Shown here piece after piece: positions 1 to 64,000 of a DNA stretch of 64,000 nt. The stretch's first letter is position 1, and every line of letters begins with the position of its first letter. The translations under genes and the position numbers were made by a program. The notes beneath the pieces are model-generated. The model searched no databases. It worked only from the letters and a program-made list of their open reading frames with translations, and was not told where the DNA came from. The stretch is from contig CAYUBQ010000002.1 of assembly GCA_964443135.1 (NCBI GenBank), forward strand, positions 10,888-74,887, in the 5' to 3' direction. The DNA is from an uncultured Desulfobacterales bacterium (GTDB lineage: Bacteria > Desulfobacterota > DSM-4660 > Desulfatiglandales > HGW-15).

Positions 1-606
1 GAAGAAGGCGAACCCCCCGCTCCGGCTCTTGCGGGACCGGGTCCCGGATGCGGCCGGCACCTGCCCGGTGAGCTCCACACCCTCGCTCTTCGCCAGGATC
101 TGCGCCACGGCCGCGGCCCCCATGAGGAGCCCTTCGCCGTACCGGTCGTTTTTCAGGTGGGGGACCATGTACCGGTCCCGCACCTCGCCGGCGAGCCCGT
201 CCGGGATCACCCCCTCGGTGCCGTAGCCCACCTCGATCCGCATCTTGCGTTCCTCGACCGTCACGAACAGGAGGACCCCCTTGTCCTCTCCCTCCTTGCC
301 GATGCCCCAGGTCTCGTAGAGCCGGGTGGCGTACTCGTTGTAGTCGGCGCCGCCGATGTCCGGCATGGTCACCACCACCACCGGGATCCCGGTCTTCCGG
401 TAGAGCTCACCGACCACGGCCTCGATCCGCCGCTCCTGGTCCAGGGGAACCACCTCGGCGAAGTCGTTGACCGGGCCGCGGGGCTCGGGAAGGGGCCGCT
501 CGGCCGCAGCCGGCCCGGCAAGGGTCAGGAAAAGCGCCGCCAGGAAGAACGGCCGCACCCAGGGGCGCGCTGCCGGGGCCTTGCGTGGACTGAAGGGTGT
601 GGACAT
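1..606 (-). CDS. TPM domain-containing protein (YgcG/TLP18.3-like) with signal peptide; C-terminal end runs off the window
   Basis: Not in the ORF track because there is no stop in the window. Hand translation from the ATG (complement of 604-606) gives MSTPFSPRKAPAARPWVRPFFLAALFLTLAGPAAAERPLPEPRGPVNDFAEVV...GIPVVVVTMPDIGG...GVLLFVTVEERKMRIEVGYGTEGVIPD, the TPM/YgcG pattern. The 606 nt equal 202 codons, in phase to position 1. Confidence 0.75.
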   Translation of the reverse strand, partial: MSTPFSPRKAPAARPWVRPFFLAALFLTLAGPAAAERPLPEPRGPVNDFAEVVPLDQERRIEAVVGELYRKTGIPVVVVTMPDIGGADYNEYATRLYETWGIGKEGEDKGVLLFVTVEERKMRIEVGYGTEGVIPDGLAGEVRDRYMVPHLKNDRYGEGLLMGAAAVAQILAKSEGVELTGQVPAASGTRSRKSRSGGFAFF

Positions 607-669
607 GGAAGATCCGATTCGTTGGGGTTTGCTTCGCCCGGCCCCGGGAAGGCCGGGCACACTGGGGCC

Positions 670-698
670 ACCATACGGTTCCGCCCCCGGTTTGTCAA
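670..698 (-). promoter_or_regulatory. sigma70-type promoter candidate for the TPM gene (TTGACA-N17-TATGGT on minus strand)
   Basis: -35 is the complement of 693-698 and -10 is the complement of 670-675. The -35 sits in the loop of a CCCGGTT/AACCGGG palindrome. Confidence 0.4.
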
Positions 699-738
699 CC
701 GGGCGCGGGCACCGGGCGCGGCCTCTGCGCCTTTTGCT

Positions 739-767
739 TTGACAACCCCCCGCCCCTTTCCTATGCT
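739..767 (+). promoter_or_regulatory. sigma70-type promoter candidate for nadC (TTGACA-N17-TATGCT)
   Basis: TTGACA at 739-744, a 17-nt spacer, and TATGCT at 762-767, about 40 nt upstream of the nadC ATG. Confidence 0.45.
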
Positions 768-807
768 CATTTCCAGGAGTTCGAACCGGTTACGATCGAG
801 GAGACCC

Positions 808-1677
808 ATGGACCCGCCGCTTCCCGAAATCGACCTCACCTCCCTGCTCGACCTGGCCCTCCGGGAGGACCTGGGACGCGCCGGGGACGTCACCTCCCTC
901 GCCGTGCTGGATGAACAGGCCCGGGGGGAGGCCGTGGTCCGGAGCAAGGAGACCGGTGTCCTGGCCGGCGCCTTCCTCCTCGCGCCCCTGTTCGCCCGGC
1001 TCGATCCGGGCCTCGAGGTGAGGGCGCTCCTGGAGGACGGGGCGCGGCTCGAGCGGGGCCGCGAGATCTGCCGCCTCTCCGGCGCCCTGGCCCCGATCCT
1101 CGCAGGTGAGCGCACGGCCCTCAACTTTCTCCAGCGGTTGAGCGGCATCGCCACCCGGACGGATCGTTTCGTCTCCCTGGTCCGGGGAACCCGCGCCGCG
1201 ATCCTGGACACCCGGAAGACGACGCCGGGGCTCCGCGCCCTGGAGAAGCGGGCGGTCCTGGCCGGGGGGGGACGGAACCACCGGTTCGGGCTCCACGACA
1301 TGATCCTCATCAAGGACACCCACGTCGCAGCGTGCGGGGGCCCAGGCAGGGCGGTCCGCAAGGCCGTCGACTTTCGCAGGGCCCGTCCGGAACGGGCCCG
1401 CCTCAGGATCGAGGTGGAGGTCCAGTCCAGGGCCGAGTTCGAGGAGGCCCTCTCGGCCGGACCCGACCGGATCATGCTGGACAACATGCCCCCCGGGCGA
1501 ATGGCCGACTGCGTCCGGCTCCGGGACGCCCGGTCCCCCGGCGTCGAGCTCGAGGCGAGCGGGAACGTCACCGAGGAGACCCTCCGCGCCGTGGCCGGGA
1601 GCGGCGTGGACTTCATCTCGGCCGGCGGTCTCACCCACAGCGTCCGCGCCCTGGACATCCACCTGATCGTTCTCTGA
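808..1677 (+). CDS. nadC: nicotinate-nucleotide diphosphorylase (carboxylating), quinolinate phosphoribosyltransferase
   Basis: Inner part of track ORF 157..1677, starting at MDPPLPEIDL (ATG 808). Contains the ERTALNFLQRLSGIAT, LDTRKTTPGLR, KDTH and MLDNM motifs typical of NadC. Confidence 0.92.
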   Translation: MDPPLPEIDLTSLLDLALREDLGRAGDVTSLAVLDEQARGEAVVRSKETGVLAGAFLLAPLFARLDPGLEVRALLEDGARLERGREICRLSGALAPILAGERTALNFLQRLSGIATRTDRFVSLVRGTRAAILDTRKTTPGLRALEKRAVLAGGGRNHRFGLHDMILIKDTHVAACGGPGRAVRKAVDFRRARPERARLRIEVEVQSRAEFEEALSAGPDRIMLDNMPPGRMADCVRLRDARSPGVELEASGNVTEETLRAVAGSGVDFISAGGLTHSVRALDIHLIVL

Positions 1678-1718
1678 GCCGCAGGGCTGGTGCCGGTCTG
1701 CAGCAGGCCCCTCTCCGC

Positions 1719-1747
1719 TTGACAGCGGGGCCCCCTCTTCTTATATT
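1719..1747 (+). promoter_or_regulatory. sigma70-type promoter candidate (TTGACA-N17-TATATT)
   Basis: Near-consensus hexamers with a 17-nt spacer, 58 nt upstream of the NifX-like gene. Confidence 0.5.
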
Positions 1748-1804
1748 GCATGCGGTTCCGGGCCCATGCGGCCCGGCCCTTCATCCAAACCCCGGAGAAG
1801 AACC

Positions 1805-2191
1805 ATGAAGATCGCGTTTCCCGTGGAAGAGAACAACGGCCTCGACAGCCCGGTGTACAGCCACTTCGGATCTGCCCCGTGGTTCGTCCTCACCGACGCG
1901 CAGAGCGAGCGGCTCGAGACCGTGACCAACGAGGACGCTCACCACGAGCACGGCCGCTGTCAGCCGGTCCAGGCCCTCGGGGGAAGGCCGGTGGACGCGG
2001 TGGTGGTCGGCGGCATCGGGGCGGGGGCCCTCCGCAAGCTCCAGGCCGAGGGCGTTCGGGTCTTTCGTGGTGTGGAAGGAAGCGTCCGCGAGAACCTGGA
2101 CCTGCTCAACGCCGGCAAGCTGCCCGAGTTCGCCTTCGAGATGACCTGCGCGGGTCACGGGAGCGGAGAAGGGTGTAACCACCACGGGTGA
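1805..2191 (+). CDS. NifB/NifX family (dinitrogenase FeMo-cofactor-binding fold) protein
   Basis: MKIAFPVEENNGLDSPVYSHFGSAPWFVLTD...VDAVVVGGIGAGALRKLQAEGVRVF. Start moved to ATG 1805 inside track ORF 1766..2191. Confidence 0.8.
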   Translation: MKIAFPVEENNGLDSPVYSHFGSAPWFVLTDAQSERLETVTNEDAHHEHGRCQPVQALGGRPVDAVVVGGIGAGALRKLQAEGVRVFRGVEGSVRENLDLLNAGKLPEFAFEMTCAGHGSGEGCNHHG

Positions 2192-2263
2192 CGGCCGCGG
2201 CCTACTCGGCAACCGGCTGAGGGCGCCCCGCCCTCGCGAACCACCTCCACGGAGGAACAGGAC

Positions 2264-2521
2264 ATGCCTCTCCACGACCATCTCTGCCTGGACTGCGGGC
2301 AAACCACCGAGCTGCTGGTCATCGCGGAGGACGACGAGGTCCGCTGCGGGGCATGCGGCGGCACGAACCTCAAACGACTCCTCAGCGCCCACTCCTCGCT
2401 CTCGGGAACCGCCCGGAACGCCATGCCGGGCCCCGGCGACACGGCCTGCTGCGGCAGTTCGCCCGACCGGGCCTCGTGCGCCGGCCCGGGTAGCTGCTGT
2501 GGGAAGGGACCGGCACACTGA
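2264..2521 (+). CDS. FmdB-family zinc-ribbon protein (CxxC...CxxC), Cys-rich tail
   Basis: MPLHDHLCLDCGQTTELLVIAEDDEVRCGACGGTNLKRLLS, the typical FmdB/CxxC_CxxC_SSSS N-terminus. Confidence 0.7.
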   Translation: MPLHDHLCLDCGQTTELLVIAEDDEVRCGACGGTNLKRLLSAHSSLSGTARNAMPGPGDTACCGSSPDRASCAGPGSCCGKGPAH

Positions 2522-2545
2522 CATCGGAAGGACGGCCGAACCTCG

Positions 2546-2833
2546 TCAGCCCGATTTTTCGTTGATCTTGTCGCGAAGCACCGAGGAGTACTTGAAGGTG
2601 ACCACCCGCCGCTCGGGGAGGATCAGATTCTCGCCGCTCTGGGGGTTTCTGCCTCTCCGGGTCCTCTTCCGTTTCATGCAGAACTTCCCGAAGCCCGACA
2701 GCAGGACGTCCTCCCCCTGGGCCAGGGTCTCTTTGATGATCTTCAGCAGGGACTCCACCAGTTCCACCGCATCTTTTCGCTTGTATCCCTGTTCGGCCAG
2801 GGACTCCACCAGGTCCGCCTTCGTCAGTGCCAT
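2546..2833 (-). CDS. ihfA: integration host factor alpha-like (HU/IHF family DNA-bending protein)
   Basis: MALTKADLVESLAEQ...LSGFGKFCMKRKRTRRGRNPQSGENLILPERRVVTFKYS. Start at the internal ATG (complement of 2831-2833) of track ORF 2546..2914. Confidence 0.85.
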   Translation of the reverse strand: MALTKADLVESLAEQGYKRKDAVELVESLLKIIKETLAQGEDVLLSGFGKFCMKRKRTRRGRNPQSGENLILPERRVVTFKYSSVLRDKINEKSG

Positions 2834-2928
2834 GGGACAGGCTCCCCGCAAGATCAACGCCGCGATTGACCGTGTGCAGCCCCCACTCGGGGCCCGAACG
2901 GTTGCTTCCTCCAATGGGCCGTAGGCTG

Positions 2929-2957
2929 AACCTAGTTCCAGGTGTTTGGAAAGTCAA
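2929..2957 (-). promoter_or_regulatory. sigma70-type promoter candidate for ihfA (TTGACT-N17-TAGGTT on minus strand)
   Basis: -35 is the complement of 2952-2957 and -10 is the complement of 2929-2934. Confidence 0.35.
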
Positions 2958-3059
2958 GACAAAAGGGACGTTTCTTGTTTCTTTCGGCGACGTTTGACGG
3001 CTTCGCAATCGCCCCCTCTGCGGCCGCGTTCGGGCCCTCCCGCCGGTCTCGAAAAGGGC

Positions 3060-3088
3060 TTGAACATCCCGTCCTACCCGTCCATAAT
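3060..3088 (+). promoter_or_regulatory. sigma70-type promoter candidate for ubiE (TTGAAC-N17-CATAAT)
   Basis: Hexamers at 3060-3065 and 3083-3088. Confidence 0.4.
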
Positions 3089-3165
3089 GCCCCAGCCCCT
3101 TCGTTCCCGCCAACCGGGCCGGGCGTCTCGACCCCGACCGGACCCTCGAACCTCTGGACAAGGCC

Positions 3166-3909
3166 ATGACCAGCGCGACCGAGCCCTCCCCGGCCCTCCC
3201 TCGAACCGATCCCGAGCACGCGCACCTCATCCGCCGCATCTTCGCCTCGGTCACGGGGACCTACGACTTCCTGAACCATGTCCTGAGCGTCCGGCGCGAC
3301 GTGGCGTGGCGGAGGAAGACCGTCGGCGAGATCCGTTTCTTCCGCACCCGCCGCCTGCTGGACGTGGCCACCGGAACCTGCGACCTGGCCGTCGAGGCCG
3401 CGCGGAGGCACCCGGACATCCGCGTGGTGGGCGCCGACCTGGTCCCGGAGATGATGGTGCGCGGCCGGGCCAAGATCCGGCGCTCCGGCCTCTCCTCCCG
3501 GGTCCGGCTCGTCCAGGGGGACGCCCTGGCCCTTCCCTTCGAGGACGGGGCGTTCGACGCGGCGGCCGTGGCCTTCGGCATCCGGAACATGCCCGACCGG
3601 GTCGCCGCGCTCCGGGAGATGGCCCGGGTGGTGGCTCCCGGCGGTCTCGTCCTGGTCCTGGAGATGGCCCTGCCGCGGTCACCGGCCTTCCGGCGCCTCT
3701 ACGAACTCTATCTGAACCGGATCCTCCCCCGGGTGGCCCGGTTCTTCTCCCCGAACCCCGACGCCTACCGCTACCTGGCCCGGTCCATCATGGACTTCCC
3801 CGATCCCGACACCTTTGCCGGGCTCGTGCGGAGCGCGGGGCTCGAGGGGGTGGAGATCCATCCCCTCACCTTCGGCATCGCCTACCTGCACACCGGGCGC
3901 AAGCCCTAA
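3166..3909 (+). CDS. ubiE: demethylmenaquinone / ubiquinone biosynthesis C-methyltransferase UbiE/MenG
   Basis: IFASVTGTYDFLNHVLSVRRDVAWRR, LDVATGTCDLA and AFGIRNMPD motifs of the UbiE/MenG SAM methyltransferases. Confidence 0.88.
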   Translation: MTSATEPSPALPRTDPEHAHLIRRIFASVTGTYDFLNHVLSVRRDVAWRRKTVGEIRFFRTRRLLDVATGTCDLAVEAARRHPDIRVVGADLVPEMMVRGRAKIRRSGLSSRVRLVQGDALALPFEDGAFDAAAVAFGIRNMPDRVAALREMARVVAPGGLVLVLEMALPRSPAFRRLYELYLNRILPRVARFFSPNPDAYRYLARSIMDFPDPDTFAGLVRSAGLEGVEIHPLTFGIAYLHTGRKP

Positions 3910-3938
3910 CACAAAGCTCACGAAATCCAAATCCTCTG

Positions 3939-3966
3939 CTGACATCCGGACTTTACATGGTATACT
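3939..3966 (+). promoter_or_regulatory. sigma70-type promoter candidate for the response regulator/kinase pair (CTGACA-N16-TATACT)
   Basis: -35 at 3939-3944 and -10 at 3961-3966, preceded by TGG (extended -10-like). Confidence 0.45.
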
Positions 3967-4049
3967 CGTGATCGCTTCGAAGCGGCCCGGCGGTTCCGCG
4001 GTCTCTTGGCAGACCCTTTCAACCTCAACGAGCTCAGGCGAGCGACAAC

Positions 4050-4742
4050 ATGGGAAAAGAACAGATCCTGGTCGTTGACGACGAGGAGGACATCCTGGAG
4101 CTCGTCCGGTTCCACCTGGAACGGGAAGGACACCCGGTCGGCTGCGCCGAGACCGGAGAGAAGGCCCTCGAGCTGGCGCGCGCCGAGAGGCCCGCGCTCG
4201 TGCTCCTCGACCTCATGCTGCCGGGAATCGACGGCCTCGAGGTGGCGAGGCTGATGAAGGCGGACCAGGCCCTCCGGGACATCCCCATCGTGATGCTCAC
4301 GGCCAAGGGGGAGGAGGCCGACGTGGTCACCGGCCTGGAGCTCGGTGCGGACGACTACGTGACCAAGCCCTTCAGCCCCCGGGTCCTGCTCGCGCGGGTC
4401 AAGGCGGTGCTCCGGCGCGGTGGCCGAATGGCGCCCGAACCGGACGAGACCGGCGTCATCCGGCGCCACAACCTCGTCATCCACCCGGGACGCCGCGAGG
4501 TGCTCGTGGACGAGAAGCCCGTCTCCCTGACCTACACGGAGTTCGCCGTCCTGGCCTACCTGGCCCGGCGGCCCGGATGGGTCTTCACCCGGACCCAGAT
4601 CGTGGACGCAGTGCGGGGGGACGACTACCCGGTCACGGACCGATCCGTCGACGTCCAGATCGTGGGGCTCCGCCGAAAGCTCGGCGAGGCCGGGTCCTTC
4701 GTGGAGACCGTCCGCGGCGTCGGATACCGATTCAAGGAGTGA
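4050..4742 (+). CDS. OmpR/PhoB-family response regulator (REC + winged helix)
   Basis: ILVVDDEEDILELV...LVLLDLMLPGIDG...MLTAKGEE...DDYVTKPF...GVGYRF. PhoB-like by sequence and by neighbourhood (PhoR-like kinase, PiT, DUF47). Confidence 0.9.
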   Translation: MGKEQILVVDDEEDILELVRFHLEREGHPVGCAETGEKALELARAERPALVLLDLMLPGIDGLEVARLMKADQALRDIPIVMLTAKGEEADVVTGLELGADDYVTKPFSPRVLLARVKAVLRRGGRMAPEPDETGVIRRHNLVIHPGRREVLVDEKPVSLTYTEFAVLAYLARRPGWVFTRTQIVDAVRGDDYPVTDRSVDVQIVGLRRKLGEAGSFVETVRGVGYRFKE

Positions 4743-4844
4743 CGCATTCGCAAGAACCCGCTCACGCGCCGCGGGTAGCGCTATAACCCGTTGAAATGCC
4801 GTGGGCAGATCTCGAGGTTTCGGGCTTCTTGCGACACCATCAAG
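4740..4844 (+). repeat. copy A of a ~106-nt intergenic repeat family (head TGACGCATTCGCAA, core CAGATCTCGAGG)
   Basis: Hand alignment to copy B (30206-30311): 31/33 identical at the head, a 12/12 core, and about three quarters identity overall with one 1-nt indel. Confidence 0.8.
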
Positions 4845-4857
4845 GAGTGAGCAGACC

Positions 4858-6666
4858 GTGCCCGGAAAGCCCCGACTCCTCTGGCAGCTCTTTCTCACCT
4901 ACCTGCTCATCATCGTTCTGTCCCTGGGCGCCGCGACCTGGTTCGCCGCGAGGACCTTCGACCGGTTCCTCCACGAGCAGTACGCGGCGGACCTGGAGGC
5001 GCGGGCCCGCATCCTGGAGAGCCAGTTCTCCTCCCTGCTCCTCCGAGGCGCCTACGACCGCATCGACCGCCTGGCCAAGGAGATCGGGGAGAAGTCCGCC
5101 ACCCGCGTCACCGTGATCCTGCCTTCCGGCCGGGTGGTCGGCGACACCCACGAGGACCCGGCCGTGATGGACAATCACGCGGACCGGGTGGAGGTGTCCA
5201 GGGCCGTCCGGACCGGGCTGGGCGTGTCCAACCGCTACAGCCGGACCCTGCGGCAGGAGATGATGTACGTCGGGCTCGGCCTCGAGCACGAGTCCGGGCT
5301 CCTCGGCGTGCTCCGGACCGCCGTCCCCTTCACCCCCATCGACCGCGCCATCGGCCGTATGACCTCCAGGGTCCTGCTCGGCGGGATCCTCATCGCCCTG
5401 CTCGCCGCGGGCCTCAGCCTCTGGATCTCCAGGCGTCACTCCCGGCCCCTCGAGGCGATGAAGGAAGGGGCCGAGCGCTTCGCCGCGGGCGATCTGGCCT
5501 TTCGGCTCCCCGTGCCCGACTCCGAGGAGATGAGCGCCCTGGCGGGCGCTCTGAACCGGATGGCCACCGAGCTGGACGAACGGCTCCGGGACATTCGGAG
5601 GCAGCGGAACCAGCTCGAGGCCGTGCTCTCGAGCATGGTGGAGGGCGTCATCGCCCTGGACGTCGAAGAGCGCGTGATCCGGATGAACCGGGCCGCGGCC
5701 CGCATGCTGCAATGCAGCCCGGCCGAGGCGCGCGGGCGGAGCATCCAGGAGGTTTCCAGGAGCAGCGGCCTCCAGCGGTTCGTCGCCGAGGCCCTGGAGA
5801 GCGACGCCCTGGTGGAACGGGACCTGAGCATCTATGCCGAGGGGGACCGGATCGTCCGCGCCCACGGTACCGGTCTCTGGGACGAACGGGGCGCCCGTAT
5901 GGGGGTCCTCATCGTGCTGAACGACATCACCCGGCTGAGGCGGCTCGAGAACGTCCGCCGGGACTTCGTGGCCAACGTGAGCCACGAGATCAAGACGCCC
6001 GTCACGGCGATCCGGGGGTTCGTGGAAACGCTTCGGGAGATGGCGCCGGGAGAGGAGCCTGAGAACAACCGCAGATTCCTGGAGATCATCGCCCGGCACG
6101 TGGAGCGGCTGGAGGCCCTGCTGGAGGACCTGCTCGATCTCTCCCGGATCGAGGAAGAGGAGGAGGCCGGGGGCATCGGGCTCCGGTCCGGGCATTTGGC
6201 GGACGTCCTCCAAGGGGCGGCCGGGATGGTGAGGGAGAAGAACGGGGTGCGGGAGGACCCGTTTCGCATCGCCTGCCCGCCCGACCTCCTGGTCCCCATG
6301 AACCCGATCCTCCTGGAGCAGGCCTTCGTGAACCTCCTGGAGAATGCCGTCAAGTACAGCCCCCCGGGAAGCGAGGTGCACGTCTCCGCCGCAAGGGCCG
6401 AAGGCGAGGTCGTGGTGCGGGTCGAGGACCGGGGCGCGGGGATTGCCGCGGAGCACCTGGATCGCATCTTCGAGCGCTTCTACCGGGTGGACCGGTCCAG
6501 GAGCCGAAAGCTGGGCGGGACGGGGCTGGGCCTGGCCATCGTGAAGCACGTGGTCCAGGTCCACGGGGGACGCGTGGAGGTGGAGAGCATCCCGGGCAAG
6601 GGAAGCACGTTCACGGTCCGGCTGGGAATCGCCGGGGAGGCCTCCCCCTCGGTCTCGACGAGATAG
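4858..6666 (+). CDS. PhoR-like sensor histidine kinase (2 TM, periplasmic domain, HAMP, PAS, HisKA, HATPase_c)
   Basis: RDFVANVSHEIKTPVTAIRGF H-box, plus NLLENAVKYS, DRGAGI and GGTGLGLAIVKH boxes. I prefer the GTG 4858 start, with AAGGAG at 4842-4847, over the track start at 4801. Confidence 0.88.
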   Translation: MPGKPRLLWQLFLTYLLIIVLSLGAATWFAARTFDRFLHEQYAADLEARARILESQFSSLLLRGAYDRIDRLAKEIGEKSATRVTVILPSGRVVGDTHEDPAVMDNHADRVEVSRAVRTGLGVSNRYSRTLRQEMMYVGLGLEHESGLLGVLRTAVPFTPIDRAIGRMTSRVLLGGILIALLAAGLSLWISRRHSRPLEAMKEGAERFAAGDLAFRLPVPDSEEMSALAGALNRMATELDERLRDIRRQRNQLEAVLSSMVEGVIALDVEERVIRMNRAAARMLQCSPAEARGRSIQEVSRSSGLQRFVAEALESDALVERDLSIYAEGDRIVRAHGTGLWDERGARMGVLIVLNDITRLRRLENVRRDFVANVSHEIKTPVTAIRGFVETLREMAPGEEPENNRRFLEIIARHVERLEALLEDLLDLSRIEEEEEAGGIGLRSGHLADVLQGAAGMVREKNGVREDPFRIACPPDLLVPMNPILLEQAFVNLLENAVKYSPPGSEVHVSAARAEGEVVVRVEDRGAGIAAEHLDRIFERFYRVDRSRSRKLGGTGLGLAIVKHVVQVHGGRVEVESIPGKGSTFTVRLGIAGEASPSVSTR

Positions 6667-6687
6667 CGTCCCCGGAACGGTCGCGCG

Positions 6688-7353
6688 CTACTCGGCGATC
6701 ATGGCCCGCATCATGTCCGAGGCGTTCTGGGCGTGGTCCGCGATGGAGCCGATGGTCTCCATGAGCCGGATCAGGTGGAACACGGTCAGGGGGTCCTCGA
6801 CCGTGCTGAAGACCTTGTGGATCAGCTCCCGTTCCAGGTGGTCGGCCTCGTGCTCGGCCTGGCGGATGTCGCGGATGATGGACTTGATCTCGTTCCGAAG
6901 GGCCTCGGACGGGGACTTGAAAAACTCGGCAGCCTTGTCCACGAGCGGGGACAGCGCCTCGATGGCGGGAATGACCTTCCCCACCAGGAAGAGCGTGTCC
7001 TCCCCCACCTCGTCATCGAGGCCCTGGGGCCGGTACGCCAGCCAGTAGAGGGACTCCTCCACCGCGTCCACCACCTTGTCCTGCTCCCGCAGGTACATGA
7101 AGAACTGGAACTTGTCCACCGGCATGAGCACGCCCTTGGGAAGGTGTCCGCGGATGTTCCGCTTGATGGCGTCCGCCTCGGACTCGAGCACGGCCACCTG
7201 GTCCGTGAGGTCGTCGAACATGTCGCACTGCTTGTCCAGGTGGCACTTCACCGCCTTGTGGAACACCCGCGCGCACTCGCTCACCTTGTCCGCATGGCGG
7301 TTGAGGTTCCCGAAGGGAGACTTGTAAAACAGCGACATGAACGTCGTACGCAT
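6688..7353 (-). CDS. DUF47/TIGR00153 family PhoU-like phosphate-transport regulator
   Basis: 221-aa helical protein, ...ESEADAIKRNIRGHL...QAEHEADHLEREL...IGSIADHAQNASDMM, immediately downstream of PiT in the same operon. AAGGGGGA lies 8 nt before the ATG. Confidence 0.8.
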   Translation of the reverse strand: MRTTFMSLFYKSPFGNLNRHADKVSECARVFHKAVKCHLDKQCDMFDDLTDQVAVLESEADAIKRNIRGHLPKGVLMPVDKFQFFMYLREQDKVVDAVEESLYWLAYRPQGLDDEVGEDTLFLVGKVIPAIEALSPLVDKAAEFFKSPSEALRNEIKSIIRDIRQAEHEADHLERELIHKVFSTVEDPLTVFHLIRLMETIGSIADHAQNASDMMRAMIAE

Positions 7354-7371
7354 GGAAGCTTCCCCCTTTGA

Positions 7372-8643
7372 CTACGTAAATAGGGTGACAAGCAGCTTGT
7401 AGATCACCATGGAGAGCACCAGGGTGAACGGGAGGGTGATGAACCAGGAGTAGAGGATGTTCCGGATCACCCGGAGGTCCAGGACCCCCATGCCCCGCAT
7501 GAACCCCACGCCGACGACCGAGCCCACCAGCACGTGGGTCGTGGACACCGGAAGGCCGAGCCGGGAGCAGATCAGGATCGTGGTGGCCGCTCCGAACTCG
7601 GCGCTGAACCCCCGCACGGGGGTGATCTCGGTGATCTTCTTTCCGATGGTCTGCATGACCCGCGAGCCGAAGGCCAGAAGGCCGCCGCCCACGGCGGCCC
7701 CGCCCGCGGCGAGCATCCAGGCCGGGACCTCCACCTGCATGGACACGGTCTGGGTCTTCACCACCGCGAAGATGGCGGCCAGGGGTCCAACGGCGTTGGC
7801 CACGTCGTTTGCGCCGTGGGCGAAGGCCACATAGCAGGCCGTGACGATCTGGAGGTAGAGGAAGACACACTCCACCTTCTCCTCCTCGTCCCCGCGGATC
7901 CAGCGGCACCCCTCGCCGCCGAGGCGGGAGAGCAGGATCTTCCCCGCGTAGCCGGCGGCGAGCGCGAAGGGGACGGCGATGAGGAGGGCCGCGCCGAACC
8001 CCAGGTTCAGGTGCAGGTTTTTCAGCCCCTTGAAGATCACCGACAGGATCAGGACCGTGAACACCACGGTGAGGAGCCACGGGGCGTACCTCTGGGTCTG
8101 CTCGTAGGGGTTCCCGGACGTCTGGATCTTGCGACGTATGAACAGGTACACCCCCCCGCCGATGATGCCGCCTGCCACCGGCGAGATGATCCAGCTCAGC
8201 ACGATGGCGATCACCGTGACCCAGCTCACCGCGCCGAAACCCACGGACATGATGCCGAAGCCCACCACCGCCCCCACGATGGAGTGGGTGGTGGAGACGG
8301 GCAGGCCGAAGTGCGTGGCGATCTGGACCCAGATGCCGGCCGCGAGCAGCGCGGCGAACATGCCCAGAAGGAGCTTCTCCGGGGATCCGGCCAGCAGGCT
8401 CGGGTCGATCATCCCCTTTCGAATGGTGTTGGTCACGTGCCCGCCGGCCATGACCGCGCCGATCATGTTGGCCACTATGGAGACCACCACCGCCTGGTTC
8501 ATGGTCAGGGCGCCCGAGCCGACCGAGGTCCCCATGGCGTTCGCCAGGTCGTTGGCGCCGATGTTGGCCGCCATGTAGAACCCCACGAGCGCCGCAAATC
8601 CCAGGATGTAGTACTCCATACCTGCCGAAAAGAGCTCCAGCAT
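7372..8643 (-). CDS. PiT-family inorganic phosphate transporter
   Basis: Duplicated GANDLANAMGTSVGS / GANDVANAVGP signature. Start taken at MLELFSAGMEYY (complement of 8641-8643) inside track ORF 7372..8808. Confidence 0.9.
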   Translation of the reverse strand: MLELFSAGMEYYILGFAALVGFYMAANIGANDLANAMGTSVGSGALTMNQAVVVSIVANMIGAVMAGGHVTNTIRKGMIDPSLLAGSPEKLLLGMFAALLAAGIWVQIATHFGLPVSTTHSIVGAVVGFGIMSVGFGAVSWVTVIAIVLSWIISPVAGGIIGGGVYLFIRRKIQTSGNPYEQTQRYAPWLLTVVFTVLILSVIFKGLKNLHLNLGFGAALLIAVPFALAAGYAGKILLSRLGGEGCRWIRGDEEEKVECVFLYLQIVTACYVAFAHGANDVANAVGPLAAIFAVVKTQTVSMQVEVPAWMLAAGGAAVGGGLLAFGSRVMQTIGKKITEITPVRGFSAEFGAATTILICSRLGLPVSTTHVLVGSVVGVGFMRGMGVLDLRVIRNILYSWFITLPFTLVLSMVIYKLLVTLFT

Positions 8644-8911
8644 CCGCGTCCGTCTTTTCCCTTTTGCCTCGAGTAGGTGGAGAGTCGTCGTGTGATCCAC
8701 CGCCCGGCGTCTCGCGACCGACGACGGGCGGTCGTTTGTCTTCGAAAACGGACGGATCCATACAGGCCCGATCCCCGGATCTCTACCATTACTCACCCAT
8801 GGAATCAAGGACCTTCAATGGACCCGGACTGCAGAGGTTGTCGAAGTCGGCGTGGGAGGATCACAGCAGCCTGGCGCAGAGCCCGGCCCGCGCTCCTGGG
8901 GCCCGCCGGAG

Positions 8912-10003
8912 CGGGGACGGGGATAAATTCATTACTTGACAGGCCGATCCGGGGTTTGCTAAGAACGATCATGCCCAGAAAATCACGCATTGACACGCCG
9001 GAGGCGCTTCATTTCATCACCGTACGGGGCATCGAGGGCAGAAGGACTTTCCGGGACGACGCGGACCGGGTCAACTTCCGTGATCGACTTGCGCGGATCG
9101 TCACCGACACGAACACGACCTGCTTTGCCTGGGCCCTGATGCCGGACCACGCGCACCTGCTTCTGAGGACCCGGCACGGATCCCTCGCCATGGTGATGCG
9201 ACGGCTGCTCACAGGGTACGCCATCACGCACAACCGGCGGCACGGCCGCCACGGCCCCGTGTTCCTGGATCGCTACCGCTCCGTTCTCTGTCAGGAGGAG
9301 CGCTACCTCGTCGAGCTCGTCCGCTACATCCACCTCAACCCTCTCCGCGCCGGGGTCGTCCCGGACCCGGGTCGACTGGAGACCTACGCCTATGCCGGGC
9401 ACGGTGCCCTGGCCGGCCGGCTGGACTGCCCCTGGCAGGAGGTGCGGACGGTCCTCTCCCGGTTCGGCGAGCGGTCCGAAACGGCCCGCAGGGCCTACCT
9501 CTCCTACGTGCAGGAGGGGGTCTCCCTGGGTCGACGACCGAACCTGACCGGCGGCGGGCTCGTGCGCAGCCTCGGCGGCTGGGAGCAGGTCAGGGAGAGC
9601 CGGCGACGGGGGGAGAGCCCCCAGGGCGACGAGCGGATCCTGGGAGATCCGGACTTCGTCCGGAACGTGCTCGACCGGGCCGGGGAGCGGCTCCACCCCA
9701 GGGACGCCCTGAGCCGGGGGGGAATGGACCTCGCCCGTCTCGCGGAGCGGGCTGCGGAGGCGTTCGGCGTGACGCCGGAGGAGCTGCTCCGCCCGGGCAA
9801 GTACCCGAAGACCGTGAAGGCCCGAAGCGTTTTCTGCTACTGGGCCGTCCGCAAGCTCGGGTACACGGCCACGGGGCTGGCCGGGCGGCTCGGGCTGACC
9901 CAGCCCGCCGTGAGCATCTCGGTCCGCCGTGGGCGGAAGCTCGCACAGGAGTTGAAACTGGGAATCGGGTGAGGACCTTTTTATGAATTCATTCCCGTCC
10001 CCG
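8912..10003 (+). mobile_element. RAYT cassette: tyrosine (HUH) transposase gene bracketed by 21-bp imperfect inverted repeats
   Basis: The left repeat is CGGGGACGGGGATAAATTCAT (8912-8932). The right repeat is ATGAATTCATTCCCGTCCCCG (9983-10003), whose reverse complement CGGGGACGGGAATGAATTCAT matches 19/21. Both flank the gene and its own TTGACA-N18-TAAGAA promoter-like site. Confidence 0.6.
8971..9972 (+). CDS. REP-associated tyrosine transposase (IS200/IS605-type Y1/HUH fold) fused to a DnaA-domain-IV-like C-terminal HTH
   Basis: HUH motif MPDHAHLLL and catalytic-Tyr motif LVRYIHLNPLRAGVV. C-terminal KARSVFCYWAVRKLGYTATGLAGRLGLTQPAVSISVRRG resembles the DnaA C-terminal DNA-binding domain. 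Start at ATG 8971 inside track ORF 8677..9972. Confidence 0.85.
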   Translation: MPRKSRIDTPEALHFITVRGIEGRRTFRDDADRVNFRDRLARIVTDTNTTCFAWALMPDHAHLLLRTRHGSLAMVMRRLLTGYAITHNRRHGRHGPVFLDRYRSVLCQEERYLVELVRYIHLNPLRAGVVPDPGRLETYAYAGHGALAGRLDCPWQEVRTVLSRFGERSETARRAYLSYVQEGVSLGRRPNLTGGGLVRSLGGWEQVRESRRRGESPQGDERILGDPDFVRNVLDRAGERLHPRDALSRGGMDLARLAERAAEAFGVTPEELLRPGKYPKTVKARSVFCYWAVRKLGYTATGLAGRLGLTQPAVSISVRRGRKLAQELKLGIG

Positions 10004-10017
10004 AACCGTGTTTGCGG

Positions 10018-10046
10018 TTGACCTGCCCTTTTCGGTCCTTTATACT
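10018..10046 (+). promoter_or_regulatory. sigma70-type promoter candidate for the MltD-like gene (TTGACC-N17-TATACT)
   Basis: Hexamers at 10018-10023 and 10041-10046. Confidence 0.45.
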
Positions 10047-10098
10047 CCGCCGTCAAGCGGGGCAAACGCAACACATTGACAAAAAAAGGAGAAATCAC

Positions 10099-11949
10099 GT
10101 GAAAAACCGTCCGTTCGTCCCCTGGACCTTCGCAGCCGTGTTGGCCCTGTTTCTCGCCCTGAACACCGGGTGCGTGAGACCGCGGCCCGCCCAGGACCTG
10201 ACGGCCGCCCCGCCGGCCGTTGCGGAACCCGAAACGCAACCGCCCGTGCGCGGGGACTCCCACGAAAAAGCGCCCCTGCCGCGACTCGAGGATCAACCGG
10301 CCGGACCCACCCGGCTAGACACCCTCGATGCGGTGGCAGCGGACGAGGGTCACACCGATGCCGGCGGTTCCAGGGCCCGGGAATCCATCGCCGACGGCGA
10401 GCTCACCAACCAGGAGCGCCTCGACTCGGCCATGGAGTTCTACCAGGCCTCGAGCGACTTCTGGGAGCAGGGCGATCTGGACAATGCCATGGGGGCCCTG
10501 GACAAGGCCTACTCCCTCATTCTCCGGGTGAAACCGGACGCCGATCCGGAGCTTCTCCAGCAGAAGGAGGACCTCCGCATCACCATCTCGCGCCGCATCG
10601 TCGAGGTCTACTCCTCCCGGTTCACTGTGGCCAACGGCAACCACATGGCCATCCCCCTGGTCATGAACGACGAGGTGGAAAAGGCCCTGAAGCTCTTCAA
10701 GGGCTCCCACCGGAAGTTCTTTCTGGAGTCCTATCGCCGCTCGGGCCTGTACCGTCCCATGATCCTGGAGGCCCTCAACGAGGCCGGGCTCCCCGAGGAG
10801 CTCTCCTGGCTGCCGCTGATCGAGAGCGGGTACAAGGTGCGCGCCCTCTCCCGGGCCAGGGCCCTGGGGCTGTGGCAGTTCATCGCCTCCACGGGATACA
10901 AGTTCGGGCTCAAGCGGGATCAGTGGATCGACGAGCGGATGGATCCGGACAAGGCCACCCTGGCCGCCATCGGCTACCTCAAGGAGCTGCACCAGATCTT
11001 CGGGGAGTGGACCACCGTCCTGGCCGCGTACAACTGCGGCGAGCGCCGGGTCCTCAACCGGATCAAGGCCCAGAAGATCCAGTACCTGGACGACTTCTGG
11101 GACCTGTACCGGAGGCTCCCACGGGAGACCGCCTTCTACGTGCCCAAGTTCCTGGCCGTGCTCCACATCGTGAAAAACCCCGAGGCCCACGGCTTCGACC
11201 TCCCGGAGGTTTACTCCCCCCGGCCCGTGGACGTGGTGGGGGTCGACAAGCAGATCCACCTCAAGACCATCGCCCAGCACCTCGACATGAGCTACGGCCT
11301 GCTGCGCGAGATGAACCCCGAGCTGCGACAGTACCTGACGCCGGAGGGTCCTTACACCCTCAAGGTGCCGGAAGGCAAGGGCGACGTCCTCGTGGCCAAG
11401 CTGGGGGACATCCCGGCGTGGAGCCGGCCGCAGCCCACCCACGTGGTGCATACCGTACGCAAGGGGCAGACCCTCTCGGGGATCGCCAGTCGCTACGGAA
11501 CGTCGGTCCGCGCCGTCATGAACATGAACGGGCTTCGCAGCAAGAACTACGTGAAGGTGGGCTGGCGCCTCAAGGTCCCGACCCGGGGAGGCACCGCCGC
11601 CGTGGCCGCAGCCTACTCCAAGAAGGGCGGCCTCACCACCTACCGCGTCCGGAAGGGGGACTCCCTCTGGAAGATCGCCAAGCGGTTCTCCACCACCACC
11701 GGGGCCATCCAGAGCGTCAACGGGCTCCGGACCACCCGGCTTCAGATCGGCCAGACGCTCAAGGTCCCGGCGGGCAGCAGCACGGGGTCCTCGGCCACCG
11801 TCCGCACCTATCGGGTCAAGCGCGGGGACTCACCCTACCTGATCGCCCGGAGACACCGGATGGAGCTCTCCGACTTCCTCAAGGTCAACCGCCTCACGCC
11901 CACGAGCACCATCTACCCCGGCCAGGTCGTGAAGGTCACTTCCCACTAG
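10099..11949 (+). CDS. MltD-like lytic transglycosylase lipoprotein with three C-terminal LysM domains
   Basis: Lipobox LALNTGC. SLT core LSWLPLIESGYKVRALSRARALGLWQFIASTG. Three LysM repeats (HTVRKGQTLSGIASRY, YRVRKGDSLWKIAKRF, YRVKRGDSPYLIARRH). GTG 10099 start with AGGAG upstream. Confidence 0.88.
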   Translation: MKNRPFVPWTFAAVLALFLALNTGCVRPRPAQDLTAAPPAVAEPETQPPVRGDSHEKAPLPRLEDQPAGPTRLDTLDAVAADEGHTDAGGSRARESIADGELTNQERLDSAMEFYQASSDFWEQGDLDNAMGALDKAYSLILRVKPDADPELLQQKEDLRITISRRIVEVYSSRFTVANGNHMAIPLVMNDEVEKALKLFKGSHRKFFLESYRRSGLYRPMILEALNEAGLPEELSWLPLIESGYKVRALSRARALGLWQFIASTGYKFGLKRDQWIDERMDPDKATLAAIGYLKELHQIFGEWTTVLAAYNCGERRVLNRIKAQKIQYLDDFWDLYRRLPRETAFYVPKFLAVLHIVKNPEAHGFDLPEVYSPRPVDVVGVDKQIHLKTIAQHLDMSYGLLREMNPELRQYLTPEGPYTLKVPEGKGDVLVAKLGDIPAWSRPQPTHVVHTVRKGQTLSGIASRYGTSVRAVMNMNGLRSKNYVKVGWRLKVPTRGGTAAVAAAYSKKGGLTTYRVRKGDSLWKIAKRFSTTTGAIQSVNGLRTTRLQIGQTLKVPAGSSTGSSATVRTYRVKRGDSPYLIARRHRMELSDFLKVNRLTPTSTIYPGQVVKVTSH

Positions 11950-11950
11950 C

Positions 11951-11986
11951 CGCCGCCGGAGCAGACACTGCGGCGCCGTTTGTTTG
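11951..11986 (+). terminator. possible intrinsic terminator after the MltD-like gene
   Basis: CGCCGC (11951-11956) pairs with GCGGCG (11970-11975), followed by CCGTTTGTTTG. The stem is short and the loop long, so this is weak. Confidence 0.3.
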
Positions 11987-11987
11987 A

Positions 11988-12070
11988 GATCCGGGGACAC
12001 CATACTTATTTCGTTCGCCCCTCGAGGGCAATGGACTCATCCCATGAAATAAGTATGGTGTCCCCGGATC
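11988..12070. repeat. perfect 25-bp inverted repeat (GATCCGGGGACACCATACTTATTTC) with a 33-nt spacer, between convergent genes
   Basis: The left arm at 11988-12012 equals the reverse complement of the right arm at 12046-12070. The spacer contains the 10-nt palindrome CCCTCGAGGG. Confidence 0.9.
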
Positions 12071-12085
12071 TTGTCCCCGGATCTT
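12060..12085. repeat. 13-nt tandem duplication GTCCCCGGATCTT x2 at the right edge of the inverted repeat
   Basis: 12060-12072 and 12073-12085 are identical. The second copy overlaps the MATE stop codon (12084-12086). Confidence 0.85.
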
Positions 12086-13499
12086 ACCGCTGCTCCCCTT
12101 CCTCGAAAGCCCGGTTCAGGATGCGCCGGGCGTAGACCGCGGTGAAGAGCGCCGCCGCCCAAGTGATGCCGAAGATCCCCCACCAGATCCCCAGGAGACC
12201 CGTGCCGACGGCGTGGACCAGGACGCCGAACACGGCCGCGGGCAGGACGATCTGCCTCGCCAGCCCGATCCAGATGGCGAAGAACGGGCGCTTGATTCCC
12301 TGGAGCGCGGCCACGTGCACGAAGAGCACCACGTAGGCGTAGAGGACCAGGGCGTCGATCCGGAGGTACACGGCTCCGATCTCCACCACGGTGGGGTCGT
12401 CCGTGAAGATCCCCATGAGGGGCCGGGCCAGGAGGAAGACGCCGGCCATTCCGCCGGCCATGACCACGGCGCCGTAGACGAGGGAGGTTCGAAGCGCTTC
12501 CCGGACCCGGCCGTGGAGCCGGGCCCCGTTGTTCTGCGCCACCAGGGCCAGGGTGGCCGTGTTGAGGCCGATGGTGGGGATGAGCACGATCTGCTCCACG
12601 CGCATGGCGGAGCCGTAGGCCGCCACGGCCTTCTCCCCGAAGACGCTCACGAAATAGGTGATCACGAAGATCCCGATCCCCACGGTGAGGAGGTTCACCA
12701 TGGCCGGGAACCCCTGCCGCAGGATCTCGCCCAGGGCCTCCCGGCCGGGAACGGCGTCCCGGGGACCCAGGCACGCCAGGATCCCGGTGCGCGCCACTTG
12801 CCGGCCCAGGTAGGCGCACCCGATCACCTGGATGAGCACCGTGGCGAGGGCGATCCCGGCGATGCCCATGCCCGGCACGCCCAGCCCCCCGTAAACGAAC
12901 CAAGGGTCCAGCCCCACGTTCAGAACGAACCCGACGATGAGAAAGTTCCGGAAGGAGCGGGTGTCCCCCAGCGCGTACAGGACCGCGTTGAGCATGTAGA
13001 CCATCACGAAAAAGACCGAACCCAGAAAGATGATGTGCATGTAGACGAGGCAGGTGTCCAGGTAGTCCCCGGAGGCCCCCAGTGCGGTGAAGAGGAAGGG
13101 CGAGGCGGCGAGGCCGAAGGCGGTGAGCCCGGCCGAGATCCCCAGCCCCACACCGAGTGCCTTCAAGGCCATCCGGCCGGCCTTGTCGCGGTCGCCCTCG
13201 CCGAAGGCGTTTCCGATGAGGGCCGTGGCCCCCGTGCCGAAGCCCGATCCCGCGGCGATGATGATGAAGAAGACGGGCAGGGAGAGGCTCAAGGCGGCCA
13301 GGGCGCGGGTGGAGATGAGCCCGGCAAAGACCGTGTCCACCACGTTGTACATGGTGCTGAAAAAGAGCCCCACGCTCGCCGGCACGGCCAGCCGCCGCAC
13401 CAGCAGGGGAACGGGAAGAGAGGTGAGGTCCCCGAATCGCGGGGCTCCGGGAGTGGGACGGGCGGCCCGGGCCTCGCATGGACGGGCTTCCCCGGTCAT
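12084..13499 (-). CDS. MATE family efflux transporter
   Basis: 12-TM profile with N-terminal ...LLVRRLAVPASVGLFFSTMYNVVDTVFAGLIS, typical of MATE/NorM proteins. Confidence 0.88.
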   Translation of the reverse strand: MTGEARPCEARAARPTPGAPRFGDLTSLPVPLLVRRLAVPASVGLFFSTMYNVVDTVFAGLISTRALAALSLSLPVFFIIIAAGSGFGTGATALIGNAFGEGDRDKAGRMALKALGVGLGISAGLTAFGLAASPFLFTALGASGDYLDTCLVYMHIIFLGSVFFVMVYMLNAVLYALGDTRSFRNFLIVGFVLNVGLDPWFVYGGLGVPGMGIAGIALATVLIQVIGCAYLGRQVARTGILACLGPRDAVPGREALGEILRQGFPAMVNLLTVGIGIFVITYFVSVFGEKAVAAYGSAMRVEQIVLIPTIGLNTATLALVAQNNGARLHGRVREALRTSLVYGAVVMAGGMAGVFLLARPLMGIFTDDPTVVEIGAVYLRIDALVLYAYVVLFVHVAALQGIKRPFFAIWIGLARQIVLPAAVFGVLVHAVGTGLLGIWWGIFGITWAAALFTAVYARRILNRAFEEGEQR

Positions 13500-13512
13500 C
13501 CGCAGGCCCGGA

Positions 13513-13842
13513 TCAGTCCTTGTCCCTGCTCAGGTAGTCTCCGAGCAGGCCGCGGCTGTGCTCGTCCTCGTGGCAGTAGACGCACAGGTTCTCCCAGTTG
13601 GAGCCGTCCCGCGGGTTGTTGTGGTGGTTTCCGTCCTTGTGGTGGACGGTGAGGAGGTGGCGGTCGGCGTGATCGAACTCCCGCCCGCACTTGGCGCAGA
13701 TCAGGCCGTGGATCCGGAGCGACGCCTCGCGGTAGTCCACGGTTTTGGGGGCGGTCTCTCCGCGGAGCCTGCGCACCGCCTCGTCCACGTCCTCGGGTCG
13801 GATCCGCCTGGACCCCTTGCGCCTCGGCCGGTCATCCCTCAT
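13513..13842 (-). CDS. yajD: YajD-family HNH nuclease
   Basis: GLICAKCGREF...LTVHHKDGNHHNNPRDGSNWENLCVYCHEDEH, the YajD HNH signature. Confidence 0.85.
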   Translation of the reverse strand: MRDDRPRRKGSRRIRPEDVDEAVRRLRGETAPKTVDYREASLRIHGLICAKCGREFDHADRHLLTVHHKDGNHHNNPRDGSNWENLCVYCHEDEHSRGLLGDYLSRDKD

Positions 13843-13945
13843 GGAACGGTCCCCCTTTCCCCCGGTATCCTCCCGGTTCCGGACTTTTTGCGTATCATAC
13901 CTCGCCCGGGGGGGTTTGAAAAGGGGAACGGGGCGGCATGCCGGT

Positions 13946-15547
13946 CTAGGCGAGCCAGACCGACTCCAGGTGGCTCCCGTGAAACTCCACCACCATCCGG
14001 GGCCGGTTCCTCCCCAGGTCCCACGGCACGAAGCAGGCGAGGTGATCCAGGAGGTCGCGCTCGCCGGGCCCCACCCGCGGCTCGACCGCTTCCAGGGCCT
14101 CGCGGACCGTGGCCAGGATGAGCCGGTCGCCCTGAACGGCCGCGTTCACGGCCCGCAGGTGGTTTGCGGTCTGGAGCTGCTCCACCGCCTCTTCCCAGTG
14201 GACCCCTTCCACCTTGCGCCGCAGCACGTATCCGTTCCCGCGGTCGCGGACGGCCAGGACCGGGGGGTTGACGAGAAGGCGGGCGTTTCGCGCCCGAACC
14301 CCGGCGGTCGAGCGGGCGAGCCGCTCGAGCAGCGCCTTCTCCCGCCGGATCCGGTCCAGCTGCCTGGCCTGCACCCGTTCGAAGATGAAGAGCTCGCCGT
14401 CCAGGGTCAGCTCCTTGAGCCGGGTGGGGTCGAACCCCAGGTCCAGGAAGTCCCCGATGGTGAGGGCATCCTGGAGGGTGGCCCCGCGCGCCTCGAGCCA
14501 GGACCCCAGGGCCGGCCTCGCGTAGTTGGGGAGAGCCTCGATGGTCCGGGCCGGGTTGCGCTCGAGCTCCTCGGGAAGCCTCAGGATGAGGGGGCGATCC
14601 CCGAAGACCAGCTCCGGCTCCGAAGCGAGCTCCGGAGGTGCGTAGGACTTGGTCTTGAGGGAGAGCACGGCCGGGTCCAGGACGATCTGCTCCAGGGAGT
14701 CCCCGCCCGTGTACCCGAGCAGGCCGGCGATCCTTCGGCGGAACCCGATCAGCTTGGTGACGTAGCGGGTGAACATGAACCGCATGAGGGATGTGATGCG
14801 GCCCTCGGTCAGCTCCCGGTCGAAGTAGGTGAGAAGCGCCGCGTACAGGTCGCGGAACTCCGCGATGGTGTGCTTGACCATCTCCTCGTTGTCCCGCATG
14901 TCGATGGCCGCCCTCTTGCGGGTCAGGTGGTGCATCACCCGCAGGACCGGCTCCTTGAGATTCCGGTCCCGGAAACGGGACGGGACGTAGATCATGAAGT
15001 TTCCGGTCCCCTCCGGGCCCGCGTCCCCCAGGATCGCCTCCAGGGGCTCCCAGGCCTGCTTGGTGTAGATCGTGTAGGTGGGGTCCTCGGGCGAGATGAT
15101 GTTGTCCAGGAGCCCCACGGCGGCTTTTTCCTGGAGGAACCGGCGGAAGTGCTCCAGCACCAGACCTCCCAGGCCCTTGCGCCGGAAAGGCGCCGCCACC
15201 TCCACGTAAACCAGGTAGTAGCAGGGAAGCGGTTTCTTGAGGTAGAGCATGTTGAGGCGGCCCAGGTTCTCCCCGGTCTCCCCGTTGATCTCGAGGACCC
15301 CGAAGCCGTTCCGGCTGTTCTCGGGCCTGAGCGGGTGGACGCGGGCCCCGGAGACGGTTCGCTCCACCAGTCCCCAGAGGTTGTCGAAGAGATCGGCCAC
15401 CGCGGGGGACCCCTCGATCCCGGACCGCGCTCCCTCGTCGATGAGTCCGATCAATCCGAGACGCTCGTGGAGCTTGAGCCCCGGAGACGCTGTCGCCTCT
15501 TCCCCGTCCTTCAGCCCCTTCCCGGCTGCATCCGTACCGTCCGGCAT
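13946..15547 (-). CDS. hypothetical 533-aa protein: N-terminal GNAT-like acetyltransferase fold plus ~380-aa domain of unknown function
   Basis: YLVYVEVAAPFRRKGLGGLVLEHFRRFL fits the GNAT acetyl-CoA motif A (R/Q-x-x-G-x-G/A). I recognise nothing in the rest. Start at MPDGTD (complement of 15545-15547). Confidence 0.6.
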   Translation of the reverse strand: MPDGTDAAGKGLKDGEEATASPGLKLHERLGLIGLIDEGARSGIEGSPAVADLFDNLWGLVERTVSGARVHPLRPENSRNGFGVLEINGETGENLGRLNMLYLKKPLPCYYLVYVEVAAPFRRKGLGGLVLEHFRRFLQEKAAVGLLDNIISPEDPTYTIYTKQAWEPLEAILGDAGPEGTGNFMIYVPSRFRDRNLKEPVLRVMHHLTRKRAAIDMRDNEEMVKHTIAEFRDLYAALLTYFDRELTEGRITSLMRFMFTRYVTKLIGFRRRIAGLLGYTGGDSLEQIVLDPAVLSLKTKSYAPPELASEPELVFGDRPLILRLPEELERNPARTIEALPNYARPALGSWLEARGATLQDALTIGDFLDLGFDPTRLKELTLDGELFIFERVQARQLDRIRREKALLERLARSTAGVRARNARLLVNPPVLAVRDRGNGYVLRRKVEGVHWEEAVEQLQTANHLRAVNAAVQGDRLILATVREALEAVEPRVGPGERDLLDHLACFVPWDLGRNRPRMVVEFHGSHLESVWLA

Positions 15548-15578
15548 GGGTCCTCTCCCTCGAAACCGACTGCGCGCC

Positions 15579-15614
15579 AAAAAAAAAGAGGCGGAGCCTG
15601 TGTGCTCCGCCTCT
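15579..15614 (-). terminator. strong Rho-independent terminator (minus strand)
   Basis: The minus strand reads AGAGGCGGAGC-ACACAG-GCTCCGCCTCT followed by T9, an 11-bp GC-rich stem with a poly-U tail. Confidence 0.8.
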
Positions 15615-15750
15615 TTCTGTTTCCCGTTGTGTTCAGTCGGGCTTTTGCACACACCTAGGCCATCCGGGTCCCCCGGTAAAGTAGATAAAATAAAAGCCCG
15701 GTGCGTGTGCGCGCATCATGATGGGTGTCGAATCTCCTGCTGCAAAACGT
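15579..15750 (-). ncRNA. candidate ~170-nt small RNA (or small-protein mRNA) between its own promoter and terminator
   Basis: Bounded by an A-tract + TTGACA-N18-TAACAT promoter and the terminator above. Contains an internal CGGGCUUUU...AAAAGCCCG long-range stem and a CCGGG/CCCGG hairpin. Family not recognised. Confidence 0.35.
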
Positions 15751-15756
15751 GAGCGA

Positions 15757-15786
15757 ATGTTAGGCCAACCCGGGAACGCCTGTCAA
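15757..15786 (-). promoter_or_regulatory. sigma70-type promoter candidate (TTGACA-N18-TAACAT, minus strand) with upstream A8 tract
   Basis: -35 is the complement of 15781-15786 and -10 is the complement of 15757-15762. A UP-element-like A-run is the complement of 15791-15798. Confidence 0.45.
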
Positions 15787-15829
15787 CGGATTTTTTTTCG
15801 TCGCCTCTCGAACGCACCGCGGCTGCGGT

Positions 15830-16228
15830 TCATCCCAGGTCCGCCCGGTAGACCCGCTGCAGGAAGGTCTTGTATGCCTCCCAGTTGTTGAACACGTTCC
15901 TCGGGTCCTCGAACACCGTCTCGTAGGAGACGACCATCTCGTCGAACGCCGTGTAACGGGAGGGGACCCGGTCCAGCATCCGGTCCCAGGCCAGGGCCTC
16001 CAGGTAGTTGGCCACCGCCTCGGGACGCATCTCCTCCAGGCGAACCGGGCCTTCCCGGACGGCCCGGACGAAGACGTCGGCCCCCGCTCTGCCGCACTCC
16101 ACCGCCTCCACGAGCGCCTCCCGCGACCCGTAGGGGCCGAGGGGCCGGGCTTCGTCACCGGGCCGCGGCGCCCCGCCGCACCCGGCGATCAGCAGAACGG
16201 CCAGGACCATGACCGAGGCTCGTCCCAT
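15830..16228 (-). CDS. hypothetical lipoprotein
   Basis: MGRASVMVLAVLLIAGCGG lipobox, with AAGGGAG 7 nt upstream of the ATG. No recognised family. Confidence 0.6.
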   Translation of the reverse strand: MGRASVMVLAVLLIAGCGGAPRPGDEARPLGPYGSREALVEAVECGRAGADVFVRAVREGPVRLEEMRPEAVANYLEALAWDRMLDRVPSRYTAFDEMVVSYETVFEDPRNVFNNWEAYKTFLQRVYRADLG

Positions 16229-16287
16229 GCGCCCGCTCCCTTTCTCCCCGCTCCTCACGGACCTCGACCGAAGGGGGGGAGGAAAGC

Positions 16288-16521
16288 TCAGTCGTCGTTC
16301 GGCTCCACCCAGACGATCTGGTTCTTGTTCACGATGAGGACCTTGCCGGATCCGTCGCGGGTTTCCACGTCCGTCATCACCACGAAGGGCGAGTCCGAAC
16401 GGGTGAAGAGCTCCGAGACCCGGTCTTTGATGCCGATGTTGACCTGGCCTGTCAGGGTCGAACCGTCAGTGGTCTTGACGGTGACCCCCCTGTACTCCTT
16501 CCTGTAGCTGTCCGTCGCCAT
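16288..16521 (-). CDS. small hypothetical protein (77 aa), beta-rich, Sm/PilZ-like pattern
   Basis: MATDSYRKEYRGVTVKTTDGSTLTGQVNIGIKDRVSELFT...GKVLIVNKNQIVWVEPNDD, with GAGGAG upstream of the ATG (complement of 16519-16521). Confidence 0.55.
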   Translation of the reverse strand: MATDSYRKEYRGVTVKTTDGSTLTGQVNIGIKDRVSELFTRSDSPFVVMTDVETRDGSGKVLIVNKNQIVWVEPNDD

Positions 16522-16686
16522 GGGGTGACTCTCCTCTGATGCCGGCCGGCACATCGGGGCGTCCCGGCTTCCGCCCGGACCGGAGTTCCAGGCCCCGGTC
16601 GGGGGCTTCTTCGCCGTTCGAACCGCTGCCAGGGTGCCGAGTATAGAGCAAATCGTCCCGGCGCGCAAGTCGGCGCCCGGAAGGGC

Positions 16687-18000
16687 TCAAGCCGTTTCCG
16701 GAGTCGCGATGTCCAAATGCACGTCCCGCTGGGGAAAGGGGATCTCGATGCCGTACTCCTTGAACCGGTCCCACACCTCGAGCAGGATGTCGCTCCGGAT
16801 GTTCACGGTCCCGTTCTGGGGATCCTCGATCCAGAACCTGAGCTCCAGGTCCACGGAGCTGTCTCCGAACCCCACCAGGCGGCAGACGGCCTCCGGCGCC
16901 TCGAGCACCCGGTCCATCATCCTGGCCGCTCCCACCACCAGGTCCATGGCCTTGCGGGGATCCGACCCGTAGGAGATGCCGATGGGCACCTTGAGACGGA
17001 TCTTCCGGCTGGAAAAGGACCAGTTGACCACCTGCTGGGTGATGAGGTCCTCGTTGGGGATGAGGTACTCCTTGCCGTCCCGGGTCACCACGGAGACGTA
17101 GCGGCCCTTGAGGTTGGAAATCCAGCCGTAGACGTCACCCGTCTGGATCACGTCGCCGGGCTTGATGGACTTGTCCAGGAGCAGGATGATGCCGCTCACG
17201 AAGTTTCCCACCACCTTCTGGAGACCGAAGCCCACGCCCACGCCGACGGCCCCGCTGAACACCGCCAGGGCCGTGAAGTCGATGCCCACGCTGTTGAGCG
17301 CCACCAGGAACACCAGGGTGAAAAGGGTGATCTTGACGACCTTGCTCAGGAGCACCGTGGTGGACGGGGTCAGCCCGGAGACCTGCCGGAGCCTCCGCTC
17401 CGCCGTTTCCCCCAGCCAGGACCCCAGCCGGAGGAGGACCAGGAGCACCACCACGGCCTTGAGGAGGGAGAGGAGCGTCAGCTGGACATTGCCGATGCTG
17501 AACCCGAACTCGTCCAGGAGGGCCAGGCCGGGACCGAGCACGCCGATGATGTGAAGCGCGGCGAGCATCCAGGCCGTGCCGGAGACGAACCGCGACCAGA
17601 ACCGGTCCAGCAGCATGGAGGAGACCAGCTTGATGGTCAACCAGGCCACGAGGAGGGTCAGGACGATGCCCAGGAGAAAGGTCTCCCCTCCGGCCCGCCT
17701 CACCACCAAGGAAGCCAGCCAGAGGAGCACCGTGACCGCCGCCGCGGGGACCAGGTGGACCGCCTCCTCCAGCAGCCTCCGGAGCCGGGTCCAGGAGCCC
17801 GGCCGGCCCTCCAGGAGCGCCGCGATCCGCCCTTCGAGGTACCTCCGAACGGGTCGCCCCGCCATCTCGCCCGCCACCACGACCGCCAGGACCACCAGCC
17901 CCTGGACCATCGTCTGGGGGGCGAAGATCCGTTCCCCCAGCCACTGCCGGGCCCCATCCAGCCAGGCCCGCACGTTCTCGGCGGAAAAGAACTCGTTCAT
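16687..18000 (-). CDS. mechanosensitive ion channel (MscS family, extended N-terminal TM region)
   Basis: C-terminal MscS core ...GFGLQKVVGNFVSGIILLLDKSIKPGDVIQTGD..GWISNLKGRYVSVVTRDGKEYLIPNEDLI. Confidence 0.88.
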   Translation of the reverse strand: MNEFFSAENVRAWLDGARQWLGERIFAPQTMVQGLVVLAVVVAGEMAGRPVRRYLEGRIAALLEGRPGSWTRLRRLLEEAVHLVPAAAVTVLLWLASLVVRRAGGETFLLGIVLTLLVAWLTIKLVSSMLLDRFWSRFVSGTAWMLAALHIIGVLGPGLALLDEFGFSIGNVQLTLLSLLKAVVVLLVLLRLGSWLGETAERRLRQVSGLTPSTTVLLSKVVKITLFTLVFLVALNSVGIDFTALAVFSGAVGVGVGFGLQKVVGNFVSGIILLLDKSIKPGDVIQTGDVYGWISNLKGRYVSVVTRDGKEYLIPNEDLITQQVVNWSFSSRKIRLKVPIGISYGSDPRKAMDLVVGAARMMDRVLEAPEAVCRLVGFGDSSVDLELRFWIEDPQNGTVNIRSDILLEVWDRFKEYGIEIPFPQRDVHLDIATPETA

Positions 18001-18158
18001 GATCCTCCTTCGCCGCCCACGTAGAGCATGCGGGCGTACTTGCGGCGCCGTCCCGTCTTCTCGTAGAGCCGGACGGCCTTCTCGTCGGCAAAGTCCACGT
18101 AGAGCGAGAGGCTCCCTCCTTGGCCGGTTCTGTCCCTGTCCCGTCTTCCGTCCGACAT
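17997..18158 (-). pseudogene. possible remnant of the C-terminus of a GNAT acetyltransferase
   Basis: GGSLSLYVDFADEKAVRLYEKTG resembles the last beta-alpha-beta of GNAT proteins, but the acetyl-CoA-binding core is absent. ATGA overlap with mscS. Confidence 0.25.
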
Positions 18159-18259
18159 TCTAGCCTCCCGGCCTTTCCTGCTCAAGCAAACAATCCCGGT
18201 GCGATGGGGATGGCGCACCCCCGGCCTTTGTGATATGGAATGGGGCTCGGGAGGACGAG

Positions 18260-19486
18260 ATGGGACTGTTCAAGATCTTCGCCGGGAAGAGCCCGGAGGA
18301 GTTGGAAGCCAGGGGCGACGCCCTGTTCGAGGCCGGGGAGTTCGGTCGGGGCAAGATCGAGTACGAGAACGCCCTGGAGAAGTGCCGCAAAAAGCCGGAC
18401 CGGGACAAGGCCCTGGAGGGCCGCCTGGTCGAGAAGTCCAGCAGGGCCCGGGAGGCCCTGGCCGTTCGGCACAAGGAGGAAGGGATCGAGATCCTCGACT
18501 CCGACTACGACGAGGCCGCGGAGGAGTGCTTCCGACTCGCCCTGGCGCTCACCGAGGACCCGGAGCTGGTCCGGGAGCTGGAGGGGCTCCTGGACGCCAT
18601 CGGCACCCGACGGCGGTCGGAGCCCCTCCTGCCCGATCCGGACGAGGACCTTTTCGAGGGAAACGACGAGTCCGGCGGCGGTCCCGGCCGCGGCGAGACC
18701 TTCAACGCCCTGCTGAGCTCCCTCCCCGGTCCGCTCCAAAAGGCGTTTCGCGGCTACGGCGAGGCGTTCCGGGACGGCTACGTGGCCTTGAACCAGGGCG
18801 ACTTCCGGCGCGCCGCGGAGAGGCTGTCCGAGGCCCTGGAGGAAAACCCGGAAGGGGACCGCATCCTCCCGGAGCTCGCCACGGCCTACCTGAACCTGGA
18901 CATGCAGACCGAGGCCTGGGACCTGGCCGAGGCGTTCCTCCAGGCCCACCCGGACGACCTCCAGGGCTATCCGGTCCTCTGCGAGGTGCTCTGGTCTTTG
19001 GGCGAGTACGAAACGGCCCTCCAGCGGCTGGACGCCTGTCCCTCCCCCCTGGCCGACTCCCTGCCCATCCTGCACCTGCGGGGAGAGACGCTCCTCCGGG
19101 CCGGGCGGACCGCCGAGGCCGAGCGGCTCTACGAGGAGGCGCAGGAGGCCCACGGCTTCGACCCGGATCTGGCCCGAGCCCTGGCCGGGGTCTACGAGCT
19201 CCGCGGCCGGAAGGAGGAGGCCCGGGACCTCTACGGGAAGCTCCTGAACGAGTGCCGCACCTGCGCGGGACCGAGCGACCCCGTGTCCAAGCAACGCTTC
19301 GCTCAGCTGAGCTTCGAGCTGGGGGACCGGAGCCCCGGCGTGCTCCAGCTCTTTCTCTCCCTGGCCCGGGAGCACCCGGCCGGCCGGGCCGACTACTACG
19401 ACAAGGTCAGCCGGATCTACGCGGACCAGGGAAACCGGGAAGAGGCCGAGCGGTTCGAGGGGTTCGCCCTCCAGGCCCGGGAGTGA
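18260..19486 (+). CDS. TPR repeat-containing protein
   Basis: Repeated A-x-x-x-Y/F-x-x-A-L helical hairpins (e.g. RAAERLSEALEENPEGD, AEAFLQAHPDDLQG, AERLYEEAQEAHGFDPD). Start at MGLFKIF (18260). Confidence 0.75.
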   Translation: MGLFKIFAGKSPEELEARGDALFEAGEFGRGKIEYENALEKCRKKPDRDKALEGRLVEKSSRAREALAVRHKEEGIEILDSDYDEAAEECFRLALALTEDPELVRELEGLLDAIGTRRRSEPLLPDPDEDLFEGNDESGGGPGRGETFNALLSSLPGPLQKAFRGYGEAFRDGYVALNQGDFRRAAERLSEALEENPEGDRILPELATAYLNLDMQTEAWDLAEAFLQAHPDDLQGYPVLCEVLWSLGEYETALQRLDACPSPLADSLPILHLRGETLLRAGRTAEAERLYEEAQEAHGFDPDLARALAGVYELRGRKEEARDLYGKLLNECRTCAGPSDPVSKQRFAQLSFELGDRSPGVLQLFLSLAREHPAGRADYYDKVSRIYADQGNREEAERFEGFALQARE

Positions 19487-19733
19487 ACACGGTCCCCCGG
19501 CTTCCCCTCCCCTTGCACAGTTTTCCGTTTCCGATGCCCAGCTTTCTGTGCTGACGCCGCCCCCGGTCCGGTCTTCTCTCAACCGTTTCCATCCCGGGAA
19601 CGGTCCCTGCAGGCATCGAAGGCTTCCCTCGGCACCTGCATCGCCCCGTACTTTCAGCCGCTTGACCCCGCCGCCTCCGGAACCCCTCAGGTGCCGACCT
19701 CCGTGTGCCCCGATCCCGCCGAAGCGGCATGAT

Positions 19734-19841
19734 TCTTGATGGAGTCGAGAAGAGCCTGGGGCTTCCAGGCACTTCAAGACGGAAGCGGGGCCGCTGAACC
19801 CGGTGCTCGACGACGGTCGCCGGGTTTCCTGAGGAGACACC
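19734..19841 (-). repeat. copy D: degenerate, inverted copy of the ~106-nt repeat family, abutting RAYT-2
   Basis: Shares three ordered blocks with the reverse complement of copy B: TCTTGATGGAGTCG (14/14), TGAACC(C)GGTG, and GGGTTT. Its length (108 nt) is the same. The middle is diverged. Confidence 0.45.
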
Positions 19842-19862
19842 GCTTTCGGGGGAGTTGGAACC

Positions 19863-20945
19863 ATGCCCAGAGCCTCCAGAATCGACGCGCCGGGCGCGCT
19901 CCACCACGTCACGGCCCGGGGAATCGAGCGGCGAAGAATCTTCGAGGCGGACGCCGACCGGGAGGATCTTCTCCACCGCCTCGGAACCCTCCTCCCCGAG
20001 AGCGGCACGACCTGCCTCGCCTGGTGCCTGATGCCCGATCACTTCCACCTCCTCCTGGAGACCGGCACGGTGCACCTCTCCACGGTCATGAGACGTCTCC
20101 TGACCGGATATGCCGCGGGGTTCAACCGGCGGCACGGCAGGAGAGGCCCTCTCTTCGGGGGTCGGTTCCGATCGGTCCTGTGCCAGGAGGAGACCTTCCT
20201 GCTGCCGCTGGTGCGCCACCTCCACCTGAACCCGCTGAGGGCCGGTCTGGTCGACGGCCTGGAGGGGTTGGAGGCCTATCCCTACACGGGTCACGGTGCA
20301 CTGGTGGGGAGGGCGGCGGTCCCGTGGCAGGAGACCGGCCGCGTCCTGGATCGATTCGGCGGGAACGGCCGGTCGGCCGCGGCCCACTACCGCGCCTTCG
20401 TCGCCCGTGGTGCGGCCCTGGGAAGGCAGCCCGACCTGACCGGGGGCGGGCTGGTTCGAAGTGCGGGCGGCTGGAGCCGGCTCAAGGCCCTTCGCAGGCG
20501 CAACGCGGATCCGGTCGGAGACGAGCGGATCCTGGGGGACAGCGACTTCGTGCAGCAGACCCTGGCCCGGGCGGGCGAGAACCTGGAACGGAGGACGCGG
20601 CGGACCCTGGAAGGGGTGACCCTGGAACGGATCGCCTCCAGGGTGGCGGCGCTCTGGGGCATGGAGGATGCCGAGGTCTGGGCCCCGGGCAGGCAGCGCC
20701 GCCGCGTGGAGGCGCGCAGCGTCCTCTGCTACTGGGCGGTGCGGGAGCTCGGTTTCACCATGACGGACCTGGCCCGAAGGCTCGACCTCTCGGTCCCCGC
20801 CGTGAGCAAGTCGGTGCTTCGGGGGGAACGGCTCGTGAGAGAACGGGACCAGGGGCTTCGGGGACCCCCGGCCGCTCAGGCGGGCGGGGGTGATCCGTCT
20901 CAGTCGAACGGGCCTTCCGGCAAGCCCGCTCCGATTCGTTCTTGA
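19863..20945 (+). CDS. RAYT paralogue (HUH fold + DnaA-domain-IV-like HTH) with His at the catalytic-Tyr position
   Basis: Collinear with the gene at 8971 for at least 130 residues (MPRxSRIDxP...MPDHFHLLL...). The motif reads LVRHLHLNPLRAGLV where copy 1 has LVRYIHLNPLRAGVV (CAC at 20217-20219 versus TAC at 9325-9327). Confidence 0.85.
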   Translation: MPRASRIDAPGALHHVTARGIERRRIFEADADREDLLHRLGTLLPESGTTCLAWCLMPDHFHLLLETGTVHLSTVMRRLLTGYAAGFNRRHGRRGPLFGGRFRSVLCQEETFLLPLVRHLHLNPLRAGLVDGLEGLEAYPYTGHGALVGRAAVPWQETGRVLDRFGGNGRSAAAHYRAFVARGAALGRQPDLTGGGLVRSAGGWSRLKALRRRNADPVGDERILGDSDFVQQTLARAGENLERRTRRTLEGVTLERIASRVAALWGMEDAEVWAPGRQRRRVEARSVLCYWAVRELGFTMTDLARRLDLSVPAVSKSVLRGERLVRERDQGLRGPPAAQAGGGDPSQSNGPSGKPAPIRS

Positions 20946-20984
20946 CGGACCGGCCGTACCGTATCGACCTCCGGCCGGTCTGTC
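20944..20984. repeat. 13-bp-stem hairpin starting inside the RAYT-2 stop codon
   Basis: GACGGACCGGCCG (20944-20956) pairs with CGGCCGGTCTGTC (20972-20984) with one G-T pair and a 15-nt loop. There is no T-run, so this is either a REP-like hairpin or a terminator. Confidence 0.4.
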
Positions 20985-21111
20985 AGGAGGATTTTCCCCC
21001 CGTCGCTCCCTCGTCCTCTCTCCTCTTGCGATGGTGCCCCACTTCCGGGTATCTTGCCGGAAGGGTCGGCCGCCGGCCCCCGCGAACGCCCCCTATGCCC
21101 TGGAGGAGGCC

Positions 21112-22314
21112 ATGGAGAGTCAGACTCTGATGGAGCGGGCCCGAGACCTGCAACCCCGCCTGACCCGAATCCGGCGGGAAATCCACCAAAACCCCGAGAT
21201 CGGTTTCCAGGAGATCGCGACCACGGAACGAATCCGGTGCGAGCTGGCCGGGCTGGGCGTGGAAATCCTGCCCCTGAACCTTGGAACCGGCCTCGTCGGG
21301 CTCCTGAGAGGGGAACGGGGCGGCCCGGGGCCGGTCACGGCCCTGCGGGCCGACCTGGACGCCCTGCCCGTGACCGAACGGACGGGGCTGCCCTATGCGT
21401 CCCGCAATGCCCGCGTCATGCACGCGTGCGGGCACGACGGCAACATCACCATGCTTCTCGGCGCCGCGCAGCTCCTCTCCGAGAACCGGGAGCAATTCTC
21501 CGGCGCGGTCAAGTTCCTGTTCCAGCCCGCCGAGGAGATCTTCGGCGGGGCGGAGGCCATGATCGAGGCGGGCTGCCTTCGCGAGCCCACCGTGGACCGC
21601 ATGGTGGCCCTTCACGGGTGGCCGGACATCGAGGTGGGCAAGGTGGGGGTTCAGGCCGGCCCCCACATGGCGTCGGCGGACCGGTTCGAGATCCGCGTCC
21701 GGGGGGCCGGGGGCCACGGGGCCTACCCCCACCTGGCACGTGACCCGGTGACGGCCGCGGCCCACGTGGTGACCGCGCTCCAGACCGTGATCAGCCGGGA
21801 GACGAGCCCCATGGACCGGGCCGTGCTCTCGGTCTGCACGCTGGAGGCGGGGACGGCCTTCAACGTGATCCCGGACGAGGTGGTCCTGGGAGGGACAGCG
21901 CGGTGCGAGAACGAGTCGGTGCGGGCGGCGATTCGGGAGAAGGTGGACCGGGTGGTCCGCGGGACCGCCGGCGCCATGGGCTGCGAGGGCGGGACGGCGT
22001 GGACCGGCCTGGTCCCGCCCCTGGTGAACGACGAAACCGCCTGCCGGGAGATCGCCGGGGCCGCCGAGGACGTCCTGGGGCCGGGGGCGGTGGAGGCCCC
22101 GGGCCTGACCATGGGCTCCGAGGACTTCGCCCTCTTCCTGGAGCAGGTGCCCCGGGGGGCCCTGGTCCGCATCGGTCTGAAGGAGCCGGGAAGGGAGGCC
22201 ATGCGGCTCCACAACGACCGGTTCGACTTCAACGACGACGCCCTGCCCGTGGGCGCGGCCCTGCTGGCCCGGCTGGTGCTCCGGACCCACGGTCCCTCGG
22301 GAAAGGAGAGGTAG
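21112..22314 (+). CDS. M20D-family amidohydrolase (N-acyl-amino-acid amidohydrolase / hippurate hydrolase-like)
   Basis: RREIHQNPEIGFQE, ALRADLDALP, MHACGHDGN, and a C-terminal GSEDFA motif. Start at MESQTL (21112) with GGAGGAGG upstream. Confidence 0.88.
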   Translation: MESQTLMERARDLQPRLTRIRREIHQNPEIGFQEIATTERIRCELAGLGVEILPLNLGTGLVGLLRGERGGPGPVTALRADLDALPVTERTGLPYASRNARVMHACGHDGNITMLLGAAQLLSENREQFSGAVKFLFQPAEEIFGGAEAMIEAGCLREPTVDRMVALHGWPDIEVGKVGVQAGPHMASADRFEIRVRGAGGHGAYPHLARDPVTAAAHVVTALQTVISRETSPMDRAVLSVCTLEAGTAFNVIPDEVVLGGTARCENESVRAAIREKVDRVVRGTAGAMGCEGGTAWTGLVPPLVNDETACREIAGAAEDVLGPGAVEAPGLTMGSEDFALFLEQVPRGALVRIGLKEPGREAMRLHNDRFDFNDDALPVGAALLARLVLRTHGPSGKER

Positions 22315-22329
22315 CCTGGCGGAAAGCCC

Positions 22330-23121
22330 CTACGGCGTGTAGGCGGGAATCCCCAGGGAGTAGCCGCCGTCCACCACGAGGAGCGTGCCCGTGCAGTAGC
22401 GGGATCGGTGCGAGAGGAGATAGCGCACGGCCTCGACCACGTCCTCGGGGCGGCCCTGGTCGCCCAGGGGAATGCGGGACCTCTTGGTCCGGTGCTCGGC
22501 CAGGGCGGCCTCGTCCCGAAGTCCCTCCCGGACCCCCTCGGTGTCGATGAGGCCCGGAAGGACGGCGTTCACCCGGATGCCGTGGGGGGCCAGCTCCACG
22601 GCGAGCACGCGGGTGAGCATGTTGAGCCCGGCCTTGGAGGACGCGTAGTGGGCCACGCCGGGGCGGGCGACCCGGCTGGCCGTGGAGCTCACGTTCACGA
22701 TCCGGCCTCCCCCGCCGCGGGCGATCATCTCCCGGGCCACGGCCCGGGTGGTGAGGTAGGGCCCCTTGAGGTTCGTTCCCTGGACCCGGTCCCACTCCTC
22801 CTCCTCCAGCTCCATGAGCCCCGTGACGGGATAGAGCCCGGCGTTGTTCACCAGCCCGTCCACCCGGCCGAACCGCTCCAGGCAGGCCGCGACCAGCCGG
22901 TCCACGTCGGCTTGTTGCGAGACGTCCCCGGCGACGCAGACGAGCCGCTCCCCGGCCGCCTCGGAGCAAAGACGCTCCAGCCCCTCGCCTCCCCGCGCGC
23001 AGGCCGCCACCCGGCCCCCCCGGGAAAGCAGATCCCGGACCACGGCCCGTCCGATTCCCCGGCTGGCCCCGGTCACGATGACGACCCGATCGGCGACCTC
23101 CTCCGTCACCCGCCGCTCCAT
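22330..23121 (-). CDS. SDR-family oxidoreductase (FabG-like)
   Basis: VTGASRGIGRA, NNAG, and YASSKAG (YxxxK) motifs. Confidence 0.88.
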   Translation of the reverse strand: MERRVTEEVADRVVIVTGASRGIGRAVVRDLLSRGGRVAACARGGEGLERLCSEAAGERLVCVAGDVSQQADVDRLVAACLERFGRVDGLVNNAGLYPVTGLMELEEEEWDRVQGTNLKGPYLTTRAVAREMIARGGGGRIVNVSSTASRVARPGVAHYASSKAGLNMLTRVLAVELAPHGIRVNAVLPGLIDTEGVREGLRDEAALAEHRTKRSRIPLGDQGRPEDVVEAVRYLLSHRSRYCTGTLLVVDGGYSLGIPAYTP

Positions 23122-23154
23122 TCTCCTTGTCCTCCTCGCCCTTTTCGCGGGCCT

Positions 23155-24402
23155 CTAGGTACAGAGCTCGATCACGAGACCGGCGAACACCTGGGCCGTC
23201 TCCACGAGCTCGTCCGCGGTCACGTACTCGTCCACGGTGTGGGCCCGGGAGAAGTCCCCGCCCCCGTACATGATGCCGGCCACGCCGTTCGTGGAGGTCC
23301 AGTAGGCGTTTCCCAGGGAGGAGTAGCCGGCCATGTTGCCCGTGGGAACCACGTCCTTTCCGGTCAGCTCGGCAACCACGGCCTGAACCGTCTTCACGAA
23401 GGGGTGGTCCGGGCCGATCCCGCCGGTCTGCCGGTCGTTCAGGAGGCGCATGCTCTCCACCACGAAGCCGGGGTCCTTCGCCTGGAGCTCCCGGACCGTG
23501 CGGTCCATGAACGCCTTCACCACCTCCTTCTTGCGGGCGGGCCGGATGTCGAAGGTGATCCTGCACCGCTCCGGCACCACGTTGATCGCCTCGCCTCCCT
23601 GGAGGATGCCCAGATTCACCGTGGTGGCGCCCATGAGCGGGTCCTCGTGGACCTCGAACCGCCGCACCGCGCTGGCCAGGTCGATGGCCCGGTCCACGGC
23701 GTTGATCCCCTCGGCCGGGTTTCCCCCGTGGGCCGGCCGGCCCTTGAGGACGTACTCGTACCAGAGCCGCCCCCGCGCCAGGCAACCCACGGTGTCGATG
23801 CCCGTGGGCTCGCCCGCGATGTGGTAGTCGGGCCTGGGAAAACCGTTCTCCTCGAACCCCCGCTCGATCAGGTAGCCCATGCCGGGCCACTGGCCGATCT
23901 CGTCGTCCACCGTGGAGGTGAGGAGCAGGTCCCCCTGGAGCTCCACCCCCGCTTCCCGGAGCGCCCGGTAGACGATGAGCTGGACCGCCAGGTGGGCCTT
24001 GGTGTCCTCGGCCCCGCGGCCGTAGATGCGCCCGTCGTGGAGCTCGCCGCCGAAGGGCGGGTGGCTCCAGGCGCTCTCGTCGCCCGTCCCCACCACGTCC
24101 ATGTGGGCGTCCAGGCAGAAGACCGGGCCGTTCCCGTTTCCGCGGACCCGGGCCACCACGTTGGGCCTGGGGACGGTGAGCCCCAGAGCCTCGATCTCCT
24201 CCCTCGGGGCCTCCACCACCATGGGGTCCAGCCCCTCGGCCCGGTAGTTCCCGAGCATGGCCTCGGCCATGCGGGCGTAGTCCCCGGGCGGGTTCACCGA
24301 GGGGATGCGAACCAGTTCCCGGGTGATGCGGATCAGGTCGTCCCGGGCCTGTTCCACCCGGGCGGCGACCGCCGCGCGAAGCGCCTTCTTGTCCGTGCTC
24401 AT
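23155..24402 (-). CDS. M20-family metallopeptidase (ArgE/DapE/ACY1-like)
   Basis: LVRIPSVNPPGD, LDAHMDVV, GRGAEDTK, and TVDDEIG metal-ligand motifs. Confidence 0.88.
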   Translation of the reverse strand: MSTDKKALRAAVAARVEQARDDLIRITRELVRIPSVNPPGDYARMAEAMLGNYRAEGLDPMVVEAPREEIEALGLTVPRPNVVARVRGNGNGPVFCLDAHMDVVGTGDESAWSHPPFGGELHDGRIYGRGAEDTKAHLAVQLIVYRALREAGVELQGDLLLTSTVDDEIGQWPGMGYLIERGFEENGFPRPDYHIAGEPTGIDTVGCLARGRLWYEYVLKGRPAHGGNPAEGINAVDRAIDLASAVRRFEVHEDPLMGATTVNLGILQGGEAINVVPERCRITFDIRPARKKEVVKAFMDRTVRELQAKDPGFVVESMRLLNDRQTGGIGPDHPFVKTVQAVVAELTGKDVVPTGNMAGYSSLGNAYWTSTNGVAGIMYGGGDFSRAHTVDEYVTADELVETAQVFAGLVIELCT

Positions 24403-24421
24403 GTCAGCCTCCTGATGTACT

Positions 24422-24460
<39 letters not shown>

Positions 24461-24472
24461 AATGGCGTGAGC

Positions 24473-25456
24473 TCAGCCTTCGCCGCCCTTCAAGTGGCAG
24501 GCGATCCACCGGCCGTCCGGTCCGGGACGCAGATCCGGCACCTCGCGGCGGCAGGCCTCGATCTCGTGGGGGCAGCGGGGCCAGAACCGGCAGCCCGGCG
24601 GGAAGCTCTCGGGGTCGGGCGGCTCCCCGATGCCCTGGGCCTCTTCCGTGCCGGTCCCCGGCCTCTTCCCGATCATCGGGATGGCCGAGATGAGGAGGCG
24701 CGTGTAGGGATGGACCGGACGGTCGAAGAGGGCCGCCGTCTCCCCCATCTCCACGACCCTTCCGGCGTACATGACCGCCAGCCGGTTGCACATCATGCGC
24801 ACCACGCTCAGGTTGTGGGAGATGAAGATGTAGGTCAGGTCGAACCGCTCCTTCAGGTCCAGGAACAGCTTGAGGATGGTGGCCTGGACCGAGACGTCGA
24901 GACCCGAGGTGGGCTCGTCCAGGACCACCAGGGAGGGGTTCAGGCAGAGGATGCGGGCCAGCCCCAGCCTCCGCTGCTGCCCGCCGCTGAACTCGTGGGG
25001 GTAGAGCGAGAGGTGCTCCTCGCCCAGGCCCACCGCGGCCAGCATCTCCCGGACCCGCTCCCGAACCGACCGGCGGTCCAGGTCCGTGTGAATGACCAGG
25101 GGCTCGGCCAGGATCCGGCGCACCTTCCACATGGGGTCCAGGGAGGAGCCCGGGTCCTGGTAGACGTACTGGATCTCCCGCTTGAGCCGGGTGGAAGCCC
25201 GTCTGCTCAGACGGGTGATGTCCCGCCCCTTGAAGCGGACCTCCCCCTCGGTGGGCCGGTAGATGCCCAGGATGGTCTTGCCCAGGGTGGACTTGCCGCA
25301 CCCGCTCTCGCCCACCACGCCGAAGGTCTCGCCCGGAAGGACCTGGAAGGTGACGCCGTCCAGGGCCTTGACCCGCCGCAGCTTCCCCTCCAGGAAGCCC
25401 CCGGAGCCCTTGAAGTGCTTGCGCAGGCTGTAAACGTCCAGAATGGGCTCTGTCAT
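24473..25456 (-). CDS. peptide/nickel-type ABC transporter ATP-binding protein (DppF/OppF-like)
   Basis: Walker A GESGCGKST, LSGGQ-like FSGGQQRR, Walker B VVLDEPTSGLD, and a C-terminal oligopeptide-ATPase Cys motif. Start at MTEPILD (complement of 25454-25456), ATGA overlap with the upstream gene. Confidence 0.9.
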   Translation of the reverse strand: MTEPILDVYSLRKHFKGSGGFLEGKLRRVKALDGVTFQVLPGETFGVVGESGCGKSTLGKTILGIYRPTEGEVRFKGRDITRLSRRASTRLKREIQYVYQDPGSSLDPMWKVRRILAEPLVIHTDLDRRSVRERVREMLAAVGLGEEHLSLYPHEFSGGQQRRLGLARILCLNPSLVVLDEPTSGLDVSVQATILKLFLDLKERFDLTYIFISHNLSVVRMMCNRLAVMYAGRVVEMGETAALFDRPVHPYTRLLISAIPMIGKRPGTGTEEAQGIGEPPDPESFPPGCRFWPRCPHEIEACRREVPDLRPGPDGRWIACHLKGGEG

Positions 25457-26460
25457 GGCTTCGGCTCCACCGGGTGGAAGCACCGGACCCAGTGGCCCGG
25501 CTCGATCTCGACCTTCTCCGGCCGCCCCTTCCGGCAGTCGGCCGAGGCCGACGGGCAGCGCGGGTGGAACCGGCAGCCCTCCGGCGGCCGGAGCAGGCTG
25601 GGGACCTCCCCCGGGATGTCCCGGATGTCGCCCTCGGGGTTGGGCAGGCTCTCCAGGAGCTCCCGGGTGTAAGGGTGCCCCGGCCGTTCGAAGAGGCGCT
25701 CCGAAGGGGCGTCCTCCATGTCCTGACCGGCGTACATGACCACGATGCGCCGGCAGATCTGGCTCGCCACGCCCAGATCGTGGGTGATGAAGAGGACCGA
25801 GACGTTCATCTCCCGAACCAGGCCTCGGAGGAGGGCCAGGATCTGGGCCTCCACGGTCACGTCCAGGGCCGTCGTGCACTCGTCCGCGATGACCAGGCTC
25901 GGCCGGGGGAGGAGCGCCATGGCGATCATGAGACGCTGGCGCTGTCCCCCGCTGAACTGGTGCGGGTACTTTTTGAGCTGCTCCCAGGGCGAGGGGATGT
26001 GCACCTCGCGGAGCATGTCCCGGACCCGTTCCATCTCGAGGCTTCCGGACGGGCTCCGGCCGCCCTTCCACTTGAGGATGTCCCGTACCTGGGTCCCCAC
26101 GGTGAAGACCGGGTTCAGGGAGTTGAAGGGGTCCTGGGGGACCAGGGAAATTTCCCTTCCCCGGACCGTGGCGTTGAGCTCCTTCTCGGGCATGGCCAGC
26201 AGGTCCCGGTGGTCGAACCGGATGCTCCCTCCGGTGATCCGGGCCGACGGGGGAAGAATGCGGAGCACGCCGCGGACCGTGGTGGTCTTGCCGGACCCGC
26301 TCTCGCCGATCAGGCCCACCACCTCGCCGCGCCCCACGAAGAGCTGCACCCGGTCCAGGGCCTGCACCACCCCCCGGTCCGTGTGAAAGTGCACGGTGAG
26401 ATCGTTCACCTCCAGCAGCCTGTCGCCCGAATTCGTCACACCCTTCTTGTCAGCCTCCAA
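25453..26460 (-). CDS. peptide/nickel-type ABC transporter ATP-binding protein (DppD/OppD-like)
   Basis: GESGSGKTT, FSGGQRQR, and VIADECTTALD. The start is uncertain: TTG at 26460 as in the track, or GTG at 26439. Confidence 0.88.
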   Translation of the reverse strand: MEADKKGVTNSGDRLLEVNDLTVHFHTDRGVVQALDRVQLFVGRGEVVGLIGESGSGKTTTVRGVLRILPPSARITGGSIRFDHRDLLAMPEKELNATVRGREISLVPQDPFNSLNPVFTVGTQVRDILKWKGGRSPSGSLEMERVRDMLREVHIPSPWEQLKKYPHQFSGGQRQRLMIAMALLPRPSLVIADECTTALDVTVEAQILALLRGLVREMNVSVLFITHDLGVASQICRRIVVMYAGQDMEDAPSERLFERPGHPYTRELLESLPNPEGDIRDIPGEVPSLLRPPEGCRFHPRCPSASADCRKGRPEKVEIEPGHWVRCFHPVEPKP

Positions 26461-26562
26461 TCGCCTGGTCGCATGCTCGATCTGTTTTCCGCGCCTTTTC
26501 CTTCTGGGCTCTGATCTCTTCTTTCATTTTTTCTCACCTTTCACTGTCAACCCTCACCGCCT

Positions 26563-27417
26563 TCAGTCGAACCCCCTCCGGATCCTCGGGTCGAGGATGT
26601 CCCGCAGACCGTCCCCCAGCATGTTGAACCCCATCACCACGATGAAGATGGCGAGCCCCGGAAAGGTGGCATACCACCAGGCATCGGGCAGGTACTGGCG
26701 GGACTCGGCGATGGTCACTCCCCACTCCGGCGTGGGAGGCTGGGCGCCCACCCCCAGGAAGCCCAGGGTGGCGGCCGTGAGGATGGTGAACCCCATGCCG
26801 ATGGAGCTTCGCACGATGATGGAGGAGGAGACGTTGGGCAGCACGTGGAGCAGGATGGTCCGGATGCTTCCGGCCCCCACCGCCTCCGTGGCCTCCAGGA
26901 AGGCCCGCTTCTTGAGGGCCCGCGTCTCCGCGTAGACGATCCGCGTGAACCAGGGCCAGTAGGTGATGGAGAGGGCCAGGATGACGCTTCGAATGCTCGG
27001 CCGGAACGACTGGGCCAGGAAGATGGCCAGGATCACCTGCGGGATGGCGAGAAAGATGTCGGCCACCCGCATGATGCCCTCGCTGAAGAGGTTCTCGAAG
27101 TAGCCGGCCACCAGCCCCAGGGGAACCCCGATGAGGAGCGACGCCCCCACGGCGATCACGGCGATGACCAGCGTCACCCGGGTGCCGAAGAGGAGCCGGC
27201 TCAGGATGTCCCGGCCCATGCTGTCCGTCCCAAGCAGGTGCTCGGCCGAAGGGGACTTCAGCCGCTCCGCCGGGTGGATCTGGAAGGTATCCTCGGGATA
27301 GGGCGCCAGCACCGGAGCGAACAGGGCCGCCAGGACCAGCACGAAGATGATGACGAACCCGATGAAGGCGAGCCGGTCGCGGGTGAACCTTTTCCATGCC
27401 AGGCGAAACCTTTTCAT
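26563..27417 (-). CDS. ABC transporter permease (DppC/OppC-like)
   Basis: MKRFRLAWKRFTRDRLAFIGF...HLLGTDSMGRDILSR. Start at the complement of 27415-27417. Confidence 0.9.
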   Translation of the reverse strand: MKRFRLAWKRFTRDRLAFIGFVIIFVLVLAALFAPVLAPYPEDTFQIHPAERLKSPSAEHLLGTDSMGRDILSRLLFGTRVTLVIAVIAVGASLLIGVPLGLVAGYFENLFSEGIMRVADIFLAIPQVILAIFLAQSFRPSIRSVILALSITYWPWFTRIVYAETRALKKRAFLEATEAVGAGSIRTILLHVLPNVSSSIIVRSSIGMGFTILTAATLGFLGVGAQPPTPEWGVTIAESRQYLPDAWWYATFPGLAIFIVVMGFNMLGDGLRDILDPRIRRGFD

Positions 27418-28433
27418 GTCTCCGCCTTCCTGGGGTCGATGAGGGACAGGGCGATGTCCACGAGGAGGTTCACGGTCACGTAGGCGATCCCCGCCCACAG
27501 GGTCACGCCGAGGATCGCCTGGTAGTCCGATAGCACGATGGCGTTGAAGGCGTAGAGCCCCAGCCCGGGCCAGTCGAACACGGTTTCGATCACCACGGTC
27601 CCGGCAAGGAGCAGCCCGAAGAGGAGCCCGATCTGGGTGACCGTGGCGATGATGGCATTCCGGAGAAGGTACTTGTAGACGACGAGCCCGGGGGGCAGGC
27701 CCATGGCCCGCTCATAGGTGATGAAGTCCTGCTGGACCACATCCAGGACCCCGGAGCGGGTGAACCGCGTGATGGTGGCGAAGGAAGCGAAGGCCAGGGT
27801 GAGGGCCGGCAGGATCATGTGGACCGAGGCGCTCCAGAGGGCCCCGCCGTTCAGGGTCAGGAGTGCATCCAGGATGTACATGCCCGTGATGGCGGCCGGG
27901 GGATCGACGTCCATGCCGATGCGTCCCCCGAGGGGGGTGATCCCCAGCCACATGCTGAAAAAGAGCTGCATCATGATCCCCAGCCAGAAGCTGGCGATGG
28001 CGAGCCCGGCCACGGTCACCCCGCGGAGGAGGTGGTCCAGGGCCGAGTTCCGTTTGAGCGCGGCCACGATCCCCAGGGGGACGCCGATGAGGATGGAGAG
28101 CCCCATGGAGACCAGGGTGAGCTCGAGGGTTGCGGGGAAGCGGTCCACCAGGTCGTCGAACACCTTGCGCCCGGAGTAGAGACTCTTGCCCATGTCCCCC
28201 CGGGCCAGGCGCTTCAGGTAGAGGACGAGCTGCACGTGAAGGGGCTCGTCGAACCGGTACTGCTTGCGGAGCTGCTCCACCTGCTCGGGCGTGGCCATCT
28301 CGCCGGCCACCAGGGCGGCGGGATCGGCCGGGATCACGCGCGAGATCACGAACACCAGGACGAGGAGCCCCAGGATCGTGGGCACGGCATAGACCATTCG
28401 CTTGAACGCGTAGATGAGGAGGCTGCGATTCAT
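27414..28433 (-). CDS. ABC transporter permease (DppB/OppB-like)
   Basis: MNRSLLIYAFKRMVYAVPTILGLLVLVFVISRVIPADP. ATGA overlap with the downstream permease. Confidence 0.9.
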   Translation of the reverse strand: MNRSLLIYAFKRMVYAVPTILGLLVLVFVISRVIPADPAALVAGEMATPEQVEQLRKQYRFDEPLHVQLVLYLKRLARGDMGKSLYSGRKVFDDLVDRFPATLELTLVSMGLSILIGVPLGIVAALKRNSALDHLLRGVTVAGLAIASFWLGIMMQLFFSMWLGITPLGGRIGMDVDPPAAITGMYILDALLTLNGGALWSASVHMILPALTLAFASFATITRFTRSGVLDVVQQDFITYERAMGLPPGLVVYKYLLRNAIIATVTQIGLLFGLLLAGTVVIETVFDWPGLGLYAFNAIVLSDYQAILGVTLWAGIAYVTVNLLVDIALSLIDPRKAET

Positions 28434-28497
28434 GAAAAACAGATGCCTCCCTCCCCTGCGCGGGGAGGGAGGCGGTGTCGGGTTGTCCGGATGTGGA

Positions 28498-30108
28498 TCA
28501 CGCCAAGTGGATCCAGCGGCACTCCTGCCCGTTTCCAACGGGGCAGAACCGCAGCCCCTCGACACTCTTGCGGTACGGTCCGTACCACTTGGTGTTGTAG
28601 ATCCAGATGTCGGCCGCGTCGTCCACCACGATCCGGCTCGCCTTCTCGTAGAGCTCCTTGCGCACGGGGCGGTCGCTCACGGTCCGGGCGCGGGCGAGGA
28701 GATCGTCCACCTCCGGGTTCTTGTACCAGGAGGAGGCCTTCCAGGCGCCCCAGCGGGAGGAGCTGTACATCTCGCCGATCCAGTTCTCCGGATCCGCGTA
28801 GTAGGTGCTCACCCAGTGGATCCACATGTCCGGAGAGGTGTCCATGTCCTTGGCCTTGCCCGAGAGGGTCGGCCAGGTCTCGCGGACGATGTTCACCTCG
28901 ATCCCGATCTGCCGCAGACCTGCCTGGAGGATCAATGCGGCGTCGTCGGTCTGGGAGTACCCGGTCATGGGGTGGATGTTGAGCGGCCGGTCCACCTTGA
29001 CCTTGGCCTTGGCCAGCTCGGCCTTGGCCTTCCCCAGGTCGAAGGAGTAGCCCTTCAGGTCGTCCGGAGAACCCCACATGTTGTTGGGGATGGGGCCGGG
29101 GTTCCGCGCCACCCGGCCCTTGAGGATCTCGTTGTTGAAGGAGCCGTAGTCGAAGGCGTAGCTGATGGCGCGGCGTACATGGACGTCGTTGAACGGGGGG
29201 CGCTGGTTGTGCATCCGGATCAGGAAGATCCGCATGGACTGCTCCTCGTAGACGTTGATGTCCTTTGCCCCCTCGAGCTTGGCGATCTGCTCCACGGGGA
29301 GGTAGCCGTCGCAGCCGTGGATGTCCCCCTTCATGAGGGACATGACCCTCGAGGCGGTCTCGTGGATGGTCCGAAACTCGATCCTGTCCACGTGCTTTCC
29401 TTCCCAGCCCATCCAGTGGTCCTTGAAGCGCTTTCCCTTCCAGCCCACGCCCGGGGTGTACTCCTCCAGGATATAGGCTCCCGATCCCGCCTCGTTCTGG
29501 CTGAGCCACTCGCTGCCCCAGGGACCGGGCTTGCCTTCCAACACCTTGGGGTTCACCACGCAGAAGGTGGGCAGGATACTGAGGAACGGCGCATAGGGCT
29601 CCTTGAGGGTGAAGGCCACGGTGTATCGGTCCACCGGTTTCACGCCCTCCGAATCGATCACCGGCTTGAACAGCGCCGATGCCCCCTTGCCCAGGGCCAG
29701 GAGCCGCTCCATGCTGTACTTGACCGCTTCGGCCGTGACCTCGTCGCCGTTGTGGAACTTCGCACCCTTGCGGAGCTTGAAGGTCCAGGTCCGCTCGTCG
29801 TCGCTCACGGTGAAGCTCTCGGCCAGCCAGGGATGAATCTTGGGCGGGTTGTCCAGGTACCGGTAAAGGTGATCGTACAGGTTGAGCCGGAGATTCTCCG
29901 AGGTCACGTCGTAGATGGCGTGGGGATCCATGCTCTGGAACTCGCTGGGTCCTCCCCAGATGAAGCGGGGCGACTCCGCCGCCCACGCGTGAAGGGGGTG
30001 GAGCTGAAGCCCCGAGAGTGCGAGCGATCCTACGCCGACGGTCTTGATGAAGTCCCGCCTGCTGATCCCCTTGCCGCTGTCTTTGCCGGATGGGCCTCTT
30101 CCTTCCAT
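28498..30108 (-). CDS. ABC transporter substrate-binding protein, family 5 (peptide/nickel), Tat signal
   Basis: Twin-arginine leader GISRRDFIKTVGVGSLALSG followed by a family-5 SBP body. Start at MEGRGPS (complement of 30106-30108) with AAGGAG 8 nt upstream. Confidence 0.88.
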   Translation of the reverse strand: MEGRGPSGKDSGKGISRRDFIKTVGVGSLALSGLQLHPLHAWAAESPRFIWGGPSEFQSMDPHAIYDVTSENLRLNLYDHLYRYLDNPPKIHPWLAESFTVSDDERTWTFKLRKGAKFHNGDEVTAEAVKYSMERLLALGKGASALFKPVIDSEGVKPVDRYTVAFTLKEPYAPFLSILPTFCVVNPKVLEGKPGPWGSEWLSQNEAGSGAYILEEYTPGVGWKGKRFKDHWMGWEGKHVDRIEFRTIHETASRVMSLMKGDIHGCDGYLPVEQIAKLEGAKDINVYEEQSMRIFLIRMHNQRPPFNDVHVRRAISYAFDYGSFNNEILKGRVARNPGPIPNNMWGSPDDLKGYSFDLGKAKAELAKAKVKVDRPLNIHPMTGYSQTDDAALILQAGLRQIGIEVNIVRETWPTLSGKAKDMDTSPDMWIHWVSTYYADPENWIGEMYSSSRWGAWKASSWYKNPEVDDLLARARTVSDRPVRKELYEKASRIVVDDAADIWIYNTKWYGPYRKSVEGLRFCPVGNGQECRWIHLA

Positions 30109-30205
30109 GATGGGTCTCCTTTCCATTGGGACTGCTGATGGTTCTGGTCTGGGGGCCGGCCTCGACCCTGCCCGGCGTCCTTTCTCCGAACGGTCTTCCG
30201 AAGAC

Positions 30206-30311
30206 TGACGCATTCGCAAAAACCCGCTCACGCACCGCTGGGGACGATATCACCGGTTCATCTCCCAGGGACAGATCTCGAGGACACGGGCTTTTGTACG
30301 ACTCCATCAAG
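30206..30311 (+). repeat. copy B of the ~106-nt intergenic repeat family
   Basis: Fills nearly the whole gap between the aminotransferase stop (30314) and the SBP leader. Here it is in the opposite orientation relative to the flanking genes compared with copy A. Confidence 0.8.
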
Positions 30312-30313
30312 AC

Positions 30314-31156
30314 TCAAGCCGGTCGGACCCGATTCCGTAAGGCGGCCTGAAGCCTGCGCGTGACCGGACCGGGTCCGGAGGCCCTGAACCCGCCGTTCAG
30401 GAACCGGAGAACCGGGGTGACCTCCACGGTGGTGCCCACGATCATGATCTCCTCCGCCCGTTCGGCCCGCTCCACCGGAAGGGCCTCCTCTCGGACCGGG
30501 ATGTGGAGCTCCCGGCAGAGATCCAGGACCACGGAGCGGGTGATGCCGCCGAGGATGGCGTCCGTCCGGGGCGGGGTGACGACCTCCCCGCCGAAGGCGG
30601 CCAGCACATTGCTGTGGGTGCCCTCCGTCAGAACGCCTTCCCGCTCGAAGAGCGCCTCGGAGGCGCCGGCGTCCATGGCCTCCTGGTGGGCCAGGACGTT
30701 GGGAAGAAGCCCGATCGTCTTGAGATCGCATCGGGCCCAACGCCGGTCCGGCGCGAGGATCACATCGACGCCGTGCTCCATCTCCTCCACATGGGGAGCG
30801 AAAGAGCGTGCAGAGGCGAAAACCGTGAGGGGCGTTCCCTCCGGGGGAAACCGGTGGGTGCGGGGCGCCGCCCCCCGCGTCACCTGCAGGTAGACCGTGG
30901 CGTCCCCCCCCATGAGCCCGTTTCTCGCCACGAGGCTCTCGGCCACCTCGGCGAGGGAACCGAAGTCGGTTTCGTGAAACCGCAGGGCCCGGGCGCCCCG
31001 CGCCAGCCGCTCCAAGTGGGCTCGGGTCTCGAAAAGCCTTCCTTCGTAGCTTCGAATGACCTCGTAGAGGCCGTCGGCGAACAGGAAACCGCGGTCATCC
31101 GGTGAAACGGCGACCTCGTCCCTGTCCAGATACAGGCCGTTGAAGTAAGCGATCAT
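30314..31156 (-). CDS. class IV aminotransferase (D-amino-acid / branched-chain transaminase fold)
   Basis: DRGFLFADGLYEVIR, ...CDLKTIGLLPNVLA..., and LTEGTHSNVLA motifs. Start at MIAYFNG (complement of 31154-31156). Confidence 0.85.
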   Translation of the reverse strand: MIAYFNGLYLDRDEVAVSPDDRGFLFADGLYEVIRSYEGRLFETRAHLERLARGARALRFHETDFGSLAEVAESLVARNGLMGGDATVYLQVTRGAAPRTHRFPPEGTPLTVFASARSFAPHVEEMEHGVDVILAPDRRWARCDLKTIGLLPNVLAHQEAMDAGASEALFEREGVLTEGTHSNVLAAFGGEVVTPPRTDAILGGITRSVVLDLCRELHIPVREEALPVERAERAEEIMIVGTTVEVTPVLRFLNGGFRASGPGPVTRRLQAALRNRVRPA

Positions 31157-31220
31157 GGTGATCGATCCGTGGGTTCTCGTGTCTTCGAAAGCCGCGTGGG
31201 GCAATGATCTCGGAGGCTTC

Positions 31221-31249
31221 ACCTTAGGTCAGCCGACGCGTCCTGTCAA
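31221..31249 (-). promoter_or_regulatory. sigma70-type promoter candidate for the aminotransferase/ABC operon (TTGACA-N17-TAAGGT, minus strand)
   Basis: -35 is the complement of 31244-31249 and -10 is the complement of 31221-31226. Confidence 0.45.
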
Positions 31250-31393
31250 CGGTCAGACGGCTCTTTTCTGATTCCGGAGGCAGAACATACGCCCAGGATT
31301 TGCCTTGACACACCGCACCCCGAGGGCGTGCAATGGGAGAAGCAACAGGCACCTGCGACAAACTGGTATCCTGCCTTCACTCGAGGACCGGCC

Positions 31394-32497
31394 ATGCAGA
31401 ACCCGCCCTCTCCGGATCCGATCCGATTTCTCCGGTTCACCATGGACAACCTGCCCATCGGCGTGCTCACCGTGGACGCGAGCAGAAGGGTGACCAGCTT
31501 CAACCCGCAGGCCGAGACCGTCACCGGGTACTCGAAGGAGGAGGTGCTGGGAAGGTTCTGCGGCGAGGTGCTCCAGGGCGGCATGTGCAAGGAACAGTGC
31601 CCGCTGGCGAGCGTGATCCGGAGGCGGGCCCCCATGGTCCAGCTGGAGACCACCATCCGGGACCGCCACGGCAGGACCATCCCGGTCCGTCTTCAGACCG
31701 CCGCGCTGCTCGACGACGACGGCCGGCTCATCGGCGGGGTGGAGACCTTCCAGGACATCACCTACATCAAGGGCCTCGAGCGCGACAAGGCCGCATTCGT
31801 CTCCATGGTCGCCCACGACATGAAGTCGTCGCTCACCGTCATCGGGGGGTTCGCCCGCAGGCTCAGCAAGCCGCGGGTCCGGAAGAACGAGGAGAAGCTG
31901 GGACGGTATCTGGAGATCGTCCTGAACGAGACGGAACGGCTCGAGTCCATGATCCGGGACTTCCTGGAGTTTTCCCGGCTCGAGACCGGATCGCTCAAAC
32001 TGGAGTTCCGCCCCGTGTCCCTGAACGAGGTGATCGAGCAGCTTGCGGCCACCTACCAGGTGCAGGCGGAGCAGCTCGGGATCCGGCTGGAGGTGGGCAC
32101 CGACCCGGAGCTGGGGTCCCTGACCGCCGACGCCGAGCGCCTGAGACGGGTCTTCAAGAACCTCCTGGACAACGCGCTCAAGTTCTCCGACCCCGGGGGG
32201 AGGGTGAGGATCACCACGCAGGACGCGGGCCCCTTCGTGCAGGTCCGCGTCGAGGACGAGGGGGTGGGGATCGAAGAGGCGGAGCTGCCCCACATCTTCG
32301 ACCCCTACTTCCGCGCGAACAACCGGCCCGAGGCGAGCGGTTTCGGCGTCGGCCTCGCCGCGGTCAAAGCGGTGGTGGAAGGGCACGGAGGGCGCGTCGA
32401 GGTGGAAAGCGAGCCGGGACGCGGGTCCGTATTCACCGTCCACCTGCCCAGGGTCCCGGCGCCGGAGGACGCCGCGGCGCAGCCGGCGCGCAGCTAG
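31394..32497 (+). CDS. cytoplasmic PAS-domain sensor histidine kinase
   Basis: PAS domain (LPIGVLTVDASRRVTSFNPQAETVTGYSKEEVLG) with a Cys-rich insert, H-box FVSMVAHDMKSSLT, and N/G boxes. Start at MQNPPSP (31394). Confidence 0.88.
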   Translation: MQNPPSPDPIRFLRFTMDNLPIGVLTVDASRRVTSFNPQAETVTGYSKEEVLGRFCGEVLQGGMCKEQCPLASVIRRRAPMVQLETTIRDRHGRTIPVRLQTAALLDDDGRLIGGVETFQDITYIKGLERDKAAFVSMVAHDMKSSLTVIGGFARRLSKPRVRKNEEKLGRYLEIVLNETERLESMIRDFLEFSRLETGSLKLEFRPVSLNEVIEQLAATYQVQAEQLGIRLEVGTDPELGSLTADAERLRRVFKNLLDNALKFSDPGGRVRITTQDAGPFVQVRVEDEGVGIEEAELPHIFDPYFRANNRPEASGFGVGLAAVKAVVEGHGGRVEVESEPGRGSVFTVHLPRVPAPEDAAAQPARS

Positions 32498-32931
32498 CCC
32501 CGGACCGACTTTTTCATGTAGGACTCCAGGGCCTCCTGGAGGGTGGCCGCCGCGAGGAACGCACAGTGCCGATCCTCTTCCGGAAGACCGCCCAGAATGC
32601 CGAGAATGGCCTCGCCGGAGATCTCCGTGACCTCGTCCGGGCTCTTTCCCAGGGCCAGCTCCGCGGCGAACGACCCGCAGACCGCGCTGGAGCCGCAACC
32701 GTCGGTCCGGTAGGCCGCCTCCGAGACGCGGTCCTCCCGGAGACGCAGGAAGATCTCCATGGTGTCCCCGCACGAACCGGTGAGCCGCCCGTACCCGTCC
32801 GGATTCTCCAGGGCGCCTTCGTATCGGGGGTTGCGCCACCGTTCGTAGGCCACCTCCCCGTAGTCCTGCCTGGCTTCCTCGTAGACCTGCTCCTGCAGGT
32901 CGCGAACAAACGCGTCGAAATCGTCGGCCAC
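32494..32931 (-). CDS. NifU/IscU N-terminal-domain Fe-S cluster scaffold-like protein
   Basis: GSCGDTMEIFL...DGCGSSAVCGS...LPEEDRHCAFLAAATL, the three-Cys IscU pattern. GTG start (complement of 32929-32931) with AAGGAGGA 8 nt upstream. Confidence 0.8.
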   Translation of the reverse strand: MADDFDAFVRDLQEQVYEEARQDYGEVAYERWRNPRYEGALENPDGYGRLTGSCGDTMEIFLRLREDRVSEAAYRTDGCGSSAVCGSFAAELALGKSPDEVTEISGEAILGILGGLPEEDRHCAFLAAATLQEALESYMKKSVRG

Positions 32932-33072
32932 CGTCCTGGTCCTCCTTGATCTGCAGCCGGCCCCGGGGGCCGGCGCCGGTCCTGATGACGATCCATGGTG
33001 CCTGATACTGTTTTGAACTGCAACGCAAATTGATACCATGAAACCGCTCTCGAAACGATCGTGAAACAGGTC

Positions 33073-33101
33073 TTGACAACCATGTGTATACGGTATACAA
33101 A
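33073..33101 (+). promoter_or_regulatory. TTGACA -35 box followed by a perfect 7-1-7 palindrome TGTATACgGTATACA (33085-33099) covering the -10 region: promoter plus operator candidate
   Basis: TTGACA at 33073-33078, with TATACA/TACAAA at spacers of 15-17 nt. The palindrome is exact. Confidence 0.45.
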
Positions 33102-33152
33102 AGCGGTTCTGCATCGCTCTTTACCGTGAAAATACCCCTCGGTGGGCCGGGC

Positions 33153-33222
33153 GTAGGGCGGCATTTCATATGCCGCCGCAAGGTTGGCGACAAGCACGGC
33201 GGGGTGTAAAACCCCGCCCTAC
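33153..33222. repeat. REP-like doublet: two GTAGGGCGG-headed hairpins in inverted orientation
   Basis: 33153-33177 is GTAGGGCGGCATTTCATATGCCGCC. The reverse complement of 33198-33222 is GTAGGGCGGGGTTTTACACCCCGCC. Each folds into its own 7-8-bp hairpin. Confidence 0.6.
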
Positions 33223-33343
33223 GAAAACCCCTGTTTTCATCAGCGGGGGTGACCGGACGCCGGTCATGGACGTTTGAACCGAAACCCCGCCCGTCTGGAC
33301 AGGCCCCGCATCCTGCCGCCTGCGCTTCCGGAGGTTCGTGCTC

Positions 33344-35131
33344 ATGCTCTTTGACCTGCTCCTGTTCGGCTCTCTGGGCATCTTCCTGCTGGGAACGGCC
33401 TGGAAAATGTTCCCCTGGTTCTCCCGGGGGATCGGACCGGGCTCCCGGGGGATCCCACGGTCCCGAAGGGTCCGCGCCGCCCTTCTCGGCGCCGCCCGGA
33501 CCGTCTTCAGCCGGAACGTTCTGACCGTCTTTCGCGTCGTCCTCGTGGACGGCCTTCTCCAGTGGAGGATCCTCAAGGAGGACCGCCTCCGCTGGGTCAT
33601 GCACTTCTCCGTCTTCGCCGGGTTCATCCTGCTTCTCCTGATGCACGCCCTGGACGACCTGATCACGGCGAACCTGTTCGAATCCTACTACAGCACCGTC
33701 AACCCCTGGTTCTTCCTGCGGGACCTGGCCGGCGTGCTCGTGCTCGCGGGGCTCGCGCTGGCCGTGCTCCGGCGGACCGTCTGGAAGGTCCCCCGCCTGA
33801 GGACCCGGGCGCCGGACGTGATCGCCCTCGCCTTCCTGGCCCTGATCGTGGTCTCCGGCTTTCTGCTCGAGGGCGCCAAGATGGGCTCACACGACGCCTA
33901 CCTGCGCATGGTGGAGGAGTGGGCGGACCCGGACGCCGTCGATGAGGTCCGGGCCCTGGAGAGCTACTGGATCCAGGAGCTCGGGCTCTACGCCACGCAC
34001 CTCTCCCCGCCGTTCTCCGAGGACCGGCTGGCCCAGGGCCGCGAGCTCCACGAGATGAACTGCGCCTTCTGCCACGCCCCGTCCCAGTGGGCCTTTGCGA
34101 GCTACGGGGCGAACCGGGCCATGGCGCCTGCCGCCTCTTTCCTGGACCGGGTGGACGCGACCCTCGTCTTCTGGCACATCCACATCCTCGCCTGCTTCGC
34201 GGGGCTCGCCTACCTGCCCTTCAGCAAGATGTTCCACGTCGTCGCCACCCCAATCGGTCTCGTGGTCAGCAGGCTCACGGACCGGGAGCGCTCCGACGCG
34301 GCCAACGTCGCCACCCGTCAGGCCGTGGAGCTGGACGCCTGCACCCAGTGCGGGACGTGCAGCCTGAGATGCTCCCAGGCGGGTGCGGCCATGGCCATGG
34401 GCAACCCCTACATCCTTCCCTCGGAGCGAATGGCCTGTCTTCGGCGGGCGGGCCTGGGAGGCCGTCTCGAGCCGGCCGAGCGGGAGGCGATCCGCCGGGG
34501 CGCCGTCATCTGCTCCAACTGCGACCGGTGCACGGTGGTCTGCCCGTCGGGCATCAACCTGAAGGAGCTCTGGGTCTCAGTGCGGGAGGAGCTGATCCAG
34601 CAGGGGGACCCCGAGCCCGCCCTGCTCTCGCCGTTTTCCCATCTTCGCGGCCTCCGGAGGGACGATCTGGAGGCGGTGACGGACTACGCCCGTCCCCTGA
34701 GCCGGGCCCTGCACGTCCTCGTCCCCAACGGGAAGGCCCGAGCGCCCGAGGTCGAGGCCCCGCCCCTGGACCTGACGGAGCAACCGGACATGCCGGTGGA
34801 CCCCGACCTGGAGTCGGGGCACTTCGCCGACTGCTTCGGCTGCCGGACCTGCACCTCCGTCTGCCCTGTGGTGGGCAACTACGAGGACCCCGAGCAGACC
34901 CTCGGGCTCCTGCCCCACCAGATCATGTACTGCCTGGCCCTCGGGATGCCGGCCATGGCTTCCCGGTCCCGCATGCTCTGGGACTGCGTCACCTGCTACC
35001 AGTGCGAGGAGCACTGCCCGCAGGGCGTGCGCATCACGGACATCCTCTACACGCTGAAGAATCGCGCCGTTCGGGTCGAGGCAGGCCGCGCTGCGCCTTC
35101 CCCGGCCGAGGAGCGGACCGGGCCGGCCTAG
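33344..35131 (+). CDS. fusion protein: NarI/HdrE/DsrM-like 5-TM cytochrome-b-type membrane domain (with a CXXCH loop) plus a cytoplasmic domain with four CxxCxxCxxxC iron-sulfur motifs (HdrC-like)
   Basis: TM helices with positive-inside loops and a terminal-helix motif LPFSKMFH. Cys motifs are CTQCGTCSLRC, CSNCDRCTVVCP, CFGCRTCTSVCP and CVTCYQCEEHCP. ATG 33344 preferred (GGAGG 9 nt upstream) over the track start at 33338. Confidence 0.8.
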   Translation: MLFDLLLFGSLGIFLLGTAWKMFPWFSRGIGPGSRGIPRSRRVRAALLGAARTVFSRNVLTVFRVVLVDGLLQWRILKEDRLRWVMHFSVFAGFILLLLMHALDDLITANLFESYYSTVNPWFFLRDLAGVLVLAGLALAVLRRTVWKVPRLRTRAPDVIALAFLALIVVSGFLLEGAKMGSHDAYLRMVEEWADPDAVDEVRALESYWIQELGLYATHLSPPFSEDRLAQGRELHEMNCAFCHAPSQWAFASYGANRAMAPAASFLDRVDATLVFWHIHILACFAGLAYLPFSKMFHVVATPIGLVVSRLTDRERSDAANVATRQAVELDACTQCGTCSLRCSQAGAAMAMGNPYILPSERMACLRRAGLGGRLEPAEREAIRRGAVICSNCDRCTVVCPSGINLKELWVSVREELIQQGDPEPALLSPFSHLRGLRRDDLEAVTDYARPLSRALHVLVPNGKARAPEVEAPPLDLTEQPDMPVDPDLESGHFADCFGCRTCTSVCPVVGNYEDPEQTLGLLPHQIMYCLALGMPAMASRSRMLWDCVTCYQCEEHCPQGVRITDILYTLKNRAVRVEAGRAAPSPAEERTGPA

Positions 35132-35186
35132 GGGACGGTACAGTGAAACGACCCCCAGGGGGTCCCGAGACAACACGGAACCAGAC

Positions 35187-36020
35187 ATGAAGACCTATGC
35201 ACTCTACCTGGGCTGCAACATCCCCGCGCGGGTCCAGTCCTACGAAACGGCGTCCCGCGCGGTCCTGGAGAGGCTCGGGGTTCGGCTCCTCGACAGTCGG
35301 GAGTTCGCCTGCTGCGGATACCCGCTGAGGAACCTGGACCGGGGCGCCTATCTCCTCTCCGCCGCCCGCAACCTGGCCCTGGCCGGCCGCACGGGACACG
35401 ACATGCTGGTCCTGTGCAGCTGCTGCTTCGGCTCCCTCAAGGCCGCGCAGCACCAGCTCCGCCGTTACCCGGAAGCGCGCAGGGAGGCGGACCGGAGGCT
35501 CCGCCGGGAAGGTCTCCGTTACGACGGCGACATCGAGGTCAAGCACCTTCTGAGCGTCCTCCGGCACGACGTCGGGCTGGAGGCCCTGAAGACCCACATC
35601 AGACGTCCATTCGAAGACCTCAGGATCGGGGCGCACTACGGGTGCCACGTCCTTCGGCCCAGCCACGTCACGGAGTTCGACGACCCCGTCGCACCCACCC
35701 TGTTCGAGGCCCTCGTCGAGGTCACCGGGGCCCAGTGCGTCGAGTGGGACCCGCGGATGGACTGCTGCGGGGCGCCCCTGCTGGGCGTGAACGACGAGCT
35801 CAGCCTGGACCTGACGCGCGGCAAGCTGAGGAAGGCCGCCGAGGCCGGGGTGGACCACCTGTGCACGGCCTGCCCCTACTGCCAGCTTCAGTTCGAAACG
35901 GTCCAGCGGAAATGGATCGCGGGAAACGGAAGCGGCACACCGGCGGTGGCCTCCCTGGTCTACCCCGAGCTGCTGGCCCGCTGCATGGGCCTGGAAGACG
36001 AACGGTTGAAACGGCCATAA
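35187..36020 (+). CDS. hdrB: heterodisulfide reductase subunit B-like (two CCG domains)
   Basis: LGCNIP...ACCGYP...LCSCC and YGCHVL...DCCGAPLL...CTACPYC. Confidence 0.88.
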   Translation: MKTYALYLGCNIPARVQSYETASRAVLERLGVRLLDSREFACCGYPLRNLDRGAYLLSAARNLALAGRTGHDMLVLCSCCFGSLKAAQHQLRRYPEARREADRRLRREGLRYDGDIEVKHLLSVLRHDVGLEALKTHIRRPFEDLRIGAHYGCHVLRPSHVTEFDDPVAPTLFEALVEVTGAQCVEWDPRMDCCGAPLLGVNDELSLDLTRGKLRKAAEAGVDHLCTACPYCQLQFETVQRKWIAGNGSGTPAVASLVYPELLARCMGLEDERLKRP

Positions 36021-36074
36021 CCCCCCGGGGGAGCCCTTCGAGGGGCGAAGCCGGGGTCTCATCCGGAGCGGAAC

Positions 36075-39000
36075 GTGAAACGCGAAGAAACAGGCGCGGT
36101 ACTGGTTGTTGGAGGGGGAATCACCGGAATGCAGTCGGCGCTGGACCTGGCCAACTCCGGTTTTTTCGTCTATCTCGCGGAGCGATCGAGCTCGATCGGG
36201 GGAATGATGTCCCAGCTGGACAAGACCTTCCCCACCAACGACTGTGCCATGTGAATCATCTCGCCCAAACTGGTCGAGGTCGGCCGGCACATCAACATCG
36301 AGCTGCTCACGCTCACCGAGGTCAAGGAGATCACCGGGGAGCAGGGGGACTTCCAGGTCCGCGTGGTCCGGCACCCCCGGTACGTGGACGTGGACAAGTG
36401 CATCGCCTGCGGCGCCTGCACCGAGAAGTGCCCCCGCAAGGTCCCGGACGAGTACAACGAGAGCCTGGTCCCCAGAAAGGCGATCTACGTGAAGTACGCC
36501 CAGGCCGTTCCCCTCAAGTACGCCATCGACCCGGAGCAGTGCATCAAGCTGACCCGGGGGAAGTGCGGGAACTGCGCCAAGGTGTGCCCCACCGGGGCGA
36601 TCGACTACGAGGACACGGAGAAGGAGAACGTCCTTCGGGTCGGCGCCGTGGTGCTCGCCGACGGATCGGAGACCTACGACCCCGGGGGGCACGACACCTA
36701 CGGCTACAGGAAGAACCCCGACGTGGTCACCAGCATCGAGTTCGAACGGATGCTCTCCGCCTCGGGTCCCAGCGGGGGACACCTGGTCCGCCCTTCGGAC
36801 GGGAAGGAGCCGTCCCGGATCGCCTGGCTCCAGTGCGTGGGATCCAGGGAGCCGGCCCTGGGAAACCGCGGCTACTGCTCCGGCGTCTGCTGCACCTACG
36901 CGGTCAAGGAGGCGGTGCTGGCCAAAGAGCACTGCGGGGGGGACCTGGACGCGGCCGTCTTCTACATCGACATCCGAACCACCGGAAAGGACTTCGAGCG
37001 CTACTACGAGCGCGCCAGGGAGGAGCAGGGGGTCCGCTTCGTCAAGGCCAGGATCTCGCACCTCGCCAGGCGGAACGGGTCGAACCTCATTCGCTACGTG
37101 GACGAAGCGGGCAAGCGGGTCGAAGAGCCTTTCGACATGGTGGTCCTCTCCGTAGGCCTCGGCGCGAACCGGAAGAGCGCCGAGCTGGCCGAGACCCTGG
37201 GCGTCCAGATGGACCCCTACCGGTTCGTGAGCACGAGCAGCTTCCACCCGGTTCGGACCTCGAGGCCCGGGATCTACGTCTGCGGCGCCCACCAGGCGCC
37301 CAAGGACATCCCCTCCTCCGTGGTGGACGCCAGCGCGGCCGTCGTCGAGGTGGCCGCCGATCTGGCCGACACGCGCTGGACGCTCACCCGGACCGCCGAG
37401 CTCCCCGAGGAGCGGGACGTGCGCGGCGCCCCCCCGCGGATCGGGGTGTTCGTCTGCTGCTGCGGCACCAACATCGCCGGGGTCGTGGACGTTCCTTCGG
37501 TCGTGGAGTACGCCCGGTCCCTGCCCGGGGTGGCCTACGCGGAGGAGAACCTGTTCAGCTGCTCCCAGGACACCCAGGACAAGATGACCCGGATGATCCG
37601 GGAAAAAGGGCTCAACCGGGTGGTGGTGGCCGCCTGCACGCCCAAGACCCACGAGCCGCTCTTTCAGGAGACTTTGACCAGCGCGGGCCTGAGCAAGTAT
37701 CTCTTCGAGATGACCAACATCCGCAACCAGTGCTCCTGGGTACACCGGGACCAGCCCGAGGCCGCCACGCAGAAGGCCAAGGAGCTGGTCGCCATGTCCG
37801 TGGCCAAGGCGAGCCGCCTCACCCCCCTGAGCGAGCCGGTCCTGGAGATCACCCCGACCGCCCTGGTCGTCGGGGGCGGCATCGCCGGCATGGAGGCGGC
37901 GAGGAGCCTCGCCAACCAGGGGTACCCCACCTACCTGGTCGATCGGAACCGGCGTCTCGGGGGGCAGGCCCTGACCCTTCACGAGACGTGGAGAGGGGAG
38001 TCGATCCAGGCCTATCTCTCCGAGCTGATCGAGGACGTCGAGCTGCACCCCGGGATCCAGATCTTCCTGAAGGCCGAGGTGGACGAGGTGGACGGGTTCG
38101 TCGGCAACTTCCGGACCATGATCCGCCAGGGCCGCGAGAGCCGGATGATCGAGCACGGCGTGACCATCGTGGCCACCGGCGCGCTCGAGTACAAGCCGCG
38201 CGAGCACCTCTACGGGGAGCACCCCAACGTGGTCACCGGACTGGAGCTCCAGGACCGGCTGATCCGGGAGGACCCCTCGCTTCGCGAAGCCCGGACCGCG
38301 GTGTTCCTCCAGTGCGTCGGGTCCCGCATCCCGGAACGCCCTTACTGCTCCAAGGTGTGCTGCACCCAGTCCATCAAGAGCGCGCTGGCCCTGAAGGGGA
38401 TCAACCCTTCCATGCGGATCTTCGTCGTCTACCGGGACATGCGGCCCTACGGGCTGAGGGAGGACCTGTACCGGAAGGCGAGGGAGGCGGGCATTATCTT
38501 CATCCGCTACAGGTCGGAGGAGGGCTTCGACGTGGTCTTGGAGGACGGGCGACTGCGGACGGCCTTCACGGACACCGGCCTGCACCGGAAGATGGAGATC
38601 CACCCGGACCTCCTGGTGCTGGCCTCCGCCGTGGTCCCGAGCGAGCAGTCGCGGCTCGCTCAGCAGTTGAAGATCTCCCGGAACGACGACGGGTTCTTTG
38701 CGGAGGCCCACGTCAAGCTTCGCCCGGTCGACTTTTCCACCGAAGGGGTCTTTGTCTGCGGGCTGAGCCACGCCCCCAAGCCCGTGGACGAAAGCATCGC
38801 CCAGGCCCAGGCTGCGGCGGCCAGGGCTGCGACCCTTCTTGCGGCCGGGCGGATCCCGGTGAGCGGAACGGTGGCGGCCGTGGATCCGGATCTGTGCAGC
38901 ATGTGCGGAGTATGCGCTTCCATCTGCCCCTACTCCGCTCCCGGCGTGGACGAAAAGACCGGCAGGATGAGCATCCAGAGCACCCTGTGCAAAGGCTGCG

Positions 39001-39089
39001 GGCTGTGCACAGCCTCCTGCCGGTCCGGGGCGATCCGGTTGAACGGCTTTGACAACAACCAGATCCTGGCGATGATCGAGCAGGTGTGA
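36075..39089 (+). CDS. hdrA: tandem HdrA-type FAD/Fe-S flavoprotein (QmoA-like module fused to a full HdrA/QmoB-like module), with in-frame TGA at 36252-36254 read as selenocysteine
   Basis: GTG 36075 (GGAG upstream) opens the same frame as track ORF 36363..39089. N-terminus is [19 protein letters not shown]...[20 protein letters not shown] second FAD fold is [19 protein letters not shown]. Also present are YCSGVCC and YCSKVCC motifs and four ferredoxin-type CxxCxxCxxxCP motifs. Confidence 0.75.
36258..36280 (+). promoter_or_regulatory. candidate bacterial SECIS hairpin downstream of the in-frame UGA
   Basis: AUCUCGCC / CAAACU loop / GGUCGAGGU, an 8-bp stem with one G-U pair and one bulged U, beginning 4 nt after the UGA. 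Confidence 0.35.
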
Positions 39090-39128
39090 CCGGGGCACGC
39101 CGCTCCGCCGGGGGAAAGGGAGGGCGCC

Positions 39129-39584
39129 ATGATCGAGATCATCCAGCTCAAGAGCATCCGCATGCTCGGCAATCTCACGGACGAGATGCTCGAGAAGATC
39201 CAGCCCGTCACCACCCTCGTGGATTTCCAGGCGGGGGAGTACATCTTCCGGGAGGGGGAGTACGCGGAGTACCTCTACTCGATCCTGGACGGGGAGGTGG
39301 GGCTGGAGACCGAGAAGAACCCTTCCAAACGCATTCTCGTCACCAAGATCAGCCGGTGCATGACCCTGGGCTTCTCGGCCCTCCTGGACACCGAGTACCG
39401 AAAGTACGTCGGGTTCGCCAAGGCGATCACCGACGTGAAGCTCTTCGCCTGGAAGGGCGTGGAGCTGGAGAAGCTCTTCGTCAACGACTACGAGATGGGG
39501 TTCCTGATCATGCGGCGCATCGCAAACACCATCCAGAAGCGACTCCAGATCACCAAGACCCAGCTCGTGGACATCTACCAGTAG
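39129..39584 (+). CDS. cyclic-nucleotide-binding (cNMP/Crp-type beta-barrel) domain protein without an HTH
   Basis: FQAGEYIFREGEYAEYLYSILDGEVGLE...RCMTLGFSALL, the cNMP-binding fold. At 151 aa there is no DNA-binding domain. Confidence 0.75.
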   Translation: MIEIIQLKSIRMLGNLTDEMLEKIQPVTTLVDFQAGEYIFREGEYAEYLYSILDGEVGLETEKNPSKRILVTKISRCMTLGFSALLDTEYRKYVGFAKAITDVKLFAWKGVELEKLFVNDYEMGFLIMRRIANTIQKRLQITKTQLVDIYQ

Positions 39585-39591
39585 CGCCTCG

Positions 39592-39620
39592 GCGGGGCGG
39601 GCCTCCAGGGTCCGCCCCGC
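39592..39620. terminator. GC-rich hairpin between convergent genes (possible bidirectional terminator)
   Basis: GCGGGGCGG (39592-39600) pairs with CCGCCCCGC (39612-39620) with an 11-nt loop. No U-tract. Confidence 0.3.
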
Positions 39621-39630
39621 TCTCTCGGGC

Positions 39631-41001
39631 CTACTCCTCGAAAGCGTCCAGGATCTTTGCGCGCCTTCGGAAGAACCCCGTACTCAACATGAGGTACACG
39701 AACCCGATTGCCACCCAGATGCCGCCCGCCGTCTTGGCCCTCGGGGAGAGGTTCACGAACAGGATCAGGCAGGTCAGGAAACCGAAGAACGGCACCAGCA
39801 GGTAGCGAACCGCGTCCCATCCCTTGCGTCTCTTCTGCCGGATGAAGTAGTGCGCGATCACCGACAGGTTCACCAGCATGAACGCAGAGAGGGCCCCGAA
39901 GTTGATCATGGTGATGATCGTCTCCATGTCCTGGGTCGCGCCGATGACCGCGATTCCGGCCAGGATCAGCAGGCTGTAGACAGGGGCCTTCGTGCGGGGA
40001 TGGAGATAGGCGAAGATCCGCCTGGGAAGCGCCTCGTCCCGGCCCATGCCATACAGGACCCGGGCCACCCCGGCCTGGGAGTCGATGGCGTTCGCCAGGG
40101 CCCCGGCGATCACGGAGATGCTCACGAAGGTGACGAGCGTTTGCCCTCCCGCCCGGCCGATCGCCTCGAAGAAGGCGGTGTCGGCGGACTCGAACAGGGT
40201 CCAGTCGGGGTGGACCGACTGGGCGCAGTAGGCCTGGAGGATGAAGAGAAAGGCCATGAAGAAACAGACGGAGATCGTGCCCCTGGAGAGCGTCTTCCCC
40301 GGCTCGTGGACCTCCTCGGCCAGGGTGGTCATGGCATCGAACCCCATGAAGGAGAAGCATGCGATGGAGGTGCCCAGCAGGAGGGCGCCCATCTCGAAGG
40401 TCTCGGGGTTGTAGAAAGGCAGCGTGGTGAACCCCCAACCCACGCCCTGGGCGAGCGAGGTGAAGGAGGAGACCACCGTGTACAGCACGGCCAGGAGCAT
40501 GAAGATCACCAGGAAGGCGTTCACCCGGGAAACGCTCTTCACGCCGAGGAGGTTCACCACGGTGATGAGGACGATGGCCGTGACCACGATCCCCCAGTAG
40601 GGCAGGCTCGGGAACATCATCTGCACGAAGATCCCCACCACGATGTAGTTCAGGATGGGAAACAGGGCATAGTCGAGCAGGATGGTCCATCCGGCGAAGA
40701 ACCCGGCATACGGGTGAATGGCGCGCTGGGTGTAGGTGAAGGCGGAACCCGCGATGGGGTAGGCCCCGGCCATCTGGCCGTAGCTGTAAGCGGTGAAAGA
40801 CATGGGAATCACGGCGATGAGGTAGGCCAGGGCCATGTGCCCCATAGAGGCGGCCGTGACCGCACCGAACACGATCACCGGCGCGATGGGAACCATCATA
40901 CCCACCCCGTAGATGAACACGCTCCAGAAACCCAACTCCCGCTTGAGCTCCTGCTCGTAGCCGAAACGCTCCAGGTTTTCGGTGCCTCTGTTCTCGCCCA
41001 T
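39631..41001 (-). CDS. APC-superfamily amino acid/polyamine permease
   Basis: 12-TM profile with N-terminal LKRELGFWSVFIYGVGMMVPIAP...AYSYGQMAGAYPIAGSAFTY, typical of the APC family. Confidence 0.85.
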   Translation of the reverse strand: MGENRGTENLERFGYEQELKRELGFWSVFIYGVGMMVPIAPVIVFGAVTAASMGHMALAYLIAVIPMSFTAYSYGQMAGAYPIAGSAFTYTQRAIHPYAGFFAGWTILLDYALFPILNYIVVGIFVQMMFPSLPYWGIVVTAIVLITVVNLLGVKSVSRVNAFLVIFMLLAVLYTVVSSFTSLAQGVGWGFTTLPFYNPETFEMGALLLGTSIACFSFMGFDAMTTLAEEVHEPGKTLSRGTISVCFFMAFLFILQAYCAQSVHPDWTLFESADTAFFEAIGRAGGQTLVTFVSISVIAGALANAIDSQAGVARVLYGMGRDEALPRRIFAYLHPRTKAPVYSLLILAGIAVIGATQDMETIITMINFGALSAFMLVNLSVIAHYFIRQKRRKGWDAVRYLLVPFFGFLTCLILFVNLSPRAKTAGGIWVAIGFVYLMLSTGFFRRRAKILDAFEE

Positions 41002-41091
41002 CCTTTTCCTCCTCTGGTGATTGGCGTTTTCCCGCAGGTCGTTCTCAGGCCGTTCCTTCAGAGGGATCTGCAGAGTACCTCCAGCCGTGGG

Positions 41092-42276
41092 CTACCCCTC
41101 CGGTTCCCAGAGCTTCTGGATCTCGCGCCAGTCCTCCTCGGACGCCGGCGGAGACTGGCATCGGGCCCCCTCCGCCTCGTGGCAGGGAGGCGTAAAAGCT
41201 CCCCGCTCCATCAACCTCCGGATGTTGCCCCGGTAGATCTCGTCCACCTCCGCGTGATGCATGGGCTCCTGTTCCAACCACAGGTTCCGGGGGTGAATGG
41301 ACTTCTCGTACATGCGCTTGAACAGCTCGGTCCGCAGATCCTTGGTCCAGTTGCTGTTGAGGTTCATAACCCGGTACTGGCGCAGGCTCTCGATGTCGAT
41401 GATCGCGGCGACCATGGTGTTGCTGCCCGAGGCCTGGTAGGAGATGACCTCGCCACGGTAGTTCACGATGTGTGAGTTGCCTCCGCCCACGTCGAAAGGG
41501 TGCCGGATCTTCGGGTGGACGTAGACGGGTCCGACGTTGGGGCACAGCATGTAGACCGAGTTGAACTCCGCGTGGCCGCGGTTCTGGACCATCCAGCTTC
41601 CGCCGCCCGGGTAGCCGGACCCGGTCATGGGCATGGCCTCGCTCGGGCGGTAGACCAGCTCCGCGCCGTTGAGGGCCAGCGCGCGCACGGCCTCGGGGTA
41701 CTCCCCGTCGCTGCAGCAGATGGTGCCGATGTTCCCGACGTCTTCGGTCTTGAGCACCGGGTAGAAGGCGTCGATGTCGTCGCCGAACAGCTCCACCCAG
41801 CGGTCGTAGACGTCGTGCGGCGTGCAGGATCGCTCCCGGCACCAGACGTGGTTCTTGGCCGCCTTGTGAACCATCTGTCCCTGGGGATCGATCACGAACA
41901 TGGTGTTGAAGTAGCGATCGGCGATCACCTCGGGCCAGCGCGCCTTGCACTGGGCGATGATGTAGGTCTCGTACTCCCGGGCGAGGGCGGCGAGCCGGTC
42001 CGTCTCCTCGCCGGGAACCTCGATGAAGATCTCCCGGGCCGCGAGGGTGTGCGGGATGTCGAACACCTCGTCCGTGAAACCGGTGAGCGCACCCTCGGCC
42101 AGGGCGACGATCTTGACCGGCATGTTGATGTTCGTGATCTCCACCGCGGCCCGCAAAGCGTCCTCGATGTTGTCCAGGTTCTCGCGGATCTCGCTTCGCC
42201 GGCTCACACCGTGTACGATGGTCGAAAGGCCGATGGCCAGGTACGGGGGTATGGGCTTCTGCTGTGGGTTTTCCAT
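41092..42276 (-). CDS. carbon-nitrogen hydrolase (nitrilase superfamily amidase-like) with ~70-aa C-terminal extension
   Basis: E-K-C triad contexts ALAEGALTG, HKAAKNHVW, and IGTICCSDGEYPE. Start at MENPQQK (complement of 42274-42276) with AAGGAGAAGG upstream. Confidence 0.82.
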   Translation of the reverse strand: MENPQQKPIPPYLAIGLSTIVHGVSRRSEIRENLDNIEDALRAAVEITNINMPVKIVALAEGALTGFTDEVFDIPHTLAAREIFIEVPGEETDRLAALAREYETYIIAQCKARWPEVIADRYFNTMFVIDPQGQMVHKAAKNHVWCRERSCTPHDVYDRWVELFGDDIDAFYPVLKTEDVGNIGTICCSDGEYPEAVRALALNGAELVYRPSEAMPMTGSGYPGGGSWMVQNRGHAEFNSVYMLCPNVGPVYVHPKIRHPFDVGGGNSHIVNYRGEVISYQASGSNTMVAAIIDIESLRQYRVMNLNSNWTKDLRTELFKRMYEKSIHPRNLWLEQEPMHHAEVDEIYRGNIRRLMERGAFTPPCHEAEGARCQSPPASEEDWREIQKLWEPEG

Positions 42277-42323
42277 GAGGGCCTTCTCCTTCCGGAAATT
42301 TCCCGCTGGAGCCTTGGGAAAAG

Positions 42324-42344
42324 GGAATGAATGGGATTCATTCC
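42324..42344. promoter_or_regulatory. perfect 9-3-9 palindrome GGAATGAATgggATTCATTCC in the divergent gntR / CN-hydrolase control region (operator candidate)
   Basis: Exact inverted repeat 48 nt upstream of the hydrolase ATG, next to an unusually AT-rich patch (42361-42385). Confidence 0.45.
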
Positions 42345-42405
42345 TACCATATTGGGATGCCCAGTTCAATAATATATTAAATTGGGCTGATCAATCGAAG
42401 GCCCC

Positions 42406-42434
42406 TTGATTCCACCCGTGCGTCTCCATAGAAT
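42406..42434 (+). promoter_or_regulatory. sigma70-type promoter candidate for the GntR gene (TTGATT-N17-TAGAAT)
   Basis: Hexamers at 42406-42411 and 42429-42434. Confidence 0.45.
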
Positions 42435-42482
42435 GGGAGGGCCTCCACGCACAAACGGAAAGGCAACACATCAGGAGGACCC

Positions 42483-43229
42483 ATGAAGGAAAGGGTGTCC
42501 ACGACCCGGCAGGTGGTCGACACCATCGTCTCCGGTATCCGCAAGGGGACGTTCCAGCCCGGCCTGCGGCTCCCGTCCCAGCGGGAGATGTCCCGGCTGT
42601 TCGGCGTGAGCCGGACTGCGGTCCGGGAAGCCATCAAGATCCTGGAAGGCCGGGGGATCGTTGCGAGCCGGCGGGGAAGCGGCATCTTCATCCGCAAGGG
42701 ACCGGACGGATTGTGCGTGGGGGACAATGTCCGTTCCGGCCGGGCCCTGGTGATGAGCACGGAGGAGGTGATGTCCTTCGCCCGGCAGATCTGGTATGCC
42801 TCCCTGGAGCAGGCCGTGCAACAGGCCACGGACGAGGAGATCGCCCAGCTCCACGCCCTGAGCCGCGAGTTCCACGAAGGCTGCAGCAACGCCACACCGA
42901 TTCAGGAGGCGTACATCTACGAGACCTCCTTCGGCATGAGGATATGCAAGGCGTCAGGAAACCCGCTGAACTACGCGATCATGCTCCAGCTTCTCGAGAT
43001 CACCACGGACATCGACTACGGTGTCGTGTCGGACCGTGCCCTGTACAAGAAGGTCACCGCCATCGATCTTCGCATCACGGAGGCCATGAAGGAGCGGGAC
43101 ACGGGCCGGGCCCTTCTCTGGGCCGGGGAGAGGGACCGTGAGATCCAGAAGATCGTCGGACGCCGGCCCGGGCTGGTGGAGGATCGGCGCTACAACATCC
43201 TCCTGAGCCTCTCCCTGCAGGACGCTTGA
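42483..43229 (+). CDS. GntR-family transcriptional regulator (FadR/FCD subfamily)
   Basis: N-terminal wHTH LPSQREMSRLFGVSRTAVREAIKILEGRGIV plus an all-helical C-terminal FCD-like domain. Confidence 0.88.
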   Translation: MKERVSTTRQVVDTIVSGIRKGTFQPGLRLPSQREMSRLFGVSRTAVREAIKILEGRGIVASRRGSGIFIRKGPDGLCVGDNVRSGRALVMSTEEVMSFARQIWYASLEQAVQQATDEEIAQLHALSREFHEGCSNATPIQEAYIYETSFGMRICKASGNPLNYAIMLQLLEITTDIDYGVVSDRALYKKVTAIDLRITEAMKERDTGRALLWAGERDREIQKIVGRRPGLVEDRRYNILLSLSLQDA

Positions 43230-43267
43230 CCACGAACCTCATCCACACGCTCCCCGTCTTCCACCTT

Positions 43268-43345
43268 TGACGGATCCCAAAAACCCGCTCACCCGCCGCT
43301 GGAAACGCCATAACCTATTGATGTTCCCGGGGCAGATCTCAAGGA
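43268..43345 (+). repeat. copy C (5' two-thirds) of the ~106-nt repeat family
   Basis: TGACGGATCCCAAAAACCCGCTCACCCGCCGCTGG...GGGGCAGATCTCAAGGA. It has a 14/14 block AAAAACCCGCTCAC and an 11/12 core versus copy B. The 3' arm is missing. Confidence 0.65.
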
Positions 43346-43575
43346 GCGCGTGAGGCGACTGCGCGAGCTCGGCGGCAGGCCCCGGCGCAGGCGGCCCCTG
43401 GTCGATGGAGGCCGCCCCCGGACGACCGGCATGCCGGAGCACGTGCGGCGGCAGGCGCCGTCCCAGGTGGCACGTGGGCGGGCTCTGGTTCCGAGGGAGG
43501 GGAACACGCGGAACCTGGGCGGTCCGGAATGCCGTTTGCATGTCGAATCAAGGAGATGGGAGCCATTCGGGCGGC

Positions 43576-43604
43576 TTGACCCCGGGGAAAACACGGTGTA
43601 ACAT
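43576..43604 (+). promoter_or_regulatory. sigma70-type promoter candidate for the plus-strand pel genes (TTGACC-N17-TAACAT)
   Basis: Hexamers at 43576-43581 and 43599-43604, about 100 nt upstream of pelC. Confidence 0.4.
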
Positions 43605-43702
43605 GGCGGATCTCATAACCTTTGATTTTTCGGTCATTTGTGGAACACCATCTCGAGTCCGGCAACCTGCGGGGGTCCCTGAACCAGGGCGGGGGGAGAC
43701 GC

Positions 43703-44263
43703 ATGGCGAAGAGAAGCAAGAGGGTTGCAGCAATCGGCGCCGTCATTTTGACGTTTCTGGCGGGGTGCGCCTACCAGCGAGGGACGGTGGAGACGGGGAC
43801 CGTGCTCCAGGAAGGGCGGCACGCCGCGATCCTTCCGCTGGTGAACCTCACCACCTACCCCCACGCCGGCCGCATCGTCGGGGACCTGCTGACCACGGAG
43901 ATGTACGCGTCCTCCGGCTTTCGGATCATGGAGAGCACCGAGATGCTCGAACGGCTCAAGGGCGATGAGGAGGATCTCGACCGGGTCCTGGACCGCACGG
44001 TGGCGCAGAGGATCGGCGCACGGCTGGCGGTGGACACGGTGGTCTTCGGCTCGGTCACCGAGTACCGCTACAAGCGCGGTCTGGACGAGGACCCCGTGGT
44101 CGGGATCAACATCCGCATGCTGGACGTGAAGAGCGGGAACATCCTCGCGGTCGGCAGCCGATCCGAGACGGGCGGTTGCTTCTGGTTCTGCGAGGACTCC
44201 CTGAACCGCCTGGCCCAGAAGGTCTGCCACGACCTCGTGCGCCGGATGGTCAAGGTGAATTGA
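43703..44263 (+). CDS. pelC: PelC-like outer-membrane lipoprotein
   Basis: Lipobox LTFLAGC, about 170-aa mature size. AAILPLVNLTTYPHAGRIVGDLLTTEM...VVFGSVTEY fits the PelC/CsgG-like fold. Supported by the pel gene context. Confidence 0.65.
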   Translation: MAKRSKRVAAIGAVILTFLAGCAYQRGTVETGTVLQEGRHAAILPLVNLTTYPHAGRIVGDLLTTEMYASSGFRIMESTEMLERLKGDEEDLDRVLDRTVAQRIGARLAVDTVVFGSVTEYRYKRGLDEDPVVGINIRMLDVKSGNILAVGSRSETGGCFWFCEDSLNRLAQKVCHDLVRRMVKVN

Positions 44264-45768
44264 GTCCGAGTCTCCGCCAGAACCGCCGGTTTCGACCCCT
44301 GCTTCCCGTCCTGGTCCTGCTGGCCTGGGGCCTCTGGGGGACCGTCGGCCTCCCCGGTCCGGACCGGGACGCCCGGGCGGAACCGGCCGCCGGAGAGGCC
44401 GATCCCGGAACCGAGGCCCTGCCGCCGGCCCTCGTGAGGCAGATGGACCTGATCCGCGCCCGGATCCTGGCCCGGAAGGGCCTGGTCCCCGACTCCCTCT
44501 CCCTGTACCGGGACCTCCGCGCCCGCTACCCCGGGGACCGGGAGATCTGGATCGACTACATCGAGACCCTGGTCAACGAAGGGTTCTTCGAGGCGGCCGG
44601 GGGCGAGCTGAGCCGGTTCCTGGACCGGTATCCCGGCGACCCCCGCGCCTCCCGCATCCGGGCGAGGCTCCTCTACGAGCAGGGTCGGTTCGAGGCCGCC
44701 TTTCCCGTGTACGAGGGGCTCCTCCGGACGTTCCCCGAGGACGCGGGGATCTGGTCCGACTACGGCTACGCCCGGCAGGAGACCGGCGACTGGGCCGGCG
44801 CGCTCGACTGCTTCTCGCGGGTCCTGGAGCTCGACCCGGAGAACGGCGACGTCCTCCGCAGCCTTCACGGCATCCTTCGCGATCACCTGCCCAGGCTGGA
44901 CGCGGGCTTCCGTCTCTACCGCCAGGACGAGGGGGATGCGGACTGGACCACATGGTTCCTCCGCTACGAACGGCACTGGACGGAGCGCTCCTGGTGGACC
45001 TTCTCCTACGACCGGATCCGGATGGAGCGGTCCGAGCAGCCCTTTCTTCCGGCCGTGAACGAGACCGTCCACGACGCCTCGGTCCGGGCCGCCTACACCT
45101 TCAACCGCCTTTTCACGGGCCGGGCCGGGGCCGCCGTCTTCTCGGGCATGGGCGGCGGGGCCGGCGCGTTTCTCGGGCTGGAGGCCCGGCCGACCCGGGG
45201 CCTGGTCCTGCGTGCGGACTACGCGCACGCCCGGCCCTGGTACGACCCCATGGAGGCCGTGGCCGAGGAGGGCCGGGAGCACCCCCTGGTGATCTCGGCG
45301 GACTGGTCCGGCTGGGACCCGTGGCTCTTGTACGCGGAGGCGCGGCAGACCGACTACGAGGTCCGGGACCTGGAGGAGTACGGACGCCGGAGAGGGGTTC
45401 TGGGCGTGCTCTCGAGGCGCTTCGGCCACAACCCGCTCCTTCTGGTGAGCTACACCTGGGCCCGGACCCGGTTCGAGTACGGGAGCGAGACCTTTCGGCC
45501 CGTCCTCCTGATCGAGCGGGAGCACGTGCATGGGCTCTCCGCCCTCCTCGAGCACCGGCCCTGCACCTACTGGACCTACCGCCTCTACGGCGGGGTCCGG
45601 AGGGACACCGCCCGCGATCTGGACGCCTGGTTCGTCCGCCCGGAGATCCTGGTCCGGCTGGGGAACCGGGTGGAAGGACGCTTCTCCTTCGAGCAGTCGA
45701 GCGAGGCGGGAAACGTGCTCGGCGGCACCAGCCGCACCTTCGAGGCGGGTCTCCGTGTCCTGTTCTGA
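44260..45768 (+). CDS. TPR + C-terminal beta-barrel outer-membrane protein (PelB C-terminal porin-like)
   Basis: N-terminal signal/TM, then TPRs (YRDLRARYPGDREIW, LSRFLDRYPGDPRA...). The C-terminal half has alternating beta-strand patterns and ends ...FEAGLRVLF (terminal Phe). The start is uncertain: TTG 44260 overlaps the pelC stop. Confidence 0.6.
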   Translation: MSPSLRQNRRFRPLLPVLVLLAWGLWGTVGLPGPDRDARAEPAAGEADPGTEALPPALVRQMDLIRARILARKGLVPDSLSLYRDLRARYPGDREIWIDYIETLVNEGFFEAAGGELSRFLDRYPGDPRASRIRARLLYEQGRFEAAFPVYEGLLRTFPEDAGIWSDYGYARQETGDWAGALDCFSRVLELDPENGDVLRSLHGILRDHLPRLDAGFRLYRQDEGDADWTTWFLRYERHWTERSWWTFSYDRIRMERSEQPFLPAVNETVHDASVRAAYTFNRLFTGRAGAAVFSGMGGGAGAFLGLEARPTRGLVLRADYAHARPWYDPMEAVAEEGREHPLVISADWSGWDPWLLYAEARQTDYEVRDLEEYGRRRGVLGVLSRRFGHNPLLLVSYTWARTRFEYGSETFRPVLLIEREHVHGLSALLEHRPCTYWTYRLYGGVRRDTARDLDAWFVRPEILVRLGNRVEGRFSFEQSSEAGNVLGGTSRTFEAGLRVLF

Positions 45769-45811
45769 CCGGGAAATCGCACCAACCGCCCTTGAAGGCG
45801 CCGTTTTCGTG

Positions 45812-46651
45812 ATGAAATTGAAACCAAGCCTCGACACCTGGCTCTGCTTCTACGGGCTGGAGGCCCCTCCCGAGGCCTACGCCCGGTTCGACCTGGTGGT
45901 CTTCGACAGCACCTGGCACCCCGACCTGGTGCGGAGGGAGGACGGGGGGCCCGTGATCCTGGGCTACCTGAGCGCGGCCGAGGTCCTGGAGGGGGGGCCC
46001 TTCTGGCCCCGGGCGGCGGGGCGGGACATCCTGGTCCGGAAGAAACCCCAATGGAACTCCTGGGTCCTGGACCTGCGCGACCCGGCCTGGCGGGATTTCC
46101 TGGTCCGCGAGGCGGTGCCCGGGATCCTGGAGCAGGGCTTCGACGGCATCCTCCTGGACACCCTGGACTCGGCCCTGGCCCTGGAGCTCTGGACGGACCC
46201 GGCCCGCTGGCGCGGGACCCGGGAGGCCGTGATCCGGCTGGTGGAGGAGATCCGCCGCTCCCGGCCGGACACGCTGATCGCGGTCAACCGGGCGCTCCCG
46301 GTCCTGGGGGAGATCGCCCCCTCTCTGGACCTCCTGGTCCTGGAGGGCCTCTCCAGTGTCTACGGAGGCCCGGGGACCGGGTACGTGCCCGTTGCGCCGG
46401 AGGAGCGGCGGCGCCTCCTCGAATGGCTGGAGGCGGGCCGGGCAGAGCGGCCGGGGCTCCCGGTCCTCACCCTGGACTACGCCCCGGAGGACCGGCCGGA
46501 CCTCGTGAACAACGCCGTGGCCCGGGCCCGGCGGAAAGGATTCGTCCCCTATGTCAGCACGCTCGAGCTGGACCGGATCTACCGTCACACGCTGGACGGC
46601 GGCTGCACTCCTGGCGGCGCTCCTCGCCCTTCCGGCGGCGGCGCCGGCTGA
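45812..46651 (+). CDS. TM1410/GH114-like putative glycoside hydrolase (PelA hydrolase-domain analogue), no obvious signal peptide
   Basis: WLCFYG...VILGYLSAAEV...WNSWVLDLRDPAWRDFLV...GFDGILLDTLDSA, the TIM-barrel pattern of this family. Confidence 0.65.
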   Translation: MKLKPSLDTWLCFYGLEAPPEAYARFDLVVFDSTWHPDLVRREDGGPVILGYLSAAEVLEGGPFWPRAAGRDILVRKKPQWNSWVLDLRDPAWRDFLVREAVPGILEQGFDGILLDTLDSALALELWTDPARWRGTREAVIRLVEEIRRSRPDTLIAVNRALPVLGEIAPSLDLLVLEGLSSVYGGPGTGYVPVAPEERRRLLEWLEAGRAERPGLPVLTLDYAPEDRPDLVNNAVARARRKGFVPYVSTLELDRIYRHTLDGGCTPGGAPRPSGGGAG

Positions 46652-48668
46652 GGTCCCTCTCCAGAGAAAGGTGCTGGTGCTCCTGGACCGGGAGGGCCCC
46701 CGGGCCCATCTGGAGAACATCGTCTACGAGACCTGCCAGATGGTGCTCAACTACTACGGCATGCTGCCGGAGTACCGGAACGTCGACGCCGGCCCGCTTC
46801 CCGGCGACGAGGCCATGGCCGCCTACCGGGGCGTGATCACCGCCTTTTCCGGGAGCGGGCCCGAGGACTCGAAGGCGTGTCTGGCGTGGCTCCTCCGGCA
46901 GATGGAGGCCGGCCGGAAGCTGATCGTGCTCGGCTCCCTCGGCGTGCCGGCGTCCGGGGACCCCGAGTCCGAGGCGGACCGCCTGGCGAGCGACGTCTAC
47001 GGCGGGCTGGGCCTCCGGCACGAGGGGAACCACACCGGCGTCCGGTCCCTTCTCCGGTACGCACGCAAGGACCCCGCAGGGATGGAGTTCGAGCGGGACC
47101 TCCCCGCCTTTCCGGAGATCTACGAGCAGTACGTGCCCACGGACGAGGACCTCCACGTCTTTCTGAGCGTCCGTCGGATCGACCGGCCCGAGTCCGAGAG
47201 CGCCGTGGTCGTCACGGGACCCGCCGGCGGTTTCGCCATGGTGGAGTACATGCGGTGGCAGGACCCGGTCACCTTCAAGAAGCAGTGGTACCTGGACCCG
47301 TTCCGGTTCTTCCGCGAGGCCCTGGGCCTCGAGTCCGCGCCCGCTCCCGACCCCACCACCCTGAACGGCCTCCGGGTGGCGATCTCCCACGTGGACGGCG
47401 ACGCGTTCAGCGGCCTCTCCCGCATCGACGACGACCAGCGCCTGTGCGGGGAGGTGATCCGGGACCGGGTCCTGGAGCGGTTCGACTTCCCCGTGACGGT
47501 CTCGGTCATCACCGGGGAGGTGGCCCCCGAGGCCCTGGGGAGCGAGCGGTTGAAGGAGCTCGCCCGGGAGATCTTCGCCCTGCCCAACGTGGAGCCTGCG
47601 AGCCACTCCTACTCCCACCCGTACTACTGGGACCCCGCCTTTTCCGGCAAGAGCCGCTACCACCGGCTCCACGGGATCGAGATCCCGGGCTACGCGTTCG
47701 ACCCGGCCGTGGAGATCGACGGGTCCGTGGCCTACATCAACCGGGAGCTGGCCCCGCCCCACAAGCCCTGCCGGGTGTTCCTCTGGACCGGGAACTGCGA
47801 GCCCCGGGCCTCGGACCTGGCCCGGTGCGACCGGCTGGGGCTCCTGAACATGAACGGGGGCGACACGCTGTTCGACGAGCTGTCCGACTCCTACACTTCC
47901 GTGGCCCCCTACTACCGGAACGTCCGGGGGGAGATCCAGGTCCACACGGGGCAGGCCAACGAGACCATCCTCACCAACCTGTGGGAGGGTCCCTATCAAG
48001 GCTACCGGAACGTCATCACCACCATGGAGCGGACCGGCTCGCCCCGCAGGGTGGCCCCCATCGACATCTACTACCACTTCTACAGCGCCGAGTACCCGGC
48101 GTCCCTCGAGGCTCTCCAGGACGTCTACGCCTGGGCCCTCGGGCAGGAGACCGCCCGCATGTTCACCTCCCGGTACCTGGAGATGGTGCAGGGATACCTG
48201 GACGCAGGCATGCGTCGGCTCGGGCCCGGCCGCTGGGAGGTTCGGGACTACGGCGCCTGCACCACCGTCCGGTTCGAGGACCCGTCCCTCCGGGTGGACC
48301 CGGGCCGGTCGGAGAACGTCCTCGGGTGGATCCGGGGGCCCCAGGGGCTCTTCGTCTCCCTGGCGCCCGACCGGGAGCGGGCCGTGGTCCAGCTGTCGGA
48401 GAACGCCGTCCCGCCCCGGGAGGCCCCACCCTGCGTGCGAAAGGCCGGCGGGCGGGTGGAAATCGTCGGGAGGGAGGAGAACCGGCTGTCTCTCCGGTAC
48501 CGGGGCTTCGGCGAGGGGATGATCCAGATCGCCGGGCTGGAGCCCGGCCGGACCTGCACGGTCTCGGGCTCCGCCCTGGGGGAGAGCGGGTTCCGGCGCG
48601 CCCCCGACGCCGACGGAACCCTGACCCTGAGCCCCGTCTTCACGGGCACGCTGGAGGTCTCATGGTGA
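46551..48668 (+). CDS. secreted polysaccharide deacetylase-like protein (CE4-type motifs; PelA deacetylase-domain analogue)
   Basis: Signal peptide WTAAALLAALLALPAAAPA. ISHVDGDAF (Asp-Asp-type motif 1) and SHSYSHPYYW (H-x-x-x-H motif 2). Overlaps the preceding gene by 101 nt in another frame. Confidence 0.65.
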   Translation: MSARSSWTGSTVTRWTAAALLAALLALPAAAPAEVPLQRKVLVLLDREGPRAHLENIVYETCQMVLNYYGMLPEYRNVDAGPLPGDEAMAAYRGVITAFSGSGPEDSKACLAWLLRQMEAGRKLIVLGSLGVPASGDPESEADRLASDVYGGLGLRHEGNHTGVRSLLRYARKDPAGMEFERDLPAFPEIYEQYVPTDEDLHVFLSVRRIDRPESESAVVVTGPAGGFAMVEYMRWQDPVTFKKQWYLDPFRFFREALGLESAPAPDPTTLNGLRVAISHVDGDAFSGLSRIDDDQRLCGEVIRDRVLERFDFPVTVSVITGEVAPEALGSERLKELAREIFALPNVEPASHSYSHPYYWDPAFSGKSRYHRLHGIEIPGYAFDPAVEIDGSVAYINRELAPPHKPCRVFLWTGNCEPRASDLARCDRLGLLNMNGGDTLFDELSDSYTSVAPYYRNVRGEIQVHTGQANETILTNLWEGPYQGYRNVITTMERTGSPRRVAPIDIYYHFYSAEYPASLEALQDVYAWALGQETARMFTSRYLEMVQGYLDAGMRRLGPGRWEVRDYGACTTVRFEDPSLRVDPGRSENVLGWIRGPQGLFVSLAPDRERAVVQLSENAVPPREAPPCVRKAGGRVEIVGREENRLSLRYRGFGEGMIQIAGLEPGRTCTVSGSALGESGFRRAPDADGTLTLSPVFTGTLEVSW

Positions 48669-51268
48669 GCCCGGAGAATGCCGGGAAGGAGCTGGACCCG
48701 GCCACGGAACCCACCGGATCCAAAGCCGCTTCCGGCTACAACCGCCTCTCCCTGATGCGGTTCCGGGCGTGGCAGATTCTCCTCGTGCTGCTGGTGCTGG
48801 CCGGGGTCTCCTTTCTCCTGTTCCCGCGCGAGCGGAGGCTCGTCGACTTTCACCTGGAGCGGGGCCGGACCCGGGACGCCCTGGTCGAGCTCGACCGCAT
48901 GCTGAGGAAGAGGCCGACCGACCCGGCGCTCCTGGAGCTCGCGGCCGAGACCCGCTTTCGAGCCGGCGACATGGAGGAGGCGATCCGCCTGCAGGAGCAG
49001 GCCGCCCGGCTCTCCCCGGGGGACAAGAGCGCCTGGGAACGGCTCGCCCGGTTCCACGAGTGGAGCCGGAACCCGGCGGAGGCCCTCAGGGTCTACGAGC
49101 GCATCGCCTCCCTGGAGCCCGCGGACCGGGCGGCCCGGGAGAAGATCATCGAGTACGCCCGCTACCTGGGGCGCACCGACCTGGAGGCTGCGGCCGTGGC
49201 GAGCCTCCTGGAGCACGGCGAGGAGCCGGGCCCCGGGGAGGAGCCCCTCCTTCGGGAGCTGACCCGGACCCTGAAGGCCCTGGCCGGGGAGCGAACAGCC
49301 GGTGGGGAGGATCCCCTGCTCGACGAGCTTCTGGTCCGGCTCCACCTGGTGCGATCGGACCTCCTCGAGGAGCGGGGCGAGACCGGGATCTCCGAGGCGG
49401 CCCGGACGGACGCGGCGGAGGCCGCCCTCCACTTCTTCCTGGTGAACGGCCGGCTGGACGACGGCCGAGCCTTCGGCCGGCGTCTGGACCGGAGTCTCCA
49501 GGAGGGCGTGGCCTTCCGCCGGACCTGGGTGGACCTCCTCCGCTGGAACGGGCTCCCGGAGCGTGCCCTGGCCCTGCTGGACGAACTCCTCCAGGAGGAG
49601 CCCGGGAACCGGGAGCTCCTGCGCCTCGCCGGGGAGATCGCCGCTCGGACCGGAAACGTCCGGCGGCTCGCCCTCTCGCTCGAGGAGCAGCTTCGGCTCG
49701 ACCCGGAGTCCGAGAGGCTTCGGGCCTCCCTGGCCGAGCTCTACCGGTTCTCCGGCGATCCCGGCCGGGCCGTTTCCCTGTACGAGGCCCTCCACCGGGA
49801 TCACCCCCGGAACCGGGCCTACCTGGACGCCATGCTTGCAGCGGCCGAGGACGCCGCCGACCCCGCGATCAAGGTGCGGGCCGCGGATTTGGCGGCCGGT
49901 GTGGATCCCCGGGACGCCGACCTCCTCGAACGGCGGGCGGAGCTCTACCTGGCCGCGGAGAAGCCGGGAAAGGCCTGGCCCCTCCTGAGCGTTCTGGCCG
50001 GGCGGGCCGGGGGGGACGAGAAGGCGGTCCGGAGGATGCTCGAGGTGGCCGGGTACACGGACGATCCGGGGACCCTGAAGAAGGCCCTGTCCCAGGCCCT
50101 CTCCCTGAGGCCGACGGACCGGGACCTGCGCCTGGAGGCTGCGGACGCCTTCCTCTGGCTGGAGGGGCCGGAGCGGGCCTACCGGGCCCAGCTCGAGCTC
50201 GTGAAACAGGGCGGCGCCACGCGAGAGGACGTGTTCCGTCTGATCGAGCTGGCCCTGTTCACGAACCGGCCCGAGAACGAGCGGGAGGCCGTGACGCTGG
50301 CCGCCCGGCGGCTCCGGGGACCGGAAGTGCGCGTCCTTCGCGACCGCGCCGCGCAGCTCCCGGAGGGCCTCTCGGACCAAGAAATGCTCGCGGCCGTTCG
50401 GACCTACCTGGATCGGCACCCCGGGGACACCGCCTTCCGGGACCGCCTGATCCGGCTCTACATCGAGTCCGGACGCCCGGGCCGGGCCGCGCCCCTCCTG
50501 GCCGACCGGTCCGAACGGTCCCCCGGCGACCTTCAAAAGGCCCTGGACGCGGGGGAGGCCTATCTCCAGGCGGACCGGCTGAAGCAGGGCCTTCCCTACT
50601 TCGAACGGGCCCTGGCCCTCGACCCGGGGAACGCGGCTCTCCAGAGACGGCTGGTGACCTACCACGGCTGGCTCGGGATGCGGGAGGAGCAGATCGCCGG
50701 GCTGATCCGGCTCGAGGAAGAGGGCCTCCTGGAGCCCGGGGAGCGGACCCGGCTGGCCGGGGCCCTCCTGGAACGGGGAGAAGGGGAACGCGCCCTGGAG
50801 ATCCTCCGGCCTGTGGAGGACCGGGACCCCCTGCCGAAGGAGGGAGGGATCCTCCTGGCCGCGGCCTACGACGCCGCCGGGCAGCGGGAGCGGGCCCTCG
50901 CCGTTTACGAGAGGCTCGCGCGGGACCACCGGGACGACCCGGCCCTCCTGGCCGAGCTGGGGGACCGGGCCCTCTGGCTGGACCGGCTGCCCGCCGCCCT
51001 GGCATTCTACGAGGCGGCCCTGCGGCTCGAGCCGAAGAACCTCCGCGCGCTCAAAGGAAGCGGCCAGATCTACGCCTGGAACAACAACCCGGAGCGGGCC
51101 ATCGCCCGGTTCGAGGCCTACAACCGGCTCGAGCCGGACGACTTCGAGGTGCGGTACCAGCTGGGGGAGCTCTACTTCGCGAACGAGCGGAAAGGTGCGG
51201 CCTTCAAGGAGTACCGGAAGACCCTGGGCCTGATCGACCGGAGGAAAAAGGCCGTCACTCCTCCTTGA
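48662..51268 (+). CDS. membrane-anchored multi-TPR protein (PelB N-terminal TPR-scaffold analogue)
   Basis: One N-terminal TM (WQILLVLLVLAGVSFLLF) followed by about 800 aa of TPR hairpins. ATG 48662 overlaps the deacetylase stop (ATGGTGA). It is the in-frame tail of track ORF 46877..51268. Confidence 0.7.
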   Translation: MVSPENAGKELDPATEPTGSKAASGYNRLSLMRFRAWQILLVLLVLAGVSFLLFPRERRLVDFHLERGRTRDALVELDRMLRKRPTDPALLELAAETRFRAGDMEEAIRLQEQAARLSPGDKSAWERLARFHEWSRNPAEALRVYERIASLEPADRAAREKIIEYARYLGRTDLEAAAVASLLEHGEEPGPGEEPLLRELTRTLKALAGERTAGGEDPLLDELLVRLHLVRSDLLEERGETGISEAARTDAAEAALHFFLVNGRLDDGRAFGRRLDRSLQEGVAFRRTWVDLLRWNGLPERALALLDELLQEEPGNRELLRLAGEIAARTGNVRRLALSLEEQLRLDPESERLRASLAELYRFSGDPGRAVSLYEALHRDHPRNRAYLDAMLAAAEDAADPAIKVRAADLAAGVDPRDADLLERRAELYLAAEKPGKAWPLLSVLAGRAGGDEKAVRRMLEVAGYTDDPGTLKKALSQALSLRPTDRDLRLEAADAFLWLEGPERAYRAQLELVKQGGATREDVFRLIELALFTNRPENEREAVTLAARRLRGPEVRVLRDRAAQLPEGLSDQEMLAAVRTYLDRHPGDTAFRDRLIRLYIESGRPGRAAPLLADRSERSPGDLQKALDAGEAYLQADRLKQGLPYFERALALDPGNAALQRRLVTYHGWLGMREEQIAGLIRLEEEGLLEPGERTRLAGALLERGEGERALEILRPVEDRDPLPKEGGILLAAAYDAAGQRERALAVYERLARDHRDDPALLAELGDRALWLDRLPAALAFYEAALRLEPKNLRALKGSGQIYAWNNNPERAIARFEAYNRLEPDDFEVRYQLGELYFANERKGAAFKEYRKTLGLIDRRKKAVTPP

Positions 51269-52277
51269 CCTTCGCCTCGAAGTGCTCGAAGGCGTCGACG
51301 ATGTCCAGATAGACGCCGTCGAACCCCGCGTCGACGATCCGGTCCAGGGCGGACGCCTCCCCGCCCATCAGGATGCGCCGCCACGCCTCCATCCAGTACT
51401 TCACCTTGTAGTTGCCCGGCCAGTCCGGGTTCTCCTCCCCGAGCCAGGGCGGGGGGGAGCTCTTCCACTCCGGCTTCCAGTAGGGCCGGTACTCCTCGGC
51501 CTCGCCGATGCTCATGTAGGCCAGCACGAAGCGGTTTCCCCCGCACGCCTTCTGCCGGAGCGCCGCGACCTCCCGGCGCGAGAAGGGGACGTCGCCGTGG
51601 AAGAAAGGATCGGTGACGACCATGTCGTACCGGGTCTCCCGCACGGCGTCCACGAAGGCGTCCCGGTCGGTGTAGCTGCACATGTTCAGGAGGTAGAGGA
51701 AGTTCTCGGCCTCCGCCGGCGAGGAAAGGGGGCGGCAGTGGTGTCGAAACGGGCGGGCCGGGTGGGCGGGAATGCGGTCCAGGGCCCGGCTGGTCGCGGC
51801 GAAGCCGATGTATCCCCGCCCGCTGTTGAGCCGGTAGGAGCGCTCGACCTGCTCCCGGCTCCGGCAGTAGTCCGTCACCAGGACCAGAAGGCCGCTTTGC
51901 TGCGCCACCGCCAGAAGCCCGTTCAGCCGGCGCCGGACCGCCTCCGGCGTGGGTCGGCCCAAGCCGCCGTACCCGAAGAACAGGCTCTCCTGGCCCACGC
52001 CGTCGACGGCCGCCACGTACCGGGCCGACACCCGGTCCCCGGGGTCCCCGCCCTCGGTCAGGAGCTGGAGCCCGTTCTGGGGCACCACGAGGAACCCGGG
52101 CCGCTGCTCCCGGGCGTAGGCGCCGATGCGCACCACCAGGTCCCGCATCTCCGCGCGGTAGTCGCGGGGCCTGCTGCCCTCGGGCTCGTCCTTACGCGGG
52201 GCCTCGCGCGTGCAGCCCCCCAGGAGGAGCAGGGAGAGAAACAGGACACAGCTCGTGGGGAAAGCGATCGCTCGCAT
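51255..52277 (-). CDS. MJ1477/TM1410-family (GH114-like) putative glycoside hydrolase lipoprotein
   Basis: Lipobox LLLLGGC. YMSIGEAEEYRPYW...WPGNYKVKYW...GFDGVYLDIVDAFE. Last gene of the minus-strand pel operon. Confidence 0.78.
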   Translation of the reverse strand: MRAIAFPTSCVLFLSLLLLGGCTREAPRKDEPEGSRPRDYRAEMRDLVVRIGAYAREQRPGFLVVPQNGLQLLTEGGDPGDRVSARYVAAVDGVGQESLFFGYGGLGRPTPEAVRRRLNGLLAVAQQSGLLVLVTDYCRSREQVERSYRLNSGRGYIGFAATSRALDRIPAHPARPFRHHCRPLSSPAEAENFLYLLNMCSYTDRDAFVDAVRETRYDMVVTDPFFHGDVPFSRREVAALRQKACGGNRFVLAYMSIGEAEEYRPYWKPEWKSSPPPWLGEENPDWPGNYKVKYWMEAWRRILMGGEASALDRIVDAGFDGVYLDIVDAFEHFEAKVKEE

Positions 52278-52365
52278 GGTTCACGGTCCTTGGGGTGGTC
52301 TTGTCCGGGGAACGTATGGTTTCGTCATCCCCGCGTGTGGATCCTGTCCTTTTTGACCCTCGAGG

Positions 52366-53757
52366 TCAACCTGTTTCGGCGCTGCCCTGCACACGCAGGT
52401 CCGAGGCCCGTCGAAACACCTGGTACTCCAGGCCTCCCACGGTCCGGTTCACGAGGAAGAAACCGGCCGCAGCGGCCGTCAAGGAGGCGGCCAGGAAGCC
52501 GGTCCCGTGGAATCGCCAGCCCGCCTCGATGGAGAGCAGGGTGAAGACGGCGTTCAGCAGGCAGAACAGCCCGTTCAGCCTCAGCAGGAGGCCGTACTCG
52601 TCGAGGTACTGGATGATGAGAAAGTAGAAGAAGTAGAGGGAGAAGAAGATGGTGCCGGTCAGCAGGTAGTGGAACACGAAGGGGTTGGACCACGGGATGG
52701 GGACGATGCCGATGTAGACCAGGAAGAGGACGAGCATGCAGGCCCCGCCGTAGAACAGGAACAGGGAGGAGGAGGTCTGGGCGATCCCGCCGAACAGCTT
52801 CTCCTTCTCCACGGCCAGCTCCCGAAAGGGGAAGTTGTTCGAGAGCTTGAAGATGAACCGCTCGTAAGGGCCGTTGATGCTCCTCTTGATGCCCTTGTAG
52901 ATGATCAGGGAGCCGACCATCATGATGGTCAGGGCCACGAAGAACGGAAAGTCGTACTCCCCGTAGAAGTGAAACACCCCGTCCACGGACTTCCCGGTGG
53001 CCGGGTGAAACCAGAAGAGGATCTTGTCCACCCAGAACCCGAACATGAACAGGAATGCGGACAGACCGATCCGCCCGGCCTGGGCCCGTTTCAGGAAGGC
53101 GTCGTCCAGGCGGACCTCCGCGCGGAGGTAGAGCTTTACCACGTAGGAGTACCCGCCCGCCGCCGGGATCGCCACGCCGATGGAGAAGAAGAGGAGCAGG
53201 GCCTGGGTCTCCGTCATGCGGGTGGCCCCGAAGAGGATCAGGGTGGTCCCCATGCCGAGCCCGAACAGCTTCAGGAGCAGACGCTCGCGGCGCACCGAGC
53301 TGAGGACCGTGCCGATGCACCAGAACAGGCTCAGAACGGCGGTGAGACCGATGAAGGTGATCTTGAGGTTCACGTCGATGGAGGAGAACGGCACCACCAG
53401 CACGGCGGCGAGCAAAAGGGCCAGCACGGTCACCAGGATGGTCAGGACCATGAGGCTGTTGACGATGTCGTGAAACGTCCCCAGGTAAACCTTGTCCGCC
53501 ATGTGGCGGGTGAACAGGGTGTGAAAGGGGGAGGTGAGGACGAGAGAGAGGGCGGTCGCATAGGTGACGAGGAGGTAAAAGAGCACGGGAGCGCGGCTCG
53601 TCATCAGGTGAACGGTGACGCCCATCACGGCCAGGCAGAAGATGGTGAGAAACCACGCGCCCACCGCCTCGAAGGAGTCCAGCGACTCCTCGAGGAGGAG
53701 CCTGGTCATGGAGGGCCGGCGCTTCAGCCGCTCAACCAGCCGTACGATATCGCCCAT
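52366..53757 (-). CDS. pelG: PelG-like polytopic membrane protein (Pel exopolysaccharide export/polymerisation component)
   Basis: About 12 TM helices, about 460 aa, directly downstream of pelF. The assignment rests mainly on size, topology and conserved gene order. Confidence 0.65.
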   Translation of the reverse strand: MGDIVRLVERLKRRPSMTRLLLEESLDSFEAVGAWFLTIFCLAVMGVTVHLMTSRAPVLFYLLVTYATALSLVLTSPFHTLFTRHMADKVYLGTFHDIVNSLMVLTILVTVLALLLAAVLVVPFSSIDVNLKITFIGLTAVLSLFWCIGTVLSSVRRERLLLKLFGLGMGTTLILFGATRMTETQALLLFFSIGVAIPAAGGYSYVVKLYLRAEVRLDDAFLKRAQAGRIGLSAFLFMFGFWVDKILFWFHPATGKSVDGVFHFYGEYDFPFFVALTIMMVGSLIIYKGIKRSINGPYERFIFKLSNNFPFRELAVEKEKLFGGIAQTSSSLFLFYGGACMLVLFLVYIGIVPIPWSNPFVFHYLLTGTIFFSLYFFYFLIIQYLDEYGLLLRLNGLFCLLNAVFTLLSIEAGWRFHGTGFLAASLTAAAAGFFLVNRTVGGLEYQVFRRASDLRVQGSAETG

Positions 53758-55210
53758 GCATGAGCTCCCGGTAGAGGTCCCGGTACCGCTTCAGGACCAG
53801 GTCTTCGCCGTATCGGTTCTCGATCCGGCGGATGCCGTTCTCCGCCATGCGATCGGCTGCGGTCTCGTCCCGGAGCACGGCGAGGGCGGCCTCCGCGATC
53901 CCCTCGGCGTCCATGACGCGGCGCACCGAGCCCGCCTCTCCGATCCCGTCCCCTTCCCCGAGGAGGAGCTCGCGACAGGCGCCCACGTCGGTGGCCACCA
54001 CGGGGAGGCCGCTCGCCATGGCCTCCATGACGGCCAGGGGCATGGCCTCCTTGACGCTGGTGAGGAGGAGGACGTCCATCTCCCGGTAGTAGGGGATCAC
54101 GTCGGCGGGGCCGGTGAAGGTGAGGGTCTCACCCAGACCGAGCATCTTCACCAGGTCCCTGCACTCCTGGTAGTAGCCGGGCTGGTCGTCGGTGGGGCCG
54201 ACGGCGAGGGCTCGGACGTCCGGCAGGGCCTGCCGGATGAGTGCCACCACCTGGATGAAGGTCTTGATGTCCTTGACGGCGTCCACCCGCCCGACGAACC
54301 CCACGGTCGGCGGCCGGGTCCTGCACCGCTCCCGTCTCGCCTCCAGGAACCGCGGGATGTCGATCCCGTTCGGGATCACCTGGATGCGCTCCGGGTCCGC
54401 GCCGTACTCCTCCTCCAGCCTGCGGTTCCCCTCGAACAGGGTGACGATCCGGTCGCAGGCGTTGTACTGCCACAGGCAGAGGGCGGTGAAGCTGTCGATC
54501 CACATCTCCTTCAGGTAGGCGTCGTCCAGCCACTCGCTCTTGAGCAGCTCCATCTCCCGCTCCTGGAGGTAGATGCCGTGCTCCGTGATCAGGCCGGCCC
54601 GGTCGTCGAGCACGGCCTTGAGGCAGGTCACCAGGCCCCCGTAGCCCGTCCCCGGGGAGTGATAGACCGCGGCCTCCGGGATCCGGGGCAAAATCGTGAG
54701 GAGGCGGTAGAGGATCAGGTGGATGTTTCGAACGTTGTAGAAGTACTTCAGGAACCCCGCGTCCCCCCGGAACTCCTCGTAGAGGCGGGTGAGCAGGGAG
54801 AACGCGGGCTCGTCCTGGAAGAAGTTCCGAAAAACGCCGGGGGAGAGCTCGAAGATCACCTCGCGGAGGGTCTCGATGCTCCCGTCGGAGAGCCTCCCCT
54901 CCTTCCACTCCGTCATCAGGCGGTAAAGCCCTTCGGAGAGGGCGGCCCATCGTTTCCGGGAGATTTTCAGGGGCGCGGACGCCTCGATCTCGGTGCAGTC
55001 GAAAATGTCGAACTCCTGGTACGACACGACGTTTTCCGGGAGCCGGTATCTCCGATCCTCCGCCTTCTTCTCCTCGGCGACGAGGGCCACCACGGCGAAC
55101 GAGAGCTCCTCGAGGTTCTCCATGAGCCACTGGAGCCACGAGGAGACCCCGCCCGTGACGTAGGGGTAGCTTCCCTCTACAACCAGGCAGATGTCAGCAC
55201 TCTTCGCCAT
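53732..55210 (-). CDS. pelF: PelF-type GT4 glycosyltransferase
   Basis: N-terminal ICLVVEGSYPYVTGGVSSWLQWL motif as I recall for PelF proteins, plus the GT4 C-terminal E-x7-E region (SVKEAMPLAVMEAMASGLPVVATDVG). Start at MAKSAD (complement of 55208-55210). Confidence 0.82.
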   Translation of the reverse strand: MAKSADICLVVEGSYPYVTGGVSSWLQWLMENLEELSFAVVALVAEEKKAEDRRYRLPENVVSYQEFDIFDCTEIEASAPLKISRKRWAALSEGLYRLMTEWKEGRLSDGSIETLREVIFELSPGVFRNFFQDEPAFSLLTRLYEEFRGDAGFLKYFYNVRNIHLILYRLLTILPRIPEAAVYHSPGTGYGGLVTCLKAVLDDRAGLITEHGIYLQEREMELLKSEWLDDAYLKEMWIDSFTALCLWQYNACDRIVTLFEGNRRLEEEYGADPERIQVIPNGIDIPRFLEARRERCRTRPPTVGFVGRVDAVKDIKTFIQVVALIRQALPDVRALAVGPTDDQPGYYQECRDLVKMLGLGETLTFTGPADVIPYYREMDVLLLTSVKEAMPLAVMEAMASGLPVVATDVGACRELLLGEGDGIGEAGSVRRVMDAEGIAEAALAVLRDETAADRMAENGIRRIENRYGEDLVLKRYRDLYRELMHGRYRTAG

Positions 55211-56190
55211 GCGCTTGCCGCCTCTTTGACGCGGTCCGGGATGAACACCCCGCCCCCCGATTCGATGAGCAGGTAGAGGTCCTGGAACGTGTCGTAGTTC
55301 CTGCTTCGGAACGCCAGCTCGAACTCGTAGCTGATCCACTTGGGGAAGTAGTAGTCGCCCGTTGCCCGGGCCTGCCGGTAGATCATGTCCGCCTCCTCGA
55401 CCCGGTCCGCCTCGAGCAGGTAGCGGACGGCGAAGAGGGCGTCGTCCTCGGTCTTGCCCCGGTGAAAGGCCCGGATGGCGCAGTCGCAGGCCTTGGAGGC
55501 GTAGAACGGCTTCATCACCGGATCGGCCAGATCGAGGTAGCTGATCTCATGGTACAGGTTGGCCAGGTGGACCAGGTCCGAGGGGCCCGTCTCGGGCGAG
55601 GCCTCCAGCTGGTTGATCTCGTGGAGGATCTTGTCCATCTTCTTGTTCAGGACGTCGATGGCCATGAGCACGACGCTCTGGTGCGGGCTCAGCCGGACGA
55701 TGTACTTCAGGAGGCCCGACTTGGTGGCGGACCAGTCCATGTCCCCGATGAGGCCGACCATCTTCAGCCCCTGGCTTCTCGTCAGCCCCCGGATGAGCAG
55801 GGCCTCGGAAACGGGCATGGTGCGGCCCTCGAACGACCTCTGGAGGACCAGAAGGACGTCCTGGTTGACCTTGTGAAACGACTCGGACCGGACCGGGTGG
55901 ATCGGGTAGAACCGCAGGAAGAGGCAGAAGAAGAGGGCCGAGGCCGGCCCGATGACCGGAATGGCGGAGACGACCACCAGAAACGCGAGGAACCCGCGGT
56001 TCATCACACGCTTTCGGAGCATCCTGTCGGTCCCCATCAGGAGGCCGTTGATCAGCACGGTCAGCCCGACGGCCGTGGCGTGGGAAAGGAAGAACCCCGC
56101 CAGCTCGGTGTGCCCCGAAATGCCTCCCAGGAGGAAGTAGGCCGAGGAAAGCTCCGTGACGGTCCAGTAGACATAGAGCTTGTACTTCAC
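55177..56190 (-). CDS. pelE: PelE-like inner-membrane protein with C-terminal helical (TPR-like) domain
   Basis: GTG start in a GTGA overlap with the pelD stop. N-terminal TM helices followed by a helical repeat region. Position between pelD and pelF. Confidence 0.6.
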   Translation of the reverse strand: MKYKLYVYWTVTELSSAYFLLGGISGHTELAGFFLSHATAVGLTVLINGLLMGTDRMLRKRVMNRGFLAFLVVVSAIPVIGPASALFFCLFLRFYPIHPVRSESFHKVNQDVLLVLQRSFEGRTMPVSEALLIRGLTRSQGLKMVGLIGDMDWSATKSGLLKYIVRLSPHQSVVLMAIDVLNKKMDKILHEINQLEASPETGPSDLVHLANLYHEISYLDLADPVMKPFYASKACDCAIRAFHRGKTEDDALFAVRYLLEADRVEEADMIYRQARATGDYYFPKWISYEFELAFRSRNYDTFQDLYLLIESGGGVFIPDRVKEAASAWRRVLTSAWL

Positions 56191-57413
56191 GCCGGCACCT
56201 CGGGCTTCCCGGGCCATGCGGGCGCCGACTCGAAGGCGAGCTCCGGGTGGGCCCGGGACAGCCGCCTGATCACGTAGGGGACGTTCGCCTCCGCGGCCAT
56301 GGCCAGGCAGAGGGTCAGCTCGTCTTCGCCGGTCATCACCAGCATGTCGTAGAGCCGCAGGGAGGACGCGAGGGCCCTCGCCCGCTCCTCGGTGACGGGT
56401 CCGGTGACGCGCAGGACCGCATAGGGGAGCCCGTAGCGGCGGTACCGGGCCGTGGTCCGGGCCATGACGCGCTCGCCCTCCTCCCGCTTGTACACGAGGA
56501 CCGACGAGAAGACGCTCATGGGAAGGAGCTCCTCCAGGTGGAGGCGGTTCTCGATCAGGACCTTGATCCAGTGGGCGGCGATCTTGAGCAGGTTGATCAC
56601 GTTGTCGGAGAGGTTGATGAACCGGATCTCCTCCAGCAGGAGGACGTACCGGAGCGCCCCGGCCTGGGAGAGGATGGGAACGGCCATGACCAGCCGGTTC
56701 TCGATCTCCTTGGGGACGACCACCTCCTGCTCCGTGGCGGCGACCTTGATGATCTCCGGCATCTCTTCGGTCTTCCACTCGAGCGTGTCCGGAAGAGACG
56801 TCCCTCCGAAGGAGACGGCACGGACGAAGGTGCCGCTTCCCCGGGGCTCGAAGAGGCTCGACTTCTCCACGTGGCAGTGGGAGTGGAGGACGTAGAGGAT
56901 CTCGTTGAAGAAGGCGTCCCGCTCCGGGATCTCCTCCAGGCGCCTCAGGGCCTGGTACATGATCCTCGGAGACTCCATGTCCACGAGGACATCCTGGAAG
57001 GCGTCCTGGAGAGCCCGGTCCCTCTCGGAGAGCTCGATGGTCACCCGCTCCAGCCGCTTGCGCAGGATGGTGTTGGTCAGCTCGGTCCCCAGGACCCTCC
57101 TGTCCGTCCCGGTCCGCACGAACCCGATGAGGAGGAGCGCGGTGACGAAGAAGGTGACCTCGAGGTAGCGCCCGGCGAGGAACCCGGGCAGACCGGCGCC
57201 CATGTCGGCGAAGAGGAGAGCCGCCGTTCCCGCCGCGGCCCCGATCATTCCCCGGACGCCGTAGTAGAGAGCGAGCGCCAGCCCCACGAAGGCCGTGACC
57301 AGGAAGTAGAGCTCCAGCCCGAGGATTTCTTCCCTTCGCAGGATCAGGACGGTGCCGTAGAAGAGGACGATCTCTCCCAGGAACGCCGTTTGTTTCCATT
57401 TCGAAGACGACAT
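56187..57413 (-). CDS. pelD: PelD-like c-di-GMP receptor (4 TM + GAF-like + degenerate GGDEF)
   Basis: Four N-terminal TM helices. The C-terminal ...SSLRLYDMLVMTGEDELTL keeps an RxxD I-site five residues before a degenerate GG(D/E)EF position. Confidence 0.7.
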   Translation of the reverse strand: MSSSKWKQTAFLGEIVLFYGTVLILRREEILGLELYFLVTAFVGLALALYYGVRGMIGAAAGTAALLFADMGAGLPGFLAGRYLEVTFFVTALLLIGFVRTGTDRRVLGTELTNTILRKRLERVTIELSERDRALQDAFQDVLVDMESPRIMYQALRRLEEIPERDAFFNEILYVLHSHCHVEKSSLFEPRGSGTFVRAVSFGGTSLPDTLEWKTEEMPEIIKVAATEQEVVVPKEIENRLVMAVPILSQAGALRYVLLLEEIRFINLSDNVINLLKIAAHWIKVLIENRLHLEELLPMSVFSSVLVYKREEGERVMARTTARYRRYGLPYAVLRVTGPVTEERARALASSLRLYDMLVMTGEDELTLCLAMAAEANVPYVIRRLSRAHPELAFESAPAWPGKPEVPA

Positions 57414-57470
57414 GCACCCGCTCCGGCCGGTTCGTTCGCGTCACGGCCTCTGTCCGGGGGTCGAACCGAA

Positions 57471-57812
57471 TCAGGCGGCAAACGCCCGGACGGCTTCTTC
57501 CCTGCTCTCGAAGATACGGAAGACCTGGTCCATGCGCACCACCTTGAACAGGTCCTGCACCTGGCTGGAGACGCTGCACAGGAGCAGGTCCCCCCGGCCC
57601 TCATCCTTCACCTTTCGGAGGCAGGAGAGGAGGGCGCCGCAGCCCGAGCTGTCCACAAAGATCAGCCCGGACATGTCGAACACCACCTGCCTGTGCTGTT
57701 CCAGGATCGGCGCGACCTCGTTCTTGAACTCCTGGCTGTTGCCGGCGTCCAGGGTGTCGCCGGGGATCATCACCAACGTGACCTCCCCGGCGGGCTCCGT
57801 CCGAAGCTCCAT
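57471..57812 (-). CDS. STAS-domain anti-sigma-factor antagonist (SpoIIAA/RsbV-like)
   Basis: 113 aa, with ...VVFDMSGLIFVDSSGCGALL keeping the phosphorylatable DSSG serine context. GGAAGGAGGG upstream of the ATG (complement of 57810-57812). Confidence 0.88.
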   Translation of the reverse strand: MELRTEPAGEVTLVMIPGDTLDAGNSQEFKNEVAPILEQHRQVVFDMSGLIFVDSSGCGALLSCLRKVKDEGRGDLLLCSVSSQVQDLFKVVRMDQVFRIFESREEAVRAFAA

Positions 57813-57844
57813 CCGACCCTCCTTCCGCGTGTGCACCGGTCCCG

Positions 57845-60800
57845 CTATGTCGGAAGCGGACGCTTCTTCACGAGCCGGACCTGGTTGGTTCCGTCGGGCG
57901 CGCGGGAGTACGTCACGCCGTCCATGTAGTTTTCCATGATGATCAGACCGAAGCCGTGGTCCCGGATCGGGTCGGCGGGGGCCGAACCCTCCTCCGCGCC
58001 CAGGAACGGCTTTCCCCAGTGGTGGAGGGTGAACTCCCACCGGTCGGCAAACACCTCCGCCGACAGCTGAATGCGTCCCGAGGGATCCTCCTCGTAGGCG
58101 TGCTTCACGATGTTGGAGACGGCCTCGTTCAGCGAGATCCCGATCTGCCACTGGGTGTCCTCGTGCGTCCCCTCCAGGCCGCCGGACGTGCACGCACGCC
58201 GGACGAAGTGGCGGAGCGTGTCCAGCTCGTCGAGCCGGCTCTCGAGCTCCAGATCCATCCGGGAAAGCGGTTCGCCCCCCCGTTCCCCGCCGATCTTGAC
58301 AGCCACGCAGGTGAGGTCGTCCAGGAACGTCCGGATGTGGGAAAACGCCGTCACGGTGTCCCGGACCTTCTCGATGACCTGCTCCACGGGGAGCCGGGCC
58401 GCCTCTTCGATGCAGCGGGAGAGCCGCTCCCGGCCGAAGAGCCGTCCCCGCTCGTCCCGGGCCTCGGTGACACCGTCCGAGTAGAAGAAGAAGAGGTCCC
58501 CCTCCTCGAAGGGGACCGAGGCCTGCCGGTAGGTCTCGTTCATCCGGAAGCCCAGGGGGACGTTGTACCCCTCCAGCAGGGTCGTCTCGTCCGCGGCGGC
58601 CCGCACGTGAAGGGTTCGCGGGTGGCCGCAGTCCACGAAGTCGAGCCGGCGGGCGTCCAGGTCGAACCGCGCGTAGGTGAGGGTGACGAAGGCCTCCAGG
58701 TCGATGAGCTCCTCGACCATGCGATCGTGGACGCTCTGCACGATGTCCCCGGGGAGGGGCACCATGCAGGCGGGAGAGAGCATGGCGCTCAAGGCCTTGA
58801 GAAAGTGTCCCTTGGTCCCGGCGCCGAGGAGCGCAGCGGGGACCCCCTTCCCCATGACGTCGCCCACGATGAGATCGAAGACCCTGTCGGACAGGGAGAT
58901 GAACTCGTAGAAATCGCCGTCGATGCGCTGGGACGGGATGGTCATGGCGGCGATCCGGACCCCCTTCAGGTTCCTGGGCGGCGAGGCCAGGAGCAGGGTC
59001 TGCTGGATCTTGGAGCCGATCTCGATCTCCCGCTCCCGGGCCTTGGACAGGTCCCGCTCGGCGCGCTTCAGCTCGAGGATCTCGCCCAGCTGCTCGGCGA
59101 CCACCTGGAGAAGCGTGCGTTCCTCCACGAGAAAGGGACCCTCGTCGCGCTCGGGGCGTTCCTCCTTGTAGAACACCTCGATGAGACCGGTTTTTCGTCC
59201 GTTGAGCTTCACCGGCCGGCTCAGACCCCACTCCGTCTCCCGGAACCCGGCCGAGCGGAACACCTGCTTCCCGTAAGTAATCCGCGCGCAGGCGATGTCG
59301 GGGTAGAGAAACGCGGGGGGAATGAGCTCCAGGATGCCGCGCAGGATGTCGATCGCACGGGCCTCCGGCCGGCCTTTGAGCCGCGAGATGGCGTACAGGC
59401 AGTAGACCTGCTTGTACCGCATGTCGAGCTCCTGCGTCCTCCGCCGAAGCGCCTCTTCGGCCTCCTTTCTCTCCGTGATGTCCCGCACGATGCCCAGGGC
59501 GTTCCAACGGCCCTTGACCTTGCCCGTCGACAGCGACAGCTCGATGGGGAACTCGGTCCCGTCCGAGCGGCGTGCGGCCAGCTCGCGGGTCCTTCCGATC
59601 ATGGCGCCTTCGCCGTTCTCCTTCCAGGCCTGGACGGCCTCCGCATACTGCTCCCGGAACCTCTCCGGGGCCAGCAGGGTGTGGGCGTCCCGCCCCAGGG
59701 CCTCGTCCTCGGTGTAGCCGAACATGTACTCGGCGGACCGGTTCCAGTAGTTGATCACGCCGTCCTGGTCGACGGAGATGATGGCGTCCTGGGCGGCGCT
59801 GGCCAGGTTCCGGAACCGCTCCTCCACCTCCGCCCGGGCCTCCTCCGCCTCGCTGCGCTCGGTCACGTCCCGGAAGATGGCGCGCGTGGAGACCGGCCGC
59901 CCTTCCTCGAACCTGCAGTTGACGTTCCCCTCCACGACGACCCTCCGCCCGTCCTTGGCCAGAAAGACCGCCTCCAGGTCCCTGACGGACTTCCCCGAGA
60001 GCACCTCCTCGAACGCATCCTTGCAGTGGGACAGGCTCTCCGGGGCGATGACGTCGAAGAGGTTCAGCTCGGATACCTCCTTCGCGGTGTAGCCGAGGGT
60101 CTTGGTCCACATCCGGTTGACGTACAGGAACCGTCCGTCGGAAGAAACCGAGTGGATCAGGTCGTTGGCGCTGTCGAAGAGATCCCGGAGCCGCTCCTCG
60201 CTCTCCTTGAGGGCGGTCTCGGTCCGCTTCCGCTCCTCGATCTCCTCTGTCAGACGGGCGTTGGCCACGGAGAGCTCCTGCGTCCGCTGCTTCACCCGCT
60301 CCTCCAGCTCCGCGTGCGCTTTCCGGAGGGCGGTCTCGGCCGCCTCCTTCTTCCGAAAGAGGAGGGCGTTCTCGATGGCCGCGGCCGCGGCGCCGCTCAG
60401 GGCCGTCAGCAGGTAGAGGTCGGACTTTCGAAAGCCGAAGGGCTTGTCCACCGAGTGCACGTACAGGGCGCCCATGGTCCGGGACTTGCTCACGAGAGGC
60501 ACACACATGACGGACTTGATCCGCTTGAGCTCCATGCTCTCGGGGAGGTCCTCGTCCTCCTCCTCGGTGTCGGCCATGATGACGGCCTTCCCCTCGGCGA
60601 GCGTCCGCCGCACCACCGTGAGGCTGTACTCGGACCGCGAGTCCCCGTCCGGGAACTTGGAGCGGGTGGCGAGCTCCCTCAGCTCGCCGCTCTCCTCGTC
60701 GATCAGCAGGATGGCCATGGTGTCGCCGGACTCGAGCGTGGAGGACACCGACTCCACGATCTGGTACAGCAGACCCGACAGGTCCAGGGACTGCATCAGC

Positions 60801-61237
60801 AGGTTGGAGATCTCGTGGACCGTCTCCAGCTTCTCCCGGTCGGTGATCCGCCGGTCTTTGAGGAAATTGAAGCGCTCGCTCTCCGTCTCCAGGCCCGCGA
60901 GATCGATCATGTACCGGGAGATGAGGCCCTCCTCCTCGTAGACCCGGCCGACGGTCACCAGGATGTTGCCGACGGAGATGTGCTGACCCAGGGAGACGGG
61001 GACCTCCACGCCGGGTTCGATCCGCCGGCCGTCGGTCCAGGTCCCGTTCCGGCTGTGGAGGTCCACCACGTGGTACGCCTCCCCCCGCCTGAGGATCTTC
61101 AAATGCTCACGCGAGACCGACAGGTCGTTGATGCGCACGTGGTTGGTCGTCCCCCTGCCCACGTTCACCTCGTCTTCCTCGAGCGGAAACTCAATCCCAT
61201 CGAACCGGCCGTTGATGACATAAAGCTTGGTTTTCAT
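57845..61237 (-). CDS. 1130-aa multidomain signalling protein: FHA - GAF - PAS - PAS - unassigned module - PP2C/SpoIIE phosphatase - RsbW/SpoIIAB-type serine kinase (HATPase_c)
   Basis: FHA (NVGRGTTNHVRINDLSVSREHLKI...SRNGTW). GAF (...MCVPLVSKSRTMGALYV). Two PAS S-boxes ending DVTERSEAEE and DITERKEAEE. PP2C (GDFYEF...GDVMGKGVPAAL...YSDGVTEA). Kinase N-box NEAVSNIVKHAY and G-box DHGFGLIIM. Start at MKTKLYV (complement of 61235-61237). Confidence 0.88.
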   Translation of the reverse strand: MKTKLYVINGRFDGIEFPLEEDEVNVGRGTTNHVRINDLSVSREHLKILRRGEAYHVVDLHSRNGTWTDGRRIEPGVEVPVSLGQHISVGNILVTVGRVYEEEGLISRYMIDLAGLETESERFNFLKDRRITDREKLETVHEISNLLMQSLDLSGLLYQIVESVSSTLESGDTMAILLIDEESGELRELATRSKFPDGDSRSEYSLTVVRRTLAEGKAVIMADTEEEDEDLPESMELKRIKSVMCVPLVSKSRTMGALYVHSVDKPFGFRKSDLYLLTALSGAAAAAIENALLFRKKEAAETALRKAHAELEERVKQRTQELSVANARLTEEIEERKRTETALKESEERLRDLFDSANDLIHSVSSDGRFLYVNRMWTKTLGYTAKEVSELNLFDVIAPESLSHCKDAFEEVLSGKSVRDLEAVFLAKDGRRVVVEGNVNCRFEEGRPVSTRAIFRDVTERSEAEEARAEVEERFRNLASAAQDAIISVDQDGVINYWNRSAEYMFGYTEDEALGRDAHTLLAPERFREQYAEAVQAWKENGEGAMIGRTRELAARRSDGTEFPIELSLSTGKVKGRWNALGIVRDITERKEAEEALRRRTQELDMRYKQVYCLYAISRLKGRPEARAIDILRGILELIPPAFLYPDIACARITYGKQVFRSAGFRETEWGLSRPVKLNGRKTGLIEVFYKEERPERDEGPFLVEERTLLQVVAEQLGEILELKRAERDLSKAREREIEIGSKIQQTLLLASPPRNLKGVRIAAMTIPSQRIDGDFYEFISLSDRVFDLIVGDVMGKGVPAALLGAGTKGHFLKALSAMLSPACMVPLPGDIVQSVHDRMVEELIDLEAFVTLTYARFDLDARRLDFVDCGHPRTLHVRAAADETTLLEGYNVPLGFRMNETYRQASVPFEEGDLFFFYSDGVTEARDERGRLFGRERLSRCIEEAARLPVEQVIEKVRDTVTAFSHIRTFLDDLTCVAVKIGGERGGEPLSRMDLELESRLDELDTLRHFVRRACTSGGLEGTHEDTQWQIGISLNEAVSNIVKHAYEEDPSGRIQLSAEVFADRWEFTLHHWGKPFLGAEEGSAPADPIRDHGFGLIIMENYMDGVTYSRAPDGTNQVRLVKKRPLPT

Positions 61238-61436
61238 GGAAATCCCGGCGGAAGGAGGTGCCCCGGAAAGCCTCGTTCGATCCAAAACCTAATGGTTTTC
61301 TTCCGTGATTGTCAACGAATTCAGCTTGCAACCGAATCGGGTCGAGCCTCCGGTTTCCCCGCCTTGTCAAACCCGCCGCGATCTTCTAGGGTGGACGGAG
61401 TCGAACGCCCGCCCCGGGACGACGGAGGAAAGAGCC

Positions 61437-62144
61437 ATGGAAGCGGACAACCACACGGGCGGGAATCCGTCATCAGACCCCTTTACGGTGCTGGCCGATC
61501 TCCTTCCCCCGGGGCTCGAGCTGGTCCTCACCCCGGAGGAGGAGGCCGTGGTCCGGGACGCGCTCGAGGAGCCGATCGCCCTGGCGGCGCGGCCCCTTAT
61601 GGTGCAAAAGGCTCTGGCCGTGGCCGCCGCCGCCCACCGGGGCCAGGTGCGGAAAGGCTCGGCGCGGCCCTACATCCTCCATCCCGTGGCCGTGGCCCAG
61701 CTCCTCGTCGAGGCCGGGTGCGGGGACGAGGTGATCGCAGCCGGGCTCCTCCACGACACCCTGGAGGACACGAGCCTGACCCTCGGGGAGCTCCGGGACC
61801 AGTTCGGAGCAAAGGTTGCCAGCGTCGTGGCCGGCTGCAGCGAGCCCCACAAGTCGGTCCCCTGGGAGAAGCGGAAGCGACACACCCTCGTGACGCTGAA
61901 AGCCGCGCCCTGGGAGGTGCGGGTGGTCACCTGTGCGGACAAGCTGGACAACCTGCTCTCCCTGTCCGTGGACCTCGAGGAGCAGGGCGACGCCCTGTGG
62001 GGCCGTTTCTCGAGGGACCGGGACGACCAGGCCTGGTACTACCGCGCCGTCCTGGAGCGCCTTTCCGAAGGCCCCGAGCTGTACGATCCCGGGCTGGAGC
62101 TCCTCCGCCAGCTCCGCCGGGCCGTAGGGGACGTTTTTGCATAA
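61437..62144 (+). CDS. HD-domain protein, RelA/SpoT-type (p)ppGpp hydrolase fold (small alarmone hydrolase-like)
   Basis: AAAAHRGQVRKGSARPYILHPVAVAQLL...IAAGLLHDTLEDT. Start at MEADNH (61437) with GGAGGA upstream. The last five codons and the stop lie in repeat e. Confidence 0.8.
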   Translation: MEADNHTGGNPSSDPFTVLADLLPPGLELVLTPEEEAVVRDALEEPIALAARPLMVQKALAVAAAAHRGQVRKGSARPYILHPVAVAQLLVEAGCGDEVIAAGLLHDTLEDTSLTLGELRDQFGAKVASVVAGCSEPHKSVPWEKRKRHTLVTLKAAPWEVRVVTCADKLDNLLSLSVDLEEQGDALWGRFSRDRDDQAWYYRAVLERLSEGPELYDPGLELLRQLRRAVGDVFA

Positions 62145-62153
62145 TTGCATAAC
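62127..62153 (+). repeat. 27-nt repeat, copy e (GGGGACGTTTTTGCATAATTGCATAAC)
   Basis: Identical core to copies f and g (which are inverted). Contains the TAA stop of the HD gene (62142-62144). Confidence 0.95.
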
Positions 62154-62190
62154 GCGACCCCTTCCCATCCCTCCGGTCTGCCGAGCCATC

Positions 62191-62217
62191 GTTATGCAAT
62201 TATGCAAAAACGTCCCC
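62191..62217 (-). repeat. 27-nt repeat, copy f (inverted)
   Basis: GTTATGCAATTATGCAAAAACGTCCCC is the exact reverse complement of copy e. Copies e and f form a 27-bp stem with a 37-nt spacer. Confidence 0.95.
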
Positions 62218-62237
62218 TGCGATCGGCCCGTGCTTGC

Positions 62238-62264
62238 GTTATGCAATTATGCAAAAACGTCCCC
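62238..62264 (-). repeat. 27-nt repeat, copy g (inverted, direct with f)
   Basis: Exact third copy. It encodes the last residues (GRFCIIA) and the TAA stop (complement of 62239-62241) of the molybdopterin oxidoreductase. Confidence 0.95.
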
Positions 62265-64000
62265 CAGTTTTTGACAGAATCTTCTCGGGGGTGATGGGGA
62301 GGTCCCGGATCCTCACGCCCACGGCGTCGTACACGGCGTTGGCGACGGCGGACGCCACGCAGACCATACTGCCCTCCCCGACGCCCTTGGCGCCGAAGGG
62401 ACCGGTGGGCTCGCGGGACTCCACAATGACGGCGTCGAGCTCGGGCACGTCCACGGATCGCAGCAGCCGGTAGTCCCTGAGGCTCCCGTTCCGGACCTTC
62501 CCCTTCTCGAGGACCAGCCCCTCGGTGAGGGCCCACCCGATGCCCATGACGCCCCCGCCGGTGATCTGCCCCTCGACCAGGTCCGGGTTGACGGCCCGGC
62601 CCACGTCGAACGCCCCGGTGAGCCGGACCACCCGCACCTCCCCCGTGTCCGTGTTCACCTCGACCTCGGCGAAGTGCGCGCCGTAGTACCCGGGCATGGA
62701 GGGGGCCACGCCGGAGAAGGTCTCCACGATCTGCTCGCAGCGGGCCATGTCCGTGATCTGGGTCTTGCGCATGAGGTCCGCCACGAAGAGGCCGTGCTCC
62801 GGGTCTTCCCGGTCGTGGATCCAGCTCTTTCGGATCTCCAGGTCCTCGGGGGGAACGCCCAGCTCCGCGGCGGCAGACTCGAGGATCCGCCTCCGGGCCT
62901 TCCCGGACGCCTTTTGTACGGCGAGCCCGCCGCAGTAGGTCTGACGGCTGCCGTGGGTGCCGCCGTCCAGGGGCGTCACGGAGGTGTCGGTGGGCGAGAG
63001 GCCGATCTTCTCCATCTCGATTCCCAGCACCTCCGAGGCGATCTGGGCGAGCGCCGTCCGGTTGCCCTGCCCGTCGTCCGCGGCCGCGGTCACCAGTCCG
63101 ACCGTGCCGTCCGCGTGGATCATGACCGTGGCGGAGGCGGGGTCGGGCAGGCCCCGGGCCGCGCCGGTCCCGTGGAGGAGCACGGCCATCCCGCGTCCCC
63201 GCTTCACGGGGCCCCGGGCCGCCTCCCGGTTCAGCGCGGCATTCCAACCGAACACCCGGCCCCCTTTCTCCAGGCATTCCTCGAGGCCGTTGCTGCGGAT
63301 CTCGTCGTCGAAGACCGGATCGATCCGGCCGAGGCGGCGGTAGTTCTTCAGCCTGAACGCCACCGGGTCCATCCCCAGCTCCCGGGCGATCATGTCCATC
63401 TGGGACTCCTGGGCGAAGTTCATCTGGGGGTTGCCGTACCCGCGGAACGCACCGCCGGGGCTCGTGTTGGTGAAGACCGCGGCCGCCTGAAAATCCACGT
63501 TGGGAATGTCGTAGAGCCCCACGCCGGTGGAGAGGCAGTCCGCGAGGACGCCGATGTAGTGGGTGCCGTATGCGCCGGCGTCCGCGAGGATTTTGATCTC
63601 GTTCGCCGTCAGGACGCCGTCCCGGGTGACGCCGGTCCTGAGATCGACGGTCATGGGGTGCCGGGACTCCGTGGCGGTGAGCTCCTCCCTCCGGCTGAAG
63701 GAGATCCTGACAGGACGCCCGGTCTTTTTGGACAGGCTGCAGCACAGGGTCTCCAGCCCGTGCACCAGGCCACAGCGGCCGCCGAAGGACCCTCCCGTGT
63801 GAGGCTTGACGATCCGGACCCGGTTCATGGGGAGACCCAGGGCGCCCGAGAGATACATCTGGCTCCAGTGGGGCAGCTGCGTGGACGAGTAGACCGTCAG
63901 GCGCCCGTCCGCCCCGTAGTCCGCCAGGCAGGTCCCGATGGGCTCCAGGGGCGTGTGCTTCTGCTTGGAGGTGTGAAAGCGGTTCTCGAGAACCAGGTCG
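62239..64000 (-). CDS. xanthine dehydrogenase/aldehyde oxidase-family molybdopterin-binding subunit; N-terminal part lies beyond the window end
   Basis: The frame stays open upstream of the track Met (63858) to position 64000 (...ENRFHTSKQKHTPLEPIGTCLADYGADGRLTVYSSTQLPHWSQMYLSGALGLP...VRIVKPHTGGSFGGR). Typical MoCo-binding motifs GGAFRGYG and GPFGAKGVGE. Confidence 0.88.
   Translation of the reverse strand, partial: DLVLENRFHTSKQKHTPLEPIGTCLADYGADGRLTVYSSTQLPHWSQMYLSGALGLPMNRVRIVKPHTGGSFGGRCGLVHGLETLCCSLSKKTGRPVRISFSRREELTATESRHPMTVDLRTGVTRDGVLTANEIKILADAGAYGTHYIGVLADCLSTGVGLYDIPNVDFQAAAVFTNTSPGGAFRGYGNPQMNFAQESQMDMIARELGMDPVAFRLKNYRRLGRIDPVFDDEIRSNGLEECLEKGGRVFGWNAALNREAARGPVKRGRGMAVLLHGTGAARGLPDPASATVMIHADGTVGLVTAAADDGQGNRTALAQIASEVLGIEMEKIGLSPTDTSVTPLDGGTHGSRQTYCGGLAVQKASGKARRRILESAAAELGVPPEDLEIRKSWIHDREDPEHGLFVADLMRKTQITDMARCEQIVETFSGVAPSMPGYYGAHFAEVEVNTDTGEVRVVRLTGAFDVGRAVNPDLVEGQITGGGVMGIGWALTEGLVLEKGKVRNGSLRDYRLLRSVDVPELDAVIVESREPTGPFGAKGVGEGSMVCVASAVANAVYDAVGVRIRDLPITPEKILSKTGGRFCIIA

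Follow-up and report, generated by a model that had tools for sequence, protein, structure and literature searches.

A putative TIRtron with an HUH–helix-turn-helix transposase gene resident beside mltD in a Desulfobacterales genome

The stretch of DNA analysed here (64 kb in its whole length, called the window) contains a 1092-bp unit (~1.1 kb) in which a single gene lies between two inverted arms, 8912–8932 and 9983–10003. Judged from its sequence, this cassette is a TIRtron with a TIRYT gene, corresponding to TnpA_REP subclass 2.1, and not a REP-associated RAYT. We consider it probable that a TIRtron with an HUH–HTH TIRYT, a predicted leaderless promoter and flanking terminal inverted repeats is here an old resident beside mltD. 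This kind of cassette is already described, and the present observations are incremental to two papers of 2013 and 2018, with no new type of system. The names TIRtron and TIRYT were given by Di Nocera, De Gregorio and Rocco (2013, BMC Genomics 14:522; PMC3733652), for whom a TIRYT is a RAYT-like Y1 gene located between terminal inverted repeats, not REPs. The published repeats carry G-rich GGGGWSAS heads at a similar or fixed distance from the gene, and some genomes contain gene-less dimers or clusters of them (PMC3733652). Quentin, Siguier, Chandler and Fichant (2018, BMC Genomics 19:475; PMC6006769) defined TnpA_REP subclass 2.1, with subgroup 2.1.2, by long Y1 proteins having a C-terminal extension like Bac_DnaA_C, HTH_23 or HTH_28. 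They describe no REP-like sequences near these genes and equate the subclass with the TIRYTs. The features of the cassette are the following.

8907–8932, plus strand: left terminal inverted repeat (TIR-L), whose core 8912–8932 consists of a GGGGACG head and, behind it, an A/T-rich core; it pairs with 9983–10008.
8936–8965, plus strand: promoter-like site with the −35 TTGACA (8936–8941), an 18-nt spacer and the −10 TAAGAA (8960–8965).
8971–9972, plus strand: TIRYT gene of 333 amino acids with an N-terminal Y1 HUH nuclease domain (residues ~1–135).
9730–9951, plus strand: C-terminal helix-turn-helix domain, DnaA domain IV-like (residues ~254–327).
9983–10008, minus strand: right terminal inverted repeat (TIR-R), 19/21 against the left arm, starting 10 nt 3′ of the stop codon.

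The left core CGGGGACGGGGATAAATTCAT (8912–8932) matches the right one (9983–10003) at 19 of 21 nucleotides, and the arms can be extended to 26 nt at 85% (8907–8932 and 9983–10008). Such a match arose in none of 100 dinucleotide shuffles of the window, which bears out the earlier note in its description of 21-bp inverted repeats bracketing the gene in a 1092-bp unit. Even with up to three mismatches allowed, the 64-kb window holds just these two copies. The left arm ends 38 nt 5′ of the ATG, and TIR-R is located 15 nt upstream of the −35 element of mltD (10018–10023). When 51 left repeats from other genomes are turned into a matrix (the Desulfobacterota matrix), TIR-L is its top match in the window, with 24.3 bits against a shuffled maximum of 9.2. 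The window head GGGGACGG fits the published GGGGWSAS at 7 of 8 positions, with G where A is expected. Folding of the individual arms as single strands gives no hairpin (z +0.8 and +1.4), and the repeats were thus rejected as REP-like hairpins. A terminator function of TIR-R was also rejected, since the interval from the stop codon to the mltD promoter has no called terminator-like site. No known RNA is detected in the whole 64 kb by Rfam at gathering thresholds. A scan of metagenome contigs with GGGACGGGRATDAATTMAT returned 68 matches, about the number expected by chance on a rough estimate, and none of them adjoins a TIRYT gene. The A/T-rich cores were inspected as DnaA boxes by eye only and this reading was dropped; the GGGGWSAS head motif has no resemblance to the DnaA box TTATNCACA according to PMC6006769.

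The repeat architecture recurs in the family. Among 75 non-redundant loci, mostly of Desulfobacterota, 59 have a GGGAC head at −58 to −56 from the ATG. In most of ~80 loci, pairs of repeats stand out from shuffled sequence, and the right one begins 0–10 nt after the stop codon. The consensus repeat ataGGGGACGtcCATaAaATTATAAgTT, with the family head GGGGACGy, is fixed 56–58 nt 5′ of the ATG. A 24-nt repeat matrix finds 178 matches in 1.15 Mb, of which 113 flank a family gene, and 0 in shuffles. A chance inverted repeat, the outcome against which the earlier note had measured itself, is thus not what is found, as dozens of genomes have the repeats around their homologues. Elsewhere, in L060, two copies share 98.2% identity over 1111 bp, and their match stops exactly at GGGAC...GTCCC, suggesting mobility of other family members. 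Near-identical copies are also present in L015/L016, where the common stretch runs ~650 bp beyond the right repeat. Carriage of the family by plasmids or phages was rejected, as the search gave only N-terminal-domain matches of ~30% identity and no full-length member.

The encoded protein has the residues of a Y1 nuclease. H60-A-H62 is encoded at 9148–9156 and Y119, located in RYIHLNP, at 9325–9327. The score of Pfam Y1_Tnp (26.9 bits) is above the cut-off of 23, and that of NCBIfam REP_Tyr_transpos (75.1 bits) is below the cut-off of 80. Among 88 relatives H60, H62, R118 and H121 are invariant, and Y119 is found in 85. An HUH (HAH) gene with a RYIHLNP tyrosine motif had been read from the letters at 8971–9972, and this reading holds. 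The AF2 model of the 333-residue protein has a pLDDT of 81. The best solved Foldseek match is 4er8_A, the E. coli RAYT (E = 1.1e-6, TM 0.72 normalised to target), and the IS200/IS605 TnpA proteins of IS608, ISDra2 and IS200 match with E = 2.5e-4 to 5e-3. BLASTP against the published TIRYTs gives E = 9e-23 to 3e-10 with HUH and Tyr in register; the best are Smlt4509 (9e-23), Smlt1152 (2e-21) and Pca3049 (1e-19), and the E. coli RAYT has 0.03. The middle of the protein is a conserved helical region with GGGLxRSxGGW and GDERILGD. At the C-terminus, Bac_DnaA_C (PF08299) reaches 15.9 bits in the window protein, below the Pfam cut-off of 31.5 bits. The family profile aligns with residues 344–412 of T. 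maritima DnaA (2z4r; E = 0.0043), and Foldseek matches the DNA-binding domain of M. tuberculosis DnaA (3pvp; E = 6e-3, TM 0.66 normalised to target). Bac_DnaA_C is found in 37 of 42 family members (best E = 1.2e-6) and HTH_23 in 17 of 42, and the HTH residues are highly conserved. The DnaA-like C-terminal domain proposed before is thus recovered by profile and by structure. No protein record has this exact sequence, and among genomes a Desulfobacterales MAG with 86% identity matches best. An HUH/Tyr nuclease of the RAYT lineage with a DnaA domain IV-like C-terminus is supported by these data.

The gene start shows a predicted promoter in close contact with the coding sequence. The extended −10 is TGCTAAGAA (8957–8965), and TAAGAA ends 5 nt 5′ of the ATG. 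No GGAG, GAGG or AGGA is present upstream of the ATG at 8971, and TTGACA-N18-TAAGAA without a Shine-Dalgarno is in the sequence as originally described. A strict consensus scan does not call the window promoter because TAAGAA is without the final T; the −10 is also one nucleotide nearer to the ATG than the family mode. Counted from the A of the ATG, the family has T at −35/−34, TG at −15/−14 and TA at −12/−11, giving a geometry of −35, 17 nt and TGnTA with the −10 starting at −12. This sigma-70 geometry is observed in 68 of the 75 loci and the TG in 55, and an SD-like motif in only 8. With this geometry, transcription is predicted to begin at the A of the ATG and would give a leaderless mRNA; the comparison of loci supports such leaderless expression indirectly. 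The available text of PMC3733652 makes no mention of a leaderless promoter geometry of TIRYTs. TIR-L ends 3 nt upstream of the −35, with its A/T-rich core filling the zone from −38 to −57. Bound at this core, a protein would be in position for autoregulation of the gene; the core could also serve as an UP-like element.

A comparison with related contigs indicates that the cassette is a stationary resident. The gene is syntenic next to mltD in all six related contig groups (L001, L002, L004, L006, L157 and L158), and this linkage is retained down to 65% protein identity. TIR-L and the promoter are kept in every orthologue examined, which are those of the same six groups. TIR-R is kept in L002 and L158, degraded in L001/L006 and absent in L004/L005 and L157. 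In L004/L005, which have no right repeat, Y119 is also replaced by Arg, with an intact ORF and a dN/dS of 0.25. The dN/dS of the cassette gene is 0.25–0.33, against 0.09–0.14 in the neighbouring PiT and PhoU genes. By this comparison of sequences, the window copy is an old, vertically inherited chromosomal resident and not a recent insertion, stationary and under purifying selection. The relatives are losing what only movement would need, namely the right repeat and also, in a single lineage, the tyrosine, and they keep the ORF, the promoter and the left repeat. A dN/dS of 0.25, 2–3 times the neighbouring values, would also fit a slow decay in place of a retained function. To be noted, phoH is absent from the lineage of the window and L002 and present in L001, L004 and L006, and homology between the two sets resumes exactly at the head of the left repeat. 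A deletion of phoH mediated by the element was considered and rejected. L157 is likewise without phoH, and the sequence upstream of the head is unconserved in every pairwise comparison; the deletion is therefore not attributed to the element.

Three further features of the window are related to the cassette.

11987–12071, no strand: gene-less inverted doublet with 26-nt perfect arms AGATCCGGGGACACCATACTTATTTC and 33 nt between the arms.
19863–20945, plus strand: diverged paralogue of 360 amino acids, 56% identical, with HFH and RHLHLNP, in which His stands for the catalytic Tyr.
62124–62267, no strand: three TIR-like repeats of 29 nt GGGGACGTTTTTGCATAATTGCATAACGC in a gene-less cluster, of which one is forward and two are reverse.

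The paralogue is located 10.9 kb from the cassette gene, which is thus not single-copy; the earlier note, for which RAYTs are normally single-copy, had missed it. It has an SD-like GGGGGAG upstream, no flanking repeats above background and an upstream region that is not conserved as a promoter. In its orthologues (P0121–P0125) the Tyr is absent throughout, replaced by His or Phe. Their synteny (TPR gene, paralogue, peptidase M20) is maintained down to 64% identity, and a dN/dS of 0.24–0.47 points to purifying selection in this lineage. The repeats at 62124–62267 are 29 nt long and 100% complementary, score 15.0, 13.9 and 11.5 bits with the matrix (shuffled maximum 9.2) and fold as a hairpin of −37 kcal/mol (z = −12). 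The doublet at 11987–12071 sits between mltD and a MatE gene. Its head GGGGACAC is an exact fit to GGGGWSAS, and its folding energy is −35 kcal/mol (z = −10.5). With the Desulfobacterota matrix the doublet has a low score, and is thus kin to the cassette repeats by architecture only. In the 96%-related contig L002 it is missing and an ordinary terminator hairpin is found instead. The GGGGAC-headed inverted repeats at these two places contradict the previous statement that the cassette flanks are unlike the other repeats of the window. Both gene-less clusters combine a GGGGAC head with an A/T-rich core, as the cassette arms do.

The strongest alternative is that of a domesticated DNA-binding protein with a dispensable nuclease, where the left repeat serves as an operator or promoter element and the right partner is a decaying relic. 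We regard this as possible, if rather doubtful. It would agree with a left repeat and promoter kept in all orthologues while the right repeat was lost at least twice, with the Arg-bearing orthologues whose ORF is intact at a dN/dS of 0.25, with the highly conserved HTH residues, and with a paralogue lineage that persists under purifying selection to 64% identity without Tyr, repeats or promoter. However, 85 of 88 family members, among them the window copy, keep Y119. The HUH motif does not vary even where the Tyr is missing, and this speaks for a catalytic site that still matters. In addition, the dN/dS is above that of the neighbouring genes.

A still active autonomous insertion sequence, seen here at one site of the window, is unlikely. 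HUH and Y119 are intact, the arms still match at 19 of 21 positions, and near-identical copies bounded by repeat heads are known elsewhere (L060, also L015/L016); moreover, the gene-less clusters suggest some TIRYT activity in the lineage, and one of them is missing in the 96%-related contig. Against this, the cassette occupies the same mltD-side position in all six contig groups down to 65% identity, no third repeat copy exists in 64 kb, the arms already differ at 2 of 21 positions, and orthologues drop the right repeat and the Tyr yet keep the gene. The near-identical copies and the presence/absence polymorphism that mark an active element are not seen for this cassette, which is represented by one copy in the window and is syntenic in relatives.

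REP sequences are GC-rich palindromes of short length that carry a GTAG tag and are dispersed in many copies. It is very improbable that the gene is a canonical RAYT in a REPtron, single-copy, domesticated and flanked by cognate REP hairpins. The best structural match is indeed 4er8, REP_Tyr_transpos reaches 75.1 bits, and source databases label relatives ‘REP element-mobilizing transposase RayT’. The window protein resembles E. coli TnpA_REP/RAYT (YafM, 4er8) in fold, HUH and the Tyr-x-x-x-NP motif, and the REPtron in that inverted copies of the presumed substrate bracket the gene, with vertical inheritance and low copy number. However, REP_Tyr_transpos stays under its cut-off of 80, and the flanks are not palindromic (z +0.8 and +1.4), lack GTAG and do not recur in the 64 kb. 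At twice the length of a RAYT, the protein has ~200 extra residues including the added HTH domain, and its BLASTP E-value is 0.03 to the E. coli RAYT versus ~1e-20 to TIRYTs. Two paralogues are found in one window, and REP-like sequences are absent near subclass 2.1 genes according to PMC6006769. The RAYT identity given originally is thus right for the lineage of the nuclease, with 4er8 as top structural match, and the precise name is TIRYT/TIRtron, not REP-associated RAYT. That the inverted repeat arose by chance, or is an ordinary regulatory palindrome with no relation to the gene, has a negligible probability: only two copies occur in the window and the right arm is not in all orthologues, but 0 of 100 shuffles matched and the same head plus core brackets homologues at fixed distances in most of ~80 loci.

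Among known systems, the TIRtrons and TnpA_REP subclass 2.1 are closest. The assignment to subclass 2.1 rests on domain architecture and on similarity to TIRYTs: the Bac_DnaA_C/HTH_23-like C-terminal extension and the lack of REP-like structures nearby are shared with the subclass, and the Y1 HUH and Tyr gene, the terminal inverted repeats, the G-rich head and a similar distance between repeat and gene with the TIRtrons. In contrast to the published TIRtrons, the head in the window and in Desulfobacterota relatives is GGGGACG (7/8 to the consensus), and in the window the element is stationary and syntenic, with decay of its right repeat in relatives. A DnaA-IV-like HTH stands here where the published alignment has a basic GRPRK-type tail. 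With IS200/IS605 the Y1 HUH fold is shared, including a Pfam Y1_Tnp score above cut-off. Those elements, however, have subterminal hairpins without terminal inverted repeats, a TnpA of ~130–150 aa without HTH and often tnpB, whereas the window unit has terminal inverted repeats, hairpin-less ends, a protein of 333 aa with HTH and no tnpB. The C-terminal 70–90 residues align with DnaA domain IV in sequence profile and structure, but the window protein is below the Pfam cut-off and has no AAA+ module.

If the enzyme works like TnpA_REP and IS608, its HUH histidines would hold a metal ion and Y119 would cut and rejoin DNA in single-stranded form at the heads of the repeats. Both inverted copies would pair as a stem, and cutting and rejoining at such paired repeats would move the cassette as well as gene-less repeat doublets. 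To our knowledge, all characterised HUH Y1 enzymes use hairpins in single strands, while the individual arms here are unfolded. The understanding of Y1 HUH enzymes comes from hairpin substrates only. Cleavage, binding and transposition are inferred, as no TIRYT appears to have been the subject of an experiment; the available text of PMC3733652 and PMC6006769 describes no bench study of one.

For annotation, TIRYT/TIRtron is the proper name for such genes and cassettes, instead of ‘RAYT’ or ‘IS200 transposase’. Material for experiments is provided by a fixed-position consensus repeat together with a conserved promoter geometry from which leaderless transcripts are predicted at the majority of the 75 loci, by copies elsewhere that are identical up to exactly GGGAC...GTCCC and no further, and by the orthologues and the paralogue that lack the tyrosine or repeat and are still under purifying selection. 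A wider joint reading, which we put forward tentatively and hold to be more doubtful than not by a clear measure, is that the Desulfobacterota TIRtrons form a large uncatalogued autonomous family, in which an HUH enzyme would act on terminal repeats and be expressed from a leaderless left-end promoter. The two genes of the window would then represent stages of domestication, with a host function for the copy linked to mltD. If this is true, domestication would proceed by loss of the right repeat, then of the catalytic Tyr, and then of the left repeat and promoter, and both resident genes of the window would be successive stages on the way toward DNA-binding proteins.

By sequence comparison, the cassette belongs to an already described kind of element, the TIRtron, a unit in which the gene of a RAYT-like Y1 HUH tyrosine nuclease (TIRYT) lies between terminal inverted repeats. 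The coordinates of the earlier note are all correct when re-read from the window sequence, and the cassette that it reported is real and was correctly read, yet of a known kind. Its features are as follows.

8912-8932: left repeat, CGGGGACGGGGATAAATTCAT, pairing with the right arm at 19/21 positions
8936-8941 and 8960-8965: promoter-like site, TTGACA, 18 nt, TAAGAA, then 5 nt to the ATG
8971-9972, + strand: TIRYT gene, the single ORF between the arms, 333 aa
9148-9156, within the gene: HUH motif H60-A-H62
9325-9327, within the gene: tyrosine Y119, part of RYIHLNP
9983-10003: right repeat, inverted partner of the left arm (19/21)

The pairing of the arms extends to 26 nt at 85% (8907-8932 / 9983-10008). 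The two arms are the only copies of the repeat in the window with at most 3 mismatches, and no matches are found in 100 dinucleotide-preserving shuffles. RAYT-like genes flanked by terminal inverted repeats and not by REPs were described by Di Nocera et al. in 2013, where the names TIRYTs for the proteins and TIRtrons for the units were coined (PMC3733652). Among the properties given there are a GGGGWSAS motif common to many TIRtron repeats, a repeat-to-gene distance that is similar between members, and dimers or clusters of the repeats that form families in some genomes (PMC3733652). According to Quentin et al. (2018), subclass 2.1 of TnpA_REP takes in most TIRYTs, and subgroup 2.1.2 is characterized by a C-terminal Bac_DnaA_C, HTH_23 or HTH_28-like domain with no REP nearby (PMC6006769). 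Comparison with published TIRYT sequences, taken from the supplementary alignment of the 2013 paper (PMC3733652), gives matches of the window protein to Smlt4509 (E=9e-23), Smlt1152 (2e-21) and Pca3049 (1e-19) with the HUH motif and the tyrosine in register, while the E. coli RAYT is matched at E=0.03 only. The protein is thus far closer to the TIRYTs, which places the cassette in the described kind.

The HUH tyrosine transposase domain and the DnaA-like C-terminal domain, both assigned in the earlier note, stand, because Pfam, structure and profile matches agree. Pfam Y1_Tnp scores 26.9 bits (cut-off 23), the NCBIfam RAYT equivalog 75.1 bits, slightly below its 80-bit cut-off, and Bac_DnaA_C gives a weak match of 15.9 bits at residues 261-300. 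The AlphaFold2 model, for which 42 relatives were used (mean pLDDT 81), finds as its best solved structure 4er8_A, the REP-associated tyrosine transposase of E. coli in complex with a REP hairpin (E=1.1e-6, TM 0.72 normalised to the target), followed by the transposases of ISDra2, IS200 and IS608. The C-terminal part of the model matches the DNA-binding domain of M. tuberculosis DnaA (3pvp, E=6e-3, TM 0.66). The best PDB match of the family sequence profile is T. maritima DnaA residues 344-412 (E=0.0043), and Bac_DnaA_C is detected individually in 37/42 relatives, at E-values down to 1.2e-6.

The family is very large. Significant scores are obtained for 7896 of the 8000 scored candidates, and at least 593 stretches of GTDB species representatives encode a relative, the best 80 of these being almost all from Desulfobacterota MAGs. 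Its anatomy was sampled in 79 fetched loci and in metagenome loci by searching the best inverted match between 200 nt upstream and 200 nt downstream of each gene. In most loci this match is GGGGACG-headed, A/T-rich and 15-40 nt long; the inner end of the left repeat lies 30-45 nt before the ATG and that of the right repeat 0-10 nt after the stop. The GGGAC head is found at -58, -57 or -56 in 59/75 non-redundant upstream regions. On a matrix made from 51 left repeats of other genomes (consensus ataGGGGACGtcCATaAaATTATAAgTTtaca), the window left arm is the top site of the 64 kb, scoring 24.3 bits where shuffles reach at most 9.2. With a 24-nt repeat matrix, 178 matches are found over 1.15 Mb of other-genome loci and 0 in shuffles. 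Family genes are flanked by 113 of these matches; the other 65 include gene-less pairs or clusters and some right repeats whose overlap with the stop codon put them outside the flanking window. Short tandem GGGGAC(G) reiterations (stuttered heads) are observed just outside the repeats, upstream of the left one, in six fetched loci (L014, L026, L042, L060, L069 and L084), and 9/75 non-redundant loci carry at least two GGGAC within 85 nt of the ATG.

Upstream columns conserved across the family are T at -35/-34, TG at -15/-14 and TA at -12/-11. Of the non-redundant regions, 68/75 combine a -10 element that begins with TA between -14 and -10 with a -35 matching at 3/6 positions or more, the modes being -12 for the -10 start and 17 nt for the spacer; 55/75 have the TG extension and only 8/75 an SD-like motif. 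This geometry looks like a sigma-70 promoter with +1 on the A of the ATG. In the window cassette the -10, TAAGAA, is without the final T and lies one nt nearer the ATG than the family mode, and no Shine-Dalgarno motif was found upstream of the ATG at 8971. Since the conserved geometry fits such a promoter, the leaderless transcript suggested in the earlier note is supported by comparison between sequences.

In other genomes, the sequence comparisons indicate that the TIRtron acts as a discrete duplicating unit. In locus L060, two copies separated by 5 kb agree at 98.2% over 1111 bp, with the identity ending exactly at GGGAC...GTCCC. Between L015 and L016, which come from one MAG, 98.6% identity begins just outside the left head, and several loci contain two family genes within 20 kb. 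In L064 (9943-12124), a full TIRtron copy is immediately preceded, on its upstream side, by a partial copy of the same element that comprises the left repeat and the initial ~165 nt of the gene; the two are nested or in tandem.

For the window cassette, current mobility of this sort is less likely than a stationary resident, possibly on its way to domestication. Orthologues occupy the same site between the phoR-phoU-pit cluster and mltD, at identities of 96% (L002/L003), 86% (L001 and L006), 75% (L004/L005), 69% (L157) and 65% (L158), and judged from them the copy is an old resident. Its dN/dS of 0.25-0.33, where the same genome pairs give 0.09 (PiT) and 0.14 (PhoU), indicates purifying but relaxed selection. 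The left repeat and the promoter are conserved in all mltD-linked orthologues. The right repeat persists in L002 and L158, has degraded in L001/L006 and is missing from L004/L005 and L157; in L004/L005, arginine also replaces the catalytic tyrosine. Because the right repeat and the tyrosine go while the left repeat and promoter stay, features used only in movement are being lost and those of expression and DNA binding kept. A PIN/PhoH gene between pit and the cassette is present in L001, L004 and L006 and missing (~1.6 kb) in the window and L002; a remnant of its 3' end lies at 8854-8888 (compare L001 4272-4306), and homology across the gap resumes exactly at the left-repeat head. No causal link between the cassette and this loss is claimed, as none of the comparisons shows conservation of the upstream spacer.

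Three further elements in the window were overlooked in the earlier note.

19863-20945, + strand: second TIRYT paralogue, 360 aa, 56% identical to the cassette TIRYT
11987-12071: gene-less inverted doublet, perfect 26-nt arms AGATCCGGGGACACCATACTTATTTC, head GGGGACAC, 33-nt spacer
62124-62267: gene-less cluster, one forward and two reverse copies of the 29-mer GGGGACGTTTTTGCATAATTGCATAACGC

The paralogue has HFH, His at the catalytic Tyr position and, ahead of the gene, an SD-like GGGGGAG; repeats flanking it were not found. Its orthologues (94-64% identity) are syntenic, with a TPR gene on one side and a peptidase M20 gene on the other, and all have His or Phe instead of the tyrosine; dN/dS is 0.24-0.47. 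Both gene-less elements are GGGGAC-headed and fold as long single-strand hairpins (z about -10 to -12), while single cassette arms alone form no hairpin. The doublet lies between mltD and a MatE gene, and after it TGTCCCCGGATCT is duplicated in tandem; in L002, the contig related at 96%, this site has no doublet and an ordinary, intact terminator hairpin instead. Partly similar sequence is seen at this position in L004, and CCCCGGATC-type repeats follow right ends in L060 (11032-11060) and in the doublet. The cluster copies are significant on the other-genome left-repeat matrix (15.0, 13.9 and 11.5 bits); the cluster contains no TIRYT gene, and no cognate TIRYT was identified for it. The ORFs on either side of it converge and extend at their ends into the outer copies, and L056 has the same forward-reverse-reverse layout. 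A palindrome at 42323-42345, GGAATGAAT-GGG-ATTCATTCC, in an A/T-rich divergent intergenic region has the 10-mer GGGAATGAAT in common with the cassette right repeat, and on the repeat matrix a site close by, 42350-42381, reaches 14.0 bits; both may be coincidence. A 91-nt direct repeat occurs three times (4737-4827, 30203-30293 and 43264-43354; 63-78% identity), and since the first copy spans a response-regulator/histidine-kinase gene junction, these may be paralogous coding sequence and not a repeat element.

The two-domain architecture, the repeats at fixed positions, the promoter geometry, the purifying selection and the synteny are established. By analogy with TnpA_REP and IS608, we propose that the HUH histidines and Y119 would cleave single-stranded DNA at the repeat heads and join it again, acting, on the same analogy, on a stem of two inverted repeat copies. 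The HTH would bind the A/T-rich repeat core. Autoregulation is common for transposase promoters inside the left end of an insertion sequence; with the left repeat at -38 to -64, protein bound there would likewise autoregulate the TIRYT gene. The analysis gives the cassette a precise name, family-wide support for a promoter in the left end from which leaderless transcripts are predicted, and, in the orthologues and the paralogue, a series of decay or domestication.

Follow-up and report, generated by a model that had tools for sequence, protein, structure and literature searches.

The second of two transposase-like genes in a 64,000-nucleotide stretch of DNA from an uncultured Desulfobacterales bacterium (the window) lacks the tyrosine nucleophile with which such proteins normally cut DNA, and has nonetheless been kept. 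RAYT and TIRYT genes are seen as transposases domesticated by their hosts. This gene, copy 2, has lost Y119, its terminal inverted repeats (TIRs) and, within a sub-lineage, Y112, but has retained the HUH/Asn site, the fold and the helix-turn-helix (HTH) at one fixed locus. We consider it probable that copy 2 is an immobilised, vertically inherited TIRYT derivative that is maintained by selection, cannot form a phosphotyrosyl intermediate and acts by binding DNA. Instead of a pseudogene on its way out, it looks like a transposase that has taken up a host function in which no DNA is cut. The features of copy 2 used throughout are the following.

19863..20945, + strand: copy 2 CDS, Tyr-less TIRYT-like protein (360 aa, ORF intact)
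20040..20048, + strand: HUH codons, H60-F61-H62 (H60 and H62 invariant in 122 homologues)
20196..20198, + strand: F112 codon TTC (Tyr in >90% of the family at this position)
20217..20219, + strand: His119 codon CAC, catalytic-Tyr position
20229..20231, + strand: N123 codon AAC, metal-ligand Asn of the class-2 'Y---NP' motif (aligned to TnpAREP N119)
20622..20831, + strand: DnaA-domain-IV-like HTH, approximately residues 254-323 (profile and Foldseek)
20856..20942, + strand: variable C-terminal tail, residues 332-360 (pLDDT <50)

The copy 2 protein is built from a Y1 HUH core, a middle helical region, a DnaA-IV-like HTH and a disordered tail. In Pfam, Y1_Tnp (PF01797) matched copy 2 at 30.4 bits against a cutoff of 23, with copy 1 also above the cutoff, and both copies gave a weak C-terminal match to Bac_DnaA_C. 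The family profile matched DnaA 2z4r through the C-terminal HTH at E 0.002, and Foldseek on the HTH returned 3pvp and 1j1v at a target TM-score of ~0.7. An AlphaFold (AF2) model of copy 2, built from a 122-sequence alignment, reached a mean pLDDT of 81 and exceeded 90 around residues 111-130. The last ~30 residues are disordered, and their length and sequence vary between orthologues. A preliminary description of this DNA had held that copy 2 keeps its ORF, HUH motif and HTH; all three are intact, the HUH as H60-F61-H62 and the HTH as a DnaA domain IV type.

Both copies are TIRYTs (Quentin subclass 2.1) and not classical REP-flanked RAYTs. TIRYTs (Di Nocera et al. 2013) correspond to TnpAY1 subclass 2.1 (Quentin et al. 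2018) and possess a Bac_DnaA_C/HTH domain C-terminal to a Y1 HUH core; they have no REPs and often carry TIRs with a GGGGWSAS motif (Di Nocera 2013; Quentin 2018). Copy 2 resembles TIRYTs and TIRtrons in being a ~335-aa protein with a Y1 HUH core, a class-2 'x---NP' context, a Bac_DnaA_C-like HTH (the Bac_DnaA_C / HTH_23 / HTH_28 type of subclass 2.1) and no REPs nearby. It differs in lacking the catalytic Tyr, which is conserved in the members analysed by Di Nocera 2013 and Quentin 2018, and in lacking flanking TIRs: TIRs of the GGGGWSAS type are missing at copy 2 and at four orthologous loci, whereas copy 1 has 26-nt TIRs. Within the 64-kb window no repeated palindromes lie beside either copy, and NCBIfam NF047646 (REP_Tyr_transpos) scored 65.9 bits for copy 2 and 75.1 for copy 1, both below its cutoff of 80. 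The initial RAYT label was imprecise, since the proteins belong with TIRYT/subclass 2.1 and its DnaA-like HTH instead of the REP-associated group. Our literature search returned no biochemistry for any TIRYT.

A tblastn search found exactly two family members in the 64-kb window, 10.9 kb apart. Copy 1 and its repeats lie as follows.

8907..8932, + strand: left TIR of copy 1, core GGGGACGGGGATAAATTCAT
8971..9972, + strand: copy 1 CDS, Tyr-bearing TIRYT paralogue (333 aa; Y119 = TAC at 9325-9327)
9983..10008, - strand: right TIR of copy 1, 26-nt arm

The two proteins are 56% identical over 332 aa without a gap (E 1e-119), with a dS of ~1.1 between the genes. They had been described as collinear, with five motifs at identical positions, and MPRxSRID, MPDHxHLLL, VMRRLLTGYA and HLNPLRAG do occupy the same positions in both; FNRRHGR, by contrast, reads HNRRHGR in copy 1. 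The HTH recognition regions are also alike (PAVSKSV versus PAVSISV). The copy 1 ATG sits within a longer GTG ORF, and we place the start at this ATG because the MPR N-terminus is conserved in the family. Reading the codons confirmed the reported difference at residue 119: positions 20217-20219 of copy 2 read CAC (His), and positions 9325-9327 of copy 1 read TAC (Tyr). The surrounding motif is H-L-H-L-N-P in copy 2 and Y-I-H-L-N-P in copy 1, such that copy 2 departs from class-2 'Y---NP'. All members of the copy 1 90% cluster read VRYIHLNP.

Structural and profile comparisons identify residue 119 as the position of the catalytic tyrosine. Neither single-sequence phmmer nor the family profile retrieved HUH structures from the PDB, the only match being to DnaA domain IV. 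Foldseek with the copy 2 AF2 model returned as its top PDB match 4ER8 (4er8_A; E 8e-6, target TM-score 0.70), the complex of E. coli TnpAREP with a REP hairpin. Further matches were the ISDra2, IS200 and IS608 TnpA proteins, with 4er8, 2xma, 2f4f and 2vjv spanning E 8e-6 to 8e-4. Using hhalign, the family alignment paired HVDYIYINPVKHG with LVRHLHLNPLRAG of E. coli RayT, placing TnpAREP Y115 on residue 119, N119 on N123, and H59/H61 on H60/H62 (H59-M60-H61 on H60-F61-H62). The TnpAREP active site consists of Y115, H59, H61, N119, H123 and E161 (Messing et al. 2012), and 'Y---NP' is the class-2 signature (Quentin et al. 2018). Because hhalign, Foldseek, the active-site residues and the signature motif converge, we assign residue 119 to the catalytic-Tyr position. 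A catalytic Tyr at some other site, a concern raised at the outset, is rejected by both methods: hhalign sets Y115 on 119, and the best match of the AF2 model is 4ER8. The alpha-D helix of copy 2 carries no other Tyr. Y112, the family's other near-invariant alpha-D Tyr, is Phe in the window and in the orthologous loci L007 and L008, and Tyr in L001, L003 and L004. Copy 1 therefore has a catalytic alpha-D Tyr and copy 2 does not.

Comparison with characterised relatives places copy 2 nearest to E. coli TnpAREP/RAYT (4ER8) in structure. The HUH and Asn metal ligands align, and the two share single-copy, vertically inherited, 'domesticated' behaviour. Copy 2 differs from TnpAREP in having only ~18% identity to it, no REP or BIME flanks, ~200 extra residues including the HTH, and His in place of the Y115 equivalent. 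With the TnpA proteins of the IS200/IS605 family (IS608, ISDra2), copy 2 shares the HUH fold and the nucleophile position on helix alpha-D; unlike copy 2, these have a class-1 Y---Q motif, subterminal hairpins and no HTH, and belong to multi-copy mobile insertion sequences.

Scattered losses of the tyrosine recur across this very large family. Our searches retrieved over 7,900 close homologues; with clustering at 50% identity, 13,789 representatives matched at E<=1e-10. Of the two window copies and the 120 closest homologues taken together, 114/122 have Tyr at position 119, six His, one Phe and one Thr. For 150 of the 50%-cluster representatives plus the two window copies, Tyr is found in 142 of the 148 sequences with a residue there. 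The six exceptions are His in copy 2, P0177, P0208 and P0258, Ala in P0153 and Asp in P0226; in P0153 and P0226 the HUH is gone too. His is thus the commonest replacement, having arisen independently five times or more (copy 2 clade, P0119, P0177, P0208 and P0258), each time with the rest of the site intact. We count these losses as independent because the nearest neighbours of each Tyr-less member carry Tyr. A search with P0208 found Tyr in every one of its relatives at 70-76% identity, so that its His is a tip singleton. One T-to-C transition, TAC to CAC, adequately accounts for the recurrence of His where genomes are rich in GC, as here (67.5% GC in the window). We considered whether the Y-to-H variants form an old clade or were specifically selected, and rejected both on the Tyr-bearing nearest neighbours and the P0208 singleton. 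Of the cases sampled, only the copy 2 clade conserves the substitution through a diverged, syntenic set.

The neighbours that define this synteny lie on either side of copy 2.

18230..19486, + strand: TPR protein gene, upstream syntenic neighbour (Pfam TPR families)
21112..22314, + strand: M20 peptidase/amidohydrolase gene, downstream syntenic neighbour (Pfam Peptidase_M20)

His119 is inherited. The nearest database relatives, P0001-P0004 at 80-94% identity, all read VRHLHLNP, as do 7/7 members of the 90% identity cluster of copy 2. Eleven distinct copy 2 orthologues carry His and a twelfth carries Phe; all 12 ORFs are intact, down to 64% identity, and H60, H62 and N123 are kept in every His-bearing orthologue. 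A sequencing error at 20217, which the preliminary description had allowed for, is ruled out by CAC in five independent orthologous loci (counted over five His-bearing metagenomic loci) and by His in 7/7 cluster members. Six of six orthologous loci are compatible with the order TPR, copy 2 gene, M20, three with both neighbours and three cut at one side. The full order is seen in L001, L004 and L006, TPR and the gene in L003 and L008, and the gene and M20 in L005 and L007. Positions 13004-28896 of the window are collinear with L001 and L004 at 83-93% nucleotide identity. Copy 2 thus displays domestication in the sense of Bertels 2017: fixed synteny, purifying selection, and no near-identical duplicates within the 64-kb window.

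A syntenic orthologue further removed than these, P0005 (L004/5/6; 64-66% identity), encodes Phe (TTC) at residue 119 and His in place of N123. Since CAC and TTC are each one step from TAC and two steps apart, the most parsimonious history of the codons is that the ancestor at this locus had Tyr and lost it twice, in which case His and Phe would have arisen separately. A second loss at the same locus, to Phe, is what would be expected if catalysis had become dispensable.

We compared selection on copy 2 with that on its neighbours, using pairwise dN/dS by the method of Nei and Gojobori (NG86), which is crude in a 67.5% GC genome. The His-bearing orthologues gave 0.20-0.28, with bootstrap 95% confidence intervals reaching at most 0.36; the flanking M20 gene gave 0.23-0.29 and the flanking TPR gene 0.24-0.34. 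By this measure, purifying selection on copy 2 matches that on its neighbours in strength. Residues 1-135, the HUH domain, are constrained no less than the rest of the protein. Mean HUH identity to Tyr-bearing members is 64% for copy 2 and 62% for copy 1, a comparison biased by the choice of members for their similarity to copy 2. Against L004, the Phe-bearing orthologue, the window gave a dN/dS of 0.43 (CI 0.31-0.58). Identity between the L004 protein and copy 2 is 66%, against 88-89% for the flanks, which indicates faster evolution and could reflect relaxed constraint.

These data bear on whether copy 2 is a decaying relic, that is, a dead transposase gene that has yet to acquire stop codons. 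The nucleophile, Y112 and TIRs are all gone, the tail is variable, and L004 evolves faster and has further active-site changes, as a relic might; Quentin 2018, moreover, treated motif-less TnpAY1 sequences as non-functional. Decay would nevertheless have to be squared with a dozen distinct orthologous ORFs, all of them intact and the most divergent at 64% identity, with conserved synteny, and with dN/dS values of 0.20-0.28 whose intervals exclude 1 and which equal those of neighbouring host genes. Nor is the copy 2 HUH domain more diverged than that of the Tyr-bearing paralogue. We judge decay distinctly unlikely, and favour a selected, DNA-binding derivative.

Copy 1 looks like a classical TIRtron and copy 2 does not. 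The copy 1 TIR arms, of the GGGGACG type, are 26 nt long and 85% complementary, and their core, GGGGACGGGRATRAATTCAT, occurs in the window at these two sites only (expected 0). They begin GGGGACGG, matching 7/8 positions of the published GGGGWSAS consensus. TIRs of the GGGACG type were also present at 2/3 further Tyr-bearing homologues examined (L017 and L020), 33-127 nt 5' of the start and at most 4 nt from the stop, which is overlapped in L020. No bracketing inverted repeat rose above background at copy 2 or at L001, L003, L004 and L007. The site of copy 1 is conserved as well: a PiT transporter, the gene and a LysM/SLT protein follow one another in L023 and L034 (63-67% identity), both of which retain the Tyr and the upstream GGGACG...TTGACA region, and the gene is missing in a third relative, L024. 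The 5' layout of copy 1 runs TTGACA, 18 nt, TAAGAA or TATGAG, 5-6 nt, ATG, which suggests a leaderless transcript driven from just within the left TIR.

The coexistence of the two genes raises the possibility that copy 2 assists copy 1 or acts on it as a dominant negative, binding the same TIRs or forming mixed oligomers and so restraining or directing it. Both genes lie in one genome 10.9 kb apart, their products fold alike and resemble each other in the HTH recognition region (PAVSKSV versus PAVSISV), and the active sites of IS608 TnpA are assembled in trans across the dimer (PMC3597680). E. coli TnpAREP, however, is a monomer (Messing 2012), and the copy 1 TIR core is found nowhere else in the window. 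The copies are only 56% identical (dS ~1.1), and because of this their specificities have probably diverged. A partnership of this kind therefore strikes us as unlikely, and a DNA-binding role for copy 2 that is maintained at its own locus remains the reading we prefer.

A different alternative is that copy 2 is still an enzyme, with His119 serving either as nucleophile, forming a phosphoramidate as in MobM, or as general base for hydrolytic nicking. MobM, a MOBV relaxase, is an HUH-type ssDNA nickase in which His replaces Tyr as the nucleophile (PMC5863519) and hence a mechanistic precedent, but it differs in family and architecture and implies no homology. Within our own data, H60, H62 and N123 are kept in all His-bearing orthologues, and His is the commonest replacement, with at least five independent cases that leave the site intact, whereas the Ala and Asp cases have also lost the HUH. 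Intact neighbouring residues may, though, merely mean that the change is recent, and the recurrence of His is covered by the single TAC to CAC transition, with P0208 a tip singleton. Syntenic L004 has Phe, which cannot be a nucleophile, yet the gene is intact, and no TIR or REP substrates flank copy 2. Retained catalysis through His119 is accordingly something we hold to be highly improbable. Its most specific form, in which the Y119H protein is an 'H1' variant of the Y1 HUH enzymes, working through a phosphoramidate adduct or hydrolytic nicking as a host site-specific ssDNA nickase at a fixed locus, earns even less credence from us.

We instead favour a non-cutting function for copy 2. Strand cleavage and transfer by Y1 enzymes need a 5'-phosphotyrosyl intermediate, which copy 2, with His at 119, would be unable to form; canonical Y1 cleavage and strand transfer would then be closed to it. 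In the absence of the Tyr, copy 2 would be non-catalytic and would bind DNA through its HUH domain, its HTH or both. That copy 2 is inactive we infer from Y-to-F mutants of other HUH enzymes. Its most plausible role would be to regulate TIRYT-type ends or the active paralogue, to compete with them, or to serve the host as a DNA-binding factor. The earlier proposal of a cleavage-dead DNA binder, or of a protein that uses another residue, is compatible with all of our findings and we carry it forward as an inference.

Copy 2 thereby represents a lineage that has neither nucleophile nor element ends and is still conserved in place under normal purifying selection. Such conservation implies that at least some of what is selected in the family can do without the tyrosine nucleophile, and hence without the usual chemistry of cleavage and strand transfer. 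A single genome here supplies a natural pair for comparison, in which copy 1 has the Tyr and the TIRs and copy 2 has neither. Motif-less TnpAY1 sequences have been noticed before and then dropped as presumed non-functional (Quentin et al. 2018). The copy 2 lineage counsels caution against discarding such sequences as pseudogenes, as earlier surveys did.

The DNA immediately around copy 2 contains three further elements.

19726..19740, + strand: upstream motif GGCAYG-N4-TTGNT (core invariant in six orthologous loci)
19730..19756, - strand: sole similarity to the 106-nt repeat at copy 2, 28 nt and 86% to the repeat's end (blastn, nhmmer)
20939..20989, + strand: hairpin overlapping the copy 2 stop codon (18-pair stem)

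The 376-nt intergenic region 5' of copy 2 is little conserved apart from a few blocks, one of which is GGCAYG-N4-TTGNT. This motif is found once in the window and has a sigma-54-like -24/-12 spacing with a non-canonical -12 element. We rejected a match to the canonical sigma-54 consensus: the motif lacks the -12 C, and the window offers no clear canonical sites for comparison. The motif ends 17-19 nt 5' of the ATG in L001, L003 and L008, a distance that would put a putative sigma-54 start ~3 nt before the ATG in these loci; in the window, L004 and L007 the gap is ~120 nt or longer. The upstream region of copy 2 is thus unlike the promoter layout of copy 1, which suggests regulatory rewiring, whereby a conserved sigma-54-like motif would have taken the place of a copy 1-type promoter.

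The hairpin reported downstream of copy 2 exists, but its extent needed correction: in place of a 13-bp stem at 20944-20984 we found 18 pairs at 20939-20989. Its RNA has a dG of -33.3 kcal/mol (z = -5.0 versus shuffles) and is unique in the window. We tried and rejected an intrinsic terminator and a REP as identities for this element, as it has no T-run, occurs singly in the window and is unconserved. In L007 and L008 its counterpart is weaker, shifted or otherwise altered, and L001 and L004 have lost it by deletion. On this comparison the hairpin, though stable, is lineage-specific and no essential part of the gene. Rfam gave no matches across the whole 64-kb window, and the PADLOC defence models likewise gave none.

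The degenerate copy of the 106-nt repeat said to precede copy 2 did not hold up. An nhmmer profile of the three repeat copies in the window (4726-4849, 30193-30315 and 43254-43377) recovered just those three, even at E<=10, and similarity at copy 2 is confined to the 28 nt listed above. A full copy of the 106-nt repeat is inserted at the equivalent spot in L007 (L007:276-390), and not in the window.

Terminal inverted repeats (TIRs) of 26 nt flank copy 1, the tyrosine-bearing TIRYT paralogue, on both sides and make it a TIRtron-type unit. The preliminary description does not contain these TIRs.

Window 8907-8932 and 9983-10008: copy 1 TIRs, 26 nt, core GGGGACGGGGATAAATTCAT

Directly inside the left TIR, copy 1 and its orthologues share a common order of elements (window 8936-8971; loci L023 and L034), in which TTGACA is followed by 18 nt, TAAGAA or TATGAG, a further 5-6 nt, and the ATG. 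This layout suggests that copy 1-type mRNA is leaderless. In a relative, L024, the PiT gene is next to the LysM gene: a copy 1-type gene is absent, and the two are separated by an AT-rich spacer of 370 nt (reverse-complement coordinates ~6380-6750). The site is thus either empty or deleted.

Upstream of copy 2, the tyrosine-less TIRYT-like gene, lies a motif that is conserved across six orthologous loci. Its spacing is sigma-54-like and its -12 element is non-canonical.

Window 19726-19740: GGCAYG-N4-TTGNT motif

The end of the motif is 17-19 nt from the ATG in L001, L003 and L008, and a leader of ~120 nt or more separates the two in the window, L004 and L007. Upstream of the L007 orthologue, a MITE-like element of ~115-125 nt is inserted, a fourth copy of what the preliminary description called a 106-nt repeat.

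Window 4726-4849, + strand: MITE-like element
Window 30193-30315, + strand: MITE-like element
Window 43254-43377, + strand: MITE-like element
L007:276-390, - strand: MITE-like element, fourth copy

The inner ends of the element are inverted (TCGCAAGAAsCCCG), and short direct duplications flank it, for example TCAAGGAGTGA on either side of the 4737 copy. The inserted copy in L007 is flanked by TTYTGATGGA, which suggests recent mobility of the element. It had no match in Rfam, and its ends bear no resemblance to the copy 1 TIRs.

The phenylalanine-bearing orthologue (P0005; L004, L005 and L006) shares only 66% identity with copy 2, whereas identity is 88-89% for the flanking genes. The rise affects dN and dS alike and points to faster evolution specific to this lineage or to recombination with a different paralogue.

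In L001 (5077-6389) and L004 (4943-6222), a PALP + acetyltransferase gene separates the MscS-like channel gene from the TPR gene; it is missing at window 18119-18156 and in L003. Upstream of the M20 peptidase gene sits a palindrome, kept in L001 and L007, that may be an operator.

Window ~21040-21065: palindrome CTTCCGG-GTATCTTG-CCGGAAG

Follow-up and report, generated by a model that had tools for sequence, protein, structure and literature searches.

A widely conserved gene set of sulfate-reducer-like bacteria predicted to join an EMO-type membrane subunit to HdrB and a fused HdrA flavoprotein

Introduction

EMO, the ETF:(methyl)menaquinone oxidoreductase, passes electrons from non-cubane clusters through haems to menaquinone, and the topology of the S. 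aciditrophicus enzyme (SaEMO) has been solved: its N-terminus lies outside, its C-terminus inside. In SaEMO and in EtfD of M. smegmatis (PDB 9OJN), an N-terminal NarI-family five-helix haem domain is followed by a cytoplasmic HdrC-like cubane domain, and electrons enter from the cytoplasm through non-cubane (CCG) clusters. BamE of Geobacter metallireducens has been described as a fused HdrA dimer that bifurcates electrons, the high-potential ones leaving through BamD and ETF for menaquinone (bioRxiv 10.64898/2026.04.10.717634); a Sec form of BamE is known in Desulfococcus multivorans. QmoABC has been described as reshuffled HdrABC and HdrED, and although the canonical complex lacks a CCG subunit, QmoAB-HdrBC and QmoAB-HdrD variants have been reported (PMC10504309).

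Here we describe a locus that encodes an uncharacterized redox machine, widely conserved in sulfate-reducer-like bacteria and distinct from Qmo, DsrMK and Bam. A first-pass annotation, made from the sequence alone, had left room for its architecture to be that of a named complex, but a full-text literature search found no named complex with the same architecture.

Results

Four co-directional plus-strand genes occupy positions 33344-39584 of the window (the whole 64,000-nucleotide stretch of DNA analyzed), where the first-pass annotation had placed them (Table 1), and the domains it had assigned to them were borne out wherever tested. The gaps between them are 55, 54 and 39 nt long, with folding z values of -0.5, 0.0 and +1.5, and the sole strong hairpin follows gene 4 (-35.2 kcal/mol, z -3.65; 0 of 200 shuffles equally stable). 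The hairpin likely ends the transcription unit, and together with the short gaps it argues that the four genes form one unit.

Table 1. Features of the locus and its upstream neighbors. Positions are those of the window; residue numbers of the membrane subunit follow a 597-aa reading from an alternative GTG at 33338.
Feature	Position	Strand	Details
PAS-HisKA-HATPase sensor histidine kinase	31328..32497	+	Pfam
NifU_N-like Fe-S scaffold protein	32494..33114	-	divergent; Pfam NifU_N, 81 bits
Gene 1, membrane subunit	33344..35131	+	NarI/EMO-type five-helix cytochrome domain and two cytoplasmic 2x[4Fe-4S] domains
Helix IV-V loop	33884..34162	+	residues 183-275 (~93 aa); predicted periplasm-facing
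CxxCH motif	34061-34075	+	Cys242, Cys245, His246; inside IV-V loop
First cubane dicluster domain	34310..34612	+	residues ~325-425; Cys335/338/341/345, Cys392/395/398/402
Second cubane dicluster domain, HdrC-like	34805..35092	+	residues ~490-585; Cys499/502/505/509, Cys550/553/556/560
Gene 2, HdrB-like subunit	35187..36020	+	two complete CCG motifs; Pfam CCG, solved HdrB
Gene 3, fused HdrA pseudo-dimer, BamE-type	36075..39089	+	1004 aa; GTG start, in-frame TGA
Sec codon TGA	36252-36254	+	Sec at codon 60
Candidate SECIS hairpin	36270-36287	+	CUGGUCG-AGGU-CGGCCGG
Gene 4, stand-alone cNMP-binding-domain protein	39129..39584	+	151 aa; begins 39 nt past gene 3
Strong GC-rich hairpin	39583..39632	+	between cNMP gene and convergent permease gene

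Gene 1 starts at the ATG at 33344, which has GGAGG 10 nt upstream, and its homologues begin MLF or MVF. The NarI-like five-helix domain and four iron-sulfur motifs attributed to it in the first pass were borne out: the product matches Pfam Nitrate_red_gam at 29.8 bits (cutoff, 22.9) as well as several 4Fe-4S dicluster families, it has five hydrophobic segments, and the 16 cysteines of its four CxxCxxCxxxC motifs are invariant in a 28-sequence family alignment and held in 58 to 65 of 65 diverse representatives. His89, His103, His282 and His300 are likewise invariant in the alignment (63 to 65 of the 65 representatives), and these two histidine pairs, on helices II and V, would hold b haems. A Foldseek search with the AF2 model (pLDDT 74.7, pTM 0.70) ranked 9OJN, EtfD/EMO of M. 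smegmatis, first (E = 4.6e-6, 499 columns), ahead of HdrC and NarI. Because the four histidines are collinear with His87/Ala101/His233/His251 of SaEMO, we assigned the subunit the SaEMO topology, with which the positive-inside rule agrees.

Behind the five-helix domain come two cytoplasmic dicluster domains. The first corresponds to the EMO linker domain beside the proximal haem; it resembles the SdhB, TfrB, TmcB and HmcF iron-sulfur models weakly, gives profile matches to SdhB chains, and is the only one retained in fused EMO-like relatives. The second is a true HdrC homologue, which matches solved HdrC chains (1.7e-10 as a single sequence, 2.6e-14 as a profile) and the NCBIfam models for HdrC and the QmoC N-terminus; the NCBIfam equivalog cutoffs for HdrA, HdrB and HdrC were all three missed at this locus.

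The loop between helices IV and V is acidic (15 D/E versus 6 K/R), whereas K/R residues abound in the loops that follow helices I and III. Its CxxCH motif and Met191 are each found in 64 of 65 diverse representatives, and both are invariant in the family alignment. Their presence in an outward-facing loop suggests a covalently bound haem c, with Met191 as a candidate axial ligand, a candidate site that depends on the assigned topology. The sole loop-less form is a 503-aa variant linked to an Hmc-type operon (L018), from which precisely the CxxCH loop is gone. Since that cluster is preceded by HmcA-D-like genes (multihaem cytochrome c, FeS protein, NrfD), its lack of exactly this loop argues for a role of the loop at the outer face. 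The CxxCH motif had been overlooked in the first-pass annotation.

Gene 2 encodes an HdrB with two CCG domains, as originally proposed, with two Pfam CCG stretches (E = 4.7e-22) and matches to solved HdrB chains at 2.5e-52; against TIGR03288 it scores 209 bits, under the cutoff of 345. Its two cysteine sets (Cys10, 42, 43, 77 and 80; Cys153, 193, 194, 226 and 229) have the pattern of a full ligand set for two non-cubane [4Fe-4S] clusters.

The first reading of gene 3 as one polypeptide with two HdrA-type FAD modules, the first carrying a Sec codon, was upheld by comparison with solved HdrA chains (E = 1e-188). Residues 9-377 match residues 154-517 of HdrA, residues 445-624 match 3-182, and residues 832-1002 match 481-650. 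This matching in three stretches shows that the two thioredoxin-reductase-like FAD modules are complementary and not two whole HdrA copies; aligned with each other, they are 30% identical. In module 1 the FAD domain carries Cys57/Sec60 and has a ferredoxin domain inserted, an HdrA N-terminal-type domain lies at residues 445-590, and module 2 has a FAD domain with neither the Cys pair nor the insert, followed by a C-terminal ferredoxin domain. The predicted cofactors are seven [4Fe-4S] clusters and two FAD. Lys278 follows the CC motif of module 1, and because Lys768 is retained at the equivalent position of module 2, the sequence does not single out the bifurcating flavin.

The in-frame TGA aligns with the second cysteine of the HdrA CxxC and is present in 56 of 69 homologous genes. 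The candidate SECIS sequence is invariant in all 56 of the TGA genes and carries synonymous-site changes in 12 of the 13 Cys-codon genes. The candidate hairpin folds at -10.2 kcal/mol; a plain minimum-free-energy fold of the region was not significant.

A survey of gene order found the sequence membrane subunit-HdrB-fused HdrA in 64 of 67 related loci with at least 1.5 kb of downstream DNA, so that the arrangement is not due to chance and the genes are conserved together, a point on which the first-pass annotation had staked its reading. The trio persists even where identity in the membrane subunit has fallen to 47%, and HdrA is its best-conserved part (76-97% identity, compared with 62-83% for the membrane subunit in the same comparisons). 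The hosts are Desulfobacterota, and the nearest relatives come from Desulfatiglandales-type metagenome-assembled genomes (MAGs). Further genes join the trio in some relatives: MvhD (with Sec) and an FeS protein lie downstream in seven to nine loci and a FrhB-like protein in five, and FlpD, an FeS protein and a molybdopterin Fdh lie upstream in L013. The membrane module also occurs with other partners. GlpA/GlpB-like genes stand upstream of a loop-bearing module in L011, NuoE plus a NuoF/NfnB-like fusion protein takes the place of HdrA in L086, and single-chain, fused EMO-like versions are found in lipoate-binding-protein/TusA/DsrE loci. HdrF1/F1' of Desulfobacterium autotrophicum HRM2 is also split in two genes beside glpAB, as in L011. 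By its gene contexts, the module is a portable membrane terminal for flavoproteins.

Discussion

Among known systems, EMO/EtfD and HdrDE stand closest to the membrane part and BamE stands closest to the fused HdrA; Qmo is more distant. Compared with EMO/EtfD, whose domain order, topology and cytoplasmic entry through CCG clusters it would share, the membrane subunit has an extra, true HdrC-like dicluster domain, a IV-V loop about 50 aa longer with its invariant CxxCH, and His103 where SaEMO has Ala101; its CCG part is the separate HdrB polypeptide, and its partner is a fused HdrA instead of ETF. The likeness to BamE is one of build: both proteins are fused HdrA dimers of about 1000 aa with permuted domains, and both have two FAD domains, each of them beside a CVGSR...C...CC cluster, a Lys after the CC motif, a Cys pair close to the first FAD (59/62 in BamE, 57/60 here) and a predicted total of seven [4Fe-4S] clusters. 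In both systems electrons would exit through a CCG-type partner towards menaquinone, but BamD is soluble whereas the partner here would be HdrB together with the membrane-fused HdrC-like domain, and the link to the membrane would be direct, whereas Bam goes via ETF and EMO.

HdrA, HdrB and HdrC homologues are common to this locus and the HdrABC-MvhAGD and Fdh-Hdr complexes of methanogens, and so is the CxxC position that holds either Sec or Cys; MvhD and Fdh genes accompany relatives of the present locus as well. Here, however, HdrC forms one chain with a membrane domain that bears haem, a fused pseudo-dimer replaces the HdrA homodimer, and the operon has neither MvhD nor hydrogenase genes; CoM/CoB metabolism is not expected in the host bacteria. 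The inner modules of Hmc, Tmc and DsrMKJOP also pair a NarI-type cytochrome b with a cytoplasmic FeS/CCG protein, but here HdrA is added and, in the common form, a single CxxCH loop replaces the periplasmic cytochrome.

We read all the cofactors of the complex from motifs and infer its substrates and direction. On balance we lean, with little more than even confidence, towards a membrane-bound Hdr relative that performs flavin-based electron bifurcation, or the reverse (confurcation), with one branch running into the membrane. The flavin would be reduced by a mid-potential donor, delivered in relatives by MvhD, Fdh or FrhB-like modules, and the electron pair would be split, one electron going downhill to the membrane and the other being forced onto ferredoxin. 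On the high-potential branch, electrons may pass from the FAD of module 1 through the HdrA cluster to the HdrC-like domain, and from there either to the non-cubane clusters of HdrB or, by way of the first dicluster domain, to the proximal haem and on to the distal haem(s) and haem c, to end on menaquinone and/or periplasmic cytochromes c. On the low-potential branch, ferredoxin would receive electrons from FAD by way of the ferredoxin domains. In the reverse mode, a mid-potential acceptor would be reduced jointly by reduced ferredoxin and by electrons from menaquinol or the periplasm. The potential of menaquinol is about -75 mV; ferredoxin reduction with menaquinol as the donor is thus not feasible, and the direction would depend on the partners. 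If the bifurcation reading is true, the membrane would be linked directly to methanogen-type electron-pair splitting, an energy-saving trick.

The four-gene operon encodes no donor module, so that a bifurcating device would here lack its third terminal, and since HdrB and the haems would share one branch, bifurcation may not be needed for the trio to work. It might then be an HdrDE/EMO-like menaquinol:disulfide (or thiol:menaquinone) oxidoreductase, with the fused HdrA as a ferredoxin- or thiol-linked entry flavoprotein, that is, a ferredoxin:menaquinone or ferredoxin:disulfide reductase. Membrane subunit plus HdrB is indeed the cofactor set of HdrDE and EMO, and non-cubane clusters are plain electron relays in EMO and BamD. 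We nevertheless judge this improbable, given that the best-conserved part is HdrA, that the hallmarks of bifurcating HdrA/BamE are kept (Cys/Sec pair, Lys278, inserted ferredoxin domain) and that relatives add donor modules as bifurcating Hdr complexes do. A better candidate, still unlikely but to be taken seriously, is Hmc/Tmc-like transmembrane electron import in which menaquinone plays no part: electrons from periplasmic cytochromes c (fed by H2, formate or direct interspecies transfer) would come in at haem c and cross the membrane on the b haems, and the fused HdrA would split them between ferredoxin and a thiol acceptor at HdrB (DsrC or another disulfide). The conserved CxxCH and Met of the outward-facing loop, its loss exactly where HmcA-D-like genes precede the cluster, and the retention in HdrB of all ten cysteines of catalytic HdrB favor such import, and a similar idea has been put forward for a complex between HdrA and a haem c/CCG protein in HotSeep-1 (PMC10553843). 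By established potentials, the energetics would suit a donor near -300 mV, between ferredoxin and disulfide. On the other hand, the loop-bearing module also serves GlpAB-like dehydrogenases and EMO-like fused proteins, for which a quinone partner is expected, EtfD/EMO and NarI, the nearest structures, both work with quinones, and neither a DsrC nor a periplasmic cytochrome gene lies near the cluster within the window.

Two assignments to known pathways fare far worse. The first-pass annotation had seen the logic of QmoABC here, and both do combine HdrA-like flavoproteins with a fusion of membrane cytochrome b and HdrC-like FeS domain; the hosts are Desulfobacterota, and the QmoAB-HdrBC variants carry a CCG subunit (PMC10504309). 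That annotation had also stated correctly that canonical Qmo has no such subunit and that QmoC has the opposite domain order. A role in sulfate respiration of the Qmo type (menaquinol electrons to APS reductase) or the DsrMK type (DsrC reduction) is very doubtful: the QmoC model reaches 64 bits where its cutoff is 300, and its match is confined to the C-terminal FeS part of the membrane subunit, there are two dicluster domains where Qmo has one, HdrB is present, and the single fused flavoprotein has no FlpD/MvhD-like C-terminal domain among its best 25 matched Pfam families. The TmcB, TmcC and HmcF models give marginal scores only, and no apr (including aprBA), sat or dsr genes were found in the window neighborhood or in the related-locus gene tables. 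Model scores and gene neighborhood thus largely refute a Qmo/DsrMK identity. We give as little credence to a BamDE-like high-potential half of a class II benzoyl-CoA reductase-type ring reductase whose catalytic and input modules are encoded elsewhere. The flavoprotein has the BamE build, and the closest relatives are Desulfatiglandales-type MAGs, an order that includes degraders of aromatic compounds. Against it, no BamB-, C-, F-, G-, H- or I-like genes adjoin the cluster in the window, none occur in nine related loci (gene tables or flanking open reading frames [ORFs]) or in the cross-locus clustering of flanking ORFs, and a membrane protein is the constant partner here, in contrast to the cytoplasmic BCRII, which delivers electrons to ETF.

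Accessory and flanking genes

The product of gene 4 is the stand-alone cNMP-binding protein noted in the first pass (Pfam cNMP_binding, 44.1 bits; cutoff, 27.5). It has no DNA-binding domain, and among solved structures the best match to it is 3MDP, a stand-alone CNB-domain protein of 142 aa. The gene is present in 10 related loci, at 68-94% identity, all in one clade, and is probably a clade-specific accessory, either a ligand-sensing modulator or an adaptor. Fourteen related loci have a homologous histidine kinase upstream of the membrane gene, and eight have a response regulator there; the kinase is probably an associated regulator outside the core set. The divergent NifU_N-like gene has the same position in L001, L003 and L006, and another lies near the L018 cluster, which hints weakly at a tie to the redox operon.

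Organization of the four-gene cluster

The interval 33344-39584 holds four genes, all on the forward strand and separated by gaps of 55, 54 and 39 nt. The window has a G+C content of ~67%, and third-position G+C in the four reading frames was 0.87 to 0.94, the level of real genes. The most likely start codon of gene 1 is an ATG preceded 10 nt upstream by GGAGG, and the homologues open with MLF or MVF; residue numbers for the membrane subunit nevertheless follow the 597-aa reading from the alternative GTG and are two higher than in ATG numbering. Because the sole strong RNA hairpin of the cluster (-35.2 kcal/mol, z -3.65) lies directly after gene 4 and folding revealed no RNA structure in the internal gaps, the sequence fits a single transcription unit of four genes. 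A scan for sigma-70 and terminator consensus sequences returned no terminator on the forward strand and a single promoter-like site; it falls within the 3'-terminal part of the HdrA gene and, as a consensus match, could be an internal promoter for gene 4.

No relation to redox metabolism was found among the window neighbours of the cluster. Upstream lie an Opp-type ABC transporter, a class IV aminotransferase, a PAS kinase and a divergent NifU_N-like gene, and downstream a convergent amino-acid permease, a CN-hydrolase, a GntR regulator and a Pel-type polysaccharide locus. Two long ORFs that adjoin the Pel-type locus overlap at their ends and have high third-position G+C; neither matched a Pfam family. 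Rfam gave no match, and no tRNA was found.

Features of the window and of fetched loci containing relatives (L numbers)
Feature	Location	Strand	Remarks
Gene 1, membrane subunit	33344-35131	+	ATG start; alternative GTG at 33338
Gene 2, HdrB	35187-36020	+	
Gene 3, fused HdrA	36075-39089	+	GTG start
In-frame TGA of gene 3	36252	+	
Sigma-70-like site	39049-39076		TTGACA, 16 nt, GATGAT; 10/12 matches; 53 nt before the gene 4 start codon
Gene 4, cNMP-binding-domain protein	39129-39584	+	
Long ORF	46509-48668	+	
Long ORF	48248-51367	-	
Pel-type exopolysaccharide locus	~51255-55546		PelG, DUF3492 glycosyltransferase, GH114
Fused HdrA, first stretch	residues 9-377		FAD domain and inserted ferredoxin domain; match to solved HdrA
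Fused HdrA, second stretch	residues 445-624		HdrA N-terminal domain and start of second FAD domain; match to solved HdrA
Fused HdrA, third stretch	residues 832-1002		End of second FAD domain and C-terminal ferredoxin domain; match to solved HdrA
GlpAB-associated variant	L011:4958-14685		Betaproteobacterial MAG
NuoEF/NfnB-associated variant	L086:6408-10988		
Hmc-type operon followed directly by trio and one gene	L018:531-11275		Hmc-type part: 529-aa multihaem cytochrome c, Fer4_11 protein, NrfD, DVU_0533-like protein (HmcA-/B-/C-/D-like); trio part: 503-aa loop-less membrane subunit, CCG protein, Cys-type fused HdrA, FrhB/FdhB-like protein
Single-chain relative	L099:2476-11793		707-717 aa (L099 and L100); GCV_H (lipoate-binding), LplA, radical-SAM, TusA, DsrE and DsrH neighbours
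Single-chain relative	L100:6001-14124		Neighbours as for L099
Stand-alone cNMP-binding-domain protein	L100:1401-3820	-	140 aa
MvhD (FlpD) gene 3' of trio	L021:7302-7826		In-frame TGA, motif VGG-U-HVGDC
Partial fused-HdrA match	L012:10657-12231		Desulfobacterales genome CP070697; called gene ends at 12230
Fused-HdrA paralogues	L017:2729-10021		1.2 kb apart

An EMO-like membrane subunit with a candidate haem c

The gene 1 product matched PF02665 (Nitrate_red_gam) at 29.8 bits against a cutoff of 22.9, together with several dicluster families of Pfam, and NCBIfam gave sub-threshold matches only (QmoC, HdrC, GlpC, SdhB, TfrB, TmcB/C and HmcF). The membrane domain was not detected by sequence searches of the PDB, but it was by a fold search. 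A first AF2 model built from 28 sequences was too poor (pLDDT 57.8); the rerun with 121 sequences reached a pLDDT of 74.7 and a pTM of 0.70, and its best solved match in Foldseek was the Mycobacterium smegmatis EMO homologue EtfD (9OJN; E 4.6e-6, 499 aligned columns), with HdrC chains and NarI (1Q16_C; probability 0.99, TM-score 0.53 on target) ranking next. By profile and fold alike, the subunit is of the NarI/HdrE/EMO type, with five helices and a cytoplasmic C-terminus.

Five transmembrane segments were likewise evident from hydropathy. K/R outnumber acidic residues in the loops that follow helices I and III (13 versus 3 and 4 versus 0), and helices IV and V are joined by a 93-aa loop that holds a CxxCH motif and is acidic (15 D/E versus 6 K/R). 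Since the Fe-S domains are necessarily cytoplasmic, the IV-V loop would be periplasmic, and the topology and the collinearity with Syntrophus aciditrophicus EMO (SaEMO) lead us to infer the same placement for CxxCH. In an alignment of 28 members spanning 48-83% identity, His89 and His103 on helix II, His282 and His300 on helix V, Met191, Cys242-x-x-Cys245-His246 and all 16 cysteines of the four CxxCxxCxxxC motifs were invariant. Among 65 diverse representatives of 33-51% identity, CxxCH and Met191 were each kept in 64, the four histidines in 63-65 and the cluster cysteines in 58-65.

The conserved histidines of helices II and V are predicted to be haem ligands. SaEMO provides an experimental template: its five helices, with the N-terminus outside, carry a proximal haem on His87 and His251, with a distal haem on His233 and a second stacked haem near Ala101 (2026 preprint). 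His89, His103, His282 and His300 of the window protein are collinear with SaEMO, and the 18-residue spacing of the helix V pair equals that of His233 and His251; the window protein differs in having a histidine where SaEMO has Ala101 and a IV-V loop longer by ~50 residues. The CxxCH motif is a probable covalent haem c site, and such a haem in a NarI-family subunit would be the specific new feature of this gene set.

HdrB and a fused HdrA of two complementary modules

Gene 2 matched solved HdrB chains (2.5e-52) and Pfam CCG in two stretches (E 4.7e-22), and its product carries the CX31-39CCX31-36CXXC motif twice and complete (Cys10/42/43/77/80 and Cys153/193/194/226/229). The TIGR03288 equivalog scored 209 bits, below its cutoff of 345, and gene 2 is therefore a relative rather than an orthologue of methanogen HdrB.

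The first-pass annotation had described gene 3 as two HdrA modules fused. The fusion itself was borne out by a match to solved HdrA in three stretches, but the same match and the cysteine map show the modules to be complementary, with 30% mutual identity, and we rejected the idea of two complete HdrA copies on these grounds. The Cys57/Sec60 pair is confined to the first FAD module, as is the inserted ferredoxin domain, whereas each module has a CVGSR...C...CC cluster motif and a lysine five residues past the CC (Lys278 and Lys768). The cysteine map predicts seven [4Fe-4S] clusters along with two FAD. Gene 3 is thus of the HdrA/BamE type, with two thioredoxin-reductase-like FAD domains in one chain and a permuted set of N-terminal, inserted and C-terminal ferredoxin domains.

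A conserved hairpin after the selenocysteine codon

The in-frame TGA of gene 3 aligns with the second cysteine of the HdrA CSMC motif. At this site the homologous genes of the fetched loci have TGA in 56 of 69 cases and TGT or TGC in the other 13. An 18-nt element beginning 18 nt past the start of the codon (CUGGUCG-AGGU-CGGCCGG; hairpin of -10.2 kcal/mol) was identical in all 56 TGA genes, and 12 of the 13 Cys-codon genes varied in it at synonymous sites, in loop and stem. No Rfam model matched the element. When the 60 nt that follow the UGA were folded by minimum free energy alone, the result lacked significance (z -0.29) and the hairpin did not stand out. The argument for a SECIS element therefore rests on comparative conservation, which provides good evidence for it.

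Comparison with known complexes

The gene set is not EMO, EtfD or HdrF proper. Those consist of one polypeptide with membrane, cubane and non-cubane (CCG) domains that has ETF (or GlpAB) as its partner, whereas here the CCG domain has a gene of its own and its place in the membrane protein is taken by a second cubane domain; no ETF genes were found near the cluster among the window neighbours. In its published description, BamE is a dimer of HdrA fused into one chain, its domains permuted, with seven clusters and a Cys59-Cys62 pair; the FAD of the first module bifurcates and that of the second does not (bioRxiv 10.64898/2026.04.10.717634). Gene 3 has the reported build, a likeness drawn from that description and not from an alignment to the BamE sequence. 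Membership in a class II benzoyl-CoA reductase (BamBCDEFGHI) was rejected on account of the missing partners: BamB (tungsten AOR), BamC, BamF (MvhD-like) and BamGHI were absent among the window neighbours, and no Bam partner appeared in the nine related loci read or in flanking-ORF clustering across loci.

QmoABC was excluded by model score, domain order and neighbourhood. The QmoC model NF038018 gave 64.3 bits against a cutoff of 300, and residues 496-579, in the C-terminal Fe-S part, matched model positions 17-93 at its N-terminus, so that the domain order is reversed relative to QmoC. QmoABC moreover has separate QmoA and QmoB proteins, with an MvhD-like tail on QmoB, whereas the window has one fused gene; FlpD was absent among the 25 best Pfam families listed for gene 3, and no Apr genes occurred among the window neighbours. 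DsrMK and Hmc/Tmc were also rejected. HdrABC-Mvh complexes contain a donor module, whereas the window operon lacks MvhD or any other HdrA-feeding module or dehydrogenase; related loci have Sec-containing MvhD, Fdh or an FrhB-like protein. To judge from domain content, the gene set would work like a merger of EMO/HdrDE (membrane part) and BamE/HdrABC (flavin part). Curated libraries hold no specific name for it, and we found no description of it in the full-text literature, although an earlier mention in reviews is possible; the closest parallel that came up is a brief comment about HdrA and a haem c/CCG protein forming a complex in HotSeep-1 (PMC10553843).

Conservation of the trio and its variants

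With the membrane subunit as the query, 11 genome and 80 metagenome loci were fetched, and others were added through single-protein look-ups. The first-pass annotation had grouped the membrane subunit, HdrB and fused HdrA as one set, and their order proved to be conserved in relatives, HdrB and then the fused HdrA following in 64 of the 67 loci whose downstream sequence reaches 1.5 kb or more. Within the trio, conservation is highest in the flavoprotein (76-97% identity, versus 62-83% for the membrane subunit). More than 2300 homologues of the membrane subunit were found; clustering at 50% identity gave 149 clusters with E 1e-30 or better, and metagenomes contain at least 539 confirmed stretches; the genome scan gave MAGs only, with no cultured host found. 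That the gene set is a real and widespread module is well supported by these sequence comparisons. Upstream of it, a PAS histidine kinase was present in 14 loci, the window included, and a response regulator in 8.

Other clades add an MvhD with its own Sec and a 289-aa Fe-S protein (7-9 loci) or an FrhB/FdhB-like protein (5 loci), and one locus (L013) has FlpD, an Fe-S protein and a molybdopterin formate dehydrogenase upstream. The in-frame TGA of MvhD in the clade of L021 means that these variants have two selenoproteins per cluster.

The flavin module can also be exchanged. In L011, GlpA- and GlpB-like flavoproteins stand upstream, HdrA is absent, and a membrane subunit of 34% identity that keeps CxxCH lies with HdrB ahead of an ABC transporter; this pair looks like a GlpC replacement of the kind of HdrF1/F1' in strain HRM2, the split HdrF1/F1' having been described together with glpAB in Desulfobacterium autotrophicum. 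In L086, a NuoE-like [2Fe-2S] protein and a 1059-aa NuoF/NfnB-like fusion occupy the place of HdrA after the membrane subunit and HdrB; by its sequence this flavin module is another one, linked to NADH, while the membrane anchor stays the same. A Desulfobacterium sp. N47-like contig (L018) carries, as read from gene content, an Hmc variant with the trio in place of HmcE/F, and its membrane subunit lacks exactly the CxxCH loop and keeps all else.

A sister group consists of single-chain relatives of 706-717 aa in which a CxxCH-bearing membrane domain is joined to a single cubane domain and a pair of CCG domains; a homology search with this fused type returned generic names only. Genes for lipoate-binding proteins, LplA, TusA and Dsr proteins are the typical context of sulfur-oxidising sHdr systems, and their presence around the relatives in L099 and L100 suggests a membrane-bound sHdr-like variant.

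The cNMP-binding-domain protein

The 151-aa product of gene 4 has a cNMP_binding domain only, with no CRP/FNR-type C-terminal helix-turn-helix found by Pfam, and its best solved match was the stand-alone CNB-domain protein 3MDP. Its phosphate-binding cassette reads GFSAL...RKY in place of GELAL...R[ST]A. Just 10 loci have the gene behind the trio, and each belongs to the clade whose membrane subunit has at least 56% identity. A stand-alone cNMP-binding-domain protein in L100, 24% identical to that of the window, is encoded next to ETF alpha and beta genes and near an EMO-like gene; such proteins may recur beside redox modules of this kind.

Proposed electron paths

We favor an Hdr-type bifurcating or confurcating complex with a membrane branch. 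The analysis establishes motifs for cofactor binding, the fold, the gene order and a case for the topology; the paths below are proposals. By analogy, the first dicluster domain would sit over the proximal haem, as in EMO, and the second, HdrC-like domain would bind HdrB and contact the fused HdrA, as HdrC does in HdrABC. One chain would run from the flavin of module 1 through the HdrC-like clusters to the non-cubane clusters of HdrB or to the haems, and another would lead from the flavin to ferredoxin by way of the ferredoxin domains. In EMO and BamD the non-cubane clusters relay electrons towards menaquinone; given this precedent, and because the same membrane module also serves GlpAB-like and NuoEF/NfnB-like flavoproteins, the membrane side would be the high-potential end of the bifurcating device and ferredoxin the low-potential end. 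A plain HdrDE- or EMO-like relay with no bifurcation strikes us as quite improbable. Given established potentials, menaquinol is unlikely to be the only donor when ferredoxin is reduced.

The CxxCH loop is lost only where Hmc components are present, which points to a role for it in electron exchange at the outer face; this exchange could take place with cytochromes c or as part of a quinone site. In an alternative scheme, which we consider unlikely, electrons would be imported from the periplasm and split between ferredoxin and a disulfide at HdrB. It is similarly doubtful that we are dealing with the first flavin-based bifurcating enzyme that is itself a transmembrane wire, reversible and built from a tri-haem subunit, a BamE-type flavin and a clade-specific cNMP switch. 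Such an enzyme would use two b-type sites and a covalent haem c in the inserted periplasmic loop and would draw electrons straight from the menaquinone pool or from cytochromes of the periplasm; these would be split or merged at the BamE-type flavin with ferredoxin and the thiol/disulfide couple of HdrB, and the stand-alone cNMP-domain protein would be an allosteric switch in one clade only. If true, this would mean a direct, reversible coupling of membrane or periplasm to ferredoxin in Desulfobacterota without Rnf or Ech.

At issue is the link between low-potential ferredoxin and the menaquinone pool or the cytochromes of the periplasm in anaerobes near the thermodynamic limit, such as syntrophs, sulfate reducers and organisms engaged in interspecies electron transfer. 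To our knowledge, all flavin-based bifurcating Hdr complexes described so far are soluble, and confurcation at the membrane by Qmo has long been suspected but never shown. Class II benzoyl-CoA reductase reaches menaquinone only via ETF and EMO. The gene set brings an EMO-type haem domain together with HdrB and a flavoprotein of the BamE type in one predicted complex and, being widespread, is a concrete and abundant candidate for membrane-coupled bifurcation.

Further occurrences of the fused HdrA

In the Desulfobacterales genome of L012, a strong fused-HdrA match spans residues 5-522 only, that is, module 1 and part of the N-terminal-type domain; it may be a pseudogene or a truncated variant, or else reflect a problem of the assembly. 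L017 carries two fused-HdrA paralogues, one Sec type and one Cys type, among Glu_synthase, EamA and flavodoxin-like/SCP2 genes and with the membrane partner absent, so the fused HdrA family has further, different contexts.
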